Assembly: GCA_965219575.1 (NCBI GenBank) | Contig: OZ244779.1 | Coordinates: 876,769 to 940,768, forward strand | Length of the DNA: 64,000 nucleotides | Source of the DNA: Candidatus Oxydemutatoraceae bacterium | GTDB taxonomy: Bacteria; Pseudomonadota; Gammaproteobacteria; Poriferisulfidales; Oxydemutatoraceae | Reading direction: 5' to 3' | In this document: positions 1 through 64,000 of the stretch, in pieces | Layout: every line of letters begins with the position of its first letter | Numbering within the stretch: position 1 is the first letter of the stretch | The notes under the pieces: model-generated | What the model was told of the DNA's origin: nothing | Databases searched by the model: none | Seen by the model: the letters and a program-made list of their open reading frames with translations, nothing else | Program-made: the position numbers and the translations under genes

Positions 1-576
1 CGCAAGCACGACCGGGCGTGTATCGCTGCCGACACATTGGCTACGATGGGTGATCTTAAGCAAAGCAGTACTTATGATTTGGCACATGAAAAAATTTTGT
101 GTTATCAATCAAACTATATAGGCATCACCGGTAGCAGTGCGCACGATGTGGTACTCAGAAGCCTGCTCGCGGAAGACAATGCCCGATACGATTTCGGTTC
201 GCGGATGGCTATTTTTGAATCCTTTCGTACGATACACGAGATATTAAAAGAACGTTATTATCTGAACACCAAAGAAGAGGGCGACGGAGAACTACAAGCA
301 CCGTACGAATCCAGCCGTATCGATGCGTTGATTGCAAACCCTTACGGCATATTCGGCGTATTTGCGCTTAGAGAAGTCTGCGTTTATTCAAAATACTGGG
401 CTATAGGTTCCGGTGCCGAGATTGCACTCGGTGCCATGTATGCCTGTTATGACGAACAGCCAGATGTAAAGACTATTGCGCGCATTGCCATCGAAGCAAG
501 TGCCGAATTCAATACTGCCACCGCTTTGCCGATAACAAGCTACACACTACCTCTAGAGACTGTTAGAGCAGAATAG
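1..576 (+). CDS. Proteasome-beta/HslV-like Ntn-hydrolase (BPH-like), 5' truncated by the window edge
   Basis: Frame is open from base 1 (RKHDRACIAADTLATMG...). IAADT near the N-terminus and WAIGSG are typical of the proteasome beta/HslV fold. The catalytic Thr1 would lie upstream of the window. Confidence 0.7.
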   Translation, partial: RKHDRACIAADTLATMGDLKQSSTYDLAHEKILCYQSNYIGITGSSAHDVVLRSLLAEDNARYDFGSRMAIFESFRTIHEILKERYYLNTKEEGDGELQAPYESSRIDALIANPYGIFGVFALREVCVYSKYWAIGSGAEIALGAMYACYDEQPDVKTIARIAIEASAEFNTATALPITSYTLPLETVRAE

Positions 577-693
577 AACTGCCGATTAATCTTGTAGGGG
601 CAGAATAGAGCCGCCGATTGAGCCAGTAGGTCAATCGGCAATATAAAGCCGCCGATTGAGCCAGTAGGTCAATCGGCAATTATGATTCTGCCC
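561..693. repeat. Composite REP-like palindromic cluster
   Basis: TGTAGGGGCAGAAT (593) ... ATTCTGCCC (685-693) enclose two 38-bp-period hairpins GCCGATTGA-gccagtagg-TCAATCGGC (613-639, 651-677). A degenerate 32-bp copy at 561-592 overlaps the end of the gene. Confidence 0.85.
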
Positions 694-830
694 GAAAGGG
701 TCGCAGGCTTCGCTTGACGAAGTGGTCTTCAAATGCATCGTATTCGCACAATCAAAACACTCATCCACTAAATTTACGGTCTCCTATAGAAGTGGTTTAA
801 GAATATTTTTTACCACTAGATTGTTGACTG

Positions 831-1061
831 CTATAGATATTTAATTACAGCAATAACAAACATAGAATTAAGCACTATGAAACCATACAACCATCGCGTT
901 TGTACTGTCATTTTATCGGTTAGCCTAACCTCTAGATTTGCTAAGTCCGCCTTCGTTGCAACAGTTTTTGAACTTGCAACATCGGCTACCGCTTCCTTTG
1001 CTTCGTCGTCGGACAACTCGGGAATTTTTCTTAATGCGTTGTATAAAGATATTTCAGACAT
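831..1061 (-). CDS. Small membrane-anchored coiled-coil protein (DUF1640/CCDC90-like)
   Basis: VATKADL beta-layer-type motif, short coiled coil and C-terminal hydrophobic helix. GAGGAG RBS upstream. Confidence 0.7.
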   Translation of the reverse strand: MSEISLYNALRKIPELSDDEAKEAVADVASSKTVATKADLANLEVRLTDKMTVQTRWLYGFIVLNSMFVIAVIKYL

Positions 1062-1340
1062 AGTTATATCTCCTCATTAATCGGTAAATAAAGTACTCGC
1101 CGGCACAGTCAAGCGAATGTTTAGTGCTTCTCTACCATGCGCCGACTAGTATCTATATTATATCCATTTAATTTATGGAAACCATAATCAAATGGCACAT
1201 TGTCTATCTAAGGTTGAAATACCGAGTGGTGGTTATGCCGTTCGTCGGAAAGATAGGTCGGTTTATCGGAATGCCGAAAATTAGGGTTTTGAGGGTTGTA
1301 AAATGGCAATTTTCATATAATATACGGAGGTAAATTGATT

Positions 1341-1850
1341 ATGGTTCATAAGGCGATTATACATAAAACACTGGCAAAAATTCCCGGCGTAAGTAAAGAG
1401 GAAGCACATATGACAACAGATAGTTTGGTTCATGCCAACGATATAACCATCAAGGAAGCCATCAAAGATATGGAATTGAGAATGGCAACCAAAGATGATA
1501 TCAAGAATATGGCAACCAAAGATGATATCAAGGACATGGCGACCAAAGCCGATATCAAGGACATGGCGACCAAAGCCGATATCAAAGATATAGAATTGAG
1601 AATGGCAACTAAGGATGATATCAGAGATATAGAATTGCGTATGGCAACCAAGGACGATATCAAGGATATGGCAACCAAAGCCGATATCAAGGATATAGAA
1701 TCGCGCATGGCTACAAAAAGGGATATCGATGGCCTTAGAGTAGAAATTGCAGAACTAGAAACCCGAATGATGAGACAGCAAATAATTCATACAGGGACTG
1801 TCATCGCCTCGATTAGTTTCATAATGTTGCTGATGGAATTCTTTACATAG
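1341..1850 (+). CDS. Membrane-anchored coiled-coil protein with MATKDD repeats (DUF1640/CCDC90-like)
   Basis: GGAGG at 1326-1330 favours the ATG at 1341. Eight MATK(D/A/R)DI repeats and a C-terminal TM helix. Confidence 0.75.
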   Translation: MVHKAIIHKTLAKIPGVSKEEAHMTTDSLVHANDITIKEAIKDMELRMATKDDIKNMATKDDIKDMATKADIKDMATKADIKDIELRMATKDDIRDIELRMATKDDIKDMATKADIKDIESRMATKRDIDGLRVEIAELETRMMRQQIIHTGTVIASISFIMLLMEFFT

Positions 1851-1930
1851 ACTCTAATCTCGTCCAAGTGATAAATTCCTGCCACATCAAGAAAATGTAT
1901 ATTTCTATACTTATGGGTTATAATGCCCTC

Positions 1931-2017
1931 ATGAATTATTTAATCATAAATCCTAACAACCGATACGGGCAACATAAGGCATTGTTGCGATGCCTACTTC
2001 CGCGATTGCCGCACTGA
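1931..2017 (+). CDS. Putative leucine-rich leader peptide upstream of leuA (MNYLIINPNNRYGQHKALLRCLLPRLPH)
   Basis: 28-codon ORF with 5 Leu codons within 9 codons near its end. TATAAT at 1919-1924. A TGCCGC/GCGGCA hairpin spans the stop codon. Confidence 0.45.
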   Translation: MNYLIINPNNRYGQHKALLRCLLPRLPH

Positions 2018-2093
2018 CGCGGCAGAACAATAGCTGGCGAGCTTAGAGACGCACAATCACTTTACATTCTAATTTTTAATAACGGAGAGACTT

Positions 2094-3641
2094 ATGTCGG
2101 CTAAAGACAAGCTAATTATATTTGATACCACTTTAAGAGACGGTGAACAAAGCCCGGGCGCATCTATGACCCGAGATGAAAAGTTAAGGATTGCAAAAGC
2201 CCTCGAGAAGTTGCGAGTAGATGTTATAGAAGCGGGCTTCCCGATTGCCAGCCCGGGAGACTTTGAAGCGGTGCAAGAAATTGCCCGAACGATCAAGCAT
2301 AGCAAGGTTTGTGGGCTTGCGCGTGCACTGGAGAAAGACATAAAAAAGGCTGCCGAAGCATTGAAAGGTGCCGCCTCCGGGCGCATACACACCTTCATCG
2401 CATCGTCGCCCATACATATAAAAAACAAGTTACGTATGACACCCGAGCAGGTGTTGGAGCGGGCGGTAGCGGCTGTTCGGCTTGCACGGCAATACACCGA
2501 CGATGTGGAGTTTTCTCCGGAGGATGCCGGGCGTTCCGAAATCGATTTTTTATGTCGTCTGGTCGAAAGCACGATTGCGGCAGGTGCCAAAACCATCAAT
2601 ATCCCGGACACGGTAGGCTACAGCATGCCCGAGCAATTCGGCAATCTAATCGGCACCCTATTGGATAAAGTGCCGAATGCCGACAAAGCGGTTTTTTCAA
2701 CCCATTGCCATAACGACTTGGGTTTGGCGGTTGCGAATTCGCTGAGCGCGGTCAGACAAGGTGCAAGGCAAGTGGAATGTACCATCAACGGTTTGGGCGA
2801 GCGCGCCGGCAATGCAGCACTCGAGGAGGTTGTGATGACAGTCCATACTCGTTCCGATATATTCGATTGCACGACGAATATAGATACGCATCAAATCGTG
2901 CCGATATCACGACTGGTTGCCGGCATCACCGGTTTTCCGGTGCAGCCCAATAAAGCGATCGTCGGTGCAAACGCCTTCGCACACGAGTCGGGCATACACC
3001 AAGACGGTGTGCTCAAGTATAGAGAGACCTACGAAATCATGCGCTCCGAAGATGTGGGTTGGAGTTCCAACCGTATCGTATTGGGCAAACATTCCGGACG
3101 CAATGCATTCAGGACGCGTTTGCAGGAATTGGGTGTTACATTTTCCAATACCGATGATTTGAACGATGCGTTTGAACGTTTCAAATTATTGGCGGATAAA
3201 AAGGAAGAGATTTACGACGAGGACCTGCAAGCGTTGGTATCCGATAGTGCGTCGGTAAATGCAGAGGAGTACTACCGTTTGAATTGGCTCAATGTCACTT
3301 CGGAAAGCGGCACGCAGCCTTGTGCGAAGATCACTCTAAGCATGGAAGATGCCGAACACCGAGCCGAAGCGCAAGGCAGCGGTCCGGTTGATGCCGCATT
3401 CAAAGCGATAGAGTCCGTAGTTGAAAGTGGCAGTGAGTTGCTGTTATATTCGGTGAATAATATCACCACCGGTACCGACTCTCAGGGTGAAGTTACAGTG
3501 CGTTTGTCCAAAGGCGGGCGTGTAGTCAACGGCCTCGGTATCGATACCGACATCGTCGTTGCGTCGGCTAAAGCCTATGTGAATGCGCTGAATAAATTAT
3601 CCGTCGGCGGCAAGGCGCATCCTCAACTCGGGCATATCTGA
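2094..3641 (+). CDS. leuA: 2-isopropylmalate synthase
   Basis: [27 protein letters not shown] and HESGIHQDG motifs, plus the C-terminal regulatory domain. Confidence 0.97.
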
Positions 3642-3646
3642 AGCGA

Positions 3647-4393
3647 ATGCCGGTAAAAAAGTCACTTTATCTGCAACACATGGGTATAGAACCTTATATA
3701 CTTCGTTCGTCCGTACCAGTTGCGGAACAAGTTATGCTGCCGGCCGAAGACCAAACCGAAGTGCCGCTGCAAGCGACTCCCGATATCGGTCAACCCGTTG
3801 CTCAACTGTCCCGACCGGACAATCGGCTTACAGCACCGCAATGGCAGAGTCTGGAGCTAGAAGTTGTGAACTGCAAAAAGTGCATTTTACATCAAACCCG
3901 CACGCAAACCGTATTCGGTGTAGGTGACAAAAACGCTCGGTGGATGTTTATCGGTGAGGCACCGGGATTCGAAGAAGATAGAAAAGGCGAACCGTTCGTC
4001 GGTCGTGCCGGACAGTTATTGACCAGAATGCTCAAAGCGATCGGTTTTGAGCGGCACGAGGTTTATATCGCCAATGTCATTAAGTGCAGACCGCCCGATA
4101 ATCGCAACCCGCGCCTCGAGGAGATAGTGCAATGCCTCTTCTATTTGTATAGTCAAATTCAACTAGTGCAACCCGAGATTATCGTCTTATTAGGCGGGGT
4201 TGCGGCAAACGCTTTATTAAAAGAGCAAACACCGGTGTCGCGCTTGCGCGGCCGGATACACCGTATAGAAAATACCCGAGCTCCGGTTATCGTGACCTAC
4301 CACCCCGCTTATTTGCTTAGGTCTCCGAACCAAAAAGCGGCAGCGTGGGAAGATTTACAGTTTGCCTGCAAAACAATAGGGCGGGAGTTATAA
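3647..4393 (+). CDS. Uracil-DNA glycosylase family 4 (Fe-S)
   Basis: CxxC, GEAPG, FVGRAG, KCRPP and YHPAYLLR motifs. Confidence 0.93.
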
Positions 4394-4394
4394 A

Positions 4395-4925
4395 ATGAGC
4401 GCACTGGTCAAAGAGGCTCTACCGGAGGCGTACGCTACCGATACCTTAAATAAAAAAGGTGAGCATAATCATCTCGGGGCGACTAAAGTTTTTCTGTCTA
4501 GAATGACCGATGCGGATATTGCGAAGGTGCATGCCTTGGAAAGCCGCTCGTATTCGTTCCCGTGGTCGCAACTGATATTTTCGGACTGTATCAATTCCCG
4601 ATACGAGTGCTGGGTAATGAAGAGATCGGACAAAGTGATTGCATACGGCATCATGGCAATCGGTATAGACGAGAGTCATTTATTGAATCTCTGCGTAGAT
4701 TCCGACTTTAGAAGACAAGGCTATGCCTGCTATATGGTTAGGTTTTTATCCGATATTTCTATAGTGCGAAATGCCAAGCGTATGTTGCTCGAGGTCAGGG
4801 CAAGCAATCATAAAGCATTCAACCTTTATCGTAAATTAGGTTTTCAACAAATCGGTTTACGAAACAACTATTATCCTGCCGAGACCGATAGGGAAGACGC
4901 GCGAGTGCTTGCTAAATTACTTTAA
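4395..4925 (+). CDS. rimI: Ribosomal protein S18 N-acetyltransferase
   Basis: GNAT with PWS, RRQGYA, LEVRASN, LYRKLGF, RNNYY and EDA motifs. Confidence 0.92.
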   Translation: MSALVKEALPEAYATDTLNKKGEHNHLGATKVFLSRMTDADIAKVHALESRSYSFPWSQLIFSDCINSRYECWVMKRSDKVIAYGIMAIGIDESHLLNLCVDSDFRRQGYACYMVRFLSDISIVRNAKRMLLEVRASNHKAFNLYRKLGFQQIGLRNNYYPAETDREDARVLAKLL

Positions 4926-4932
4926 GCAAACC

Positions 4933-6318
4933 ATGCGATATGTGCCGTTTTTTTTGGAACTGAGAGGGAAGCGGGGTTTAGTGGTCGGCGGCGGTGAAAT
5001 CGCAACGCGTAAGGCGCGCCGATTGCTCGACGGTGGCATGAAACTTAAAATAGTTGCCCCTGAAATTTCCGAGCCGATGCGAGAATTAGGAGCGCAGTCA
5101 TCGTGTGTGATAGAGAAGCGCCCCTTTGAAGATGACGATGTCAAAGGCGCATACATAGTCGTCTCGGCAACCGACCGCAGAACGGTCAATCATCGCGTCT
5201 CCGAACTGGCTAAGGCACAAGGTAGTTTAGTCAATATCGCCGACGATGCCGACGAGGCAAATCTGTTATTTCCGTCTTTGGTAGACCGTAGTCCTCTACA
5301 AATCGCAATTTCGGCAGGCGGTGCTTCACCGTCGTTGTCGCGCCTACTACGATCTTATTTAGAAGGTTTCATACCCTCGGGTTATGCCGAACTTGCCGAG
5401 TTGTTGGAACGATACCGAGGCCGAGTCAAAGAGAAATATCGAACACCGGCTCGGCGTCGTTCTTTTTGGGATGTTGTTTTGAGAGGTCGGGTTGCCGATG
5501 CGATTTTTGCCGGACGATACGAAGAAGCCGAAGCGAGCTTGCTTGCATTGCTGAACGACGAACAAAAAATCGAGGAGTACACGGGAGAGATTTATCTGGT
5601 CGGTGCCGGCCCCGGCGACCCCGATTTATTGACGATAAAAGCCTTGCGTTTGATGCAGCAAGCCGATGTGGTTGTCTACGACCGATTGGTTTCGGACAGC
5701 ATACATCGATTGTTAAAACCCGGCATCGAGAAAATCTATGCCGGCAAGCAACCTTCGCAACATGCAATGTCGCAAGAAGAAATTAATCGCTTATTGGTTA
5801 AATTGGCAAAACAAGGGAAAAAAGTGTTACGTCTAAAAGGCGGCGATCCCTTCATCTTCGGTAGAGGTGGTGAAGAGATAGAAACTCTATTCGAAGAGGG
5901 TATTCCGTTTCAAATCGTTCCCGGCATCACTGCGGCACTAGGTTGCGCCGCCTACAGCGGCATTCCTCTGACCCACAGAGACTACGCTCAGTCGTGTGTC
6001 TTTGTGACCGGACACCGCCGAGACGGAACCGTTAATCTAAACTGGGATTTCTTGACACAAGAAAATCAAACCTTGATTTTCTACATGGGTTTGCTCGGAT
6101 TGGAACACATCTGCGCATCGCTAATCGAACATGGCATGCCGCCCGAAACTCCCATCGCATTGATAATGCACGGCACTTTGACGGACCAAAAAGTTATAGT
6201 CTCCGACCTGAGAAACATCATAACAAAAGTGCGTGGTGAAGAAATCAAACCACCCACCTTGGTTATCGTCGGCAAAGTCGTAGAACTGTATAACAAACTG
6301 CAGTGGTATCGATTATAG
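4933..6318 (+). CDS. cysG: Siroheme synthase (dehydrogenase/ferrochelatase plus SUMT)
   Basis: VVGGGEIA Rossmann motif, then LVGAGPGDPDLLT and RLKGGDPFIFGRGGEE. ATG at 4933 is the likely start. Confidence 0.95.
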   Translation: MRYVPFFLELRGKRGLVVGGGEIATRKARRLLDGGMKLKIVAPEISEPMRELGAQSSCVIEKRPFEDDDVKGAYIVVSATDRRTVNHRVSELAKAQGSLVNIADDADEANLLFPSLVDRSPLQIAISAGGASPSLSRLLRSYLEGFIPSGYAELAELLERYRGRVKEKYRTPARRRSFWDVVLRGRVADAIFAGRYEEAEASLLALLNDEQKIEEYTGEIYLVGAGPGDPDLLTIKALRLMQQADVVVYDRLVSDSIHRLLKPGIEKIYAGKQPSQHAMSQEEINRLLVKLAKQGKKVLRLKGGDPFIFGRGGEEIETLFEEGIPFQIVPGITAALGCAAYSGIPLTHRDYAQSCVFVTGHRRDGTVNLNWDFLTQENQTLIFYMGLLGLEHICASLIEHGMPPETPIALIMHGTLTDQKVIVSDLRNIITKVRGEEIKPPTLVIVGKVVELYNKLQWYRL

Positions 6319-6327
6319 TTTGGTATA

Positions 6328-6909
6328 ATGGCCTTAGGAGGAACAATCATGAATATTTCTTATTTAATCAAAATCCCGGTTCTGTGTTTGTGCGTAGCGG
6401 TTATTTTTGTCGGCACGATGCCGCCTTCCCTATCAATCTCGCCGTTCAACCAACCCGATGTATTGCCGCAATTCCATACTCAAGCGACGGAAGATTGGAT
6501 TAATTCTTCTCCGTTGCGAGTAGAGGACTTAAGAGGAAAAGTCGTATTGGTTGATTTTTGGACTTACGGTTGCTGGAATTGTTATCGTTCTTTTCCGTGG
6601 TTAAATGCTATGGAGGCTCGCTTGAAGGATGAAGATTTTATCGTAATCGGTGTTCACACACCGGAGTTCGATCACGAACGAGACCGACGCAAGGTGGCGG
6701 AGAAAGTCGAGGAATTCGATCTGCACCACCCCGTTGTTATAGATAACGATAGTCTTTACTGGCGGGCTATGCGTAATCGCTATTGGCCGGCATTTTATGT
6801 GGTAGATAAGCGAGGGCGCATACGGCATCGGTTTGTCGGCGAAACGCACGAAGGTACCCGGCGTGCTACGACCATAGAAAAAGCAATAGTTAAACTGCTG
6901 GCAGAATAG
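6328..6909 (+). CDS. TlpA/DipZ-like thioredoxin, membrane-anchored or exported
   Basis: N-terminal hydrophobic segment; GKVVLVDFWTYGCWNC, GVHTPEF and WPAFY motifs. The start may be 6349. Confidence 0.88.
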   Translation: MALGGTIMNISYLIKIPVLCLCVAVIFVGTMPPSLSISPFNQPDVLPQFHTQATEDWINSSPLRVEDLRGKVVLVDFWTYGCWNCYRSFPWLNAMEARLKDEDFIVIGVHTPEFDHERDRRKVAEKVEEFDLHHPVVIDNDSLYWRAMRNRYWPAFYVVDKRGRIRHRFVGETHEGTRRATTIEKAIVKLLAE

Positions 6910-6940
6910 AACCACCGATTGAGCCGGTAGGTCAATCGGT
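6901..6940. repeat. Palindromic repeat copy
   Basis: GCAGAATAGAACC followed by ACCGATTGA-gccggtagg-TCAATCGGT. The terminal pair is A-T where other copies have G-C (compensatory change). Confidence 0.85.
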
Positions 6941-7083
6941 GTGACATTGTGCAGAACCGGGGGGCTGTTGAAAAAGTATTTCATACAATGTAGGGGCGGA
7001 CTTGCATGATGCCTTATTAAAAATCAAGTCGTTTTATTCATTTTTTATCTCCTTTTGCGAGTATTGATTTAGGACACAGATGC

Positions 7084-8058
7084 TCAACAATAATTCGTGT
7101 CAAACGGTTGCTTGTGCGTGGTGACCCCGTAAATAATACGCGTGAGCTTATGCGCGCAAGCAACAATAATCTGCTTTTTAGTTAACTCCGGACGGCGGCG
7201 ACTTAATTGGTCGGCAAATGCACGGATGGTTGGGTTATGAACCCGTGCCGAGAGTGCTGCCATAAATAGGAGGGTGCGCAGGTCGGCATTGCCCTGTTTA
7301 GAGATGGGCGTGGGCGATGCGCAGTTGCCGGATTGCTTGTGCTTGGGCGTGATGCCGATATAGGCGGCGAGTTGCTTTGGATGGCGAAACGTATTATCAT
7401 CCAGTACTGCACACAGGGCAGCCGCAGTTTGAGTTCCGATTCCAGGAATGGAACACAGCAACTGGTGAAGCTGTGTGAGGTGCTCGTCTTGAGCGATGAT
7501 TTTGTCCATTGAGGCATTAATCTTATCGATCTGCTTCTCATGGTTCTTCAGGCTAGTGGCTGCCACCTTTTTTTGCTTCGCATCGCGCAGAGTTTTAGCG
7601 CAATTGCTTAACATCGTATGACACTTGACTAATTCCCTACGCCATTTCAGTGCGTCGCGCAAGGCTTGCACAGCCGGTGAGGGCTTTTGCCAATTGTTTT
7701 CAGGCGGGATAGCAAATACGAAGCGTGCGATGATACGCGCATCCACGCGATCGGTTTTACTGCGTATGCCGAGCGAGTCGCGGAATCTAGAGATCAGCAC
7801 CGGTACTGCAACGGTGATTGGATGCCCGGCATCATAGCCGGCCATGCACAGGTCTAGTTCAAGACCGCCGGTCGCCTCAACGCAGATGCGACACTGCTGT
7901 GCGCAGTGTTTGCTCGCCCAAGCTAACAACTGCTTGATGCCTTGGGCATCACTACTAAATTGTTGTTCGGCAAAACTATTATCGGTGAATAGTATAGCCG
8001 CCTCTAAAGTGTCTTTAGAGACATCAACGCCAATCGTGACGGGTTGTTTGTTTTCCAT
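7084..8058 (-). CDS. IS110-family recombinase/transposase
   Basis: RuvC-like DEDD residues D12 (IGVD), E61 (VEATG), D103/D106 (KTDRVD). Tnp domain SIPGIG...LAAYIG...QSG with Ser243. Confidence 0.96.
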   Translation of the reverse strand: MENKQPVTIGVDVSKDTLEAAILFTDNSFAEQQFSSDAQGIKQLLAWASKHCAQQCRICVEATGGLELDLCMAGYDAGHPITVAVPVLISRFRDSLGIRSKTDRVDARIIARFVFAIPPENNWQKPSPAVQALRDALKWRRELVKCHTMLSNCAKTLRDAKQKKVAATSLKNHEKQIDKINASMDKIIAQDEHLTQLHQLLCSIPGIGTQTAAALCAVLDDNTFRHPKQLAAYIGITPKHKQSGNCASPTPISKQGNADLRTLLFMAALSARVHNPTIRAFADQLSRRRPELTKKQIIVACAHKLTRIIYGVTTHKQPFDTNYC

Positions 8059-8109
8059 AATAAATTACTCCATAAGGGTTGGTTAATGAATGAAATACTA
8101 GGTATCAAA

Positions 8110-8320
8110 CACAGTTTAGGAAAGTATGACTACGCCGCCCAAACAGATGAATACGAGATCTAAAGTCCCAAGCTGCCTTTCGAGCTCTATAGTCATAACG
8201 CCGGAGGAGTGCTTCTCATGCAAACAGGCTTTTAATGCCTCGTCCGTCCTACAGCGTGTCTCCTCCGACTTCCTAGGTACTGCATCTACCTAAGCGTTTA
8301 TCTTATATTAAATAAGCCAG
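8110..8320 (-). ncRNA. Bridge RNA of the IS110 element (ends approximate)
   Basis: Two stem-enclosed internal loops (stems 8260-8267/8202-8209 and 8190-8197/8125-8132). They contain segments matching the target (GGACGGAC, TTGCATG) and the donor (AAGGCAGC, ATCTG). Confidence 0.85.
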
Positions 8321-8335
8321 GGTTTAATATATCTG

Positions 8336-8432
8336 TCCGCCCGTAACGCGTTATGCATGGACGATTTATACATTCATTCATCCAATTCATGAAAACCAAC
8401 CCAACCGCCCTGCGCCATTTGATTTTGGTTTC
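8336..8432. repeat. Longer dispersed repeat (MITE/REPIN-like)
   Basis: GCCCGTAACGCGTT...ACGATTTATACATTCAT...ATGAAAACCAA is similar to the reverse complement of 58620-58693. Partial copies occur near 1158-1198 and 19960-20000. Confidence 0.7.
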
Positions 8433-8508
8433 TAGAGTATTTAATCGGATTAATACATCGTTAGGCTATGTATAATAATCGTGTTTAGAATGCCCGATAC
8501 CGTAAACC

Positions 8509-9609
8509 ATGTCTCAATCCAAGCGTATTTTGTTGTTAGCCGGCGACGGTATAGGTCCCGAGGTCGTTGCCGAAGCGATCAAGCTGATTAAATGTATGCA
8601 ATCCGAGGGGCATGCGATTGAATATCGGGAGGCGTTAATAGGCGGTGCCGCATACGATGTTCACGATAAACCGTTGCCCGACGAGACACTGGAAGCGGCC
8701 GAGGAATGCGATGCCTTATTGATGGGTGCGGTAGGCGCGCCGCAATACGAAAATCTCGAGCGGGAGTTGCGTCCGGAAAGAGGACTATTAGCCATCCGCA
8801 GGGAGCTGGGCTTGTTTGCCAATTTGCGGCCGGCGTTATTATTCAAACCGTTGGCTACCCGTTCCAGTTTGCGTGCCGAATTGATAGAAGGACTCGATGT
8901 TTTGATAGTCAGAGAGTTGACGGGTGGGATTTATTTCGGTGAACCGCGTGGTTTGCGGATCGATGCCGGAGGCCGTCGCGAGGCTTACAACACGATGATA
9001 TATAGCGAGGATGAAATAGAGCGTATTGCGCGTATTGCCTACGAGGCGGCACAGTTGCGCAACGGTCGCTTGTGTTCGGTTGACAAGGCGAATGTGTTGG
9101 AGGTGTCCGAGTTGTGGCGCGAGGTCGTAGAGCGTTTGGCATCCGATTATCCCGATGTAACACTCAGCCATCTTTATGTGGACAATGCGGCGATGCAGTT
9201 GGTGCGCGCACCCAAGCAGTTCGATGTGATAGTTACTTCTAATTTATTCGGTGACATATTGTCGGATTTAGCGGCGATGTTGACCGGATCTATCGGCATG
9301 TTGCCGTCGGCATCTTTGAATCAATCGGGTAAGGGACTGTACGAGCCGGTGCACGGTTCGGCACCCGATATAGCGGGACAAGGGCGCGCCAATCCACTGG
9401 CCGCAATTCTATCGTTGGCAATGCTATTGCGCTATTCTTTGGATATGCTACAGTCGGCGAAGCGCATCGAGCAAGCGGTTGCGCTCGCCGTAGAGACCCA
9501 TCGCACACCCGATATCGCCGCTGCGGATAAAGCCGTATCGACTACCGAGTTGGGTGATGCCGTAGTGCGATATTACGATGAACTCGGATACAATGATACG
9601 CTCGGCTAA
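8509..9609 (+). CDS. leuB: 3-isopropylmalate dehydrogenase
   Basis: [33 protein letters not shown] and [12 protein letters not shown] motifs. Confidence 0.97.
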
Positions 9610-9643
9610 TACATAAAACATGCCGATAATATAGGGATATAAG

Positions 9644-10672
9644 ATGAAAAAGATAAATATAGCGGTGGTAGGTGCGACCGGAGCGGTCGGCGAAATGATG
9701 CTCAAAGTCTTAGAGCAGCGTAGCTTTCCGGTGAACGATTTATATCCTCTTGCGAGCAAACGTTCCGCGGGCGGTGTGGTTCAATTCGGAGGTCAAGCCT
9801 ACGAGGTCGGTCTATTGGACGATTTTGATTTCACGCGTACGACCCTCGCGCTATTTTCGGCAGGTGCTTCGGTTTCGGATATCTATGCGCCGCGTGCGGC
9901 AAAAGCCGGCAATATCGTAATAGACAATACTTCGCGTTTTCGCAACGAAGCGGATATTCCGCTCGTGGTGCCGGAGGTCAACCCGCACGCTGCCGCCGAT
10001 TATCAAAAGCATCGTATTATAGCCAACCCTAATTGTTCTACGATACAAATGGTTATGGTCCTAAAACCGCTACATAATTTGTTTCAAATAAGTCGCGTCA
10101 ATGTTGCAACATATCAGGCTGTATCGGGTGCCGGCAGACGCGCCGTAGAAGAGATGCTGTTGCAAACCCGCATGAAGCTCAATAACGAGGCGGTGCATCC
10201 CGAGATTTACCCCAAGCAGATTGCGTTTAATGCATTGCCGCAGATAGACTGCTTCATGGAGAACGGCTATACCAGAGAGGAAATGAAAATGGTATGGGAA
10301 ACACAAAAGATTTTGGAGGACGAGCGTATTAGAGTCAATCCCACGGCGGTGCGCATACCGGTTGCCAACGGACATTCGGAAGCTATACACATCGAGTTCG
10401 AGCAGGAGATTGACGAAGTCGCTGCCCGCAAAGCACTCGAGGATGCTCCCGGCGTTATCGTGTTGGACGAACGCATGGAGGGTGCTTATCCGACGGCTGC
10501 AACCGAAGCCGATAATCAAGACGCAGTTTGGGTTGGGCGCATACGCAAAGATATTTCTCATCCTTGCGGGCTCAATGTGTGGGTGGTTGCCGACAATTTG
10601 CGCAAGGGTGCTGCGACCAATAGCGTGCAGATAGCGGAATTGATAATTCGCGAATACTTGAGCCATGTCTAA
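9644..10672 (+). CDS. asd: Aspartate-semialdehyde dehydrogenase
   Basis: GATGAVG, ANPNCST, YQAVSGAG, GHSE and DNLRKGAA motifs. Confidence 0.97.
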   Translation: MKKINIAVVGATGAVGEMMLKVLEQRSFPVNDLYPLASKRSAGGVVQFGGQAYEVGLLDDFDFTRTTLALFSAGASVSDIYAPRAAKAGNIVIDNTSRFRNEADIPLVVPEVNPHAAADYQKHRIIANPNCSTIQMVMVLKPLHNLFQISRVNVATYQAVSGAGRRAVEEMLLQTRMKLNNEAVHPEIYPKQIAFNALPQIDCFMENGYTREEMKMVWETQKILEDERIRVNPTAVRIPVANGHSEAIHIEFEQEIDEVAARKALEDAPGVIVLDERMEGAYPTAATEADNQDAVWVGRIRKDISHPCGLNVWVVADNLRKGAATNSVQIAELIIREYLSHV

Positions 10673-12023
10673 ATATCGCTTATTTTTATGGTTTGTGTTC
10701 GGGTGCTCGGCACTCGGTTCGGCGACGGCACTCGAATTGGGTGAAATCACGGTCGGTAGCGAGGAGAAACAGATACTCGATGCCGAGATTGCATTGAGCG
10801 ACATAGGTTCCGATAACTTAAGCGATTGGTATGTCATTTCTGTCGATCGAGACAAGTATCGAGCACAAGGTCTTCAATATATTAATGGCTTGCATGACCG
10901 CCTCGTGATGGAAATCGTGACATCCGCCCCCGCACCTTATATTGCCGTCAGTAGCATCGTATCGATCAACCGGCGTAACTTTGATTTGATTGTTCGTATC
11001 GGCAACGGCAAGAGAAATCTGCAAAAGATTTATCAAGTCGTACTGAAAGAACCGCCGGTCCCGATTGTGGAGGTGATCAGAGAAATGGCACCTGCCGAAA
11101 TGCTAAATTATTTAACGAATAAACTTGCTACCGCACAAAATATATCGGGCGCGGAAGCGTGGGGTCAACTACGGTCTTTGGTCACCGAGACAAATCAAGA
11201 AGGCGAACAGAAGTTGATTGCGAATATTAATTCCGCCGAACTCAGTTTAAGTTTTACTTTAGGTATCATTGCGCTACTCAACGACCGACAAAAGACATTT
11301 TTTAACCGCATCAAGGCAGAGTCCGGCAATGCGCGTGCGGTTGCCGCTGCGTTATTCGGCCAGCGGGATTTTTTGATATTAAAAACGTTGTTTAAGCAGG
11401 CAACCGAACATACTCTGGAGGAAGGAACGACTAAAAGCAGTCAACTGGATTTTGAGAGAGAACGTGCGGCGATACTCGAAAATAAACTCTACGAACTGAG
11501 CTATGCGCAGACACAGGAGGATTTGACAGTACGGCAGCGCGCCGAAGAATCACAGTCGAAACCCGAACAGGTCGTAATAATAGACTGGTTGGATTATAGG
11601 AGTTGGTTGACTTATCTGGAGTGGGGCAAGAAACCGCTATTGTCCAATGCTAAAGTCTGGGTTGCGGTTTCGGCACTTATGGGCGTTTTGTTATTGCTAT
11701 CGAGCATACGATTATTTCTAGGGCAGAAAAAACAAGCGGTAGGACGACCTGTCAAAGCGAGCCGCATTAAAATATCTTTGCCGGGACAAAACGACTTGGC
11801 CAAATTACGCACTCCGCGAGTGTATACCGGTCCTGTGGATAAAAAGGACAAAGATCAAAAAAGCGACGGCGATGTAATCGTCGGCATGCTCAACCGCGCC
11901 GAGGCTTATGTAGAAATGGGGGAATACAAGGAGGCGCGCCGCTTGCTCGAAGAGATAGAGCAACAAAACCCCAATTCGCAACATCTAGCGCGTGTGCGCA
12001 CTTTGCGAGATACGATGGGTTGA
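10665..12023 (+). CDS. fimV: FimV/HubP-like polar landmark protein (short, divergent)
   Basis: Signal peptide followed by ALELGEITV, one TM segment, and a FimV C-terminal motif LNRAEAYVEMGEYKEARRLLEEI. Located between asd and truA. Confidence 0.7.
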   Translation: MSKYRLFLWFVFGCSALGSATALELGEITVGSEEKQILDAEIALSDIGSDNLSDWYVISVDRDKYRAQGLQYINGLHDRLVMEIVTSAPAPYIAVSSIVSINRRNFDLIVRIGNGKRNLQKIYQVVLKEPPVPIVEVIREMAPAEMLNYLTNKLATAQNISGAEAWGQLRSLVTETNQEGEQKLIANINSAELSLSFTLGIIALLNDRQKTFFNRIKAESGNARAVAAALFGQRDFLILKTLFKQATEHTLEEGTTKSSQLDFERERAAILENKLYELSYAQTQEDLTVRQRAEESQSKPEQVVIIDWLDYRSWLTYLEWGKKPLLSNAKVWVAVSALMGVLLLLSSIRLFLGQKKQAVGRPVKASRIKISLPGQNDLAKLRTPRVYTGPVDKKDKDQKSDGDVIVGMLNRAEAYVEMGEYKEARRLLEEIEQQNPNSQHLARVRTLRDTMG

Positions 12024-12799
12024 TGAAGTTTGCTGCCGGTATCGAATATAAAGGTACTGCTTTTGACGGTTGGCAAAGCCAATCGCATGCACCCAATGTA
12101 CAAGATTGTCTAGAGCGAGCATTGACAAAAGTAGCGGACAGCCCGGTACGAACCGTTTGTGCGGGACGTACCGATAGCGGTGTTCATGCTACCGGTCAGG
12201 TCGTTCATTTCGAGACCGCCGCAATGCGTCCGGAAAACGCATGGTTGCGCGGCTGCAATGCGAACATGAGTAAAGATATTCGTATGCGGTGGATACAACC
12301 GGTCAATATCGACTTTGACGCGCGCAAAAGTGCGGTCAAACGTCACTACCGATATATTATTTTGAATACATCGCAATCTTCGGCTTTGTTGAACGATCTG
12401 ACCGCGCATATGTATAAACCGTTGGATGCGAAGGCGATGCATCGGGCGGCACAAACTTTAATCGGCGAGCATGATTTTAGTAGCTTTCGCAGTGCCGGAT
12501 GCCGATCTCAAACACCGATTAGACGCGTTTATACGATCGACGTGTGCAGAAACCGCCGCTTGATTTATATAGACATTTGCGCAAACGCATTTGTGCAATA
12601 TATGGTGCGTAATATCGTAGGCGTTTTGATCGAGGTCGGCGACGGCACTCGCCGCAAACAATGGGTTGCCGAGGTATTGACGAAACGCGATCGTACACAA
12701 GGCGGGGTCACCGCACCGAGTACCGGTTTATATCTAGTTAGGGTAGAATACGATACCTGTTATAGCTTGCCCGATGAGGCGGTGTATCCGAACTTTTAG
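12020..12799 (+). CDS. truA: tRNA pseudouridine(38-40) synthase
   Basis: EYKGTAFDGWQ, AGRTDSGVHA, HDFSSFR and MVRNIVG motifs. ATG at 12023 is an alternative start. Confidence 0.96.
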   Translation: MMKFAAGIEYKGTAFDGWQSQSHAPNVQDCLERALTKVADSPVRTVCAGRTDSGVHATGQVVHFETAAMRPENAWLRGCNANMSKDIRMRWIQPVNIDFDARKSAVKRHYRYIILNTSQSSALLNDLTAHMYKPLDAKAMHRAAQTLIGEHDFSSFRSAGCRSQTPIRRVYTIDVCRNRRLIYIDICANAFVQYMVRNIVGVLIEVGDGTRRKQWVAEVLTKRDRTQGGVTAPSTGLYLVRVEYDTCYSLPDEAVYPNF

Positions 12800-12824
12800 T
12801 GAATAATTATCAAAACATAGTTTA

Positions 12825-14063
12825 ATGTCCGTCATAGTCCAGAAATTCGGCGGCACGTCGGTTGCCTCCGTTGAATTGATAGAGCATGTCGCAACGATAG
12901 TCCATCGTGCTCGACGACGGGGGCATCAAATCATCGTCGTCGTGTCGGCGATGAGTGGTGAGACCGACCGCTTGATAGGATTGGCTCAAAAAATAGACGC
13001 ACATTATAGCGGTAGAGAACTCGATGCGTTATTGGCAACCGGCGAGCAAAGCAGTGCCGCATTATTGGCAATCGCTTTGAACAAGCGGGGGGTCGGGGCG
13101 ATCTCAATGACCGGTTGGCAGGTCGGCATGATGACCGACCAAAGCCACAGCAAGGCGCGTATTCGGTCTATAGACGAGGATAAAATCAAGCGTCGCTTGA
13201 AACAAGGAAAAGTCGTAGTCATCGCCGGATTTCAAGGTGTAGACGAACACGGCAACATCACCACGCTGGGGCGAGGTGGTTCGGATACCACTGCGGTTGC
13301 GGTTGCGGCAAAACTCAAGTGTGAAGAGTGTAGGATCTATACCGATGTGGACGGTATTTATACCACCGACCCGCGTGTAGAACCTAAAGCTCGCCGCCTC
13401 AATTCGATCACCTTCGAGGAGATGTTGGAGATGGCAAGTCTGGGTTCGAAGGTGCTACAAATCCGCTCGGTGGAATTAGCGGGCAAGTATAATGTACCGC
13501 TCAGGGTGTTGTCTACTTTCAAAGAAGGTCGGGGTACACTGATTAGCTATGAGGAAAATTCAATGGAAGAAATAAGAATCTCGGGTGTTGCTTGCAATCA
13601 AGACGAAGCACAGCTCACCGTGCGTGGCGTGCCCGACAAACCGGGCGTTGCTGCGAGTATACTGGAGCCTATTGCGGAAGCAAACATAGAAATAGATATG
13701 ATCGTTCAAAATGTAGGCTCGCGTGACGGTATTGCCGATTTCACATTCACCGTGCACCGCAGAGATTATCAAAAGGCAATGAAAATTCTCGAAACAACGG
13801 TTGAAAAATTAGGTTCGGGACGAGTTATAGGTACCGACAAAATCGTCAAAGTCTCTTTAGTCGGAGTCGGCATGCGCTCGCACGCCGGCATTGCTTCTAA
13901 AATGTTTAGCGCACTTGCCGAAGCCGGCGTAGATATACGCATGATATCCACCTCGGAGATAAAAATTTCTATTGTGATAAAAGAGAATATGATGCAAAAA
14001 GCGGTGCAAACCTTGCATTGCGCTTTTGGGCTTGCTAAAGTTAAGCACCCGGAGGCACGGTGA
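12825..14063 (+). CDS. lysC: Aspartate kinase
   Basis: VQKFGGTSV, TTLGRGGSDTTA, YTDVDG and two ACT domains. Confidence 0.96.
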   Translation: MSVIVQKFGGTSVASVELIEHVATIVHRARRRGHQIIVVVSAMSGETDRLIGLAQKIDAHYSGRELDALLATGEQSSAALLAIALNKRGVGAISMTGWQVGMMTDQSHSKARIRSIDEDKIKRRLKQGKVVVIAGFQGVDEHGNITTLGRGGSDTTAVAVAAKLKCEECRIYTDVDGIYTTDPRVEPKARRLNSITFEEMLEMASLGSKVLQIRSVELAGKYNVPLRVLSTFKEGRGTLISYEENSMEEIRISGVACNQDEAQLTVRGVPDKPGVAASILEPIAEANIEIDMIVQNVGSRDGIADFTFTVHRRDYQKAMKILETTVEKLGSGRVIGTDKIVKVSLVGVGMRSHAGIASKMFSALAEAGVDIRMISTSEIKISIVIKENMMQKAVQTLHCAFGLAKVKHPEAR

Positions 14064-14182
14064 CTTCCCTCAAGGAGAGACACGCCAGCCTCCTTTATAG
14101 AGGCCTGGCAAGCGTAAAAGAAATAACCTAATATCAATGTGTTAGTAGTGTTATATAATATGCCGAAAGGAGGAATAATATT

Positions 14183-14401
14183 ATGTTAATTTTGACGAGA
14201 AGGATAGGAGAAACATTTAAAGTAGGAGATGACGTTAGCGTTACCGTTTTGGGAGTGCGAGGAAGTCAAATAAGAATTGGTATTTCCGCGCCTAGAGGTA
14301 TAGATGTTTATCGTGAAGAGATTTACGATAAAAGGAAAAATGCCGATAAAAAATCTGCCGAAAACGAAAAAGAGGAATCCGATGCCGTTGCCCCCCACTA
14401 A
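14183..14401 (+). CDS. csrA: Carbon storage regulator
   Basis: [10 protein letters not shown]...IRIGISAP...VYREEIY; strong AGGAGG RBS. Confidence 0.96.
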
Positions 14402-14423
14402 AAGAAGTTTGCTTCCCGATTGC

Positions 14424-14516
14424 GGAGAGATGGCCGAGCGGCTGAAGGCGCTCCCCTGCTAAGGGAGTATGGGGTTTGTAGCTCCATCGAGGGTTCGAAT
14501 CCCTCTCTCTCCGCCA
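14424..14516 (+). tRNA. tRNA-Ser(GCT)
   Basis: Acceptor stem GGAGAGA/TCTCTCC, anticodon arm CTCCC-ctGCTaa-GGGAG, long variable arm, GTTCGAATC and encoded CCA. Confidence 0.97.
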
Positions 14517-14637
14517 TAGCCGTTTTATCGCTAAGCTCGGATTTCCGGAGCTTATCTATGATACGGCAAAGCGTATAAAACCGTTCAACGCTTTTTGTTC
14601 GTTGTATAGGTATTCGAGTGACACGAGTTCAAATGAA

Positions 14638-15069
14638 ATGAAAAAACTTTATCTTTATCTCACATATGCCGGCGCGTTGCCGTTTATTATTTGTGCCGTT
14701 TGTCTGGCATTCGAGATAAGATTTATACCGCTACTAGGTGCAACAGAACAAGTCCTAAGTGTATATGCGCTGATCATTGCAACCTTTATAGCCGGCAACC
14801 ACTGGGGACAGCATCTCGATATGAAAAATAAATGGCAATACTATCTGCCGATACTGAGCAATGTCGTCGTTGTTGCGCTTTGGTTTGGTTTTTTGGTATT
14901 GCCCTTTAGTGCGTTACTCGCAATTTTCGTATTGGTGTTCCTAGCCTTGTTGGTCATCGATCAAAGACTTTTCCGACACAATCTCATTACTCGCCGATAT
15001 TTTCAAATGCGTTGCTTTGCAACCGCTATTGTCATTTCGGCACTCGTTATTTCAGGAATTGCTGCATAA
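14638..15069 (+). CDS. Integral membrane protein (DUF3429-like)
   Basis: LTYAGALPF, YALIIATFIAGNHWG, several TM helices and a YFQMR tail; next to a photolyase gene. Confidence 0.7.
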   Translation: MKKLYLYLTYAGALPFIICAVCLAFEIRFIPLLGATEQVLSVYALIIATFIAGNHWGQHLDMKNKWQYYLPILSNVVVVALWFGFLVLPFSALLAIFVLVFLALLVIDQRLFRHNLITRRYFQMRCFATAIVISALVISGIAA

Positions 15070-15125
15070 TAAGTATTGTTTCCGAGACCGCTGCGAATAA
15101 CCTATAGCTTGCAAAAGAATACTCT

Positions 15126-16649
15126 ATGACAACACTTCGTCTGATATTGGGCGATCAACTCTCGCACTCGATTACAAGCCTTCGAGGCTACGACCCGACC
15201 GAGGATATCGTTCTGATGTGTGAAGTATCGGACGAGGCAAGCTATGTCAAGCATCACAAAAAGAAAATTGCTTTTCTTTTTTCCGCCATGCGTCATTTTG
15301 CAAAGTCGTTGGAAGCGAGCGGATACACGATTGAATATACAAAACTCGACGATCCGAATAACGGGGGGTCGTTCGCAGACGAAGTGAGGCGCGCGCTAAA
15401 GCGACATGATATCGATCGTATCGTGGTAACGCATCCGGGTGAATACCGTGTTCTATCCGACATCGAGCAATGGGAGGACCGCTTTGCCGTTCCCGTTGAA
15501 ATCAGGCCCGATCACCGATTTCTTTGCACTCCGGAAGATTTTTCCGAATGGGCAGCGGGCCGTAATCAACTACGGATGGAGTACTTCTATCGGGAGATGA
15601 GAAAAAAATATCTTATTTTGATGGATGGCGACGAACCCATCGGCGGGAAGTGGAATTATGACGCAGAAAACAGAAAACCTCCCAAACAAGGACTCGATAT
15701 TCCTAAGCCCTATACCGAGGATATAGACGATATGACGCGTGATGTCATGACACTGGTTGCAGAACGATTTGCCGCCCATTTTGGCGACCTCGAACCTTTT
15801 TATTATGCCGCTACGCGCGATCAAGCCCTACAAGCACTTGACTTGTTTATCGAACAAAGACTCGGTCATTTCGGCGATTATCAAGATGCGATGCTCGAAG
15901 GTGAACCGTGGATGTATCATTCGCATATCAGTTTCTATCTGAATTGTGGTTTGTTGTTGCCTCTCGAGTGTGTCGAAGCCGCAGAGGATGCCTATCGTCG
16001 AGGGAAAGCACCGCTCAATGCAGTAGAAGGATTTATACGCCAGATAGTCGGCTGGCGCGAATATGTGCGCGGTGTCTATTGGCTTAAAATGCCCGATTAT
16101 GCGCGACAAAACTTTTTTGAGGCCGAGCGTAACCTTCCCGATTTTTACTGGACAGCCGACACTAAAATGAATTGTTTGGCTCGGTGTGTCTCGGAAACCA
16201 AGCAGAACGCTTATGCCCACCATATTCAGCGTTTAATGGTGTTGGGCAATTTTGCGCTACTTGCGGGAGTCGATCCCGAACAAGTCAATGAATGGTTTTT
16301 GATTGTCTACGCCGATGCCTATGAATGGGTCGAGCTACCCAATGTTTCGGGCATGATATTATTCGCCGACGGCGGTTACCTGGCCAGTAAGCCTTATGCT
16401 GCCGGCGGTTCTTACATAAACAAAATGTCCGACTACTGTAAAAATTGCCACTACAAGGTCACAAAGAAAAACGGACCCGATGCGTGTCCGTTTAATTATC
16501 TCTATTGGGACTTCTTGGCTCGCAATCGCGACAAACTTCAATTCAATCATCGCATAGCCATGATGTACAAAACCTACGACCGAATGAACGAAGAGAAGAA
16601 AAAAGCCATCACACACGAGAGTGAACAATTTCTGAATAGCCTTAAATGA
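15126..16649 (+). CDS. FeS-BCP cryptochrome/(6-4) photolyase (PhrB/CryB-like)
   Basis: LILGDQL, HHKKKI, WNYDAENR, FGDYQDAM, HHIQRLM, YINKMSDYC..C and CPF Fe-S cysteines. Confidence 0.93.
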   Translation: MTTLRLILGDQLSHSITSLRGYDPTEDIVLMCEVSDEASYVKHHKKKIAFLFSAMRHFAKSLEASGYTIEYTKLDDPNNGGSFADEVRRALKRHDIDRIVVTHPGEYRVLSDIEQWEDRFAVPVEIRPDHRFLCTPEDFSEWAAGRNQLRMEYFYREMRKKYLILMDGDEPIGGKWNYDAENRKPPKQGLDIPKPYTEDIDDMTRDVMTLVAERFAAHFGDLEPFYYAATRDQALQALDLFIEQRLGHFGDYQDAMLEGEPWMYHSHISFYLNCGLLLPLECVEAAEDAYRRGKAPLNAVEGFIRQIVGWREYVRGVYWLKMPDYARQNFFEAERNLPDFYWTADTKMNCLARCVSETKQNAYAHHIQRLMVLGNFALLAGVDPEQVNEWFLIVYADAYEWVELPNVSGMILFADGGYLASKPYAAGGSYINKMSDYCKNCHYKVTKKNGPDACPFNYLYWDFLARNRDKLQFNHRIAMMYKTYDRMNEEKKKAITHESEQFLNSLK

Positions 16650-16819
16650 GGAAAAAGTTCGATCTACCGACAAAAACATGCCCGGTATGTCATCGACCTT
16701 TTAGATGGCGTAAGAAATGGGAGAGGGTATGGCACGAAGTGAAATATTGTTCAAAATCATGCGCTTCCCGAGCAAAAACATCGGGCTACTTCGGTCCCGC
16801 AAAACGTCACGCCGATTGA
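16646..16819 (+). CDS. DUF2256-like small Zn-finger protein (57 aa, absent from the ORF track)
   Basis: Hand translation: MRKKFDLPTKTCPVCHRPFRWRKKWERVWHEVKYCSKSC...AD. ATGA overlap with the photolyase stop codon. Confidence 0.88.
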   Translation: MRKKFDLPTKTCPVCHRPFRWRKKWERVWHEVKYCSKSCASRAKTSGYFGPAKRHAD

Positions 16820-16919
16820 TCTATTGAGCGGCGCGTGAGTTCGCCCTACAGGTGGTTTACAAAAATTAGAGTTGAAATTCTAACTTGGGTTGATAATATG
16901 CTAGCTTTCCCTCAACGGT

Positions 16920-18224
16920 TCAAGCGGCGATTTTATGCCGTAGCACTTTACCGATTGCACGAGTGAGTTGTGACAATTCGTCTGCTCCGATGATATAAGG
17001 TGGCATGATATAGACTAAATTTCGGAACGGTCGAATCCATACATTTTGTGCCACGAACATACTACATAGCCTAGCCACATCAACAGGTTTATGCAATTCA
17101 ACGATACCGATCGCACCTATGACGCGCACCTCGCGTACCGAATCGTATTGATTACAAACCCCGAGTTCGTTTATAAGTTGTAGTTCTATTGCCGAGGTTT
17201 GTTGTTGCCATCTATTCTGTTTCAGCAACTCTATATTAGCCGACGCAACCGCACATGCAAGTGGGTTTGCCGTATAGGTCGGCCCGTGCATGAAAGCACC
17301 GGCTTCTCCCGAGTCTATAGTATGGCTGATTGTTTCGGTCGTTATCGTCGCTGCAATAGTAAGATAACCTGCACCTAGGGCTTTGCCGATACAAATAATG
17401 TCCGGCACCACATCGGCGTGTTGCAAAGCGAACATAGTACCTGTTCTGCCGAACCCCGTTGCAATTTCATCAAAAATCAACAGCACATCGTATTGACTGC
17501 AAAGCTCTCGGGCATGGCGCAAATAACTCGGATGGTATATGTGCATGCCGCCGGCACCTTGCACTACGGGCTCCAGTATCATTGCGGCGATACTATCTGC
17601 ATGCTTCTCTAGAGTTCGTTCGAGTTCATCGACGGCATCTCGATCTTCGTGTTCTTTATAGCGCGGTGCAGACACAAAAATTTGTCTGGGAAGGATATCC
17701 GAAAACAATCGGTGCATTCCGTTTTCCGGATCACAAACCGACATCGCTGCGAAAGTATCGCCATGATAACCCCCGCGAATCGTTAACAATCGGGTTTTAT
17801 TTTTCGCGCCTCTGGCTTGCTGATATTGCAAAGCCATTTTAATCGCAGCTTCTACCGAGACCGAACCCGAGTCACAAAGAAAAATGCAGTCCAGAGGTGA
17901 GGGCAGTAGTTCACACAGAGCCTGTCCCAGCCCGACCGCCGCCGGATGCGTTAGACCTCCGAACATCACATGTGCCATCCTGTCAAGCTGTGTTTGTAAT
18001 GCCGTATTCAATCGGGGATGATTGTAGCCGTGGATTGCAGCCCACCATGACGACATGCCGTCTATGATTTGCCGTCCGTCGGCGAGCCTCAAATGAACAC
18101 CATGTGCTTCTACCACCGGCCAAACTTCTGCTTCGCTGTACAAGGCACTATACGGATGGCGTAGATGGCGGCGGTCAAACGCCGGCATTGTGTCATCCCA
18201 CAAAGCCGAGTTTGACCGGTTCAT
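16920..18224 (-). CDS. bioA: Adenosylmethionine-8-amino-7-oxononanoate aminotransferase
   Basis: DGMSSWW, DSGSVSVE, YHGDT, FDEIATGFGRTG, GKAL (PLP Lys) and HGPTY motifs. Confidence 0.95.
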   Translation of the reverse strand: MNRSNSALWDDTMPAFDRRHLRHPYSALYSEAEVWPVVEAHGVHLRLADGRQIIDGMSSWWAAIHGYNHPRLNTALQTQLDRMAHVMFGGLTHPAAVGLGQALCELLPSPLDCIFLCDSGSVSVEAAIKMALQYQQARGAKNKTRLLTIRGGYHGDTFAAMSVCDPENGMHRLFSDILPRQIFVSAPRYKEHEDRDAVDELERTLEKHADSIAAMILEPVVQGAGGMHIYHPSYLRHARELCSQYDVLLIFDEIATGFGRTGTMFALQHADVVPDIICIGKALGAGYLTIAATITTETISHTIDSGEAGAFMHGPTYTANPLACAVASANIELLKQNRWQQQTSAIELQLINELGVCNQYDSVREVRVIGAIGIVELHKPVDVARLCSMFVAQNVWIRPFRNLVYIMPPYIIGADELSQLTRAIGKVLRHKIAA

Positions 18225-18607
18225 ACGTTTGAGATAGGTGGATGATAAATTATTTGTACGCGATTGTCTTCGGGATCAAAGCAATAAAAACTGCGCGCAT
18301 TGTCGCGATGGCTTTTCGGTGGCTTATCTATTTTCACATTATGCTTTGATAAAAACTCGTGCCAGAGGTCTACATCTTCGGCTTGTTTCAATACGATACC
18401 GATATGATCTAAAGCCCCCATGCCTTCAATATCGTCGACTCGATGTAATGCTAAATTATCCGGTCCCAAGCTCAGATATAAATTGTCCGAATCGGGTTGC
18501 CATTCAACTGTGTAGCCGAGTAGGTCTACATAAAAGTGCTTGCAAATTTCTATATCCTTCACGTTGAGTGCAACATGACATAAACCTATAGGCTTCGGTG
18601 GTTTCAT
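18221..18607 (-). CDS. VOC/glyoxalase family protein
   Basis: HVALNV...FYVDLLG, LDHIG and FYCFDPEDN motifs. Confidence 0.88.
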   Translation of the reverse strand: MKPPKPIGLCHVALNVKDIEICKHFYVDLLGYTVEWQPDSDNLYLSLGPDNLALHRVDDIEGMGALDHIGIVLKQAEDVDLWHEFLSKHNVKIDKPPKSHRDNARSFYCFDPEDNRVQIIYHPPISNV

Positions 18608-19023
18608 TCTTCTATAATTTCGTAACTGTAATTAATCTCGGCGGTGCGTTCCAACATTTTGGAAACCGACGAGTGTTTTTCGGCAGAGTCCTCAACCGCC
18701 TGTGCAACAACACTCTCATCGAGTTGGCGACCGCGCACTGTGAAATGTCCGTCTATACGCGTGAAAACGGCAGGCTCGCTATTCGCTCGTTCGGCATTCA
18801 ATGCTATTTCCACACCGTGTATTTTTTGTCCGGCATCTTTTAATAACTTGACAATATCAAAACTACTACATCCGCCTAAACCTGCCAGTACCATCTCCAT
18901 GGGTCTTGCAGCTAAATCACGCCCGCCCGCTTCGGGTGCACCGTCCATCACCACGCTATGCCCGGAACCGGTTTCCGCCACGAAAAACATGGGGTTCATC
19001 CATCTGACGCATACTTTCATCAT
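18604..19023 (-). CDS. OsmC/YhfA family protein
   Basis: SGHSVVMDG, RPMEMVLAGLGGCSSFDI and PAVFTRI motifs. Start is probably the ATG at 19023 or 19020. Confidence 0.88.
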   Translation of the reverse strand: MMKVCVRWMNPMFFVAETGSGHSVVMDGAPEAGGRDLAARPMEMVLAGLGGCSSFDIVKLLKDAGQKIHGVEIALNAERANSEPAVFTRIDGHFTVRGRQLDESVVAQAVEDSAEKHSSVSKMLERTAEINYSYEIIEE

Positions 19024-19052
19024 ATTTTCTAAAGGGTAATCCAAAATAGATT

Positions 19053-19877
19053 TTAAGCATCCCGACTATAGCCGTCGAAGAATTGGTATTTTTCTATCAA
19101 TGCGTTTATTTCTTTTTCGTATTCTTCTCTCCAATTTAATGTATTGCGAATAATATTGGGCATTTTGTATACTACTTCTGCACAGCTAGAGAGATATTCG
19201 GGTGTTTTAGCAACGCTCAGAAAGTCGCATAAATTCGCGAGTATCTTTTCGGGTGAGGCTATAAAATCTTCAAGACGGATCATGAAAATCCGATCGGTGG
19301 ACACTCTACCAATCAATTTCATATTGTTTGCGCTACACTTTGTGAAAAATGAAATTGCCCTTTTGATATTTCCGTCCAGACTCTTTTTTTGACCACGAAT
19401 GGCATTGACCATCGAGGCGACCATGTCGTAAGGATTTCTCACGGTAAACAGCAATTTAATCGGCAGTTTAATAAAATTTTCAAGTTCTTCTATGGTGTTG
19501 GACTCGGTTTTCGTCAAAAACTTAGTATTATGTGGAGAGTGTTTATCGCCCACTACTTCAATATTGTGATCGTATTGATCTTGATATTGCCCGGCAATAT
19601 AGTTGCCTTTGTATGTTCTATCCATATCATGTTTGATGATAAAAGAGAGCAAAGATTCACGCGAGGTGAATTCTCCATTCACATATCTTCTAATTATTCC
19701 TGATTCGTTGCTTATAACGATATTAGGATGGGCACTCAGTAAATCACCGATTAAGGACGAACCGCTTCTGTTAAAGCCTACGGTGAAGACAGCTTCGCGT
19801 ACATTGTCAATATATTCTTCATATTGAGATAATTCCATTCCGGATTGTTGAGGTGTTTGTGGTTTTTCCGATGACAT
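19053..19877 (-). CDS. Sulfotransferase family protein
   Basis: 5'-PSB-like GFNRSGSS, HPNI, VGDKHS, 3'-PB-like VRNPYD..AS and IRLEDF motifs; AT-rich. Confidence 0.85.
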   Translation of the reverse strand: MSSEKPQTPQQSGMELSQYEEYIDNVREAVFTVGFNRSGSSLIGDLLSAHPNIVISNESGIIRRYVNGEFTSRESLLSFIIKHDMDRTYKGNYIAGQYQDQYDHNIEVVGDKHSPHNTKFLTKTESNTIEELENFIKLPIKLLFTVRNPYDMVASMVNAIRGQKKSLDGNIKRAISFFTKCSANNMKLIGRVSTDRIFMIRLEDFIASPEKILANLCDFLSVAKTPEYLSSCAEVVYKMPNIIRNTLNWREEYEKEINALIEKYQFFDGYSRDA

Positions 19878-20035
19878 AGTGTTATTTCTTGTTGAAATGC
19901 TTAAATTACAAACTAGATTATAGCATCGGAGAGGGATGTTTGATTAATTGTTCACTGATTTTTCATGGGAACCATTATTTGTTGGCGCAGGGTGGTTGGG
20001 CTCGTGCATAACAATACTTTAGGCAAATCAAAATG

Positions 20036-20127
20036 GCCGATTGACCTACTGGCTCAATCGGCGGCTTTGTATTGCCGATTGACCTACAAGCTCAATCGGC
20101 GGCTTTGTATTGCCGATTGACCTACTG
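20036..20127. repeat. Palindromic repeat cluster (about 2.5 copies, 38-bp period)
   Basis: Reverse orientation of the 613-677 array. The third partial copy includes the CAG TAG end of the giant gene. Confidence 0.88.
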
Positions 20128-23100
20128 AAGGAGACCCTCTAAAAATACTCTGACCTGTATTCTGATAACTGAAGTCAATGGGGTATAAACCTGCGCCGGT
20201 GAATAGACTATCTCTCTATAACCTTGTTCGTCGGTATAGCTTGCTTCGGCACGGAAGCTGTTGCCCCTTACTAAAATCTCGGAACCCGATACGATTAAAT
20301 ACGGTGTTGTCATTGCGCCCACAATATCGTTCCAGTTCCCTTTTACCGAGCAATCTACATTCACCGAGCAGACTTGCCATTGATACATCACAGCCTCACT
20401 GGGATCACCGTCGGGGTCGCTGCTCAGTATCGCTGCCGTGAGTGTCGTCGCATCGTTTCCTGTCCCTACCAAGACACCTATAGTGATAGCACCGTTATTT
20501 ACCTTATTCACCACCACCGAGGTCATCCCTATCGTAGTCGTCGTCCCGTCGCTTATCACGATTTTTATGTTCACCGTCGTGTCGCTAGATACCGCATCTA
20601 CGAAGTTGGGCGGAACAATCAAGGTTACCGTCGCTGAGGTTGCATCGTTTAATGTCCCGGTATTTGTGCGCCAGCTATAAGTCAAGTCATCGTAGTTCGG
20701 GTCGCTCGCAGTCACAACGACAGTGATGTTTTGTGTCGCAGTTGTCTCGTCTATCGTCTGCGGGTCGGTGATGCTCACAATCACCGGGCTTTCGTTGGCA
20801 ACCGTATAGACATTGGATTGCGTCGTCACCGATTGACCGATATTATCTACAACCGTTGCCTCCAGCCTATAGCGTGTGCCGGCGGTTCGCGACGCACGAT
20901 TGTCGGGGATGCGATATGCATTCTCGGTTGCACCGTCTATCAAAATGTCGTTGATGAACCAACGATAGCTGGTCGTCGCAATCCCGTTGGCATCGTCTAG
21001 ACCACTTGCACGCAACAACCATCTATCATTAACGACCGTTGCGATGCGTAGCGCAGTCGGTGGCGCATCTATCAGTAGTGTGAAGGTTGTCTGCGCACTG
21101 CCACCTCTGCCGTCATCCGCCAACACCGTCACAATCGAGCCTGCCGTGTTTCGGCTGGCATCGGCATCGGTTGCCGTGAAGGTCCATACACCGGTCATAG
21201 TGCTGAAGCCGTCAATCAAGCCACTCATCGGTGCTATTGCGATATTGTATGTCAATGTATCGCCGTCGGCATCCATAAAGAACTCACTAACATCTCGTTC
21301 AAACGGCACACCGACCGTTGCGATAACTCGGGTCGGTACCCGATCGCTAAGTATCGGCGAAGTATTGACTGCTACTTCCAAAGTACGACTACTGCTTAAA
21401 TCTGCGCTGTCGGTTGCGGTAAAGGTAATCGTTGCCATACCACTTTGCAAAGCGTTTAGCATAAAAGTTCTAGCCGTATTGTCGGTTATGCCGGTAATTT
21501 GAATCGGCATCACCGACACGATAGTTCGGCTCGACGACATTGCCGTCAATATAACAACATCGTTCAAATTGAAGTTGCTGTCCGCAACCGAGACGACGAT
21601 ATGCGCCGTGCTATTGAGCGGTAGCGTCTGCGCAGTGGAAGGTGTCAGTGTAATTATCGGTGGGGTGTTCGCTTCCACCTGCACCGCAAATTGTGCCGAG
21701 ACCTGCGAGTTTGCTACACCTCTGCCGTCGTTCACCGTCACCGTAATCGTCGTATTGCCGGCACCGACACCGACAATCTCAAGCGTGCGCATGATTCCAT
21801 TGCCACTGGCATTGACCGTTGCAATCTGCGTGTCATTGGACTCAACTGCTATCGTCAGTATATCGTCGGCATTGGCATCGCCTAGTGTCACATCTATCGA
21901 AGTATTCATACCTTCCAATAGCCTGAGCGGTTGCTCGGGAATACCGCTCAGCGTCGGTGGTGCGTTGACACGCACCGACAAGGAGGCACTGTCGCTTAGC
22001 CCGTTGCTGTCCTTCGCAATGAAAGTCACCGTTGCCACACCATCTTGCTCGGCATCCAGCACGAAGCGCATACTCCTATCGGTCGTTATATCGGTAACTT
22101 GCATCGGCATCACCGACACAATAGTTCGGCTTGACGACATTGCCGTCAATATAACAACATCGTTCAAATTGAAGTTGCTGTCCGCAACCGAGACGACGAT
22201 ATGCGCCGTGCTATTGAGCGGTAGCGTCTGCGCAGTGGAAGGTGTCAGTGTAATTATCGGTGGGGTGTTCGCTTCCACCTGCACCGCAAATTGTGCCGAG
22301 ACCTGCGAGTTTGCTACACCTCTGCCGTCGTTCACCGTCACCGTAATCGTCGTATTGCCGGCACCGACACCGACAATCTCAAGCGTGCGCATGATTCCAT
22401 TGCCACTGGCATTGACCGTTGCAATCTGCGTGTCATTGGACTCAACTGCTATCGTCAGTATATCGTCGGCATTGGCATCGCCTAGTGTCACATCTATCGA
22501 AGTATTCATACCTTCCAATAGCCTGAGCGGTTGCTCGGGAATACCGCTCAGCGTCGGTGGTGCGTTGACACGCACCGACAAGGAGGCACTGTCGCTTAGC
22601 CCGTTGCTGTCCTTCGCAATGAAAGTCACCGTTGCCACACCATCTTGCTCGGCATCCAGCACGAAGCGCATACTCCTATCGGTCGTTATATCGGTAACTT
22701 GCATCGGCATCACTGATACGATGGTTCGGCTTGACGACATTGCCGTCAATGTAACAACATCGTTCAAATTGAAGTTGCTGTCCGCAACTGAGACGACGAT
22801 ATGCGCCGTGCTATCGAGCGGTAGTGTCTGCATTGTTGACGGTGTCAGTGTAATCATCGGTGCGATGTTTGCTTCCACCTGCACCGCAAATTGTGCCGAG
22901 ACCTGCGAGTTTGTTGCACCTCTGCCGTCGTTCACCGTCACCGTAATCGTCGTATTGCCGGCACCGACACCGACAATCTCAAGCGTGCGGACGGCTCCAC
23001 TACCACTGGCATTGACCGTTGCAATCTGCGTGTCATTGGACTCAACTGCTATCGTCAGGGTATCATCGGCATTGGCATCGCCTAGTGTCACATCTATCGA

Positions 23101-26100
23101 AGTATTCATACCTTCCAATAGCCTGACCGGTTGCTCGGGAATACCGCTCAGCGTCGGTGGTGCGTTGACACGCACCGACAAAGCCGCACTGTCGCTTAGC
23201 CCGTTACTATCCTTCGCAATGAAAGTCACCGTTGCCACACCACTTCGCTCGGCACTCAGTACGAAGCGTATACTCATATCGGTCGTTATATCGGCAACTT
23301 GCATCGGCACCACCGACACAATGGTTCGGCTCGACGACATTGCCGTCAATGTAACAACATCGTTCAAATTGAAGTTGCTGTCCGCAACCGAGACGACGAT
23401 ATGCGCCGTGCTATCGAGCGGTAGTGTCTGCATTGTTGACGGTGTCAGTGTAATCGTCGGTGCGATGTTCGCTTCCACCTGCACCGCAAATTGTGCCGAG
23501 ACCTGCGAGTTTGTTGCACCTCTGCCGTCGTTGACCGTCACTGTAATTGTCGTATTGCCGGCACCGACACCGACAATCTCAAGCGTGCGCATGGTTCCAT
23601 TGCCACTGGCATTGACCGTTGCAATCTGCATGTCACTGGACTCAACCGCTATCGTTAGGGTATCGTCGGCATTGGCATCGCCCAGCGTCACATTTATCGA
23701 GGTATTCATACCTTCCAGCAGTCTGAGCGGTTGCTCGGGAATACCCTGCAGTGTCGGTGGTGCATTGACACGCACCGACAAGTCGGCACTGTGGCTTAGC
23801 CCGTTGCTGTCTTCTGCGGTAAAGGTAATCGTTGCCACACCACCTTGCAGTGCATTTAGCGTAAAGGTATTAGCCGTATTATCGGTTATGTCGGTAATCG
23901 TCGTCGGCGATGTCACAGACACAATCGTTTCATTCGATGACATTGCCGTCAATGTGATGTTGTCATTATCGCCATAATTACTATCGACTACCGAGACGAC
24001 GATATTAGCCGTGCTATTGAGCGGTAGCGTTTGCGCGGTTGAGGGTGTCAGCGTAATCGTCGGGTCGGTGTTTGCTTCCACCTGCACCGCAAATTGTGCC
24101 GAGACCTGCGAGTTTGTTGCACCTCTGCCGTCGTTGATCGTCACCGTAATTGTCGTATTGCCGGCACCGACACCGACAATCTCAAGCGTGCGCATAATTC
24201 CGTTGCTACTGGCATTGACCGTTGCAATCAATGTATCATTGGATTCAACTGCTATCGTCAGGGTATCGTCGGCATTGGCATCGCCCAGCGTCACATTTAT
24301 CGAGGTATTCATACCTTCCAGCAGTCTGAGCGGTTGCTCGGGAATACCGCTGAGTGTCGGTGGTGCATTGACACGTACCGACAGGGCGGCACTATGGCTT
24401 AGCCCGTTGCTGTCTTCTGCGGTAAAGGTAATCGTTGCCACACCACCTTGCAGTGCATTTAGCGTAAAGGTATTAGCCGTATCATCGGTTATGTCGGTAA
24501 TCGTCGTCGGCGATGTCACCGACACAATCGTTCGGCTTGATGACATTGCCGTCAGTGTAACAACATCGTTCAAATTGAAATTACCATCCGCGACCGAGAC
24601 GATGATATGCGCCGTGCTATCGAGCGGTAGCGTCTGTGGGGTTGAGGGTATCAATGTAATCATCGGCGCGATGTTCGCTTCCACCTGCACCGCAAATTGT
24701 GCCGAGACCTGCGAGTTTGTCGCACCTCTGCCGTCGTTCACCGACACCGTAATCGTCGTATTGCCGGCACCGATGCCGACAATCTCAAGTGTGCGCATGG
24801 TTCCGTCGCCACTGGCATTGACCGTTGCAATCTGCGTATCGCTGGATTCAACTGCTATCGTCAGGGTATCGTCGGCATTGGCATCGCCTAGTGTCACATC
24901 TATCGAAGTATTCATACCTTCCAGCAGTCTGAGCGGTTGCTCGGGAATACCGCTGAGTGTCGGCGGTGCATTGGCACGCACCGACAGGGCGGCACTGTGG
25001 CTTAGCCCGTTGTTGTCTTGTGCGGTAAAGGTAATCGTTGCCACACCACCTTGCAGTGCATTTAGCGTAAAGGTATTAGCCGTATCATCGGTTATGTCGG
25101 TAATCGTCGTCGGCGATGTCACCGACACAATCGTTTCATTCGATGACATTGCCGTCAATGTGATATTGTCATTATCGCCATAATTACTATCGACTACCGA
25201 GACGACGATATGCGCCGTGCTATTGAGCGGTAGCGTTTGCATTGTTGCAGGTGTCAATGTAATCATCGGTGCGATGTTCGCTTGCACCTGCACCGCAAAT
25301 TGTGCCGAGACCTGCGAGTTCGCTACACCTCTGCCGTCGTTGACCGTCACCGTAATCGTCGTATTGCCGGCACCAATGCCGACAATCTCAAGCGTGCGGG
25401 TAGCTCCGCTGCCACTGGCATTGACCGTTGCAATCAATGTATCATTGGATTCAACTGCTATCGTCAGGGTATCGTCGGCATTGGCATCGTCCAGCGTCAC
25501 ATTTATCGAGGTATTCATACCTTCCAGCAGTCTGAGCGGTTGCTCGGGAATACCCTGCAGTGTCGGTGGTGCATTGACACGCATCGACAAGTCGGCACTG
25601 TGGCTTAGCCCGTTGCTGTCTTCTGCGGTAAAGGTAATCGTTGCCACACCACCTTGCAGTGCATTTAGCGTAAAGGTGTTAGCCGTATTATCGGTTATGT
25701 CGGTAATCGTCGTCGGCGATGTCACCGACACAATGGTTCGGCTCGACGACACGGCCGTCAATGTAACAACATCGTTCAAATTGAAGTTGCTGTCCGCAAC
25801 CGAGATGACAATACCAGTCGTGCTATTGATCGCTAGCGTCTGCGCGGTTGAGGGTGTCAGTGTAATCGTCGGTGCGATGTTCGCTTCCACCTGCACCGCA
25901 AATTGTGCCGAGACCTGCGAGTTCGCCACACCTCTGCCGTCGTTCACCGACACCGTGATCGTCGTATTGCCGGCACCGACACCGACAATCTCAAGCGTGC
26001 GCATGGTTCCGTTGCCACTGGCACTGACCATTGCAACCTGCGTGTCATTGGACTCAACTGCTATCGTCAGTATATCGTCGGCATTGGCATCGCCTAGTGT

Positions 26101-29100
26101 CACATCTATCGAAGTATTCATACCTTCCAATAGCCTGACCGGTTGCTCGGGAATACCGCTCAGCGTCGGTGGTGCGTTGACACGCACCGACAAAGCCGCA
26201 CTGTCGCTTAGCCCGTTACTATCCTTCGCGATGAAAGTCACCGTTGCCACACCACTTCGCTCGGCACTCAGTACGAAGCGTATACTCATATCGGTCGTTA
26301 TATTGTCAACTTGCATCGGCACCACCGACACAATGGTTCGGCTCGACGACATGGCCGTCAATGTAACAACATCGTTCAAATTGAAATTACTATCCGCGAC
26401 CGAGACGATGATATTAGCCGTGCTATTGAGCGGTAGCGTCCGTGCGGTTGAGGGTGTCAATGTAATCGTCGGTGCGATGTTCGCTTTTACCTGCATCGCA
26501 AATTGTGCCGAGACTTGCGAGTTCGCTATACCTCTGCCGTCGTTCACCGCCACCGTAATCGTCGTATTGCCGGCACCGACCCCGACAATCTCAAGCGTGC
26601 GCATGGTTCCGTTGCCACTGGCATTGACCGTTGCAATCTGCGTATCGCTGGATTCAACTGCTATCGTCAGGGTATCGTCGGCATTGGCATCGGCTAGCGT
26701 CAATCTCAATTCGGTATTCATACCTTCCAACAGCCTGAGCGGTTGCTCGGGAATACCGCTCAGCGTCGGCGGTGCATTGGCACGCACCGACAGGACGGCA
26801 CTATGGCTTAGCCCGTTGCTGTCCTTCGCAATGAAAGTCACCGTTGCCACACCATCTTGCTCGGCATCCAGCACGAAGCGTATACGCGTATCGGTCGTTA
26901 TATCGGCAACTTGTATCGGCACCACCGACACGATGGTTCGGCTCGACGACATTGCCGTCAATGTGACGCGATCACCGTTAACATAATTACTATCTGCGAC
27001 CAAGACGACGATATTAGCCGTGCTATTGAGCGGTAGCGTTTGCGCTGTTGCAGGTGTTAGTGTAATCATCGGCGCGATGTTCGCTTGCACCTGTACCGCA
27101 AATTGTGCCGAAACTTGTGAGTTTGTCGCACCTCTGTCGTCGTTGACCGACACCGTAATCGTCGTATTGCCGGCACCGACACCGACAATCTCAAGCGTGC
27201 GCATGATTCCATTGCCACTGGCATTGACCGTTGCAATCTGCGTATCATTGGATTCAACCGCTATCGTCGGTATATCGTCGGCATTGGCATCGCCCAGCGT
27301 CACATCTATCGAAGTATTCATACCTTCCAATAGCTTGACCGGTTGCTCGGGAATATCGCTCAGCGTCGGCGGTGCATTGACACGCACCGACAGGGCGGCA
27401 CTGTGGCTTAGCCCGTTGCTGTCCTGTGCGGTAAAGGTAATCGTTGCTACACCATCTTGCTCGGCATCCAGCACGAAGCGTATACGCGTATCGGTCGTTA
27501 TATCGGCAACTTGTATCGGCACCACCGACACGATGGTTCGGCTCGACGACATTGCCGTCAATGTGACGCGATCACCGTTAACATAATTACTATCTGCGAC
27601 TGAGACGACGATATTAACCGTGCTATTGAGCGGTAGCGTTTGCGCTGTTGCAGGTGTTAGTGTAATCATCGGCGCGATGTTCGCTTGCACCTGTACCGCA
27701 AATTGTGCCGAAACTTGTGAGTTTGTCGCACCTCTGTCGTCGTTGACCGACACCGTAATCGTCGTATTGCCGGCACCGACACCGACAATCTCAAGCGTGC
27801 GCATGATTCCATTGCCACTGGCATTGACCGTTGCAATCTGCGTGTCATTGGACTCAACTGCTATCGTCAGTATATCGTCGGCATTGGCATCGCCTAGTGT
27901 CACATCTATCGAAGTATTCATACCTTCCAGCAGTCTGAGCGGTTGCTCGGGAATATCGCTCAGCGTCGGCGGTGCGTTGACACGCACCGACAGGTCGGCA
28001 CTGTGGCTTAGCCCGTTGCTGTCGGTTGCGGTGAAGGTAATCGTTGCCACACCACCTTGCAGTGCATTTAGCGTAAAGGTGTTAGCCGTATCATCGGTTA
28101 TATCGGTAATCGTCGTCGGCGATGTCACCAACACAATCGTTTCATTCGATGACATTGCCGTCAATGTAACAACATCGTTCAAATTGAAATTACTATCCGC
28201 GATCGAGACGACGATATGCGCCGTGCTGTTGAGCGGTAATGTTTGCATTGTTGCAGGTGTCAATGTAATCATCGGTGCGATGTTCGCTTCCACCTGCACC
28301 GCAAATTGTGCCGAGACTTGCGAGTTCGCTATACCTCTGCCGTCGTTCACCGACACCGTAATCGTCGTATTGCCGGCACCGACACCGACAATCTCAAGCG
28401 TGCGCATGATTCCATTGCCACTGGCATTGACCGTTGCAATCTGCGTGTCATTGGACTCAACTGCTATCGTCAGTATATCGTCGGCATTGGCATCGCCTAG
28501 TGTCACATCTATCGAAGTATTCATACCTTCCAATAGTTTGAGCGGTTGCTCGGGAATACCGCTCAGCGTCGGTGGTGCGTTGACACGCACCGACAGGGAG
28601 GCACTGTCGCTTAGCCCGTTGCTGTCCTTCGCAATGAAAGTCACCGTTGCCACACCATCTTGCTCGGCATCCAGCACGAAGCGCATACTCCTATCGGTCG
28701 TTATATCGGCAACTTGTATCGGCACCACCGACACGATGGTTCGGCTCGACGACATTGCCGTCAATATAACAACATCGTTCAAATTGAAATTACCATCTGC
28801 GACCGAGACAACGATATGCGCCGTGCTATTGATCGCTAGCGTCTGCGCGGTGGAGGGTGTCAATGTAATCGTCGGTGCGATGTTCGCTTGCACCTGTACC
28901 GCAAATTGTGCCGAGACCTGCGAGTTTGCTACACCTCTGCCGTCGTTCACCGACACCGTAATCGTCGTATTGCCGGCACCGGCACCGACAATTTCAAGCG
29001 TGCGCACGGCTCCGCTGCCACTGGCATTGACCGTTGCAATCTGCGTATCGCTGGATTCAACTGCTATCGTCAGGGTATCGTCGGCATTGGCATCGCCTAG

Positions 29101-32100
29101 TGTCACATCTATCGAAGTATTCATACCTTCCAATAGCTTGACCGGTTGCCCGGGAATACCGCTCAGCGTCGGTGGTGCGTTGACACGCACCGACAAAGCC
29201 GCACTGTGGCTTAGCCCGTTGTTGTCGGTTGCGGTAAAGGTAATCGTTGCCACACCACCTTGCAGTGCATTTAGCGTAAAGATGTTAGCCGTATTATCGG
29301 TTATATCGGTAATCGTCGTCGGCGATGTCACCGACACAATCGCTTCATTCGATGACATTGCCGTCAATGTGACGCGATCACCGTCGCCGTAATTACTATC
29401 TGCGACCGAGACGACAATATTAACCGTGCTATTGAGCGGTAGCGTTTGCGCTGTTGCAGGTGTTAGTGTAATCGTCGGTGCGATGTTCGCTTCTACCTGC
29501 ACCGCAAATTGTGCCGAGACCTGCGAGTTTGTCGCATCTCTGCCGTCGTTGACCGTCACCGTAATCGTCGTATTGCCGGCACCGACGCCGACAATCTCAA
29601 GCGTGCGCATGGCTCTGTTGCCACTGGCATTGACCGTTGCAATCTGTGTGTCGCTGGATTCAACCGCTATCGTTAGGGTATCGTCGGCATTGGCATCGCC
29701 CAGCGTCACATCTATCGAAGTATTCATACCTTCCAATAGCTTGACCGGTTGCTCGGGAATACTGCTCAGCGTCGGCGGTGCATTGGCACGCACCGACAAA
29801 GCCGCACTATGGCTTAGTCCGTTGTTGTCCTGTGCAGTAAAGGTAATCGTTGCCACACCACCTTGCTTGGCATCCAGCACGAAGTGCATACTCGTGTCGG
29901 TCGTTATATCGGCAACTTGTATAGGCACCACCGACACGATGGTTCGGCTCGACGACATGGCCGTCAGTGTGACGCGATCACTGTTAACATAATTACTATC
30001 CGCGACCGAGACAACGATATGCGCCGTGCTATTGAGCGGTAGCGTTTGCGCTGTTGCAGGTGTTAGTGTAATCATCGGCGCGATGTTCGCTTGCACCTGC
30101 ACTGCAAATTGTGCCGAGACCTGCGAGTTCGCTACACCTCTGCCGTCGTTGACCGTCACCGTAATCGTCGTATTGCCGGCACCGATGCCGACAATCTCAA
30201 GTGTGCGCATGATTCCGTTGCCACTGGCATTGACCGTTGCGATCTGCGTATCGCTGGATTCAACTGCTACCGTTAGGGTATCGTCGGCATTGGCATCGCC
30301 AAGCATCACATTTATCGAAGTATTCATACCTTCCAGCAGTTTGAGCGGTTGCTCGGGAATACCGCTCAGCGTCGGTGGTGCGTTGACACGCACCGACAAG
30401 GAGGCACTGTCGCTTAGCCCGTTGCTGTCCTTCGCAATGAAAGTCACCGTTGCCACACCCTCTTGCTCGGCATCCAGCACGAAGCGTATACGCGTATCGG
30501 TCGTTATATCGGCAACATGTATCGGCACCACCGACACGATGGTTCGGCTCGACGACATTGCCGTCAATGTGACGCGATCACCGTCGCCGTAATTACTATC
30601 TGCGACCAAGACGACGATATGCGTCGTACTATCGAGCGGTAGCGTCTGTGGAGTTGAGGGTGTCAATGTAATCATCGGTGCGATGTTCGCTTGCACCTGT
30701 ACCGCAAATTGTGCCGAGACCTGCGAGTTTGCTACACCTCTGCCGTCGTTCACCGACACCGTAATCGTCGTATTGCCGGCACCGGCACCGACAATTTCAA
30801 GCGTGCGCATGATTCCGTTGCCACTGGCATTGACCGTTGCAATTTGCGTATCGCTGGATTCAACTGCTATCGTCAGGGTATCGTCGGCATTGGCATCGCC
30901 TAGTGTCACATCTATCGAAGTATTCATACCTTCCAATAGCTTGACCGGTTGCTCGGGAATACCGCTGAGCGTCGGTGGTGCATTGGCACGCACCGACAAA
31001 GCCACACTGTGGCTTAGTCCGTTGTTGTCGGTTGCAGTAAAGGTAATCGTTGCCACACCACCTTGCAGTGCACTTAGCGTAAAGATGTTAGCCGTATCAT
31101 CGGTTATATCGGTAATCGTCGTCGGCGATGTCACCGACACAATCGCTTCATTCGATGACATTGCCGTCAATGTGACGCGATCACCGTCGCCGTAATTACT
31201 ATCTGCGACCGAGACGACAATATTAACCGTGCTATTGAGCGGTAGCGTTTGCGCTGTTGCAGGTGTTAGTGTAATCGTCGGTGCGATGTTCGCTTCTACC
31301 TGCACCGCAAATTGTGCCGAGACCTGCGAGTTTGTCGCATCTCTGCCGTCGTTGACCGTCACCGTAATCGTCGTATTGCCGGCACCGACGCCGACAATCT
31401 CAAGCGTGCGCATGGCTCTGTTGCCACTGGCATTGACCGTTGCAATCTGTGTGTCGCTGGATTCAACCGCTATCGTTAGGGTATCGTCGGCATTGGCATC
31501 GCCCAGCGTCACATCTATCGAAGTATTCATACCCTCCAGTAGTCTGAGCGGTTGCTCGGGAACACCTTGCAGCGTCGGCGGTGCATTGGCACGCACCGAC
31601 AAAGCCGCACTATGGCTTAGTCCGTTGTTGTCCTCTGCAGTAAAGGTAATCGTTGCCACACCACCTTGCTTGGCATCCAGCACGAAGTGCATACTCGTGT
31701 CGGTCGTTATATCGGCAACTTGTATAGGCACCACCGACACGATGGTTCGGCTCGACGACATGGCCGTCAGTGTGACGCGATCACTGTTAACATAATTACT
31801 ATCCGCGACCGAGACAACGATATGCGCCGTGCTATTGAGCGGTAGCGTTTGCGCTGTTGCAGGTGTTAGTGTAATCATCGGCGCGATGTTCGCTTGCACC
31901 TGCACTGCAAATTGTGCCGAGACCTGCGAGTTCGCTACACCTCTGCCGTCGTTGACCGTCACCGTAATCGTCGTATTGCCGGCACCGATGCCGACAATCT
32001 CAAGTGTGCGCATGATTCCGTTGCCACTGGCATTGACCGTTGCGATCTGCGTATCGCTGGATTCAACTGCTACCGTTAGGGTATCGTCGGCATTGGCATC

Positions 32101-35100
32101 GCCAAGCATCACATTTATCGAAGTATTCATACCTTCCAGCAGTTTGAGCGGTTGCTCGGGAATACCGCTCAGCGTCGGTGGTGCGTTGACACGCACCGAC
32201 AAGGAGGCACTGTCGCTTAGCCCGTTGCTGTCCTTCGCAATGAAAGTCACCGTTGCCACACCCTCTTGCTCGGCATCCAGCACGAAGCGTATACGCGTAT
32301 CGGTCGTTATATCGGCAACATGTATCGGCACCACCGACACGATGGTTCGGCTCGACGACATTGCCGTCAATGTGACGCGATCACCGTCGCCGTAATTACT
32401 ATCTGCGACCAAGACGACGATATGCGTCGTACTATCGAGCGGTAGCGTCTGTGGAGTTGAGGGTGTCAATGTAATCATCGGTGCGATGTTCGCTTGCACC
32501 TGTACCGCAAATTGTGCCGAGACCTGCGAGTTTGCTACACCTCTGCCGTCGTTCACCGACACCGTAATCGTCGTATTGCCGGCACCGGCACCGACAATTT
32601 CAAGCGTGCGCATGATTCCGTTGCCACTGGCATTGACCGTTGCAATTTGCGTATCGCTGGATTCAACTGCTATCGTCAGGGTATCGTCGGCATTGGCATC
32701 GCCCAGCGTCACATCTATCGAAGTATTCATACCTTCCAGTAGTCTGAGCGGTTGCTCGGGAATACCGCTGAGCGTCGGTGGTGCATTGGCACGCACCGAC
32801 AAAGCCACACTGTGGCTTAGTCCGTTGTTGTCGGTTGCAGTAAAGGTAATCGTTGCCACACCACCTTGCAGTGCACTTAGCGTAAAGGTATTAGCCGTAT
32901 CATCGGTTATATCGGTAATCGTCGTCGGCGATGTCACCGACACAATGGTTCGGTTCGATGACACGGCCGTCAATGTAACAACATCGTTCAAATTGAAATT
33001 ACTATCCGCGACCGAGACGACAATATTAACCGTGCTATTGAGCGGTAGCGTTTGCGCTGTTGCAGGTGTTAGTGTAATCGTCGGTGCGATGTTCGCTTCT
33101 ACCTGCACCGCAAATTGTGCCGAGACCTGCGAGTTTGTCGCATCTCTGCCGTCGTTGACCGTCACCGTAATCGTCGTATTGCCGGCACCGACGCCGACAA
33201 TCTCAAGCGTGCGCATGGTTCCGTTGCCACTGGCATTGACCGTTGCAATCTGCATGTCACTGGATTCAACTGCTATCGTTAGGGTATCGTCGGCATTGGC
33301 ATCGCCAAGCATCACATTTATCGAAGTATTCATACCCTCCAGTAGTCTGAGCGGTTGCTCGGGAACACCTTGCAGCGTCGGCGGTGCATTGGCACGCACC
33401 GACAAGTCGGCACTGTGGCTTAGTCCGTTGTTGTCCTCTGCGGTAAAGGTAATCGTTGCCACACCACTTTGCAGTGCATTTAGCGTAAAGGTGTTAGCCG
33501 TATCATCGGTTATATCGGTAATCGTCGTCGGCGATGTCACCGACACAATCGTTTCATTCGATGACATTGCCGTCAATGTAACACGATCACCGTTAACATA
33601 ATTACTATCCGCGACCGAGACGACGATATGCGCCGTGCTGTTGAGCGGTAATGTTTGCATTGTTGCAGGTGTCAGCGTAATCGTCGGTGCGATGTTCGCT
33701 TCTACCTGCACCGCAAATTGTGCCGAGACCTGCGAGTTTGCTACACCTCTGCCGTCGTTGACCGTCACCGTAATCGTCGTATTGCCGGCACCGATGCCGA
33801 CAATCTCAAGCGTGCGCATGGTTCCGTCGCCACTGGCATTGACCGTTGCAATCTGCGTATCGCTGGATTCAACTGCTATCGTCAGGGTATCGTCGGCATT
33901 GGCATCGGCTAGCGTCAATCTCAATTCGGTATTCATACCTTCCAATAGACTAACCGGTTGCTCGGGAATACCGCTCAGCGTCGGTGGTGCATTGGCACGC
34001 ACCGACAAAGCCGCACTGTGGCTTAGTCCGTTGTTGTCTTCTGCGGTAAAGGTAATCGTTGCCACACCACTTTGCAGTGCATTTAGCGTAAAGGTGTTAG
34101 CCGTATCATCGGTTATATCGGTAATCGTCGTCGGCGATGTCACCGACACAATCGTTTCATTCGATGACATTGCCGTCAATGTGACACTATCACCTCTACT
34201 ATAGTTATTATCTGCGACCGAGACGACGATATGCGTTGTGCTATTGAGCGGTAGCGTCTGCGCGGTGGAAGGTGTCAGTGTAATCGTCGGGTCGGTGTTT
34301 GCTTCTACCTGCACCGCAAATTGTGCCGAGACCTGCGAGTTTGCTACACCTCTGCCATCGTTCACCGTCACCGTAATCGTCGTATTGCCGGCACCGACCC
34401 CGACAATCTCAAGCGTGCGCATGGTTCCGTTGCCACTGGCATTGACCGTTGCAATCTGCGTATCGCTGGATTCAACTGCTATCGTCAGGGTATCGTCGGC
34501 ATTGGCATCGGCTAGCGTCAATCTCAATTCGGTATTCATACCTTCCAATAGACTAACCGGTTGCTCGGGAATACCGCTCAGCGTCGGTGGTGCATTGGCA
34601 CGCACCGACAAAGCCGCACTGTGGCTCAGCCCGTTGTTGTCGGTTGCGGTAAAGGTAATCGTTGCCACACCACCTTGTTCGGCATCCAGCACGAAGCGTA
34701 TACGCGTATCGGTCGTTATATCGGTAACTTGCATCGGCATCACCGACACAATGGTTCGGTTCGATGACACGGCCGTCAATGTAACAACATCGTTCAAATT
34801 GAAATTACTATCCGCGACCGAGACGACGATATTAGCCGTGCTATTGAGCGGTAATGTTTGCATTGTTGACGGTGTCAATGTAATCATCGGTGCGATGTTC
34901 GCTTCTACCTGCACCGCAAATTGTGCCGAGACCTGCGAGTTTGCTACACCTCTGCCGTCGTTGACCGTCACCGTAATCGTCGTATTGCCGGCACCGACCC
35001 CGACAATCTCAAGCGTGCGCATGGTTCCGTTGCTACTGGCATTGACCGTTGCAATCTGCATGTCACTGGATTCAACCGCTATCGTTGGTATATCGTCGGC

Positions 35101-38100
35101 ATTGGCATCGGCTATCGCCAATCTCAATTCGGTATTCATACCTTCCAATAGACTAACCGGTTGCTCGGGAATACCGCTCAGCGTCGGTGGTGCATTGGCA
35201 CGCACCGACAAAGCCGCACTGTGGCTCAGCCCGTTGTTGTCCTCTGCGGTAAAGGTAATCGTTGCCACACCACCTTGTTCGGCATCCAGCACGAAGCGTA
35301 TACGCGTATCGGTCGTTATATCGTCAACTTGCATCGGCACCACCGACACAATGGTTCGGCTCGACGACATGGCCGTCAATGTAACAACATCGTTCAAATT
35401 GAAATTACTATCCGCGACCGAGACGACGATATTAGCCGTGCTATTGAGCGGTAGCGTCCGTGCGGTTGAGGGTGTCAATGTAATCGTCGGTGCGATGTTC
35501 GCTTGCACCTGTACCGCAAATCGTGCCGAGACTTGTGAGTTTGCTACACCTCTGCCGTCGTTGACTGTCACCGTAATCGTCGTATTGCCGGCACCGACCC
35601 CGACAATCTCAAGCATGCGCACGGCTCCGCTACCACTGGCATTGACCGTTGCGATCTGCGTATCATTGGATTCAACCGCTATCGTCGGTATATCGTCGGC
35701 ATTGGCATCGCCCAGCGTCACATTTATCGAAGTATTCATACCTTCCAGTAGTCTGAGCGGTTGCTCGGGAATACCGCTGAGTGTCGGCGGTGCGTTGACA
35801 CGCACCGACAAAACCGCACTGTGGCTTAGCCCGTTGCTATCCTGTGCGGTAAAGGTAATCGTTGCCACACCACCTTGCAGTGCATTTAGCGTAAAGGTAT
35901 TAGCCGTATCATCGATTATGTCGGTAATCGTCGTCGGCGATGTCACCGACACAATCGTTTCATTCGACGATATTGCCGTCAATGTGACGCAATCACCGTC
36001 GCCGTAATTACTATCTGCGACCAAGACGACGATATGCGCTGTACTATCGAGCGGTAGTGTCTGCATTGTTGACGGTGTCAATGTAATCATCGGCGCGATG
36101 TTCGCTTCCACTTGCACCGCAAATTGTGCCGAGACCTGCGAGTTCGCTACACCTCTGCCGTCGTTGACCGTCACTGTAATCGTCGTATTGCCGGCACCAA
36201 TGCCGACAATCTCAAGCGTGCGGATGGCTCCACTGCCACTGGCATTGACCATTGCAATCTGCGTGTCATTGGACTCAACTGCTATCGTCAGTATATCGTC
36301 GGCATTGGCATCGCCTAGTGTCACATTTATCGAAGTATTCATACCTTCCAGTAGTCTGAGCGGTTGCTCGGGAATACCGCTGAGCGTCGGTGGTGCATTG
36401 GCACGCACCGACAGGGCGGCACTGTGGCTTAGCCCGTTGCTGTCTTCTGCGGTAAAGGTAATCGTTGCCACACCACCTTGCTTGGCATCCAGCACGAAGT
36501 GCATACTCGTGTCGGTCGTTATATCGGCAACTTGTATAGGCACCACCGACACGATGGTTCGGCTCGACGACATTGCCGTCAATATAACAACATCGTTCAA
36601 ATTGAAGTTGCTGTCCGCAACCGAAACGACGATATTAGCCGTGCTATCGAGCGGTAATGTTTGCGCTGTTGCAGGTGTCAATGTAATCGTCGGTGCGATG
36701 TTCGCTTGCACCTGTACCGCAAATTGTGCCGAGACCTGCGAGTTCGCTACACCTCTGCCGTCGTTCACCGCCACCGTAATCGTTGTATTGCCGGCACCGA
36801 CACCGACAATCTCAAGCGTGCGCACGGCACCGGTGCCACTGGCATTGACCGTTGCAACCTGCGTGTCATTGGACTCAACTGCTATCGTCAAGGTATCGTC
36901 GGCATTGGCATCGGCTATCGTCAATTCCAATTCGGTATTCATACCTTCCAATAGCCTGACCGGTTGCTCGGGAATATCGTTCAGCGCCGGTGATGCGTTG
37001 ACACGCACCGACAAAGCCGCACTGTGGCTTAGCCCGTTGTTGTCCGCTGCGGTAAAGGTAATCATTGCCACACCACCTTGTTCGGCATCCAGCACGAAGC
37101 GTATACTCGTATCGGTCGTTATATCGGCAACTCGCATCGGTATCACCGACACAGTGGTTCGGCTCGACGACATGGCCGTCAGTGTGACGCGATCACTGTT
37201 AACATAATTACTATCCGCGACCGAGACAACGATATGCGCCGTGCTATTGAGCGGTAGCGTTTGCGCTGTTGCAGGTGTTAGTGTAATCATCGGCGCGATG
37301 TTCGCTTGCACCTGCACTGCAAATTGTGCCGAGACCTGCGAGTTCGCTACACCTCTGCCGTCGTTGACCGTCACCGTAATCGTCGTATTGCCGGCACCGA
37401 TGCCGACAATCTCAAGTGTGCGCATGATTCCGTTGCCACTGGCATTGACCGTTGCGATCTGCGTATCGCTGGATTCAACTGCTACCGTTAGGGTATCGTC
37501 GGCATTGGCATCGCCAAGCATCACATTTATCGAAGTATTCATACCTTCCAGTAGTCTGAGCGGTTGCTGGGGAATACCCTGCAGCGTCGGCGGTGCATTG
37601 GCACGCACCGACAAGTCGACACTGTGGCTTAGCCCGTTGCTGTCCTGTGCGGTAAAGGTAATCGTTGCCACACCATCTTGCTTGGCATCCAGCACGAAGC
37701 GCATACTCCTATCGGTCGTTATATTGTCAACTTGTATCGGCACCACCGACACGATGGTTCGGCTCGACGACATTGCCGTCAATGTGATATTGTCATTATC
37801 GCCATAATTACTATCGACTACCGAGACGACGATATGCGCCGTGCTGTTGAGCGGTAATGTTTGCGCTGTTGCAGGTGTCAATGTAATCATCGGTGCAATG
37901 TTCGCTTGCACCTGCACCGCAAATTGTGCCGAGACCTGCGAGTTTGCTACACCTCTGCCGTCGTTGACCGTCACCGTAATTGTCGTATTGCCGGCACCGA
38001 CACCGACAATCTCAAGCGTGCGCATGGTTCCGTTGCCACTGGCATTGACCGTTGCAATCTGCGTATCGCTGGATTCAACTGCTATCGTCAGGGTATCGTC

Positions 38101-41100
38101 GGCATTGGCATCGGCTAGCGTCACATTTATCGAAGTATTCATACCTTCCAGTAGTCTGAGCGGTTGCTCGGGAATACTGCTGAGCGTCGGTGGTGCATTG
38201 GCACGCACCGACAAGTCGGCACTGTGGCTTAGCCCGTTGTTGTCCTCTGCGGTAAAGGTAATCGTTGCCACACCACCTTGCAGTGCATTTAGCGTAAAGG
38301 TATTAGCCGTATCATCGGTTATATCGGTAATCGTCGTCGGCGATGTCACCGACACAATCGTTTCATTCGATGACATTGCCGTCAATGTGATATTGTCATT
38401 ATCGCCATAATTACTATCGACTACCGAGACGACGATATGCGCCGTGCTATTGAGCGGTAGCGTTTGCATTGTTGCAGGTGTCAATGTAATCATCGGTGCG
38501 ATGTTCGCTTGCACCTGCACCGCAAATTGTGCCGAGACCTGCGAGTTCGCTACACCTCTGCCGTCGTTCACCGACACTGTAATCGTCGTATTGCCGGCAC
38601 CGACACCGACAATCTCAAGCGTGCGGGTAGCTCCGCTGCCACTGGCATTGACCGTTGCAATCAATGTATCATTGGATTCAACTGCTATCGTCAGGGTATC
38701 GTCGGCATTGGCATCGCCCAGCGTCACATTTATCGAAGTATTCATACCTTCCAGTAGTCTGAGCGGTTGCTCAGGAATACCCTGCAGCGTCGGTGGTGCA
38801 TTGGCACGCACCGACAGGGCGGCACTATAGCTTAGCCCGTTGCTGTCCTGTGCGGTAAAGATAATCGTTGCCACACCACCTTGTTCGGCATCCAGCACGA
38901 AGCGTATACTCGTATCGGTCGTTATATCGGCAACTCGCATCGGTATCACCGACACAGTGGTTCGGCTTGACGACATTGCCGTCAATGTAACAACATCGTT
39001 CAAATTGAAATTACCATCCGCGACCGAGACGATGATATGCGCCGTGCTGTTGAGCGGTAGCGTCTGTGCGGTTGCAGGTGTCAATGTAATCATCGGTGCG
39101 ATGTTCGCTTGCACCTGTATCGCAAATCGTGCCGAGACCTGCGAGTTTGTTGCACCTCTGCCGTCGTTGACCGTCACCGTAATCATCGTATTACCGGCAC
39201 CGATACCGACAATTTCAAGCGTGCGCACGGCACCAGTGGTTGCGATAATCGTTGCGCTTGCAATCCTGCTGTCGTCGATGTCGACGCTTATATCAAGGGT
39301 ATCGTCGGCATTGGCATCGGCTATCGTCAATTCCAATTCGGTATTCATACCCTCCAACAGACTAACCGGTTGCTCGGGAATATCGCTCAGCGTCGGCGGT
39401 GCGTTGACACGCACCGACAGGTCGGCACTGTGGCTTAGCCCGTTGTTGTCCTCTGCGGTAAAGGTAATCGTTGCCACACCACCTTGTTCGGCATCCAGCA
39501 CGAAGCGTATACTCGTATCGGTCATTATATCGTCAACTTGTATCGGCATCACCGACACAATGGTTCGGTTCGATGACACGGCCGTCAATGTAACAACATC
39601 GTTCAAATTGAAATTACTATCCGCGACCGAGACGACGATATGCGCCGTGCTATTGAGCGGTAGCGTCTGCATTGTTGCAGGTGTCAATGTAATCATCGGT
39701 GCGATGTTCGCTTGCACCCGTACCGCAAATTGTGCCGAAACCTGCGAGTTCGCTACACCTCTGCCGTCGTTGACCGTCACCGTAATCGTCGTATTGCCGG
39801 CACCGACCCCGACAATCTCAAGCGTGCGCATGGTTCCGTCGCCACTGGCATTGACCGTTGCAATCTGCGTGTCACTGGACTCAACCGCTATCGTCAGGGT
39901 ATCGTCAGCATTGGCATCGGCTAGTGTCACATCTATCGAAGTATTCATACCTTCCAATAGTTTGAGCGGTTGCTCGGGAATATCGCTCAGCGTCGGCGGT
40001 GCATTGGCACGCACCGACAGGGCCACACTGTGGCTTAGCCCGTTGCTGTCTTCTGCGGTAAAGGTAATCGTTGCCACACCACCTTGCAGTGCATTTAGCG
40101 TAAAGGTGTTAGCCGTATCATCGGTTATATCGGTAATCGTCGTCGGCGATGTCACCGACACAATCGTTTCATTCGACGATATTGCCGTCAATGTGATGTT
40201 GTCATTATCGCCATAGTTACTATCGACTACCGAGACGACGATATTAGCCGTGCTATTGAGCGGTAATGTTTGCATTGTTGCAGGTGTCAATGTAATCATC
40301 GGTGCGATGTTCGCTTGCACCTGCACCGCAAATTGTGCCGAAACCTGCGAGTTCGCTACACCTCTGCCGTCGTTCACCGTCACCGTAATAGTCGTATTGC
40401 CGGCACCGACACCGACAATCTCAAGCGTGCGCACGGCACTGGTGCCACTGGCATTGGCCGTTGCAACCTGCGTATTATTGGATTCAACCACTATCGTCAA
40501 TGTATCGTCGGCATTGGCATCGGCTAGCGTCACATTTATCGAAGTATTCATACCTTCCAGTAGTCTGAGCGGTTGTTCGGGAATACCGCTCAGCGTCGGC
40601 GGTGCATTGGCACGCACCGACAGGGCCACACTGTGGCTTAGCCCGTTGCTGTCTTCTGCGGTAAAGGTAATCGTTGCCACACCACCTTGCAGTGCATTTA
40701 GCGTAAAGGTGTTAGCCGTATCATCGGTTATATCGGTAATCGTCGTCGGCGATGTCACCGACACAATCGTTTCATTCGACGATATTGCCGTCAATGTGAT
40801 GTTGTCATTATCGCCATAGTTACTATCTGCGACCGAAACGACAATACCAGTCGTACTATTGATCGCTAGCGTCTGCGCTGTTGTGGGTGTCAATGTAATC
40901 ATCGGTGCGATGTTCGCTTGCACCTGCACCGCAAATTGTGCCGAGACCTGCGAGTTTGCTACACCTCTGCCGTCGTTGACCGTCACCGTAATCGTCGTAT
41001 TGCCGGCACCGACACCGACAATCTCAAGCGTGCGCACGGCACCAGTGCCACTGGCATTGGCCGTTGCAACCTGCGTATTATTGGATTCAACCACTATCGT

Positions 41101-44100
41101 CAATGTATCGTCGGCATTGGCATCGGCTATCGTCAATTCCAATTCGGTATTCATACCTTCCAATAGACTAACCGGTTGTTCGGGAATACCGCTCAGCGTC
41201 GGCGGTGCATTGGCACGCACCGACAGGGCGGCACTGTGGCTTAGCCCGTTGCTGTCTTCTGCGGTAAAGGTAATCGTTGCCACACCACCTTGCAGTGCAT
41301 TTAGCGTAAAGGTGTTAGCCGTATCATCGGTTATATCGGTAATCGTCGTCGGCGATGTCACCGACACAATCGTTTCATTCGACGATATTGCCGTCAATAT
41401 AACAACATCGTTCAAATTGAAATTACTATCTGCGACCGAAACGACGACATGCGCCGTGCTATTGAGCGGTAATGTTTGCGCTGTTGCAGGTATCAATGTA
41501 ATCGTCGGTGCGATGTTCGCTTCTACTTGCACCGCAAATTGTGTCGAGACCTGCGAGTTTGCTACACCTCTGCCGTCGTTGACCGTCACCGTAATCGTCG
41601 TATTGCCGGCACCGACCCCGACAATCTCAAGCGTGCGCATGGTTCCGTTGCCACTGGCATTGACCGTTGCAATCTGCATGTCACTGGACTCAACCGCTAT
41701 CGTTAGAGTATCGTCGGCATTGGCATCGGCTATCGTCAATTCCAATTCAGTATTCATACCCTCCAATAGACTAACCGGTTGCTCGGGAATACCGCTGAGT
41801 GTCGGTGGTGCATTGGCACGCACCGACAAAGCCGCACTATGGCTTAGTCCGTTGTTGTCTTCTGCGGTAAAGATAATCGTTGCCACACCATCTTGTTCGG
41901 CATCCAGCACGAAGCGTATACTCGTATCGGTCGTTATATCGTCAACTTGCATCGGCACCACCGACACAATGGTTCGGCTCGACGACATGGCCGTCAATAT
42001 AACAACATCGTTCAAATTGAAATTACCATCTGCGACCGAGACGACGATATTAGCCGTGCTATTGAGTGGTAGCGTCTGTGCGGTTGAGGGTGTCAGTGTA
42101 ATCGCCGGGTCGGTGTTCGCTTCCACCTGCACCGCAAATTGTGCCGAGACCTGCGAGTTTGCTACACCTCTGCCGTCGTTGACCGACACCGTAATCGTCG
42201 TATTGCCGGCACCGACACCGACAATCTCAAGCGTGCGCATGGTTCCGTTGCTACTGGCATTGACCGTTGCAATCTGCGTATCGCTGGATTCAACTGCTAT
42301 CGTCAGGGTATCGTCGGCATTGGCATCGCCCAGCGTCACATTTATCGAAGTATTCATACCTTCCAGTAGTCTGAGCGGTTGCTCGGGAATACCCTGCAGC
42401 GTCGGCGGTGCATTGGCACGCACCGACAGGGCGGCACTGTGGCTTAGCCTTCTGCTGTCCTCTGCGGTAAAGGTAATCGTTGCCACACCACCTTGTTCGG
42501 CACTTAACACAAAGCGTATACTCGTATCGGTCGTTATATCGGTAACTTGCATCGGCACCACCGACACAATGGTTCGGCTCGACGACACGGCCGTCAATGT
42601 GACACTATCACCTCTACTATAGTTATTATCTGCGACCGAGACGACGATATGCGTTGTGCTATTGAGCAGTAGCGTCTGCGCGGTGGAAGGTGTCAGTGTA
42701 ATCGTCGGGTCGGTGTTTGCTTCTACCTGCACCGCAAATTGTGCCGAGACCTGCGAGTTTGCTACACCTCTGCCGTCGTTCACCGTCACCGTAATCGTCG
42801 TATTGCCGGCACCGACCCCGACAATCTCAAGCGTGCGCATGGTTCCGTTGCCACTGGCATTGACCGTTGCAATCTGCGTATCGCTGGATTCAATTGCTAT
42901 CGTCAGGGTATCGTCGGCATTGGCATCGGCTAGCGTCAATCTCAATTCGGTATTCATACCTTCCAATAGACTAACCGGTTGCTCGGGAATACCCTGCAGC
43001 GTCGGTGGTGCATTGGCACGCACCGACAGGTCAGCACTGTGGCTTAGCCTTCTGCTGTCGGTTGCGGTGAAGGTAATTGTTGCCACACCACCTTGTTCGG
43101 CATCCAGCACAAAGCGCATACTCGTATCGGTCGTTATATCGGTAACTTGCATCGGCATCACCGACACAATAGTTCGGCTTGACGACATGGCCGTCAATGT
43201 AACAACATCGTTCAAATTGAAATTACCATCTGCGACCGAGACGACGATATGCGTTGTGCTATTGAGCGGTAGCGTCTGCGCGGTGGAGGGTGTCAGTGTA
43301 ATCGTCGGGTCGGTGTTTGCTTCTACCTGCACCGCAAATTGTGCCGAGACCTGCGAGTTCGCTACACCTCTGCCGTCGTTGACCGTCACCGTAATCGTCG
43401 TATTGCCGGCACCGACCCCGACAATCTCAAGCGTGCGCATGGTTCCGTTGTCACTGGCATTGACCGTTGCAATCTGCATGTCACTGGACTCAACCGCTAT
43501 CGTTAGAGTATCGTCGGCATTGGCATCGGCTATCGTCAATTCCAATTCGGTATTCATACTTTCCAGTAGTCTGAGCGGTTGCTGGGGAATACCGCTGAGC
43601 GTCGGCGGTGCATTGGCACGCACCGACAAGTCGACACTGTGGCTTAGCCCGTTGCTGTCGTCTGCGGTAAAGGTAATCGTTGCCACACCACTTTGCAGTG
43701 CATTTAGCGTAAAGGTGTTAGCCGTATCGGTCGTTATATCGGCAACTTGCACCGGCATCACCGACACAATAGTTCGGCTTGACGACATGGCCGTCAATGT
43801 AACAACATCGTTCAAATTGAAATTACCATCTGCGACCGAGACGACGATATGCGTTGTGCTATTGAGCGGTAGCGTCTGCGCGGTGGAGGGTGTCAGCGTA
43901 ATCGTCGGGTCGGTGTTTGCTTCTACCTGCACCGCAAATTGTGCCGAGACCTGCGAGTTTGCTACACCTCTGCCGTCGTTGACCGTCACCGTAATCGTCG
44001 TATTGCCGGCACCGACACCGACAATCTCAAGCGTGCGAATGATTCCGTTGCCACTGGCATTGACCGTTGCAATCTGCGTATCGCTGGATTCAACTGCTAT

Positions 44101-47100
44101 CGTCAGGGTATCGTCGGCATTGGCATCGCCCAGCGTCACATTTATCGAAGTATTCATACCTTCCAGTAGTCTGAGCGGTTGCTCGGGAATACCGCTCAGC
44201 GTCGGTGGTGCGTTGACACGCACCGACAGGTCGGCACTGTGGCTTAGCCTTCTGCTGTCGGTTGCGGTGAAGGTAATCGTTGCCACACCACCTTGTTCGG
44301 CACTTAACACGAAGCGTATACTCGTATCGGTCGTTATATCGTCAACTTGCATCGGCACCACCGACACAATGGTTCGGCTCGACGATATTGCCGTCAATAT
44401 AACAACATCGTTCAAATTGAAATTGCTGTCCGCGACCGAGACGACGATATGCGCCGTGCTATTGAGCGGTAGCGTCTGCGCGGTGGAAGGTGTCAATATA
44501 ATCGTCGGGTCGGTGTTTGCTTCCACCTGTACCGCAAATTGTGCCGAAACCTGCGAGTTCGCTACACCTCTGCCGTCGTTCACCGCCACCGTAATCGTTG
44601 TATTGCCGGCACCGACACCGACAATCTCAAGCGTGCGCACGGCTCCGCTGCCACTGGCATTGACCGTTGCAATCTGCGTGTCATTGGATTCAACCGCTAT
44701 CGTCAGGGTATCGTCGGCATTGGCATCGCCTAGTGTCACATCTATCGAAATATTCATACCTTCCAACAGCTTGAGCGGTTGCTCGGGAATACCGTTCAGC
44801 GTCGGTGGTGCGTTGACACGCGCCGACAAAGCCGCACTGTGGCTTAGCCCGTTGCTGTCCTGTGCGGTAAAGGTAATCGTTGCCACACCACCTTGCTCGG
44901 CATCCAACACGAAGCGTATACTCGTATCGGTCGTTATATCGTCAACTTGTATCGGTATTACCGACACGATGGTTCGGCTCAATGACATTGCCGTCAATGT
45001 AACAACATCGTTCAAATTGAAATTGCTGTCCGCAACCGAAACGACAATACCAGTCGTACTATTGATCGCTAGCGTCTGCGCTGTTGTGGGTGTCAATATA
45101 ATCGTCGGTGGGGTGTTTGCTTGCACCTGCACCGCAAATTGTGCCGAGACCTGCGAGTTTGCTACACCTCTGCCGTCGTTCACCGTCACCGTAATCGTCG
45201 TATTGCCGCCCCCGCCCCCGACAATCTCAAGCGTGCGGATGGCTCCACTGCCACTGGCATTGACCATTGCAATCTGCGTGTCATTGGACTCAACTGCTAT
45301 CGTCAGTATATCGTCGACATTGGCATCGGCTATCGTCAATTCCAATTCGGTATTCATACCTTCCAACAACCTGAGCGGTTGCTCGGGAGTACCGCTCAGC
45401 GTCGGTGGTGCATTGACACGCACCGACAAAGCCGCACTGTGGCTTAGCCCGTTGCTGTCCTCTGCGGTAAAGGTGATCGTTGCCACACCACTTCGCTCGG
45501 CATTCAGCACAAAGCGTATACTTGTATCGGTCGTTATATCGGCAACTTGCATCGGCACCACCGATACAATGGTTCGGCTCGACGATATTGCCGTCAATGT
45601 GACGCGATCACCGTCGCCGTAATTACTATCCGCGACCAAGACGACGATATTAGCCGTGCTATTGAGCGGTAGCGTCTGTACGGTTGAGGGTGTCAATGTA
45701 ATCGTCGGTGCGATGTTCGCTTCTACCTGCACCGCAAATTGTGCCGAGACCTGCGAGTTCGCTATACCTCTGCCGTCGTTCACCGTCACCGTAATAGTTG
45801 TATTGCCGGCACCGACCCCGACAATTTCAAGCGTGCGAATGTCACCGATAGTTGCAATAATCGTTGCGCTTGCAATCATGCCGTCGTCGATGTCGACGCT
45901 TATATCAAGAGTATCGTCGGCATTGGCATCGGCTAGCGTCAATCTCAATTCGGTATTCATACCTTCCAGTAGTCTGAGCGGTTGCTCGGGAATACCGCTG
46001 AGCGTCGGTGATGCATTGACACGCACCGACAAAGCCGCACTGTGGCTTAGCCCGTTGCTGTCCTCTGCGGTAAAGGTGATCGTTGCCACACCACTTCGCT
46101 CGGCATTCAGCACAAAGCGTATACTTGTATCGGTCGTTATATCGGCAACTTGCATCGGCACCACCGATACAATGGTTCGGCTCGACGATATTGCCGTCAA
46201 TGTGACGCGATCACCGTCGCCGTAATTACTATCCGCGACCAAGACGACGATATTAGCCGTGCTATTGAGCGGTAGCGTCTGTACGGTTGAGGGTGTCAAT
46301 GTAATCGTCGGTGCGATGTTCGCTTCTACCTGCACCGCAAATTGTGCCGAGACCTGCGAGTTCGCTATACCTCTGCCGTCGTTCACCGTCACCGTAATAG
46401 TTGTATTGCCGGCACCGACCCCGACAATTTCAAGCGTGCGAATGTCACCGATAGTTGCAATAATCGTTGCGCTTGCAATCATGCCGTCGTCGATGTCGAC
46501 GCTTATATCAAGAGTATCGTCGGCATTGGCATCGGCTAGCGTCAATCTCAATTCGGTATTCATACCTTCCAATAGACTAACCGGTTGCTCGGGAATACCG
46601 CTCAGCGTCGGTGGTGCATTGGCACGCACCGACAAAGCCGCACTGTGGCTTAGTCCGTTGTTGTCTTCTGCGGTAAAGGTAATCGTTGCCACACCACTTT
46701 GCTCGGCATTCAGCACGAAACGTATACTCGTATCGGTCGTTATATCGGCAACTTGCATCGGTATCACCGATATCACCGATGGGTTTGACGACATTGCCGT
46801 CAATGTAACAACATCGTTCAAATTGAAATTACCATCTGCGACCGAGACGACGATATTAGCCGTGCTATTGAGCGGTAATGTTTGCGCTGTTACGGGTGTC
46901 AATGTAATCGTCGGTGCGATGTTCGCTTGCACCTGCACCGCAAATTGTGCCGAGACCTGCGAGTTTGCTACACCTCTGCCGTCGTTCACCGTCACCGTAA
47001 TCGTCGTATTGCCGGCACCGACCCCGACAATCTCAAGCGTGCGCACGGCACCAATGGTTGCGATAATCGTTGCGCTTGCAATCCTGCCGTCGTCGGTGTC

Positions 47101-50100
47101 GACGCTTATATCAAGGGTATCGTCGGTATTGGCATCGCCTAGCGTCAGTCTCAATTCGGTATTCGTGCCTTCCAACAGACTGACCGGTTGTTCGGGAATA
47201 TCGCTTAGCGTCGGCGGTGCGTTGACACGCACCGACAAAACCGCACTGTGGCTTAGCCTTCTGCTGTCCTCTGCGGTAAAGGTAATCGTTGCCACACCAC
47301 CTTGTTCGGCACTTAACACGAAGCGTACACTCGTATCGGTTGTTATATCGGCAACTTGTATCGGCATCACCGACACAATGGTTCGGCTCGACGACATAGC
47401 CGTCAATGTGACGCGATCACCGTTAACATAATTACTATCTGCGACCGAGACGACGATATGCGCCGTGCTATTGAGCGGTAGCGTTTGCGCTGTTGCAGGT
47501 GTCAGTGTAATCGCCGGGTCGGTGTTCGCTTCTACCTGCACCGCAAATTGTGCCGAGACCTGCGAGTTTGTCGCACCTCTGCCGTCGTTGACCGTCACCG
47601 TAATTGTCGTATTGCCGGCACCGACCCCGACAATCTCAAGCGTGCGAATGTCACCGGTGGTTGCGATAATCGTTGCATTTGCAATCATGCTGTCGTCGGT
47701 GTCGATGCTTATATCGAGGGTATCGTCGGCATTGGCATCGGCTAGCGTCAATTCCAATTCGGTATTCATACCTTCCAACAGCCTGAGCGGTTGCTCGGGA
47801 ATACCGCTCAGCGTCGGCGGTGCGTTGACACGCACCGACAGGTCGGCACTGTGGCTTAGCCCGTTGTTGTCCTCTGCGGTAAAGGTAATCGTTGCTACAC
47901 CACCTTGCTCGGCATTCAGCACGAAGCGTATACTCGTATCGGTCGTTATATTGTCAACTTGTATCGGCATCACCGACACGATGGTTCGGCTCGACGACAT
48001 GGCCGTTAATGTGACGCGATCACCGTTAACATAATTACTATCCGCGACCGAGACGACGATATGTGCCATGCTATTGAGCGGTAGCGTCCGTGCGGTTGAT
48101 GGTATCAGTGTAATCGTCGGGTCGGTGTTCGCTTCCACCTGCACCCACAAAACCGCACTGTGGCTTAGCCCTCTGCTGTCCTCTGCGGTAAAGGTAATCG
48201 TTGCCACACCACTTTGTTCGGCATTCAGTACGAAGCGTATACTCGTATCGGTTGTTATATCGGCAACTTGCATCGGCATCACCGATACAATGGTTCGGTT
48301 CGACGGCATTGCCGTCAATGTGACACGATCACCTCTACTATAATTACTATCCGCGACCGAGACGACGATATGCGCCGTGCTATTGAGCAGTAGCGTCTGC
48401 ACTGTTGAGGGTGTCAGTGTAATCGCCGGGTCGGTGTTTTCTGAGATTGGCACCAACCGCTGACCGGGCAATAAGCTACCACAACGCGGCAACGGTGTTA
48501 GCACATCGGCATCGCAGGCATCAACACCGGCAACCTCGTTATACAGCAATGCCGGATATTGCTCGGTGGTGCCGAAATCCCAATCGTCGGTACTCCATTG
48601 GTAATAAACATCGTTTGCCACTACCCCCGGTGCAGTCGGCATCTGCAACTGGGCGGTAGTCCGACCGGTGCCGCCTCCCGGAGAAGCCGTTTGCTCACTC
48701 GTATCGGTATCCCAGTAGCTAGCGGTTACCGGTGGGTTGGATGAGTGTCTACTGGAGATTAGACCGCCGATATTAACATTACTTGAATCGGCTGTCACTC
48801 TGACGGTCGAATAGGTGTTTGTAACGCTCGGATTCGTGCCCGTCCATAATATAGCGATCAGACCCCCCACGCCTCGGCGATTATTAATGTCATTAGAAGT
48901 TATATGTGCAGAACCCATGGCATAACTATTCCTAATAGTCCCTTGATTCTCAGCCACTAAGCCACTGATTGCCCTTGCGCCGCTAGCCATGACCTCGGCA
49001 TAGCTATTGATAATTCTGCCACGCGCATTGACGCCACAGATACCGGCTGCCCAACTAAAACCTAACACAGTGCCACGCACATAACTGTTGATGATTAACC
49101 CGGAGCTTACGCCGACTAAAAGACCAACAACATTTCCTACCCCCTCGACACGGCTTTCAATCACATGGGCATTGATTAGATTACCCTCGTTGCGACCGAC
49201 CAGCCCACCGGTCCTGAAATTACCTTCTACTTCTATTTCTCGCAAACCGAAATTGCGAATGGTGCCGGTATTGCCGGAAAACATGCCGATCTCGTTAGCA
49301 CTGTCTCTATTGATTTGTAGATTGGAAATACGATAGCCGTTACCTTCGAAAATACCGGCAAAACAATCACTACTCGCATCGCTACAATTATTGTTGGCAA
49401 CAGAACCGATAGGATCCCAACCGCTGTCGTTGGTGGCGGCAAAATTATCAACCGTCCACATCGCACTATGCGTCGCTATATCTACATAGCTCGGGGTGCT
49501 TGCAAAATCCAAATCTCTACGCAGTTCATAACCCATACAGGTCTCGCTACCGCCGACCAACCGGCAACCTCGGGTGATATCGGTTGTCCCATAGCCACTG
49601 CCGTCGGTTTGATGACGCACCGCATCCAAGTCTTCCAAATAGTAAATATCTATCAAACCGTCGTCGTCATCGTCTATATCGATTCTATTTCTATACGGAC
49701 CTAATATGCTAGTAAAACCGTTCCCTTGCACATCGATAGACATCACCTGCACACGATAAAAGGTGCCACCGTTGTCTCGTGTCGGGATGCTAAACATCGC
49801 CGAGGTCTGATCGTCTATCGTCGTCCATTCGGCCTCCCCGGCATTGCGTCGTTGCCAAGTATAACTATCGATCGTGCCGTCGCCGTCGGCATCGCTTTCC
49901 GGCACGACGGCAATGCTTATTGACGATACGGTCACCGTCTCGGTAAAGCTCGGTACACCGTTGTCGACTTTGGCGATGGTCACCGTCCGGGTCGCACTAC
50001 TACTTGTCAAACCATCTCCGACGGTCAGTGTGATTTCCACATCCTTATCGGTAGCATCACGAGATACAAAATCAGTAGGCACATTGAAACTTAAAGTGGC

Positions 50101-53100
50101 AGTGGTTCGGTCTTGTACGGCTAGAAAAGCCGCCGGGTCCGAAGTCCATTGATAACTATAATTATTGGTATCGCCCCCCATAACTGCTGCACTTAGACTA
50201 ATGGCATCCCCTTCGGATACCCTGTCGGGAGCAATTATCTCTTCTAGTACGACCCGATCTACAGTGTTAGTGACAATGATGCTATAAGTGACCGAACTGG
50301 TGTCTCCGGGGTCGGTTCCGACGACGATTTCTAGGGTCAATGTGTTCTCCGGAAAAGGGATCGGCAGGCTCCGCTCGCCACTGCGCCTGTCCATAAAATA
50401 GTCGGTGTTCCGATCCGATGCTCTAAAGACCGAAATCGTTGCAGTGTTGTTTAGAGCATACGGTATTAGTTCAATCTCGGTGCCGAGACTGGGAATTTTT
50501 ATATCGTAGTCAAACACCACCGGTGAAAAAGGCAAGTCGGCGAATACTTCGGCATTATCGCGCTGCACGCCGTCTGTTACAAAAAACAAAATACTCAAAC
50601 CTTTATCGCTACCGGTTTGACCCGATAACACCGCACCGCAAGGCGGCAGTGGCGTGTCGGGGTTCACATCGCAGGCCGGGTTGTCGCTGTCGTCGCCTCC
50701 GGCATAGCGCAATGCAGCATAAGTCCGAGAGGTGCCGAAATCCCAATCGTCGCTACTCCAGTTGGCATAGATGCTCATTACAGCATTTTGATTGGTCGGC
50801 ATCTGCAACTGGGCGGTAGTCAGACCGCTGCCACCGACACTTCCCATTCTTCCGCTCGTCACGATGTCCCAGTAGCTATCACGCACGGTTATATTCCCTG
50901 ATCCGATCAAACCCCCGCCATTGGTATTTCTGACCTCGGCGGTGGAATAACTGTTGCTAACCATAGAAGATATGCCGGATGACGCACCGATAAGACCCCC
51001 TGTGGCGCTTTGATTAGCCAAATTAGCAGCACTCCCTATCGCATAACTATTGATGACTTGCGAAGATCCTTTACTGAATCCTACTAGACTCCCTATAAAA
51101 GTGGCTAAGCCCGAAACATCGGTATTGGCATAACTATTGATAATTGTGCCGCTGTTTTCGCCAATGAAGCCACCAACATTAAAATCACCCGATACAGTAC
51201 CTTGCGCATAACTGTTGATAATTAACCCGCTGTTGAGACTAGCTAAAAGACCTGCAAAGTTATTCCTCCCTGTAATCAAACTATCTCCATCCACATAGAC
51301 ATTCATGAGCCTACCTTCATTCCTACCCACTAGGCCGCCAACTCTAGAATTACCTTCTACTCGTATTTCCGACAACCTGAAATTACCAATGGTACCGGTA
51401 TTGCCGGCAAACATAGCGATATCGTTATGAGCGTTTCTATTGATTTGTAGATTGGAAATGCTATAGCCGTTGCCTTCGAAAACACCGGCAAAACAATCAC
51501 TACTCGCATCGCTACAACTGTTGTTGGCAACAGAACCGATAGGATCCCAACCGCTGTCGTTGGTGGCGGCAAAATTATCAACCGTCCACATCGCACTATG
51601 CGTCGCTGTATCTACATAGCTCGGGGTGCTTGCAAAATCCAAATCTCTACGCAGTTCATAACCCATACAGGTCTCGCTACCGCCGACCGATGGGCAACCT
51701 CGGGTGATATCGGTTATCCCATAGCCACTGCCGTCGGTTTGATGACGCACCGCATCCAAGTCTTCCAAATAGTAAATATCTATCAAACCGTCGTCGTCAT
51801 CGTCTATATCGATTCTATTTCTATACGGACCTAATATGCTAGTAAAACCGTTCCCTTGCACATCGGTAGACATCACCTGCACACGATACAGGGTGCCACC
51901 GTTGTCTCGTGTCGGGATGCTAAACATTGCCGATGTCTGACCGCCTATCGTCGTCCATTCGGCCTCCCCGGCACTGCGTCGTTGCCAAGTATAACTATCG
52001 ATCGTGCCGTCGCCGTCGGCATCGCTTCCCGGCACGACGGCAATGCTTATTGACGATACGGTCACCGTCTCGGTAAAGCTCGGTACACCGTTGTCGACTT
52101 TGGCGATGTTCACCGTCCGGGTCGCACTACTACTTGTCAGACCATCTCCGACGGTCAGTGTGATTTCCACATCCTTATCGGTAGCATCACGAGATACAAA
52201 ATCAGTAGGCACATTGAAACTTAAAGTGGCAGTGGTTCGGTCTTGTACGGCTAGAAAAGCCGCCGGGTCCGAGGTCCATTGATAACTATAATTATTGGTA
52301 TCGCCCCCCATAACTGCTGCACTTAGACTAATGGCATCCCCTTCGGACACCTTGTCGGGAGCAATTATCTCTTCTAGTACGACCCGATCTACAGTGTTAG
52401 TGACAATGATGCTATAAGTGACCGAACTGGTGTCTTTGGGGTCGGTCCCGACGACGATTTCTAGGGTCAATGTGTTCTCCGGAAAAGGGATCGGCAGGCT
52501 CCGCTCGCCACTGCGCTTGTCCATAAAATAGTCGGTGTTCCGATCCGATGCTCTAAAGACCGAAATCGTTGCAGTGTTGTTTAGAGCATACGGTATTAGT
52601 TCAATCTCGGTGCCGAGACTGGGAATTTTTATATCGTAGTCAAACACCACCGGTGAAAAAGGCAAGTCGGCGAATACTTCGGCATTATCGCGCTGCACGC
52701 CGTCTGTTACAAAAAACAAAATACTCAAACCTTTATCGCTACCGGTTTGACCCGATAACACCGCACCGCAAGGCGGCAGTGGCGTGTCGGGGTTCACATC
52801 GCAGGCCGGGTTGTCGCTGTCGTCGCCTCCGGCATAGCGCAATGCAGCATAAGTCCGAGAGGTGCCGAAATCCCAATCGTCGCTACTCCAGTTGGCATAG
52901 ATGCTCATTACAGCATTTTGATTGGTCGGCATCTGCAACTGGGCGGTAGTCAGACCGCTGCCACCGACACTTCTCATTATTCCGCTCGTCACGATGTCCC
53001 AGTAGCTATCACGCACGGTTATATTCCCTGAGCCGATCAACCCCCCGCCATTGGTATTTCTGACCTCGGCGGTGGAATAACTGTTGCTAACCATAGAAGA

Positions 53101-56100
53101 TATGCCGGATGACGCACCAATAAGACCCCCTGTGGCGCTTTGATTAGCCAAATTAGCAGCACTCCCTGTCGCATAACTATTGATGACTTGCGAAGATCCT
53201 TTACTGAATCCTACTAGACTCCCTATAAAAGTGCCTAAGCCCGAAACATCGGTATTGGCATAGCTATTGATAATTGTGCCGCTGTTTTCGCCAATGAAGC
53301 CACCAACATTAAAATCACCCGATACAGTACCTTGCGCATAACTGTTGATAATTAACCCGCTGTTGAGACTAGCTAAAAGACCTGCAAAGTTATTCCTCCC
53401 TGTAATCAAACTATCTCCATCCACATAGACATTCATGAGCCTACCTTCATTCCTACTCACTAGGCCGCCAACTCTAGAATTACCTTCTACTCGTATTTCC
53501 GACAACCTGAAATTACCAATGGTACCGGTATTGCCGACAAACATAGCGATATCGTTAGCACTGTCTCTATTGATTTGCAAATTGGAAAGGCTATAGCCGT
53601 TGCCTTCGAAAACACCGGTAAAACAATCACTACTCGTATTGCTACAGTCATTGTTGGCAACAGAACCGATAGGATCCCAACCGCTGTCGTTGGTGGCGGC
53701 AAAATTATCAACCGTCCACATCGCACTATGCGTCGCTGTATCTACATAGCTCGGGGTGCTTGCAAAATCCAAATCTCTACGCAGTTCATAACCCATACAG
53801 GTCTCGCTACCGCCGACCGATGGGCAACCTCGGGTGATATCGGTTATCCCATAGCCACTGCCGTCGGTTTGATGACGCACCGCATCTAAGTCTTCCAAAT
53901 AGTAAATATCTATCAAACCGTCATCGTCATCGTCTATATCGGTTCTATTTCTATACGGACCTAATATGCTAGTAAAACCGTTCCCTTGCACATCGGTAGA
54001 CATCACCTGCACACGATACAGGGTGTCACCGTTATCTTCCGGCGGGATGCTAAACATTGCCGATGTCTGACCGCCTATCGTCGTCCATTCGGCCTCCCCG
54101 GCACTGCGTCGTTGCCAAGTATAACTATCGATCGTGCCGTCGCCGTCGGCATCGCTTTCCGGCACGACGGCAATGCTTATTGACGATACGGTCACCGTCT
54201 CGGTAAAGCTCGGTACACCGTTGTCGACTTTGGCGATGGTCACCGTCCGGGTCGCACTACTACTTGTCAAACCATCTCCGACAGCCAGTGTGATTTTCAC
54301 ATCCTGATCGGTAGCATCACGAGATACAAAATCAGTAGGCACATTGAAACTTAAAGTAGCAGTGGTTCGGTCTTGTACGGCTAGAAAAGCCGCCGGGTCC
54401 GAGGTCCATTGATAACTATAATTATTGGTATCGCCCCCCATAACTGCTGCACTTAGACTAATGGCATCCCCTTCGGACACCTTGTCGGGAGCAATTATCT
54501 CTTCTAGTACGACCCGATCTACAGTGTTAGTGACAATGATGCTATAAGTGACCGAACTGGTGTCTTTGGGGTCGGTCCCGACGACGATTTCTAGGGTCAA
54601 TGTGTTCTCCGGAAAAGGGATCGGCAGGCTCCGCTCGCCACTGCGCTTGTCCATAAAATAGTCGGTGTTCCGATCCGATGCTCTAAAGACCGAAATCGTT
54701 GCAGTGTTGTTTAGAGCATACGGTATTAGTTCAATCTCGGTGCCGAGACTGGGAATTTTTATATCGTAGTCAAACACCACCGGTGAAAAAGGCAAGTCGG
54801 CGAATACTTCGGCATTATCGCGCTGCACGCCGTCTGTTACAAAAAACAAAATACTCAAACCTTTATCGCTACCGGTTTGACCCGATAACACCGCACCGCA
54901 AGGCGGCAGTGGCGTGTCGGGGTTCACATCGCAGGCCGGGTTGTCGCTGTCGTCGCCTCCGGCATAGCGCAATGCAGCATAAGTCCGAGAGGTGCCGAAA
55001 TCCCAATCGTCGCTACTCCAGTTGGCATAGATGCTCATTACAGCATTTTGATTGGTCGGCATCTGCAACTGGGCGGTAGTCAGACCGCTGCCACCGACAC
55101 TTCCCATTCTTCCGCTCGTCACGATGTCCCAGTAGCTATCACGCACGGTTATATTCCCTGATCCGATCAAACCCCCGCCATTGGTATTTCTGACCTCGGC
55201 GGTGGAATAACTGTTGCTAACCATAGAAGATATGCCGGATGACGCACCGATAAGACCCCCTGTGGCGCTTTGATTAGCCAAATTAGCAGCACTCCCTATC
55301 GCATAACTATTGATGACTTGCGAAGATCCTTTACTGAATCCTACTAGACTCCCTATAAAAGTGCCTAAGCCCGAAACATCGGTATTGGCATAACTATTGA
55401 TAATTGTGCCGCTGTTTTCGCCAATGAAGCCACCAACATTAAAATCACCTGATACAGTACCTTGCGCATAACTGTTGATAATTAACCCGCTGTTGAGACT
55501 AGCTAAAAGACCTGCAAAGTTATTCCTCCCTGTAATCAAACTATCTCCATCCACATAGACATTCATGAGCCTACCTTCATTCCTACCCACTAGGCCGCCA
55601 ACTCTAGAATTACCTTCTACTCGTATTTCCGACAACCTGAAATTACCAATGGTACCGGTATTGCCGGCAAACATAGCGATATCGTTAGCACTGTCTCTAT
55701 TGATTTGCAGATTGGAAATACTATAGCCGTTGCCTTCGAAAACACCGGTAAAACAATCACTACTCGTATTGCTACAGTCATTGTTGGCAACAGAACCGAT
55801 AGGCGACCAGCCTGATTTCGCAGTAGCCCTAAAATCATCGTCGCTAAGCACCCAATCGTCGTTGACCACACCCGAGATATAACTTTGCGTCATCGTAAAG
55901 CCTAAATCCCTAACTAACTCATAACCGTTGCAGCCGGTGTTAGGGCAACCGCTAGTGATTTTGGTCGCACTAGTGCTTGGTCTATAACCGCTGCCATCCA
56001 ACTGGTAGCGGATCGCATTCAAGTCCTCCAGATAATAAACATCTATCAAGCGGTCGTCGTCGCTGTCCACATCTATAGGAAACGGACCTACCTGATAGGT

Positions 56101-58323
56101 ATCGACGTATCCCTGGTCATCGGTATGGTTCACAATAACACGATAGCGGGTCGTACTCGTAGAATTGTCCGACACCGTATAGGAATTGGTAACCGAAATA
56201 TCGCTCCAATCACTATCGCCCTCATCTCGTCGTTGCCACTGATAGCTAAATGTTCCGACACCATCTGGATCATCGGTAACGGAAATGATGCGCAATACAG
56301 TGGGGCTGACATTGAGTTCTAGTTGTGGCGCACCATTATTCTCTTTGCTAACGGTTAGCATAAGTGCTCCGGAGGCTATCTCAAAACCATCGTCAACCGT
56401 TATCGTATAGACGATACTTTGTGTCGTTTTGTCGGCTGCTACAAAGTCGGGTGGTATAACAACACTAAAAGTTTCGGTGACAGTCGTGCTTTGCCTTTGC
56501 TCAAGCACCGTATCGCCCTGTTGCAACCAATACGCATAGTTCTCGCTATCACCGTCAATCTTAACCGTTAAGTTGACTGGTTGCTTCTCATCGACGATAC
56601 TGCCGGCTACGGGGGTACTATCAAAGCGCATAATATCCAGCCGATCCTCGGGACCTACCTCTATGTTCAACGTATAAGTGACATCCCTCACTGTAATTGT
56701 CACAACTTCGGTCGTATCCGCTTGCAACGTGATGTCATTGCTTAACTCGCCGCTACGCTTAGCGGCAAAGTGGTCGGCATCTTCGGTATCATTTTCTTTG
56801 GTAATTGAAATCGTCTCGGTACTGTTGATAGCATACGGTCTTAATTGAAGCTTCGTAGTAGACGGCATTTTTATATCGTAGTCAAACACCACCGGCGAAA
56901 AAGGCTGATCGGCGAATACTCTGGCATTATTGCGCTGCACACGGTCTGTTACGAAAAACAGAATACTCAGACCTTGATTACGAATAGTCTGACCCGATAA
57001 CACCGCACCGCAAGGCGGCAGTGACGTGCCGGGGTCTACATCGCAGGCCGGGTTGTCGCTGTCGTCGCCTCTAGCATAGCGCAATGCAGCATAAGTCCGA
57101 GAGGTGCCGAAATCCCAATCGTCGCTACTCCAATTCGCATAGATGCCCATTGCAGCATTTTGATTGGTCGGCATTTGCAGCTGGGCAGTAGTCAGACCGG
57201 TGCCACCGGCACTTGTCGTTTTTCCACTCGTCATGATGTTCCAGTAGCTATCAATTATCGATGAATCACTATCTCTTTCACCAATCAAACCACCTCCGGC
57301 AGTACTTCTAACTTCGGCGATGGAATAACTGTTGCTAACTCTTATGCGTGCATTGTCAATGTCACCGATAAGACCTCCTACACTGCCCCAATTTTCAGTA
57401 TTAAAGACAACGCCTGCTGCATAACTATTAATAACAGACCCCACTCTATCAACTTCGCCCACCAGACTACCCGTATCGACACTGTGCAATAAAACATTAA
57501 TATTCGCATAGCTGTTGATAATTCTGCCTCTACTGTAGCCACAGATGCCGCCAACATCGGACCCACCTGAAACAGTGCCATGTGCATAACTGTTAATAAT
57601 TAAGCCGCTACTCTGGTTTCTACCGGCTAAAAGACCTGCATATCTACCTCTTGTTGCAACCGAGCTGTCATCGCTAACATAGACATTCATGAGTCTGCCT
57701 TCATTCCTACCGACTATGCCACCGGCCCAAGTATCACCTTCTACTTGTATTTTCAATAGTCCGAGATTGCGAATGGTACCGCTATTGCCGGCAAACAAGC
57801 CTACATAATCATTGTTGTCTCTATTGATTTGCAAGTTGGAAATGCGATATCCGTTGCCGTCAAAAATACCGGCAAAACAATCATTATTGGGATTCGTGCA
57901 GGCACTACTAACAACAGAACCTATAGGCGGCCAGCCTGGTTTCCCGGTGCTCCTGAAATCATCGTCGCTAAGCACCCAATCGTTGTTGACCACACCCGAT
58001 ACATAGCTCTGCGTCGTCGTAAAATCTAAATTCCCGACCAACTCATAACCGTTACAACCGTCCGTAGGACAACCTGTGCTAAGTATTACATTCCCACGCC
58101 GTAGACCGGTACCGTTAAGACTATGCCGTATCGCATCCACATCTTCTAAATAGCACAGCTCTATCAAACCGTCGTCGTCGTCGTCTATGTCTACGGGGGT
58201 GTTGGGATCGTTATCAATTTCGGCAGCACAATCATCGATACTTTCATTTTGTGCGAACACCGGTTGCGCAATAAACAAACCTAAAAAGAGTAGAAAACCG
58301 TATTTACTAAAATCTATACCCAT
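20122..58323 (-). CDS. Giant (~12,730 aa) secreted adhesin-like protein: signal peptide, five GLUG-like beta-helix modules, ~90 Ig/cadherin-like domains, C-terminal VFLEGLLQ
   Basis: Uninterrupted 38.2-kb ORF. The ATG at 58323 gives the Sec signal MGIDFSKYGFLLFLGLFIAQPVFA. VGGLVGRNEG repeats and NxAP...VxVxDG Ig-like repeats. Confidence 0.9.
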   Translation of the reverse strand: MGIDFSKYGFLLFLGLFIAQPVFAQNESIDDCAAEIDNDPNTPVDIDDDDDGLIELCYLEDVDAIRHSLNGTGLRRGNVILSTGCPTDGCNGYELVGNLDFTTTQSYVSGVVNNDWVLSDDDFRSTGKPGWPPIGSVVSSACTNPNNDCFAGIFDGNGYRISNLQINRDNNDYVGLFAGNSGTIRNLGLLKIQVEGDTWAGGIVGRNEGRLMNVYVSDDSSVATRGRYAGLLAGRNQSSGLIINSYAHGTVSGGSDVGGICGYSRGRIINSYANINVLLHSVDTGSLVGEVDRVGSVINSYAAGVVFNTENWGSVGGLIGDIDNARIRVSNSYSIAEVRSTAGGGLIGERDSDSSIIDSYWNIMTSGKTTSAGGTGLTTAQLQMPTNQNAAMGIYANWSSDDWDFGTSRTYAALRYARGDDSDNPACDVDPGTSLPPCGAVLSGQTIRNQGLSILFFVTDRVQRNNARVFADQPFSPVVFDYDIKMPSTTKLQLRPYAINSTETISITKENDTEDADHFAAKRSGELSNDITLQADTTEVVTITVRDVTYTLNIEVGPEDRLDIMRFDSTPVAGSIVDEKQPVNLTVKIDGDSENYAYWLQQGDTVLEQRQSTTVTETFSVVIPPDFVAADKTTQSIVYTITVDDGFEIASGALMLTVSKENNGAPQLELNVSPTVLRIISVTDDPDGVGTFSYQWQRRDEGDSDWSDISVTNSYTVSDNSTSTTRYRVIVNHTDDQGYVDTYQVGPFPIDVDSDDDRLIDVYYLEDLNAIRYQLDGSGYRPSTSATKITSGCPNTGCNGYELVRDLGFTMTQSYISGVVNDDWVLSDDDFRATAKSGWSPIGSVANNDCSNTSSDCFTGVFEGNGYSISNLQINRDSANDIAMFAGNTGTIGNFRLSEIRVEGNSRVGGLVGRNEGRLMNVYVDGDSLITGRNNFAGLLASLNSGLIINSYAQGTVSGDFNVGGFIGENSGTIINSYANTDVSGLGTFIGSLVGFSKGSSQVINSYAIGSAANLANQSATGGLIGASSGISSMVSNSYSTAEVRNTNGGGLIGSGNITVRDSYWDIVTSGRMGSVGGSGLTTAQLQMPTNQNAVMSIYANWSSDDWDFGTSRTYAALRYAGGDDSDNPACDVNPDTPLPPCGAVLSGQTGSDKGLSILFFVTDGVQRDNAEVFADLPFSPVVFDYDIKIPSLGTEIELIPYALNNTATISVFRASDRNTDYFMDKRSGERSLPIPFPENTLTLEIVVGTDPKDTSSVTYSIIVTNTVDRVVLEEIIAPDKVSEGDAISLSAAVMGGDTNNYSYQWTSDPAAFLAVQDRTTATLSFNVPTDFVSRDATDQDVKITLAVGDGLTSSSATRTVTIAKVDNGVPSFTETVTVSSISIAVVPESDADGDGTIDSYTWQRRSAGEAEWTTIGGQTSAMFSIPPEDNGDTLYRVQVMSTDVQGNGFTSILGPYRNRTDIDDDDDGLIDIYYLEDLDAVRHQTDGSGYGITDITRGCPSVGGSETCMGYELRRDLDFASTPSYVDTATHSAMWTVDNFAATNDSGWDPIGSVANNDCSNTSSDCFTGVFEGNGYSLSNLQINRDSANDIAMFVGNTGTIGNFRLSEIRVEGNSRVGGLVSRNEGRLMNVYVDGDSLITGRNNFAGLLASLNSGLIINSYAQGTVSGDFNVGGFIGENSGTIINSYANTDVSGLGTFIGSLVGFSKGSSQVINSYATGSAANLANQSATGGLIGASSGISSMVSNSYSTAEVRNTNGGGLIGSGNITVRDSYWDIVTSGIMRSVGGSGLTTAQLQMPTNQNAVMSIYANWSSDDWDFGTSRTYAALRYAGGDDSDNPACDVNPDTPLPPCGAVLSGQTGSDKGLSILFFVTDGVQRDNAEVFADLPFSPVVFDYDIKIPSLGTEIELIPYALNNTATISVFRASDRNTDYFMDKRSGERSLPIPFPENTLTLEIVVGTDPKDTSSVTYSIIVTNTVDRVVLEEIIAPDKVSEGDAISLSAAVMGGDTNNYSYQWTSDPAAFLAVQDRTTATLSFNVPTDFVSRDATDKDVEITLTVGDGLTSSSATRTVNIAKVDNGVPSFTETVTVSSISIAVVPGSDADGDGTIDSYTWQRRSAGEAEWTTIGGQTSAMFSIPTRDNGGTLYRVQVMSTDVQGNGFTSILGPYRNRIDIDDDDDGLIDIYYLEDLDAVRHQTDGSGYGITDITRGCPSVGGSETCMGYELRRDLDFASTPSYVDTATHSAMWTVDNFAATNDSGWDPIGSVANNSCSDASSDCFAGVFEGNGYSISNLQINRNAHNDIAMFAGNTGTIGNFRLSEIRVEGNSRVGGLVGRNEGRLMNVYVDGDSLITGRNNFAGLLASLNSGLIINSYAQGTVSGDFNVGGFIGENSGTIINSYANTDVSGLATFIGSLVGFSKGSSQVINSYAIGSAANLANQSATGGLIGASSGISSMVSNSYSTAEVRNTNGGGLIGSGNITVRDSYWDIVTSGRMGSVGGSGLTTAQLQMPTNQNAVMSIYANWSSDDWDFGTSRTYAALRYAGGDDSDNPACDVNPDTPLPPCGAVLSGQTGSDKGLSILFFVTDGVQRDNAEVFADLPFSPVVFDYDIKIPSLGTEIELIPYALNNTATISVFRASDRNTDYFMDRRSGERSLPIPFPENTLTLEIVVGTDPGDTSSVTYSIIVTNTVDRVVLEEIIAPDRVSEGDAISLSAAVMGGDTNNYSYQWTSDPAAFLAVQDRTTATLSFNVPTDFVSRDATDKDVEITLTVGDGLTSSSATRTVTIAKVDNGVPSFTETVTVSSISIAVVPESDADGDGTIDSYTWQRRNAGEAEWTTIDDQTSAMFSIPTRDNGGTFYRVQVMSIDVQGNGFTSILGPYRNRIDIDDDDDGLIDIYYLEDLDAVRHQTDGSGYGTTDITRGCRLVGGSETCMGYELRRDLDFASTPSYVDIATHSAMWTVDNFAATNDSGWDPIGSVANNNCSDASSDCFAGIFEGNGYRISNLQINRDSANEIGMFSGNTGTIRNFGLREIEVEGNFRTGGLVGRNEGNLINAHVIESRVEGVGNVVGLLVGVSSGLIINSYVRGTVLGFSWAAGICGVNARGRIINSYAEVMASGARAISGLVAENQGTIRNSYAMGSAHITSNDINNRRGVGGLIAILWTGTNPSVTNTYSTVRVTADSSNVNIGGLISSRHSSNPPVTASYWDTDTSEQTASPGGGTGRTTAQLQMPTAPGVVANDVYYQWSTDDWDFGTTEQYPALLYNEVAGVDACDADVLTPLPRCGSLLPGQRLVPISENTDPAITLTPSTVQTLLLNSTAHIVVSVADSNYSRGDRVTLTAMPSNRTIVSVMPMQVADITTDTSIRFVLNAEQSGVATITFTAEDSRGLSHSAVLWVQVEANTDPTITLIPSTARTLPLNSMAHIVVSVADSNYVNGDRVTLTAMSSSRTIVSVMPIQVDNITTDTSIRFVLNAEQGGVATITFTAEDNNGLSHSADLSVRVNAPPTLSGIPEQPLRLLEGMNTELELTLADANADDTLDISIDTDDSMIANATIIATTGDIRTLEIVGVGAGNTTITVTVNDGRGATNSQVSAQFAVQVEANTDPAITLTPATAQTLPLNSTAHIVVSVADSNYVNGDRVTLTAMSSSRTIVSVMPIQVADITTDTSVRFVLSAEQGGVATITFTAEDSRRLSHSAVLSVRVNAPPTLSDIPEQPVSLLEGTNTELRLTLGDANTDDTLDISVDTDDGRIASATIIATIGAVRTLEIVGVGAGNTTITVTVNDGRGVANSQVSAQFAVQVQANIAPTITLTPVTAQTLPLNSTANIVVSVADGNFNLNDVVTLTAMSSNPSVISVIPMQVADITTDTSIRFVLNAEQSGVATITFTAEDNNGLSHSAALSVRANAPPTLSGIPEQPVSLLEGMNTELRLTLADANADDTLDISVDIDDGMIASATIIATIGDIRTLEIVGVGAGNTTITVTVNDGRGIANSQVSAQFAVQVEANIAPTITLTPSTVQTLPLNSTANIVVLVADSNYGDGDRVTLTAISSSRTIVSVVPMQVADITTDTSIRFVLNAERSGVATITFTAEDSNGLSHSAALSVRVNASPTLSGIPEQPLRLLEGMNTELRLTLADANADDTLDISVDIDDGMIASATIIATIGDIRTLEIVGVGAGNTTITVTVNDGRGIANSQVSAQFAVQVEANIAPTITLTPSTVQTLPLNSTANIVVLVADSNYGDGDRVTLTAISSSRTIVSVVPMQVADITTDTSIRFVLNAERSGVATITFTAEDSNGLSHSAALSVRVNAPPTLSGTPEQPLRLLEGMNTELELTIADANVDDILTIAVESNDTQIAMVNASGSGAIRTLEIVGGGGGNTTITVTVNDGRGVANSQVSAQFAVQVQANTPPTIILTPTTAQTLAINSTTGIVVSVADSNFNLNDVVTLTAMSLSRTIVSVIPIQVDDITTDTSIRFVLDAEQGGVATITFTAQDSNGLSHSAALSARVNAPPTLNGIPEQPLKLLEGMNISIDVTLGDANADDTLTIAVESNDTQIATVNASGSGAVRTLEIVGVGAGNTTITVAVNDGRGVANSQVSAQFAVQVEANTDPTIILTPSTAQTLPLNSTAHIVVSVADSNFNLNDVVILTAISSSRTIVSVVPMQVDDITTDTSIRFVLSAEQGGVATITFTATDSRRLSHSADLSVRVNAPPTLSGIPEQPLRLLEGMNTSINVTLGDANADDTLTIAVESSDTQIATVNASGNGIIRTLEIVGVGAGNTTITVTVNDGRGVANSQVSAQFAVQVEANTDPTITLTPSTAQTLPLNSTTHIVVSVADGNFNLNDVVTLTAMSSSRTIVSVMPVQVADITTDTANTFTLNALQSGVATITFTADDSNGLSHSVDLSVRANAPPTLSGIPQQPLRLLESMNTELELTIADANADDTLTIAVESSDMQIATVNASDNGTMRTLEIVGVGAGNTTITVTVNDGRGVANSQVSAQFAVQVEANTDPTITLTPSTAQTLPLNSTTHIVVSVADGNFNLNDVVTLTAMSSSRTIVSVMPMQVTDITTDTSMRFVLDAEQGGVATITFTATDSRRLSHSADLSVRANAPPTLQGIPEQPVSLLEGMNTELRLTLADANADDTLTIAIESSDTQIATVNASGNGTMRTLEIVGVGAGNTTITVTVNDGRGVANSQVSAQFAVQVEANTDPTITLTPSTAQTLLLNSTTHIVVSVADNNYSRGDSVTLTAVSSSRTIVSVVPMQVTDITTDTSIRFVLSAEQGGVATITFTAEDSRRLSHSAALSVRANAPPTLQGIPEQPLRLLEGMNTSINVTLGDANADDTLTIAVESSDTQIATVNASSNGTMRTLEIVGVGAGNTTITVSVNDGRGVANSQVSAQFAVQVEANTDPAITLTPSTAQTLPLNSTANIVVSVADGNFNLNDVVILTAMSSSRTIVSVVPMQVDDITTDTSIRFVLDAEQDGVATIIFTAEDNNGLSHSAALSVRANAPPTLSGIPEQPVSLLEGMNTELELTIADANADDTLTIAVESSDMQIATVNASGNGTMRTLEIVGVGAGNTTITVTVNDGRGVANSQVSTQFAVQVEANIAPTITLIPATAQTLPLNSTAHVVVSVADSNFNLNDVVILTAISSNETIVSVTSPTTITDITDDTANTFTLNALQGGVATITFTAEDSNGLSHSAALSVRANAPPTLSGIPEQPVSLLEGMNTELELTIADANADDTLTIVVESNNTQVATANASGTGAVRTLEIVGVGAGNTTITVTVNDGRGVANSQVSAQFAVQVQANIAPMITLTPTTAQTLAINSTTGIVVSVADSNYGDNDNITLTAISSNETIVSVTSPTTITDITDDTANTFTLNALQGGVATITFTAEDSNGLSHSVALSVRANAPPTLSGIPEQPLRLLEGMNTSINVTLADANADDTLTIVVESNNTQVATANASGTSAVRTLEIVGVGAGNTTITVTVNDGRGVANSQVSAQFAVQVQANIAPMITLTPATMQTLPLNSTANIVVSVVDSNYGDNDNITLTAISSNETIVSVTSPTTITDITDDTANTFTLNALQGGVATITFTAEDSNGLSHSVALSVRANAPPTLSDIPEQPLKLLEGMNTSIDVTLADANADDTLTIAVESSDTQIATVNASGDGTMRTLEIVGVGAGNTTITVTVNDGRGVANSQVSAQFAVRVQANIAPMITLTPATMQTLPLNSTAHIVVSVADSNFNLNDVVTLTAVSSNRTIVSVMPIQVDDIMTDTSIRFVLDAEQGGVATITFTAEDNNGLSHSADLSVRVNAPPTLSDIPEQPVSLLEGMNTELELTIADANADDTLDISVDIDDSRIASATIIATTGAVRTLEIVGIGAGNTMITVTVNDGRGATNSQVSARFAIQVQANIAPMITLTPATAQTLPLNSTAHIIVSVADGNFNLNDVVTLTAMSSSRTTVSVIPMRVADITTDTSIRFVLDAEQGGVATIIFTAQDSNGLSYSAALSVRANAPPTLQGIPEQPLRLLEGMNTSINVTLGDANADDTLTIAVESNDTLIATVNASGSGATRTLEIVGVGAGNTTITVSVNDGRGVANSQVSAQFAVQVQANIAPMITLTPATMQTLPLNSTAHIVVSVVDSNYGDNDNITLTAMSSNETIVSVTSPTTITDITDDTANTFTLNALQGGVATITFTAEDNNGLSHSADLSVRANAPPTLSSIPEQPLRLLEGMNTSINVTLADANADDTLTIAVESSDTQIATVNASGNGTMRTLEIVGVGAGNTTITVTVNDGRGVANSQVSAQFAVQVQANIAPMITLTPATAQTLPLNSTAHIVVSVVDSNYGDNDNITLTAMSSSRTIVSVVPIQVDNITTDRSMRFVLDAKQDGVATITFTAQDSNGLSHSVDLSVRANAPPTLQGIPQQPLRLLEGMNTSINVMLGDANADDTLTVAVESSDTQIATVNASGNGIMRTLEIVGIGAGNTTITVTVNDGRGVANSQVSAQFAVQVQANIAPMITLTPATAQTLPLNSTAHIVVSVADSNYVNSDRVTLTAMSSSRTTVSVIPMRVADITTDTSIRFVLDAEQGGVAMITFTAADNNGLSHSAALSVRVNASPALNDIPEQPVRLLEGMNTELELTIADANADDTLTIAVESNDTQVATVNASGTGAVRTLEIVGVGAGNTTITVAVNDGRGVANSQVSAQFAVQVQANIAPTITLTPATAQTLPLDSTANIVVSVADSNFNLNDVVILTAMSSSRTIVSVVPIQVADITTDTSMHFVLDAKQGGVATITFTAEDSNGLSHSAALSVRANAPPTLSGIPEQPLRLLEGMNTSINVTLGDANADDILTIAVESNDTQIAMVNASGSGAIRTLEIVGIGAGNTTITVTVNDGRGVANSQVSAQFAVQVEANIAPMITLTPSTMQTLPLDSTAHIVVLVADSNYGDGDCVTLTAISSNETIVSVTSPTTITDIIDDTANTFTLNALQGGVATITFTAQDSNGLSHSAVLSVRVNAPPTLSGIPEQPLRLLEGMNTSINVTLGDANADDIPTIAVESNDTQIATVNASGSGAVRMLEIVGVGAGNTTITVTVNDGRGVANSQVSARFAVQVQANIAPTITLTPSTARTLPLNSTANIVVSVADSNFNLNDVVTLTAMSSSRTIVSVVPMQVDDITTDTRIRFVLDAEQGGVATITFTAEDNNGLSHSAALSVRANAPPTLSGIPEQPVSLLEGMNTELRLAIADANADDIPTIAVESSDMQIATVNASSNGTMRTLEIVGVGAGNTTITVTVNDGRGVANSQVSAQFAVQVEANIAPMITLTPSTMQTLPLNSTANIVVSVADSNFNLNDVVTLTAVSSNRTIVSVMPMQVTDITTDTRIRFVLDAEQGGVATITFTATDNNGLSHSAALSVRANAPPTLSGIPEQPVSLLEGMNTELRLTLADANADDTLTIAVESSDTQIATVNASGNGTMRTLEIVGVGAGNTTITVTVNDGRGVANSQVSAQFAVQVEANTDPTITLTPSTAQTLPLNSTTHIVVSVADNNYSRGDSVTLTAMSSNETIVSVTSPTTITDITDDTANTFTLNALQSGVATITFTAEDNNGLSHSAALSVRANAPPTLSGIPEQPVSLLEGMNTELRLTLADANADDTLTIAVESSDTQIATVNASGDGTMRTLEIVGIGAGNTTITVTVNDGRGVANSQVSAQFAVQVEANIAPTITLTPATMQTLPLNSTAHIVVSVADSNYVNGDRVTLTAMSSNETIVSVTSPTTITDITDDTANTFTLNALQSGVATITFTAEDNNGLSHSADLSVRANAPPTLQGVPEQPLRLLEGMNTSINVMLGDANADDTLTIAVESSDMQIATVNASGNGTMRTLEIVGVGAGNTTITVTVNDGRDATNSQVSAQFAVQVEANIAPTITLTPATAQTLPLNSTVNIVVSVADSNFNLNDVVTLTAVSSNRTIVSVTSPTTITDITDDTANTFTLSALQGGVATITFTATDNNGLSHSVALSVRANAPPTLSGIPEQPLRLLEGMNTSIDVTLGDANADDTLTIAVESSDTQIATVNASGNGIMRTLEIVGAGAGNTTITVSVNDGRGVANSQVSAQFAVQVQANIAPMITLTPSTPQTLPLDSTTHIVVLVADSNYGDGDRVTLTAMSSSRTIVSVVPIHVADITTDTRIRFVLDAEQEGVATVTFIAKDSNGLSDSASLSVRVNAPPTLSGIPEQPLKLLEGMNTSINVMLGDANADDTLTVAVESSDTQIATVNASGNGIMRTLEIVGIGAGNTTITVTVNDGRGVANSQVSAQFAVQVQANIAPMITLTPATAQTLPLNSTAHIVVSVADSNYVNSDRVTLTAMSSSRTIVSVVPIQVADITTDTSMHFVLDAKQGGVATITFTAEDNNGLSHSAALSVRANAPPTLQGVPEQPLRLLEGMNTSIDVTLGDANADDTLTIAVESSDTQIATVNASGNRAMRTLEIVGVGAGNTTITVTVNDGRDATNSQVSAQFAVQVEANIAPTITLTPATAQTLPLNSTVNIVVSVADSNYGDGDRVTLTAMSSNEAIVSVTSPTTITDITDDTANIFTLSALQGGVATITFTATDNNGLSHSVALSVRANAPPTLSGIPEQPVKLLEGMNTSIDVTLGDANADDTLTIAVESSDTQIATVNASGNGIMRTLEIVGAGAGNTTITVSVNDGRGVANSQVSAQFAVQVQANIAPMITLTPSTPQTLPLDSTTHIVVLVADSNYGDGDRVTLTAMSSSRTIVSVVPIHVADITTDTRIRFVLDAEQEGVATVTFIAKDSNGLSDSASLSVRVNAPPTLSGIPEQPLKLLEGMNTSINVMLGDANADDTLTVAVESSDTQIATVNASGNGIMRTLEIVGIGAGNTTITVTVNDGRGVANSQVSAQFAVQVQANIAPMITLTPATAQTLPLNSTAHIVVSVADSNYVNSDRVTLTAMSSSRTIVSVVPIQVADITTDTSMHFVLDAKQGGVATITFTAQDNNGLSHSAALSVRANAPPTLSSIPEQPVKLLEGMNTSIDVTLGDANADDTLTIAVESSDTQIATVNASGNRAMRTLEIVGVGAGNTTITVTVNDGRDATNSQVSAQFAVQVEANIAPTITLTPATAQTLPLNSTVNIVVSVADSNYGDGDRVTLTAMSSNEAIVSVTSPTTITDITDNTANIFTLNALQGGVATITFTATDNNGLSHSAALSVRVNAPPTLSGIPGQPVKLLEGMNTSIDVTLGDANADDTLTIAVESSDTQIATVNASGSGAVRTLEIVGAGAGNTTITVSVNDGRGVANSQVSAQFAVQVQANIAPTITLTPSTAQTLAINSTAHIVVSVADGNFNLNDVVILTAMSSSRTIVSVVPIQVADITTDRSMRFVLDAEQDGVATVTFIAKDSNGLSDSASLSVRVNAPPTLSGIPEQPLKLLEGMNTSIDVTLGDANADDILTIAVESNDTQIATVNASGNGIMRTLEIVGVGAGNTTITVSVNDGRGIANSQVSAQFAVQVEANIAPMITLTPATMQTLPLNSTAHIVVSIADSNFNLNDVVTLTAMSSNETIVLVTSPTTITDITDDTANTFTLNALQGGVATITFTATDSNGLSHSADLSVRVNAPPTLSDIPEQPLRLLEGMNTSIDVTLGDANADDILTIAVESNDTQIATVNASGNGIMRTLEIVGVGAGNTTITVSVNDDRGATNSQVSAQFAVQVQANIAPMITLTPATAQTLPLNSTVNIVVSVADSNYVNGDRVTLTAMSSSRTIVSVVPIQVADITTDTRIRFVLDAEQDGVATITFTAQDSNGLSHSAALSVRVNAPPTLSDIPEQPVKLLEGMNTSIDVTLGDANADDIPTIAVESNDTQIATVNASGNGIMRTLEIVGVGAGNTTITVSVNDDRGATNSQVSAQFAVQVQANIAPMITLTPATAQTLPLNSTANIVVLVADSNYVNGDRVTLTAMSSSRTIVSVVPIQVADITTDTRIRFVLDAEQDGVATVTFIAKDSNGLSHSAVLSVRANAPPTLSGIPEQPLRLLEGMNTELRLTLADANADDTLTIAVESSDTQIATVNASGNGTMRTLEIVGVGAGNTTITVAVNDGRGIANSQVSAQFAMQVKANIAPTITLTPSTARTLPLNSTANIIVSVADSNFNLNDVVTLTAMSSSRTIVSVVPMQVDNITTDMSIRFVLSAERSGVATVTFIAKDSNGLSDSAALSVRVNAPPTLSGIPEQPVRLLEGMNTSIDVTLGDANADDILTIAVESNDTQVAMVSASGNGTMRTLEIVGVGAGNTTITVSVNDGRGVANSQVSAQFAVQVEANIAPTITLTPSTAQTLAINSTTGIVISVADSNFNLNDVVTLTAVSSSRTIVSVTSPTTITDITDNTANTFTLNALQGGVATITFTAEDSNGLSHSADLSMRVNAPPTLQGIPEQPLRLLEGMNTSINVTLDDANADDTLTIAVESNDTLIATVNASGSGATRTLEIVGIGAGNTTITVTVNDGRGVANSQVSAQFAVQVQANIAPMITLTPATMQTLPLNSTAHIVVSVVDSNYGDNDNITLTAMSSNETIVSVTSPTTITDITDDTANTFTLNALQGGVATITFTAQDNNGLSHSAALSVRANAPPTLSGIPEQPLRLLEGMNTSIDVTLGDANADDTLTIAVESSDTQIATVNASGDGTMRTLEIVGIGAGNTTITVSVNDGRGATNSQVSAQFAVQVEANIAPMITLIPSTPQTLPLDSTAHIIVSVADGNFNLNDVVTLTAMSSSRTIVSVTSPTTITDITDDTANTFTLNALQGGVATITFTAEDSNGLSHSAALSVRVNAPPTLSGIPEQPLRLLEGMNTSINVTLGDANADDTLTIAVESNDTLIATVNASSNGIMRTLEIVGVGAGNTTITVTINDGRGATNSQVSAQFAVQVEANTDPTITLTPSTAQTLPLNSTANIVVSVVDSNYGDNDNITLTAMSSNETIVSVTSPTTITDITDNTANTFTLNALQGGVATITFTAEDSNGLSHSADLSVRVNAPPTLQGIPEQPLRLLEGMNTSINVTLGDANADDTLTIAVESSDMQIATVNASGNGTMRTLEIVGVGAGNTTITVTVNDGRGATNSQVSAQFAVQVEANIAPTITLTPSTMQTLPLDSTAHIVVSVADSNFNLNDVVTLTAMSSSRTIVSVVPMQVADITTDMSIRFVLSAERSGVATVTFIAKDSNGLSDSAALSVRVNAPPTLSGIPEQPVRLLEGMNTSIDVTLGDANADDTLTIAVESNDTQIATVNASGSGAVRTLEIVGVGAGNTTITVTVNDGRGATNSQVSAQFAVQVEANIAPMITLTPSTMQTLPLDSTAHIVVSVADSNFNLNDVVTLTAMSSSRTIVSVMPMQVTDITTDRSMRFVLDAEQDGVATVTFIAKDSNGLSDSASLSVRVNAPPTLSGIPEQPLRLLEGMNTSIDVTLGDANADDILTIAVESNDTQIATVNASGNGIMRTLEIVGVGAGNTTITVTVNDGRGVANSQVSAQFAVQVEANTPPIITLTPSTAQTLPLNSTAHIVVSVADSNFNLNDVVILTAMSSSRTIVSVMPMQVTDITTDRSMRFVLDAEQDGVATVTFIAKDSNGLSDSASLSVRVNAPPTLSGIPEQPLRLLEGMNTSIDVTLGDANADDILTIAVESNDTQIATVNASGNGIMRTLEIVGVGAGNTTITVTVNDGRGVANSQVSAQFAVQVEANTPPIITLTPSTAQTLPLNSTAHIVVSVADSNFNLNDVVILTAMSSSRTIVSVMPIQITGITDNTARTFMLNALQSGMATITFTATDSADLSSSRTLEVAVNTSPILSDRVPTRVIATVGVPFERDVSEFFMDADGDTLTYNIAIAPMSGLIDGFSTMTGVWTFTATDADASRNTAGSIVTVLADDGRGGSAQTTFTLLIDAPPTALRIATVVNDRWLLRASGLDDANGIATTSYRWFINDILIDGATENAYRIPDNRASRTAGTRYRLEATVVDNIGQSVTTQSNVYTVANESPVIVSITDPQTIDETTATQNITVVVTASDPNYDDLTYSWRTNTGTLNDATSATVTLIVPPNFVDAVSSDTTVNIKIVISDGTTTTIGMTSVVVNKVNNGAITIGVLVGTGNDATTLTAAILSSDPDGDPSEAVMYQWQVCSVNVDCSVKGNWNDIVGAMTTPYLIVSGSEILVRGNSFRAEASYTDEQGYREIVYSPAQVYTPLTSVIRIQVRVFLEGLLQ
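21360..48440 (-). repeat. Intragenic tandem array of ~44-45 units of 600/603 bp (two Ig-like domains per unit)
   Basis: Period visible directly, e.g. 21541-22140 is nearly identical to 22141-22740. Unit count is estimated from length. Confidence 0.93.
49250..55803 (-). repeat. Intragenic ~3 x 2130-bp (710 aa) near-identical repeats
   Basis: TTGTTGGCAACAGAACCGATAGG recurs at 49391, 51521, 53651 and 55781. Identical shadow ORFs at 50439, 52569 and 54699. Confidence 0.93.
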
Positions 58324-58342
58324 TACATTTTCACAAAAGAAA

Positions 58343-58424
58343 AAATGCAATCGCAAGCAATCTTGCTAAGTTGCTCGAGAGGGAAATGCAACCGTAGACA
58401 ATCTTGCTACGTTGCTAGAAGGGG
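58343..58424. repeat. 41-bp imperfect tandem repeat x2 upstream of the giant gene
   Basis: AAATGCAATCGCAAGCAATCTTGCTAAGTTGCTCGAGAGGG followed by AAATGCAACCGTAGACAATCTTGCTACGTTGCTAGAAGGGG. Confidence 0.8.
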
Positions 58425-58485
58425 AAAAAAGAGAGGATTATGTATATGCCCGATAAGTCGAACAAATTTATAGTGATATCCTCCG

Positions 58486-58513
58486 ATTATATCCAATTCG
58501 CCTATTTATGCAA
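58486..58513 (-). promoter_or_regulatory. Putative sigma70 promoter of the giant gene
   Basis: Minus strand reads TTGCAT-16 bp-TATAAT. Confidence 0.45.
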
Positions 58514-58619
58514 TAGCTTTGACGTTCCTGTAAGCGCAAAGTAGTAGTGTGAGACTGTTGAAAAAGTGCTTGCATCGCAAAAATTCAACCGCTTACGCCA
58601 CCCAATTACGCAAACCAAC

Positions 58620-58758
58620 TGCGCCATTTGGTTTTGGTTTCCATAAATTGTATGGATGAATGTATAAATCGTACCGATCAACGCGTTACGGGCAGAACAG
58701 AGCCGCCGATTGAGCTTGTAGAGGCTGACTCGCATGTCCGCCCGATAGGTCAATCGGC
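58620..58758. repeat. Composite repeat containing an empty IS110 target-like palindrome
   Basis: A long-repeat copy (58620-58693), then GCCGATTGA...TCAATCGGC enclosing TGTAGAGGCTGACTCGCATGTCCGCCC (58717-58743). Confidence 0.8.
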
Positions 58759-58762
58759 TATC

Positions 58763-61700
58763 CTATTGGAGGGGACCCTCTAAAAATACTTTGGCACGTA
58801 TCCTGATGACCTCGGAGGTTTCCACCTGCACCGCAAGATCAGACGAGTATACATTCCTCGTATAGGCTTGCAGATCGGTATACGCTATCCGCACACGGAA
58901 CCTATCGCCTGAGCGCACCCGATGGTTCGGAGGCACCGATAGTGTGTTCGGAACATCGTAGAAAATCTCGCTATCGCCTAAGATACCGGTCTGCCCGGCA
59001 ATGTCCTGCCAACCCGAACCGTCCCCCGCATCTATCGAACAATTATTGCCTAGACTTCCCAAACATTGTTGCCAGTAATAGGTCACAGCACCGCGCACGC
59101 CACCGTCGGTCTCACTCGTCTCGTCTATACCGGTACAGATCAATCGTGTCTCGGTGGTAGGAGATCTGACGAGGTCGTTTACCGATACCACGCCGTTATC
59201 TTCCTTGTTCGCTACCACCGAGAACATTCCTATCGTCGCAGTCGTCCCGTCACTCACTACCACCACAAAGCTGGCCGTCGCCGTATCGGCAGTCGCATCG
59301 GTTACGAAGTAGTCGCGAATAGTTAATGATGCCGTATCTCCGGACATATCGCGTGCGTTCGCATTGATGCCACTCACAAGCCAACTATAGCTTAAGCTAT
59401 CGAAGTTCTCGTCGGATGCCTCGGCAGTCATAAGCACCGTGCCCCCCTCGGTCGTCGGTGAAGGTGCAACATTAACCAGAGTAATCATCGGTGCGATGTT
59501 CGGCACCGTATACACACTGGATCGGGTCGTTTCTCGTTCGATGTTATCGATAACCATAACCTCTACTCTATAGCTTGTTCCTGCGGCTCGTGATGCTCTG
59601 TTGTCGGGGATGCGATATTCATTCTCAGTTGCACCGTCTATCGAAGTGTCGTTGATAAACCAACGAGAGCTCGTCGTCGCAATCCCGTTGGCATCGGCTA
59701 TCGTTGAAATCGTACGCAACCGCCATCTATCGTCGCTGTCTGCTTCTATGCGCACAGCACCGGTCAGCGGGGCGTCTATCAGTAGTGTGAAGCCTGTCTG
59801 CACACTACCACCTCTGCCGTCATCCGCCGACACCGTCACGATAGAGCCCGTCATGTTTCGGCTGGCATCGGTATCGGTTGCCGTGAATGTCCATGTGCCG
59901 TTAGTGGTGCTGAAGCCGTCTGTCAAGTTGCTCGGCGGTACTATTGCGATATTGTAGGTCAAGACATCGTCGTCGGCATCGCTAAAGAAGTCGGCGGTCT
60001 GTAGCTCAAACGGCACATCGACCGTTGCGACAATGGCTTGAGTCGGCACCCGATCGCCGAGTCTCGGCGGGGTATTGACGGTCACTACCAAGATGCCACT
60101 ACTGCTTAAATTTACGCTGTCGGTCGCAGTGAAGGTAATCGTTGCTACCCCGCTTTGCCGGGCGTTTAACATAAAGGTTCTACTCGTATCGGTCGTTATA
60201 TCGGCAATGCGCTGCGGCAGCACCGATACCACCGATGGAGTTGACGACACCGCCGTCAATGTAACAACATCGTCTAAATTGAAATTGCCGTCCGCAACCG
60301 AGACGACAATATCGGTCATACCGTTGATCGGTAGCGTTTGAGCCGATGACGGTGCAACCGATATCGCCGGGGCGGTGTTCTCCACCACTGTCACATCAAA
60401 CACTAATGAAGCCGTAGAGTTTACTTCGCCGGTGCCGTCGTCCACCGTTGCGGTAATCATCGCCTCACCGGGACTTTCTCCGCTAATCTCAAGCGTGCGA
60501 TCGGCACCGTCGCCGCTAATCGTTGCGCTTGCAATCGTATCGTCGGCGGAAACAACTTCTACATTCAATGTGCCGCCGTCTTCATCGTCCACCGACACAT
60601 CCACCGTGATACGACCCCTCTCAAGCAATGTGATATCGGTGTCTTGGGAGTCATCAACCCTAATCGTCGGTGTCGTGTTTTGTCCCAACCTAGCACCTAG
60701 ATTAGGCGAGTATACAGTCCTCGTATAGGCTTGCAAGTCGGTATACGCTATCCTGACACGGAACCTATCGCCTGCGCGCACCCGATGGTTTTGAGGTGAC
60801 GACAACATATCCGGAACCTCATAGAAAATATCGCTATCGCCCAAAGTGCCGGTCTGCCCGGCAATGTCCTGCCAACCCGAACCGTCCCCCGCATCTATCG
60901 AACAATGATCGCCTCGACTTCCCAAGCATTGCTGCCAGTGATAGGTCACATCGCCGCGCGCCCCACCGTCGGTCTCACCCGTCTCGTCTATGCCGGTAAA
61001 GATCAATCGTGTCTCGGTGGTAGGAGATCTGACGAGGTCGTTTACCGATACCACGCCGTTATCTTCCTTGTTCACCATCACCGAGAACATGCCTGTCGTC
61101 GCAGTCGTTCCGTCGCTCACTACCACCATAAAGCTCGCCGTCGCCGTATCGGCAGTCGCATCGGTCACAAAGTAGTCGCGAATAGTTAACGGTGCCGTAG
61201 CTCCCGACACATCGGCTTCGTCGGCATTGATGCTACTCACGCGCCACCTATAGCTTAAGCTATCGAAGTTCTCGTCGGATGCCTCGGCAGTCATACTAAC
61301 CGTGCCACCCTCGCTTACCGGGGACGGTGCGACATTAACCAGCGTAATCATCGGAGCGATATTCGCCACCATATACACATTGGATCGTGTCGTCACCGAT
61401 TGTCCGATGTTATCTACAACCGTTGCCTCCAGCCTATAGCGTGTGCCGGCGGTTCGCGACGGTCTATCGTCGGGGATGCGATAGTCATTCTCGGTTGCGC
61501 CGTCTATCAAAGTGTCGTTGATAAACCAACGATAGCTGGTTGTCGCAATCCCGTTGGCATCGGCGAGCGTTGATATCGTACGCAACCGCCATCTATCGTC
61601 GCTGACCGGTGCTATGTGCACAGCACCGGTCAGCGGCGCGTCTATCAATAGTGTGAAGCTCGCCTGCACGCGACCGCCTCTGCCGTCATCCGCCGACACC

Positions 61701-64000
61701 GTCACCGTCGACCCTGCCGTGGTTTGGCTGACATCGGCATCGGTTGCCGTGAATGTCCATGTGCCGTTAGCTGTGCTGAAGCCGTCTATCAAACCACTCG
61801 GCGGTGCTATTGCGATACCGTATGTCAATGTATCATCGTCGGCATCGCTAAAAAACTCGCTGATATCTCGCTCAAACGGCACGCCGACCGTTGCGATGAT
61901 AGCTCGGGTCGGCACCCGAGCACTGCGTGTCGGCGGAGTATTGACAACCACTTCCAAAGTGCCACTACTGCTTAAATTTACGCTGTCGGTTGCGGTGAAA
62001 GTAATCGTTGCTACACCACCCTGCAGAGCGTTTAGCGTAAAGGTTCTAACCGTATTATCTGCGATGTCGGTAATCGTCAACGGTGTCACCGACACAATGG
62101 TTCGGCTTGACGACATTGCCGTCAATGTGACTCGATCACCACCACCATAATTACTATCCGCTACCGAAACCATGATATCGGGCATAGTACCGAGCGGTAA
62201 TAATTGCGCTGTTGAGGGTGCCAGTGTAATCGTCGGTGTGGTGTTTTCTCCAAATGGCACTGCCCGCTGACCGGGCAATAAGCTACCACAACGCGGCAAC
62301 GGTGTTGCCGCATCGGTATCGCAGGCATCGACACCGGCAACCTCGTTATACAGCAGTGCCGGATATTGCTCGGTGGTGCCGAAATCCCAATCGGCAGTAC
62401 TCCAACCGGCATAGACGCCGGTTGCAGAATTGTCATTCGTCGGCATTTGCAAATCAACGGTCGTCTGAGCGGTGCCACCTCCCGGAGAAGCCGTTCGCTC
62501 ACTCGTATTGGTATCCCAGTAGCTCGCGGTTACCGGTGGGTTGGATACATGTCTATTGCCGATTAGACCGCCGATGTTATTATCACTTGAATCGGCTGTC
62601 ACTCTGACGGTTGAATAGGTGTTTGTAACGCTCGGATTAGTGCCCGTCCATAATACGGCGAGCAGACCTCCCACACTTCGGCGATTATTAGCATCATTAG
62701 CAGTGATATGCGCAGAACCCATCGCATAACTATTGCTGATAATCCCTTGATTCTCAGCCGCCAAGCCGCCAGCTTCCCTGAATCCGCTCGCCATGACCTC
62801 GGCATAGCTATTGATAATTCTGCCAAAGTTTATGCCACAGATACCGGCTGCCCAACGAAAACCTAACACAGTGCCATGCACATAACTGTTGATGATTAAC
62901 CCGGAATTTAAGCCGACTAAAAGACCGGTAATGTTTTCTCCTCCCTCAACACGGCTCTCAATCACATGAACATTGATTAGATTACCCTCGTTGCGACCGA
63001 CCAGCCCACCGACCCTAGTATTGCCCTCTACTTCTATTTCTCGCAAACCGAGATTGCGAATGGTACCGGTATTGCCGGCAAACATACCGATCTCGTTAGT
63101 GCCGTCTCTATTGATTTGCAGATTGGAAATGCTATAGCCGTTCCCTTCAAAAACACCGGCAAAACAATCACTACTCGTATCGCTACAATTATTGTTGGCA
63201 ACAGAACCGATAGGATTCCAACCGGTACTGGTACTGTTATTGGTATCAAAGTTATCCACCATCCACATCGCACTACGCGTTGTGATATTGACATAGCTCG
63301 GGATGCTTGCAAAATCCAAGTCTCTACGCAACTCATAACCCATACAGGTCTCGCTACCGCCGACCAACCGGCAACCTCGGGTGATATCGGTTGACCCGTA
63401 GCCACTGCCGTCGGTTTGATGACGCACCGCATCCAAATCTTCCAAGTAGTAGATATCTATCAAACCGTCGTCGTCATCGTCTATATCGGTTCTATTTCTA
63501 TACGGACCTAATAGACTATTAAAATCGTTGCCTTGCGCATCGGTAGACATCACCTGCACACGATACAGGGTGCCACCGTTGTCTTGTGTCGGGATGCTAA
63601 ACATCGCCGATGTCTGACCGCCTATCGTCGTCCACTCGGTATCCCCGGCATTGCGCCGTTGCCAAGTATAACTATCGATCGTGCCGTCGCCGTCGGCATC
63701 GCTTTCAGGCACGATATCAATGCTTATCGACGATACGGTCACCGTCTCGGTAAAGCTCGGTACACCGTTGTCGACTTTGACGACGGTCACCGTTCGGGCC
63801 GCACTACTACTTGTCAAACCATCTCCGACGGTCAGTGTGATTTTCACATCCCGACCAGTGGCATCACGAGACACAAAATCGATAGGCACACTGAAACTTA
63901 AAGTAGCAGCGGTTCGGTCTTGCTCGGCTAGACCGTCTAGAAAAGCCACCGGGTCCGAAGTCCATCGATACCTATAAACTGCGCGTGCCCCTCCCATAAC
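58763..64000 (-). CDS. Second large adhesin-like paralogue, 5' end outside the window; C-terminal VFLEGPLQ
   Basis: Frame is open to the window edge. It has the same GLUG-like and Ig-like modules as the giant protein, plus an internal duplication of its C-terminal block. Confidence 0.9.
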   Translation of the reverse strand, partial: VMGGARAVYRYRWTSDPVAFLDGLAEQDRTAATLSFSVPIDFVSRDATGRDVKITLTVGDGLTSSSAARTVTVVKVDNGVPSFTETVTVSSISIDIVPESDADGDGTIDSYTWQRRNAGDTEWTTIGGQTSAMFSIPTQDNGGTLYRVQVMSTDAQGNDFNSLLGPYRNRTDIDDDDDGLIDIYYLEDLDAVRHQTDGSGYGSTDITRGCRLVGGSETCMGYELRRDLDFASIPSYVNITTRSAMWMVDNFDTNNSTSTGWNPIGSVANNNCSDTSSDCFAGVFEGNGYSISNLQINRDGTNEIGMFAGNTGTIRNLGLREIEVEGNTRVGGLVGRNEGNLINVHVIESRVEGGENITGLLVGLNSGLIINSYVHGTVLGFRWAAGICGINFGRIINSYAEVMASGFREAGGLAAENQGIISNSYAMGSAHITANDANNRRSVGGLLAVLWTGTNPSVTNTYSTVRVTADSSDNNIGGLIGNRHVSNPPVTASYWDTNTSERTASPGGGTAQTTVDLQMPTNDNSATGVYAGWSTADWDFGTTEQYPALLYNEVAGVDACDTDAATPLPRCGSLLPGQRAVPFGENTTPTITLAPSTAQLLPLGTMPDIMVSVADSNYGGGDRVTLTAMSSSRTIVSVTPLTITDIADNTVRTFTLNALQGGVATITFTATDSVNLSSSGTLEVVVNTPPTRSARVPTRAIIATVGVPFERDISEFFSDADDDTLTYGIAIAPPSGLIDGFSTANGTWTFTATDADVSQTTAGSTVTVSADDGRGGRVQASFTLLIDAPLTGAVHIAPVSDDRWRLRTISTLADANGIATTSYRWFINDTLIDGATENDYRIPDDRPSRTAGTRYRLEATVVDNIGQSVTTRSNVYMVANIAPMITLVNVAPSPVSEGGTVSMTAEASDENFDSLSYRWRVSSINADEADVSGATAPLTIRDYFVTDATADTATASFMVVVSDGTTATTGMFSVMVNKEDNGVVSVNDLVRSPTTETRLIFTGIDETGETDGGARGDVTYHWQQCLGSRGDHCSIDAGDGSGWQDIAGQTGTLGDSDIFYEVPDMLSSPQNHRVRAGDRFRVRIAYTDLQAYTRTVYSPNLGARLGQNTTPTIRVDDSQDTDITLLERGRITVDVSVDDEDGGTLNVEVVSADDTIASATISGDGADRTLEISGESPGEAMITATVDDGTGEVNSTASLVFDVTVVENTAPAISVAPSSAQTLPINGMTDIVVSVADGNFNLDDVVTLTAVSSTPSVVSVLPQRIADITTDTSRTFMLNARQSGVATITFTATDSVNLSSSGILVVTVNTPPRLGDRVPTQAIVATVDVPFELQTADFFSDADDDVLTYNIAIVPPSNLTDGFSTTNGTWTFTATDTDASRNMTGSIVTVSADDGRGGSVQTGFTLLIDAPLTGAVRIEADSDDRWRLRTISTIADANGIATTSSRWFINDTSIDGATENEYRIPDNRASRAAGTSYRVEVMVIDNIERETTRSSVYTVPNIAPMITLVNVAPSPTTEGGTVLMTAEASDENFDSLSYSWLVSGINANARDMSGDTASLTIRDYFVTDATADTATASFVVVVSDGTTATIGMFSVVANKEDNGVVSVNDLVRSPTTETRLICTGIDETSETDGGVRGAVTYYWQQCLGSLGNNCSIDAGDGSGWQDIAGQTGILGDSEIFYDVPNTLSVPPNHRVRSGDRFRVRIAYTDLQAYTRNVYSSDLAVQVETSEVIRIRAKVFLEGPLQ

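Follow-up and report, generated by a model that had tools for sequence, protein, structure and literature searches.

The minus strand at 7007–8335 of the window, by which we mean the whole 64,000-nucleotide stretch of DNA that was analysed, very probably carries an autonomous IS110-group element with an IS621-type bridge RNA. As part of that whole reading, and with the same high confidence, the natural target of the element is assigned to the loop of a REP-like palindrome, at the 5' edge of that loop (Table 1). The kind of system is already known, and both REP targets and cores other than CT are in print. The statistics obtained from the single sequence are weak, and the decisive evidence for guide function, as far as sequence comparison can provide it, is the natural covariation of the guides with their sites.

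Table 1. Features of the IS110-group element and its insertion site, in window coordinates
Feature	Positions	Strand	Details
Whole insertion sequence, IS110 group	7007..8335	(-)	1329 bp, CA counted at each end, one CA target-derived
Core CA, left copy	8334..8335	(-)	junction gggcgga-CA-gatatat
Core CA, right copy	7007..7008	(-)	junction aaggcat-CA-tgcaag
Recombinase gene, 324 aa	7084..8058	(-)	DEDD residues D12, E61, D103, D106, and S243
Left target (LT) GGGCGGA	8336..8342	(-)	covers most of the REP palindrome's left arm
Right target TGCAA, then G and the right REP arm (GTCCGCCC)	6994..7006	(-)	
-10-like hexamer TATATT, left end	8326..8331	(-)	sequence reading
-35-like hexamer TTGATT, right end	7022..7027	(-)	sequence reading
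5' stem-loop	8272..8294 (IS positions 42-64)	(-)	helix 1: 94.1% of cells paired; 1 double-change pair
Target-binding loop module	8200..8269 (IS positions 67-136)	(-)	single-sequence and alignment folds
Left target guide GGACGGACG	8241..8249	(-)	reads like the top strand of LT and core
Target-loop inner hairpin AGGC-AUUAAAA-GCCU	8226..8240	(-)	alignment fold
Right target guide UUUGCAUG	8217..8224	(-)	complementary to top strand CA-TGCAAG
Candidate handshake dinucleotide AG, target loop	8215..8216	(-)	putative position, by analogy with IS621
Donor-binding loop module	8125..8197 (IS positions 139-211)	(-)	single-sequence and alignment folds
Left donor guide AAGGCAGC	8172..8179	(-)	reads like the right-end terminus AAGGCAT-C
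Donor-loop inner hairpin	8154..8170	(-)	alignment fold
Right donor guide UCAUCUG	8144..8150	(-)	3' five bases complementary to left-end start CAGAT

The element inserts site-specifically around a short core. As the initial annotation of this locus had proposed, the core is CA, which is shared by both junctions and present once in empty sites, and the empty-site comparison indicated insertion without a longer duplication. The window copy is intergenic, lying between ORFs 6328–6909 and 8509–9609, and has a non-coding left end of 277 nt upstream of the recombinase gene versus a right end of only 77 nt. These proportions bear on the alternative that the element belongs to the IS1111 group, with a guide (seek) RNA downstream of the recombinase gene. 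While the two Pfam domains of the protein are the same in that group, the left end here is far longer than the right and the gene is preceded by the structured RNA, and we give an IS1111 assignment almost no credence; according to the pertinent passages of PMC11208160, the IS110 group is recognised by a left-end RNA and IS1111 by its long subterminal inverted repeats.

Seven intact copies of the IS110-group element, 1319–1329 bp in length and with identical ends, were identified in the genome, all seven with open frames. The initial annotation had named other copies at unrelated sites as evidence that would count against its proposal; instead, all seven copies were found to share the palindrome, the position within it and the orientation. 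This target palindrome is GGGCGGA-CA-TGCNAG-TCCGCCC, with insertion at the loop edge, and 295 empty palindromes (no more than one mismatch per arm and a 6-nt loop) were counted in the 2.37 Mb genome. Being short, imperfectly palindromic and repeated hundreds of times, it is rightly called REP-like, as had been suggested. The boundaries of the element are exact: empty palindromes of the form GGGCGGACATGC[A/T]AGTCCGCCC occur across the genome, and one of them has a left flank identical to that of the window copy. Since the stem is palindromic and presents the same left target on both strands, the orientation of insertion and the REP-loop variant that is chosen would be set by the core and the right guide.

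The left end is predicted to fold into a 5' stem-loop and two internal-loop modules, in agreement with the earlier proposal of an IS110-family element with the target-loop/donor-loop layout of IS621, for which the folds and the pairings described below provide in silico support. In the target module, a closing stem of 10 bp and an inner stem of 3 bp are accompanied by a hairpin and two 12-nt loop strands; the donor module likewise has a hairpin and two loop strands, with 9 bp in its closing stem and 5 bp in its inner stem. The closing stems CGGAGGAG/CTCCTCCG (loop 1) and TATGACTA/TAGTCATA (loop 2) were recovered by both the single-sequence and the alignment folds, and the strings that had been reported for the junctions, guides, stems and AGGC/GCCT hairpin were all located at the coordinates given for them. 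The single-sequence fold is modest (z = -2.1; 7 of 200 shuffles fold equally well). The fold and covariation check that had been suggested for the left end was made with 15 left ends aligned by MAFFT, with 44 pairs in seven helices, and recovered the helices: 95.0% of cells were paired, versus 29.6–43.7% with the partners slid, double changes were present at 13 of the 44 pairs, and the covariation score was 0.314 versus 0.201 in shuffles, none of 500 of which reached the observed value. Seven of the double-change pairs are in the target module (helices 2–4, with 97.3, 91.1 and 96.7% of cells paired) and five in the donor module (helices 5–7, with 96.3, 88.0 and 97.3%), and these compensatory changes derive mostly from one deep split, between the lineage of genome G033 and the rest, and so represent few independent events. 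Our own covariance model of the RNA (R1) identified it in 5 of 53 genomes of the order, all belonging to one genus. A search of Rfam 15 (E <= 1), a database that may hold no bridge-RNA family, gave as its sole match a 14-bit hit to psRNA6 in the AT-rich right end, which we regard as spurious.

The loop strands of the two modules contain the candidate guides. In the target loop, GGACGGAC was found at 8249–8242 (minus strand), and against the bottom strand of GGGCGGA-CA the full left target guide forms seven Watson-Crick pairs, one wobble and one A.C mismatch; the right target guide, which includes TTGCATG at 8223–8217, matches at 8/8 positions (seven Watson-Crick pairs and one wobble). In the donor loop, the left guide AAGGCAGC and the right guide (C)AUCUG would recognise the joined ends AAGGCAT-CA-GAT. 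Seven of the eight positions of the left donor guide pair, with the mismatch at left-donor position 7, and a variant with U there (variant D) pairs fully; the first base of the candidate handshake dinucleotide, A, could pair with the T at that same position. The right donor guide forms five contiguous pairs, with ATCTG at 8148–8144. The donor-loop matches are thus shorter and weaker than those of the target loop, and the left guides match the second core base inconsistently (G, A or U versus A).

Chance agreement was assessed with 5000 dinucleotide shuffles of the left end. For the target guides, matches as good as the observed ones were present in 1135 shuffles (left) and 99 (right), and for the donor guides in 542 (left) and 2348 (right); none of the 5000 contained all four together. 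When wobble was allowed, the best left-donor and right-donor matches fell elsewhere than at the proposed guides. As no guide match is rare alone, the single-copy matches were dropped as an argument: they are within chance, and it is the combination, the positions in the fold and the covariation that are beyond it. The frequency of single matches in shuffles would also suit an alternative in which the recombinase protein itself picks the REP hairpin by its structure and sequence and the left end is a promoter and 5' untranslated region, with guide-like strings that are coincidental or passively copied. Such a view is further favored by the target being a perfect hairpin, by the mismatches tolerated in left guides and by an account of ISPpu10, in part of a preprint (10.64898/2026.03.19.712850), in which the target stem-loop adds specificity.

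Natural variation among copies allowed a choice between these explanations. In the genome of the window, the two copies of subfamily A have the right guide UUGCAUG and occupy CATGCAA sites, and the five subfamily B left ends have UAGCAUG, of which four occupy CATGCTA and the fifth, through a G.T wobble, CATGTTA. Guide A is compatible with 52 of 597 oriented REP readings and guide B with 102, and the chance of all seven copies fitting their own guide is ~1.1e-6. On the donor side, the right guide AUCUG occurs with the left end CAGAT and ACCUG with CAGGT, so that, counting from the guide's 3' end, its fourth base (U/C) changes together with the fourth base of the left end (A/G). Twenty-five distinct insertions were tabulated in the same-genus comparison, and these genomes added four more guide variants, among them left guides that follow another REP stem: at GAGAGGG or GGGAGGG stems the left guide becomes UCGAGGGCU or GAGAGGAUU. 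For three right-target types the right guides compensate fully. The F-type guide UAACAUG was at CATGTTA in 10 of 12 rows, and the other two rows were at CATGCTA with one mismatch.

The left target guides are looser. Variants A–D have a fixed A.C mismatch at the third position, the F-type left guide forms five Watson-Crick pairs and one wobble out of nine positions, and variant C (AUGGUAUG) fits its three sites only with the help of wobbles, one of the sites also showing a mismatch. Left guides of the decayed G033 lineage clearly matched their own flanks in two of seven copies (9/9 and 8/9 positions), and the match was not distinct in the other five. Three observations argue against site choice by the protein. 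One-base changes in the guides track one-base changes in both the REP loop and the left-end terminus, within and across genomes; a chimera (L003) that encodes an A-type recombinase (97% identical) has a B-type left end and lies in a B-type site; and the variation clusters in the loop strands, of which there are four, with 20/46 variable columns in guide strands versus 10/101 in the scaffold (Fisher p = 1e-5). Based on these observations we judge site choice by the protein to be highly improbable, and favor guidance by the bridge RNA, alongside which the target hairpin could make a structural contribution.

A separate question is whether the family is RNA-guided and the window copy itself an immobile fossil. 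There are only two A-type left ends in the genome, which differ by ~1%, and no new insertion was seen in contigs from other runs, as might be expected of a fossil. Opposing this are the open frame and intact catalytic residues of the window copy, guides that still match both target and donor, and 47 exact CATGCAA readings in the genome, including the two occupied ones. In addition, the element is absent from the orthologous intergenic region of two same-genus genomes, in one of which an empty REP is present, and its insertion is thus later than the divergence of these species. Weighing these points, we consider a fossil possible yet unlikely. Contigs from other runs also included joints of 7006 to 8334, with two letters that fit either side; the sides of these joints are short (18–35 letters) and may derive from other empty REP copies, and as such we set them aside as a sign of polymorphism at the locus.

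The recombinase has the two domains characteristic of its assignment, PF01548 (N-terminal DEDD RuvC-like; 71.3 bits against a cut-off of 29, 1e-19) and PF02371 (C-terminal Tnp; 87 bits against a cut-off of 21.3, 1.2e-24), and HMMER gave full-length matches to the solved recombinases of ISCro4 (the best, 5.6e-46) and IS621 (3.8e-45). Consistent with the earlier description of intact DEDD and Ser residues, all five align with those of IS621: D12, E61, D103, D106 and S243-G244 correspond to D11, E60, D102, D105 and S241-G242, whose catalytic roles are given in sections of PMC11208158. Identity to IS621 is about one third, as a rough reading of the printed alignment over the full-length span. A protein search of 53 genomes of the order and 400 of the class found no relative between 59% and 36% identity, and the nearest sampled relatives outside the genus, at 34–36%, are about as distant as IS621 and ISCro4. 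Around 20 proteins at 39–91% identity were present in a large protein database, as protein entries alone.

Two further observations concern the history of the RNA. The scaffold is 94–100% identical across elements whose recombinases are only 59–71% identical, and two chimeras show exchange of RNA modules between recombinase lineages directly. In addition, one syntenic locus in four species contains an orphan half-bridge RNA, apparently a derivative retained as a chromosomal gene: a 5' stem-loop and target-loop look-alike with its own TATAAT box and without a donor loop or recombinase, in which the stems are kept through compensatory change and the loops diverge. In the genome of the window the orphan RNA lies at 2280568–2280710 on the plus strand. 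The orphan loci had no match in Rfam, a search of the genome by bridge logic for a target of this RNA gave matches at chance level, and the match of the left loop to its own upstream flank was not significant (247, 1666, 1179 and 980 of 5000 shuffles reach it). An alignment combining IS left ends with orphans (A3) placed the 3' stem strand wrongly, and no model was built on it. We raise as a speculative and rather doubtful proposal that the RNA and termini move as a unit between recombinase lineages and that the orphan is functional in trans with an IS recombinase, rather than a relic; if so, the orphan RNA would steer or dampen insertion by the IS-encoded enzyme.

A plausible course of transposition can be drawn by analogy with IS621. 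The element would leave as a circle, and the joining of its right and left ends across the CA core would create a sigma-70-like promoter (TTGATT, 17 nt, TATATT). In silico, this arrangement exists only across the joined ends, and in the integrated form ATAACG is at the -35 place. The junction promoter would then transcribe a bridge RNA of ~200 nt from the left end, consisting of the 5' stem-loop, one loop that binds the target and one that binds the donor, and recombinase dimers carrying the two loops would pair target and donor. Strand exchange would presumably occur at the CA core through an S243 phosphoserine in a composite DEDD/Ser site, giving insertion without duplication.

The value of the family lies in its being a clean natural data set, with at least six guide variants on a near-invariant RNA scaffold within one small genus. 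Each variant occupies the matching variant of the repeat family, and two variants in one genome split the REP copies between them via single-base guide differences, making this a natural counterpart to laboratory reprogramming experiments. The initial annotation had called the system potentially reprogrammable; the natural guide variants support this as a possibility. As a CA-core orthologue about as distant from IS621 and ISCro4 as from its nearest sampled relatives outside the genus, the recombinase is a candidate orthogonal tool. Leads on the evolution and restraint of such elements come from the fixed A.C mismatch in the left guide and the hairpin target, and likewise from the orphan half-bridge RNA and the exchange of RNA modules.

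The comparisons that follow draw on portions of the cited papers. Bridge RNAs are predicted in 85.7% of ISfinder IS110 elements (PMC11208160). With IS621 of Escherichia coli (PMC11208160, PMC11208158) the element shares two protein domains, five catalytic residues and a left-end RNA with a 5' stem-loop and target and donor loops of similar size (a target loop of 70 nt here versus nt 34–98 in IS621, and a donor loop of 73 nt versus nt 110–177). In both, left guides are top-strand-like, right guides complement the top strand and the pairings extend over the core, and both have an 8-nt left donor guide, a circle-junction promoter and a REP target, which here were identified in silico. The element differs from IS621 in its core (CA versus CT), its right target guide (7–8 nt versus 4), a longer linker 5' of the left target guide, its REP family and its host. 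ISCro4/IS622 (PDB 9t56; 10.1101/2025.05.14.653916) has the same architecture, including handshake guides, and, unlike the element, has a CT core, is enterobacterial and has been engineered for human cells (10.1101/2025.05.14.653916). ISPpu9 and ISPpu10 of Pseudomonas putida (PMC12288879, 10.64898/2026.03.19.712850) are likewise multicopy IS110-family elements in which all copies lie in REP or stem-loop intergenic repeats, and ISPpu9 has the non-CT dinucleotide AG at both ends (PMC12288879) where CA is present here. Of the initial claim of a different core and specificity, the CA core and the element's own REP target stand, and its novelty was overstated, given this AG core and the description of REP targets as typical of IS110 elements (PMC11208160). 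The ISPpu9 genome also has unlinked copies of an IS-associated small RNA gene, comparable in this to the orphan locus here, but that RNA, Ssr9, is encoded downstream of the recombinase gene, is not a bridge RNA and is dispensable for transposition (PMC12288879), whereas the orphan here is a 5' stem-loop and target-loop look-alike. Finally, the IS1111-group (seekRNA) elements have in common with the element a DEDD/Ser recombinase and RNA-guided site choice, which here is predicted, with the guide RNA encoded in the right end in that group and in the left end here.

An IS110 element of the IS621 bridge-RNA type was proposed here in the initial annotation, and on the basis of the RNA fold, its guides and their covariation, all of which support that reading, we consider it highly probable that the element is bridge-RNA-guided. 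Its junctions, ORF, Pfam domains and catalytic residues are all in place. The 1329-bp element contains a single long ORF of 324 aa between non-coding ends of 277 nt (left) and 77 nt (right), and the ORF has two domains typical of IS110-family recombinases, PF01548 (1e-19) and PF02371 (1.2e-24). The recombinase matches the solved structures of ISCro4 (5.6e-46) and IS621 (3.8e-45) over its whole length. The DEDD and Ser residues, previously read as intact, correspond by alignment (D12, E61, D103, D106 and S243) to IS621 residues D11, E60, D102, D105 and S241, whose roles have been described (PMC11208158, partial text). IS621 is approximately as distant from the recombinase as the closest relatives that the sampled genomes contain outside the genus, which have 34-36% identity.

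The genome (one contig, 2.37 Mb, 47% G+C) has seven full copies, three with 97-100% and four with ~80% identity to the window copy; all seven have open frames, and the genome contains no other PF01548 gene. Flank alignment revealed that every copy begins after GGGCGGA and stops before TGC[A/T]AG (TGTTAG in one case) followed by TCCGCCC, with CA at both junctions. Removal of the element plus one CA restores a palindrome, GGGCGGAC-ATGCNA-GTCCGCCC, of which there are 295 in the genome (one mismatch or fewer per arm), mainly with the loops ATGTTA (58), ACACAG (51), ATGCAA (44), ATGCCA (37), ATGCTA (37) and ATATAA (31). The left flank of the window copy was also found on one empty palindrome copy. 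Based on the flanks of the seven copies and the empty palindromes, insertion is at the 5' loop edge of a REP-like repeat, with a CA core and always in a single orientation; no copy was at an unrelated site. The genes flanking the element are adjacent in three same-genus genomes that do not have it, and the orthologous intergenic region was examined in two same-genus genomes, both without the element: one had no REP there, and the other had an empty REP of the type found in that genome. In the L002 insertion, the right arm GTCCGTCC would pair with a left arm carrying the A that the left target guide has at window 8247. Upstream of a leuB-like gene in genome G034, a REP loop is occupied, at the same CATG, by a different short element (L060) bounded by terminal inverted repeats TGGGACTGTTGAAAAA...TTTTTCAACAGTCCCA, and a CTGTTGAAAAAGTA motif adjoins many REP copies in the window's own genome too; on these grounds, the REPs form part of larger composite repeats, and their insertion site is shared with a second element.

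Both closing stems claimed from the sequence were recovered by a single-sequence fold, with a modest z of -2.1. A consensus fold of nine distinct left ends from four genomes gave a 5' stem-loop and two modules, with two single strands of 10-12 nt remaining in each module, which is the layout of the IS621 bridge RNA: a 5' stem-loop, a target-binding loop (nt 34-98) and a donor-binding loop (nt 110-177), each loop with a stem, left guide, stem-loop and right guide in order (PMC11208158, partial text). The nine left ends are 95% identical and therefore carry little information on helices. With a covariance model built on the first half of the RNA, a diverged lineage, decayed for the most part, was found in a fifth genome of this genus (G033), and the helices were evaluated in a MAFFT alignment of 15 left ends made without fitting to the structure. 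For the 44 proposed pairs, 95.0% of cells were paired versus 29.6-43.7% with partners slid by 1-3 columns, and the covariation score was 0.314 versus 0.201 in shuffles (reached by 0 of 500). Both sides had changed at 13 of the 44 pairs, although these represent few independent events because a single deep split accounts for most of them. Among 53 genomes of the order, matches to the RNA covariance model were confined to this one genus.

Coordinates of the element, its predicted RNA and related loci
Feature	Position	Strand	Comment
IS110 element	window 7007-8335	-	
Recombinase ORF	window 8058-7084	-	
Flanking ORF	window 6328-6909	+	presumably redoxin-like (name read from translation)
Flanking ORF	window 8509-9609	+	presumably isopropylmalate-dehydrogenase-like (name read from translation)
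5' stem-loop	IS positions 42-49 with 57-64		consensus fold
First module	IS positions: stem 67-76/127-136, inner stem 81-83/123-125, hairpin 96-99/107-110		consensus fold
Second module	IS positions: stem 139-147/203-211, inner stem 151-155/195-199, hairpin 166-170/178-182		consensus fold
A.C mismatch, left target guide	window 8247	-	
GAGGCAUU	window 8233-8240	-	5' arm and loop start of target-module hairpin
Right-end terminus AAGGCAT-C	window 7008-7015	-	
Chimera L003	own genome 1384835-1386161		
Orphan half-RNA	G000:C1:2280568-2280710	+	outside the window; also L062 1577-1719 and L008
Derivative L084	G033:C14, ~25000-25200		

By the published rule, left guides read as the top strand and right guides are complementary, core included (PMC11208160, partial text). 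In the window copy, the left target guide GGACGGACG fits GGGCGGA-CA with seven Watson-Crick matches, one wobble and one A.C mismatch, and the right target guide UUUGCAUG fits CA-TGCAAG with seven pairs and one wobble. The left donor guide AAGGCAGC has a single mismatch to AAGGCAT-C, at position 7, which is unusually mismatch-tolerant in IS621 (PMC11208160, partial text), and five bases of the right donor guide pair with CAGAT. The guides of the target and donor loops are present as the initial annotation had them. At the A.C mismatch, every A-D variant has an A against the REP-stem G, which is found in 295 REP copies. Taken alone, these single-copy matches are weak evidence, since they were reached in 1135 (left target), 99 (right target), 542 (left donor) and 2348 (right donor) of 5000 left-end shuffles; all four together were reached in none of the 5000. 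A wobble-tolerant scan scored GAGGCAUU above the proposed left donor guide; its resemblance to the right-end terminus may be due to chance.

The decisive evidence for the predicted guide function is natural covariation. Subfamilies A (which includes the window copy) and B differ at one right-target-guide base (UUGCAUG versus UAGCAUG): both A-type copies are at CATGCAA, and of five B-type left ends four are at CATGCTA and one at CATGTTA (a G.T wobble). Of 597 oriented REP readings, guide A fits 52 and guide B 102, so that the chance of all seven copies fitting is ~1e-6. Similarly, right donor guides AUCUG (A) and ACCUG (B) accompany left-end starts CAGAT and CAGGT, respectively. In a table of 25 distinct insertions across four genomes, UAACAUG elements were at CATGTTA in 10 of 12 rows and at CATGCTA, with one mismatch, in the other two, and a UAGCAUG element of another species was at CATGCTA. 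Where the REP stem is GAGAGGG or GGGAGGG, not GGGCGGA, the left target guide is UCGAGGGCU or GAGAGGAUU. In variant D, the left target guide no longer has its core mismatch, and the left donor guide pairs at position 7 as well. The fit is poorer for variant C (AUGGUAUG), with three sites fitted through wobbles only and one mismatch, and for the F-type left guide (five Watson-Crick matches and one wobble of nine); left guides match the second core base inconsistently. Variable columns number 20 of 46 in the four guide strands versus 10 of 101 elsewhere (p = 1e-5). The fifth genome's decayed lineage has target-loop strands that vary by copy and donor-loop strands that are constant, as the model predicts for moves to different, non-REP sites.

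The 101 non-guide columns of the RNA scaffold are 94-100% identical where recombinases are only 59-71% identical, and left-end conservation ends directly after the second module. L003, a copy in the same genome, is chimeric: its left end is 100% identical to subfamily B, whereas identity to subfamily A is 97-100% across the spacer, gene (97%) and right end. Two copies of a sister genome, L011 and L009, have nearly the same left end, with recombinases 97% and 71% identical to A. Judged from sequence, the chimeras suggest that the RNA module has been exchanged between lineages; strong constraint, such exchange, or both would explain them together with the scaffold-protein contrast.

Several derivatives were also observed. 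In L025 and L034, from the same-genus genomes G034 and G035, a partial extra left end (~77 and ~53 nt) precedes a full element. The joint lies at a CA within the left end (GGAGGAGA-CA and TAGGTAGATG-CA), which looks as if one copy had inserted into another at a poor pseudo-target, with recombination afterwards. L084 is MITE-like and internally deleted: at least ~100 nt from the start of the left end are joined to the final ~25 nt of the right end, and the upstream flank has an 11-nt match (AATGCCAGATA) to the element's left guide loop. Three left-end relics in G036 (L076, L077 and L089) all break inside the target-module hairpin loop, after ...GGCATTA or ...GGTATTA, with unrelated sequence beyond. 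An orphan locus, between a FAD-linked-oxidase-like gene and a small ORF, consists of a 5' stem-loop and a target-loop look-alike with a TATAAT box directly upstream, and has neither donor loop nor recombinase gene. Four species of the genus carry the locus in synteny; its closing stem persists through a compensatory A-U to U-A double change, whereas its loops have almost completely diverged. No target for it was found in the genome, nor significant likeness to its own flank, nor an Rfam match. The locus may be either an ancient relic or an RNA that has been retained.

When the right and left ends are joined, TTGATT lies 17 nt upstream of TATATT; the integrated form has ATAACG in place of TTGATT. 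A circle-junction promoter has been reported for IS621 (PMC11208160, partial text), and its arrangement is that seen here, known from sequence only. Transcription, RNA ends, protein binding and recombination would all be as in IS621, from which we infer them. Insertion into REPs is common among IS110 elements, a bridge RNA is predicted in 85.7% of those catalogued, and some right target guides exceed that of IS621 in length (all PMC11208160, partial text). The different core noted initially stands in that CA is at both junctions, but a core other than CT has precedent, since ISPpu9 has the dinucleotide AG at both ends (PMC12288879, partial text).

Follow-up and report, generated by a model that had tools for sequence, protein, structure and literature searches.

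A domain that lacks a strand can be completed by a peptide of another chain, as in chaperone-usher donor-strand complementation and in the SpyTag/SpyCatcher pair; chaperone-usher pili donate an N-terminal extension between like subunits, and SpyTag is engineered and acts covalently. In type II cohesin/X-module-dockerin (XDoc) anchoring, a C-terminal XDoc attaches a large protein to a cohesin anchored on the cell, cohesin being the known dockerin ligand; in a solved XDoc, the seven X-module strands form sheets 1-4-7 and 2-3-5-6, and the module stabilizes the calcium loops of the dockerin (PMC5141474, in the accessible part of the paper). The PilC/PilY1 plug, according to the accessible sections of the sources, is a C-terminal peptide of 10-12 residues that fixes a large adhesin to its partner at the surface; it does so by contributing a beta-strand, and it stabilizes the partner (10.64898/2026.09.18.752573; PMC13711793). 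In Vibrio, GlyGly-CTERM, rhombosortase and type II secretion place a protein on the cell surface (PMC6219818, in its accessible part).

We analyzed a stretch of 64,000 nucleotides, hereafter the window, from a source genome of 2.37 Mb in one contig (G000). The window encodes a giant protein and the C-terminal part of a neighboring paralogue (Table 1). Their ends, SVIRIQVRVFLEGLLQ and stop on the minus strand (20122-20172) for the giant and EVIRIRAKVFLEGPLQ and stop (58763-58813) for the paralogue, read as an earlier note on this DNA had given them. That note had also described the domains ahead of the shared terminal motif as much more diverged. This holds for the last domain, identical in 41 of 133 columns as against 10 of 14 positions of the tail, but not for the preceding ~420 residues, which are 50-53% identical. 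The ORF list shows antisense ORFs recurring every ~600 bp along the stalk region of the giant. Elsewhere in the window, an IS110-family transposase gene (7084-8058, minus strand) lies amid the housekeeping genes leuA, cysG, leuB, asd, fimV, truA and that of aspartokinase (Pfam), and two ORFs of 171-179 residues on the plus strand (37-576 and 1335-1850) had no Pfam match.

Table 1. Features of the window proteins and of the strand-less adaptors; plain coordinates are those of the window, and those prefixed G000:C1 are those of the source genome.
Feature	Coordinates	Strand	Content or basis
14-residue tail IRIQVRVFLEGLLQ and stop, giant	20122..20166	-	Homologue of XDoc beta-strand 1 by profile alignment; proposed donor strand
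Giant passenger, 12,744 aa	20122..58356	-	Signal peptide, GLUG-motif modules, Ig-like stalk, tail; Pfam Glug, Big_9, Big_2
Probable Sec signal peptide of giant	58252..58323	-	From Met at residue 12, end ...PVFA/Q; sequence reading and hydrophobicity heuristic
Stalk of giant, ~200-aa tandem Ig-like units	20900..48000 (limits approximate)	-	Repeat units, Big_9/Big_2
14-residue tail IRIRAKVFLEGPLQ and stop, neighboring paralogue	58763..58807	-	Sequence reading, pattern census
Neighboring paralogue, C-terminal 1,745 codons	58763..64000	-	Start outside window; 3,073 aa stop to stop in genome
End of internal duplicate of the paralogue's last domain, without tail	60690..60745	-	Sequence comparison
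Adaptor A	G000:C1 2246056-2246934 (outside window)		Signal peptide, X-module without strand 1, dockerin
Adaptor B	G000:C1 2216875-2217765 (outside window)		Signal peptide, X-module without strand 1, dockerin

The last 40 residues of both window proteins gave no match to Pfam or NCBIfam models at E ≤ 1, in keeping with the view of the earlier note that the motif corresponds to no recognized sorting signal. The tail has no motif, membrane helix or basic cluster of the tripartite signals (LPXTG, PEP-CTERM, GlyGly-CTERM). The C-terminal domain of type IX secretion is a folded unit of ~70-80 residues; here the conserved unit comprises just 14, and no model matched the last 40 or 100 residues. A BAM beta-signal closes an outer-membrane barrel as its last strand and ends in an aromatic residue, whereas most tails have LQ at the end and come after Ig-like or cadherin-like repeats instead of a barrel. 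The PilC family had no match on the window proteins scanned.

A seven-position tail pattern was run against the 12,592 ORFs of at least 60 residues in the source genome. It gave 58 matches, 53 of them within 8 residues of a stop and five internal, and in 46 terminal tails the pattern lay exactly two residues ahead of the stop; ten shuffled controls yielded 0-2 matches in total and none at a terminus. The motif is thus not confined to the two paralogues but is found at 53 ORF ends. All 22 ORFs of at least 2,000 residues bear it, and the tail-bearing ORFs, of 77 to 16,069 residues, add up to 498 kb, or 21% of the genome. The tail occurs behind many unrelated domain types. By a simple hydrophobicity score, 46 of the 53 ORFs have a signal-peptide-like start, and the other seven look like fragments. 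Three large tail-bearing frames without such a start (G000:C1 945482-952861, 1162122-1170986 and 1800636-1810586) are probably frameshifted pieces of longer genes.

The motif had been described as specific to the terminus. It is indeed absent from the internal duplicate that ends near 60,691, but four of the five internal matches appear to be real (G000:C1 1796419-1800540, 1308319-1313601, 1918093-1923450 and 371091-374015). They occur in secreted proteins, one immediately behind the signal peptide, and are easier to reconcile with a docking strand than with an export signal tied to one position. The fifth was discarded as a chance match, lying in an ORF that we took, by eye, to be RpoC. Among the 53 tails, the most conserved of the basic positions is Lys in 37 and Arg in 16; EG is present in all, but the pattern itself required it. 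The codons vary synonymously while the residues stay constant (Glu is GAA in 32 tails and GAG in 21, and all four Gly codons are used), and on this ground we rejected a DNA repeat as the origin of the tail.

A domain of Bacteroidota opens with a tail-like strand, and we searched the source genome with its later motifs. Two ORFs carried them, adaptors A and B, each with a signal peptide and each lacking the strand. In distant homologues, the strand lies ~50 residues ahead of the core. The tail profile aligned to residues 20-33 of an intact homologue (probability 93.5, E 2.2e-7) and the adaptor profile to the same homologue from residue 37 to its end (probability 100, E 3.8e-55), and comparison of the tail and adaptor profiles with each other gave nothing (0.13). 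The two profiles tile the intact domain exactly. On these alignments, the tail is the homologue of strand 1 of an X-module-dockerin domain. No strand was present in any of the 58 adaptors with a recognizable core, one further row of the 59 having no core match. Two regular-expression matches among the adaptors fell in a signal-peptide segment and in a non-strand segment, neither being the strand, and the adaptors do not hold all strands of an XDoc on one polypeptide. Adaptor B matched Dockerin_1 (PF00404; 33.5 bits, cut-off 22.9). The dockerin of adaptor A had no Pfam match, and its first calcium-binding loop is degenerate; a sequence search of adaptor A against the PDB gave weak matches (best E 0.26).

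The intact homologue P0040 was modelled at pLDDT 95 from 60 sequences. The ten best Foldseek ranks for the model were all X-module-dockerin structures, and VIA gave Z scores of 11.3 (rmsd 3.4, 147 aligned) and 10.5, the next being 5.5. For P0040, the intact domain is thus predicted to be an X-module-dockerin, with a seven-stranded X-module followed by a two-F-hand dockerin. The adaptors are assigned to this fold through an alignment that covers all of P0040 except strand 1. In the model, strand 1 spans residues 21-26, so that the tail corresponds to one beta-strand, as the earlier note had supposed from its alternating residues. Strand 1 sits mid-sheet in the X-module fold. Pfam and NCBIfam give the intact domain no name, and an Atlas search returned unnamed clusters only (best 0.91). 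XDoc-like domains of the intact kind are common at the C-termini of proteins from Bacteroidota, Chlorobiota and Ignavibacteria (2,184 representatives at E ≤ 0.001), with 17-28 strand matches in four of five genomes.

The gene that follows the adaptor starts with a shared head of ~200-250 residues at all 20 loci examined. Both adaptor genes of the source genome precede a gene with such a cohesin-like head, and the fold was modelled for one, a protein of 1,474 residues. Its head was modelled with moderate confidence (pLDDT 65, pTM 0.68); Foldseek ranks 1-12 and VIA rows 1-19 were all cohesins, with a best Z of 10.3 (rmsd 3.0, 137 aligned) and 6.5 for the first non-cohesin. This head is therefore predicted to have the jelly-roll cohesin fold. 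Pfam Cohesin (PF00963) matched neither four heads nor anything in five genomes. Two further head matches in the source genome lie at the start of a giant of 4,610 residues and inside one of 7,914 residues, both ending in a tail.

The C-terminus of the 1,474-residue protein consists of a Gly run, a hydrophobic stretch and a basic cluster. This GlyGly-type end scored below the NCBIfam cut-offs (best MprA_tail, 11.4 bits against 19.7), and a rhombosortase gene follows directly (TIGR03902, 143.5 bits, cut-off 84). As the end is of the GlyGly type and a rhombosortase gene adjoins, we propose that the protein is held at the cell surface. Coordinates gave the order adaptor, head-bearing protein, rhombosortase in G000 and in six relatives (G001, G002, G003, G004, G006 and G010). 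A second GlyGly-type protein of the source genome (G000:C1 960306-963353; 1,015 aa) had no match to the cohesin-like head profile. Contigs of RNA run X1 cover adaptor A and its scaffold, but the run had itself been retrieved by means of this region, and contigs cannot give an expression level, so we do not count it as support; run X7 has none over either.

From the homology, the exact tiling, the predicted folds, the gene order and the co-distribution described below, we infer that the tail completes the adaptor by strand donation and that the dockerin of the adaptor binds a surface-anchored cohesin, a reading to which we give a probability of about 0.78. An XDoc would have been split between two genes, the passengers keeping only beta-strand 1. 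Passengers would be exported by Sec, and probably by type II secretion, with the strand free. The secreted adaptor would take this strand into its empty slot to form a complete XDoc, whose dockerin would bind the cohesin-fold head of the protein encoded next door. The 1,474-residue scaffold, through its GlyGly-type anchor, would root the assembly at the cell surface, so that one or a few adaptors could clip dozens of passengers there, and proteins with both head and tail would add branches. The suggestion of an export or anchoring tag, such as a strand donated to a surface partner, gains support in that the candidate partner is a secreted X-dockerin lacking exactly that strand and presumed to bind it. 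This candidate is nevertheless a soluble adaptor, not the outer-membrane protein or protease envisaged, and the tag also occurs internally. The system is probably a split X-dockerin tag-and-adaptor device for surface display; neither it nor the tail is described in the mostly open-access literature searched.

The distribution of the two parts was examined in 19 genomes of the family, i.e., the source genome and 18 relatives. Tails and adaptor occur together in 16 of the 19: adaptor-sized matches were found in 15 relatives, and tails in the same 15 plus G016. As these genomes are kin, the pattern is no statistical test, and the co-occurrences do not count as independent events. The strict tail pattern gave 4 to 217 matches in the nine relatives where it fits well, the highest number being in the 2.5-Mb genome of G006, which has one adaptor match. 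The same genome holds arrays of small secreted proteins, each with a near-identical terminal tail (L043-L045). The first patterns gave nothing in genus g5 and missed the tails of genus g2, both of which were found with variant patterns. Genus g2 tails end differently, and variant tails were present at 7 of 10 sites in G010, 7 of 10 in G013 and 1 of 7 in G009. For genus g5, the variant LGGA in place of LEGP was predicted from the one intact domain of the genus (LLGGA), and each of the three g5 genomes then proved to have ORFs that end in such a tail.

Four relatives count against the proposed strand donation to a cohesin-bound adaptor. G009 has an adaptor, yet only one tail was found in it. G016 (85% complete, 230 contigs) has tails, and no adaptor was found in it. 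G011 (97% complete) has the cohesin-like head and rhombosortase but neither tail nor adaptor. In G005 (100% complete), 25 domain matches lie in frames of 687-17,496 residues, and all 15 that were inspected are intact. No tail was found there (16 of 23 other loose-pattern sites were translated, none being a tail), and this pairing of intact domains with no tail speaks for the split. What counts against the reading in G005 is that three queries revealed no cohesin, so that the XDoc there may have another partner or role. One XDoc of this genome (G005:C1, in a frame of 687 residues) lies right behind a signal peptide. The type II secretion genes of G005 are followed directly by rhombosortase.

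Several relatives show other arrangements of the parts. Tandem units of G001, G003 and G004 (L066-L068, L071, L072) consist of a long tail-ending protein and, 15-30 bases later, an adaptor gene; the halves thus follow one another as in the unsplit domain, separated by a stop and a signal peptide. In G015 (L250, L254), a protein carries a strand-like segment repeated inside it every ~220 residues as well as a terminal tail. A three-gene run of G012 (L224 5411-10407) encodes a strand-less adaptor, a 650-residue protein with head and intact XDoc, and a 624-residue protein with head and GlyGly-type anchor, an arrangement that resembles the adaptor scaffoldin of cellulosomes. Also in G012, five occurrences of LEGAYP-stop that first looked like tails were rejected: the one that was translated is no tail, and no frame ending in a tail came from any of the five.

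At 76 loci of the genome collection, taken from the best 80 of 501 matches, all 77 domains outside this lineage keep the strand (74 by pattern and three by eye), while seven of eight domains from records titled 'uncultured candidatus Porisulfidus sp.' lack it. Candidatus Porisulfidus lives in sponges. The 22 genomes from other families of the order had no adaptor and no rhombosortase above the cut-off. None of 399 class-level genomes outside the family had more than one tail match, and 15 had one, similar to the reversed-pattern control. In five Bacteroidota genomes, the 33 strand sites (30 of 88 matches) were 31 full domains, one truncated copy and one unrelated protein, with no orphan tail among them. 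A loose tail pattern was uninformative, its controls being as high as its matches, and a scan of a metagenome collection gave one match, in no plausible gene.

A transient role in export is an unlikely alternative: type II secretion would recognize the tail-completed XDoc as a pilot, and the passengers would be released or held otherwise. It accords with the distribution of gspD, which scores above the cut-off in 18 family genomes, matches partially in the remaining one and lies 8-17 kb from an adaptor gene in seven, and with G005, where secretion genes, rhombosortase and 25 XDoc-bearing proteins occur and no cohesin was found. It does not account for the cohesin-like head gene that follows the adaptor in 20 of 20 loci, given that cohesin is the dockerin ligand in the accessible part of PMC5141474.

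We consider it quite improbable that the tail is read by an unrelated factor, such as a translocon in the outer membrane, a protease, or a minor pilin like the partner of the PilC plug, and that the strand-less proteins are independent of it. Short C-terminal strands do dock by strand augmentation in the PilC plug, as described in the accessible sections of 10.64898/2026.09.18.752573 and PMC13711793; the family has several secretins, and G016 has tails with no adaptor found. However, an unrelated reader gives no reason why tail and adaptor tile exactly, why the domain is intact in G005 and in all 77 cases outside the lineage (best 80 of 501), or why the g5 variant is common to the tails and the intact domain of that genus.

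Covalent joining, by a CnaB-type isopeptide bond as in SpyTag/SpyCatcher or by cleavage and transpeptidation, seems slightly less probable again. A CnaB2 domain does appear low in the fold list (Z 4.0), and EG is invariant in the 53 tails of the source genome, albeit as a requirement of the pattern. The CnaB isopeptide pair has a fixed lysine on its first strand; with Arg at the basic position in 16 of 53 tails no lysine is fixed here, and the Glu of the tail is replaced by Gly in genus g5 and by Gln in G009 and G005, which makes a covalent link unlikely. In addition, no protease but rhombosortase appeared in the loci examined, and the tail offers it no membrane helix to cut. The least probable reading takes the tail for a remnant of domain loss that has no function, or for the strand that ends the passenger's own final domain. 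It is largely refuted by the tail's presence behind many unrelated domain types in ORFs of 77 to 16,069 residues, by the synonymous codon changes and by the paralogue's internal duplicate of its last domain, which has no tail.

Should tail donation to a cohesin-docked adaptor be correct, it would represent a sorting logic absent among known bacterial C-terminal signals, with no sortase acting on the passenger. A 14-residue strand would stand in for a docking domain of ~200 residues on tens to hundreds of proteins. This would explain how secreted proteins that take up a fifth of a small genome, some of more than 15,000 residues, are displayed, and it would bring cohesin-dockerin anchoring to a bacterium with an outer membrane and link it there to rhombosortase and type II secretion. 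With split and unsplit states in one family, the domain fission is directly testable, and the tail/adaptor pair is a candidate peptide-tag tool. A more elaborate version, which we regard as evenly poised between true and false, is that fission of an XDoc gave a natural, genome-wide, enzyme-free tag-and-catcher with genus-specific tag dialects. Proteins with head and tail, namely the giants of 4,610 and 7,914 residues and the tandem adaptor-scaffold units of the genus, would be linked by the adaptor into surface fibers, branched or head-to-tail, on one GlyGly-anchored base, and G005 would represent the unsplit state in the family.

The closest relatives of this proposed system are the cellulosomal scaffoldins (CipA/ScaA and CipB of C. 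thermocellum and ScaA of A. cellulolyticus; PDB 2b59, 5g5d, 3kcp, 4u3s), which share the predicted X-module, dockerin and cohesin folds and the docking logic; identity to the solved chains is only 9-16%. In contrast to the cellulosomal XDoc, the domain here is split, with strand 1 on the passenger and the remainder secreted separately as the adaptor. The bacterium has an outer membrane, a GlyGly-type anchor and a rhombosortase, and the passengers are repeat-rich, adhesin-like proteins and not cellulases. The PilC/PilY1 plug is alike in its terminal strand but, in the accessible sections of its sources, serves one adhesin family and a minor pilin, whereas the tag here is carried by unrelated proteins, from tens to about 200 in a genome, and would act through a dedicated adaptor, and the intact ancestral domain survives in relatives. 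Compared with chaperone-usher pili and SpyTag, the split is natural and probably non-covalent, and many passengers would share one adaptor. The likeness to GlyGly-CTERM/rhombosortase, as far as the accessible part of PMC6219818 describes that system, lies in the anchor of the scaffold, with its Gly run, hydrophobic stretch and basic cluster near rhombosortase and type II secretion genes; the tail, which has neither hydrophobic helix nor basic end, is no such signal.
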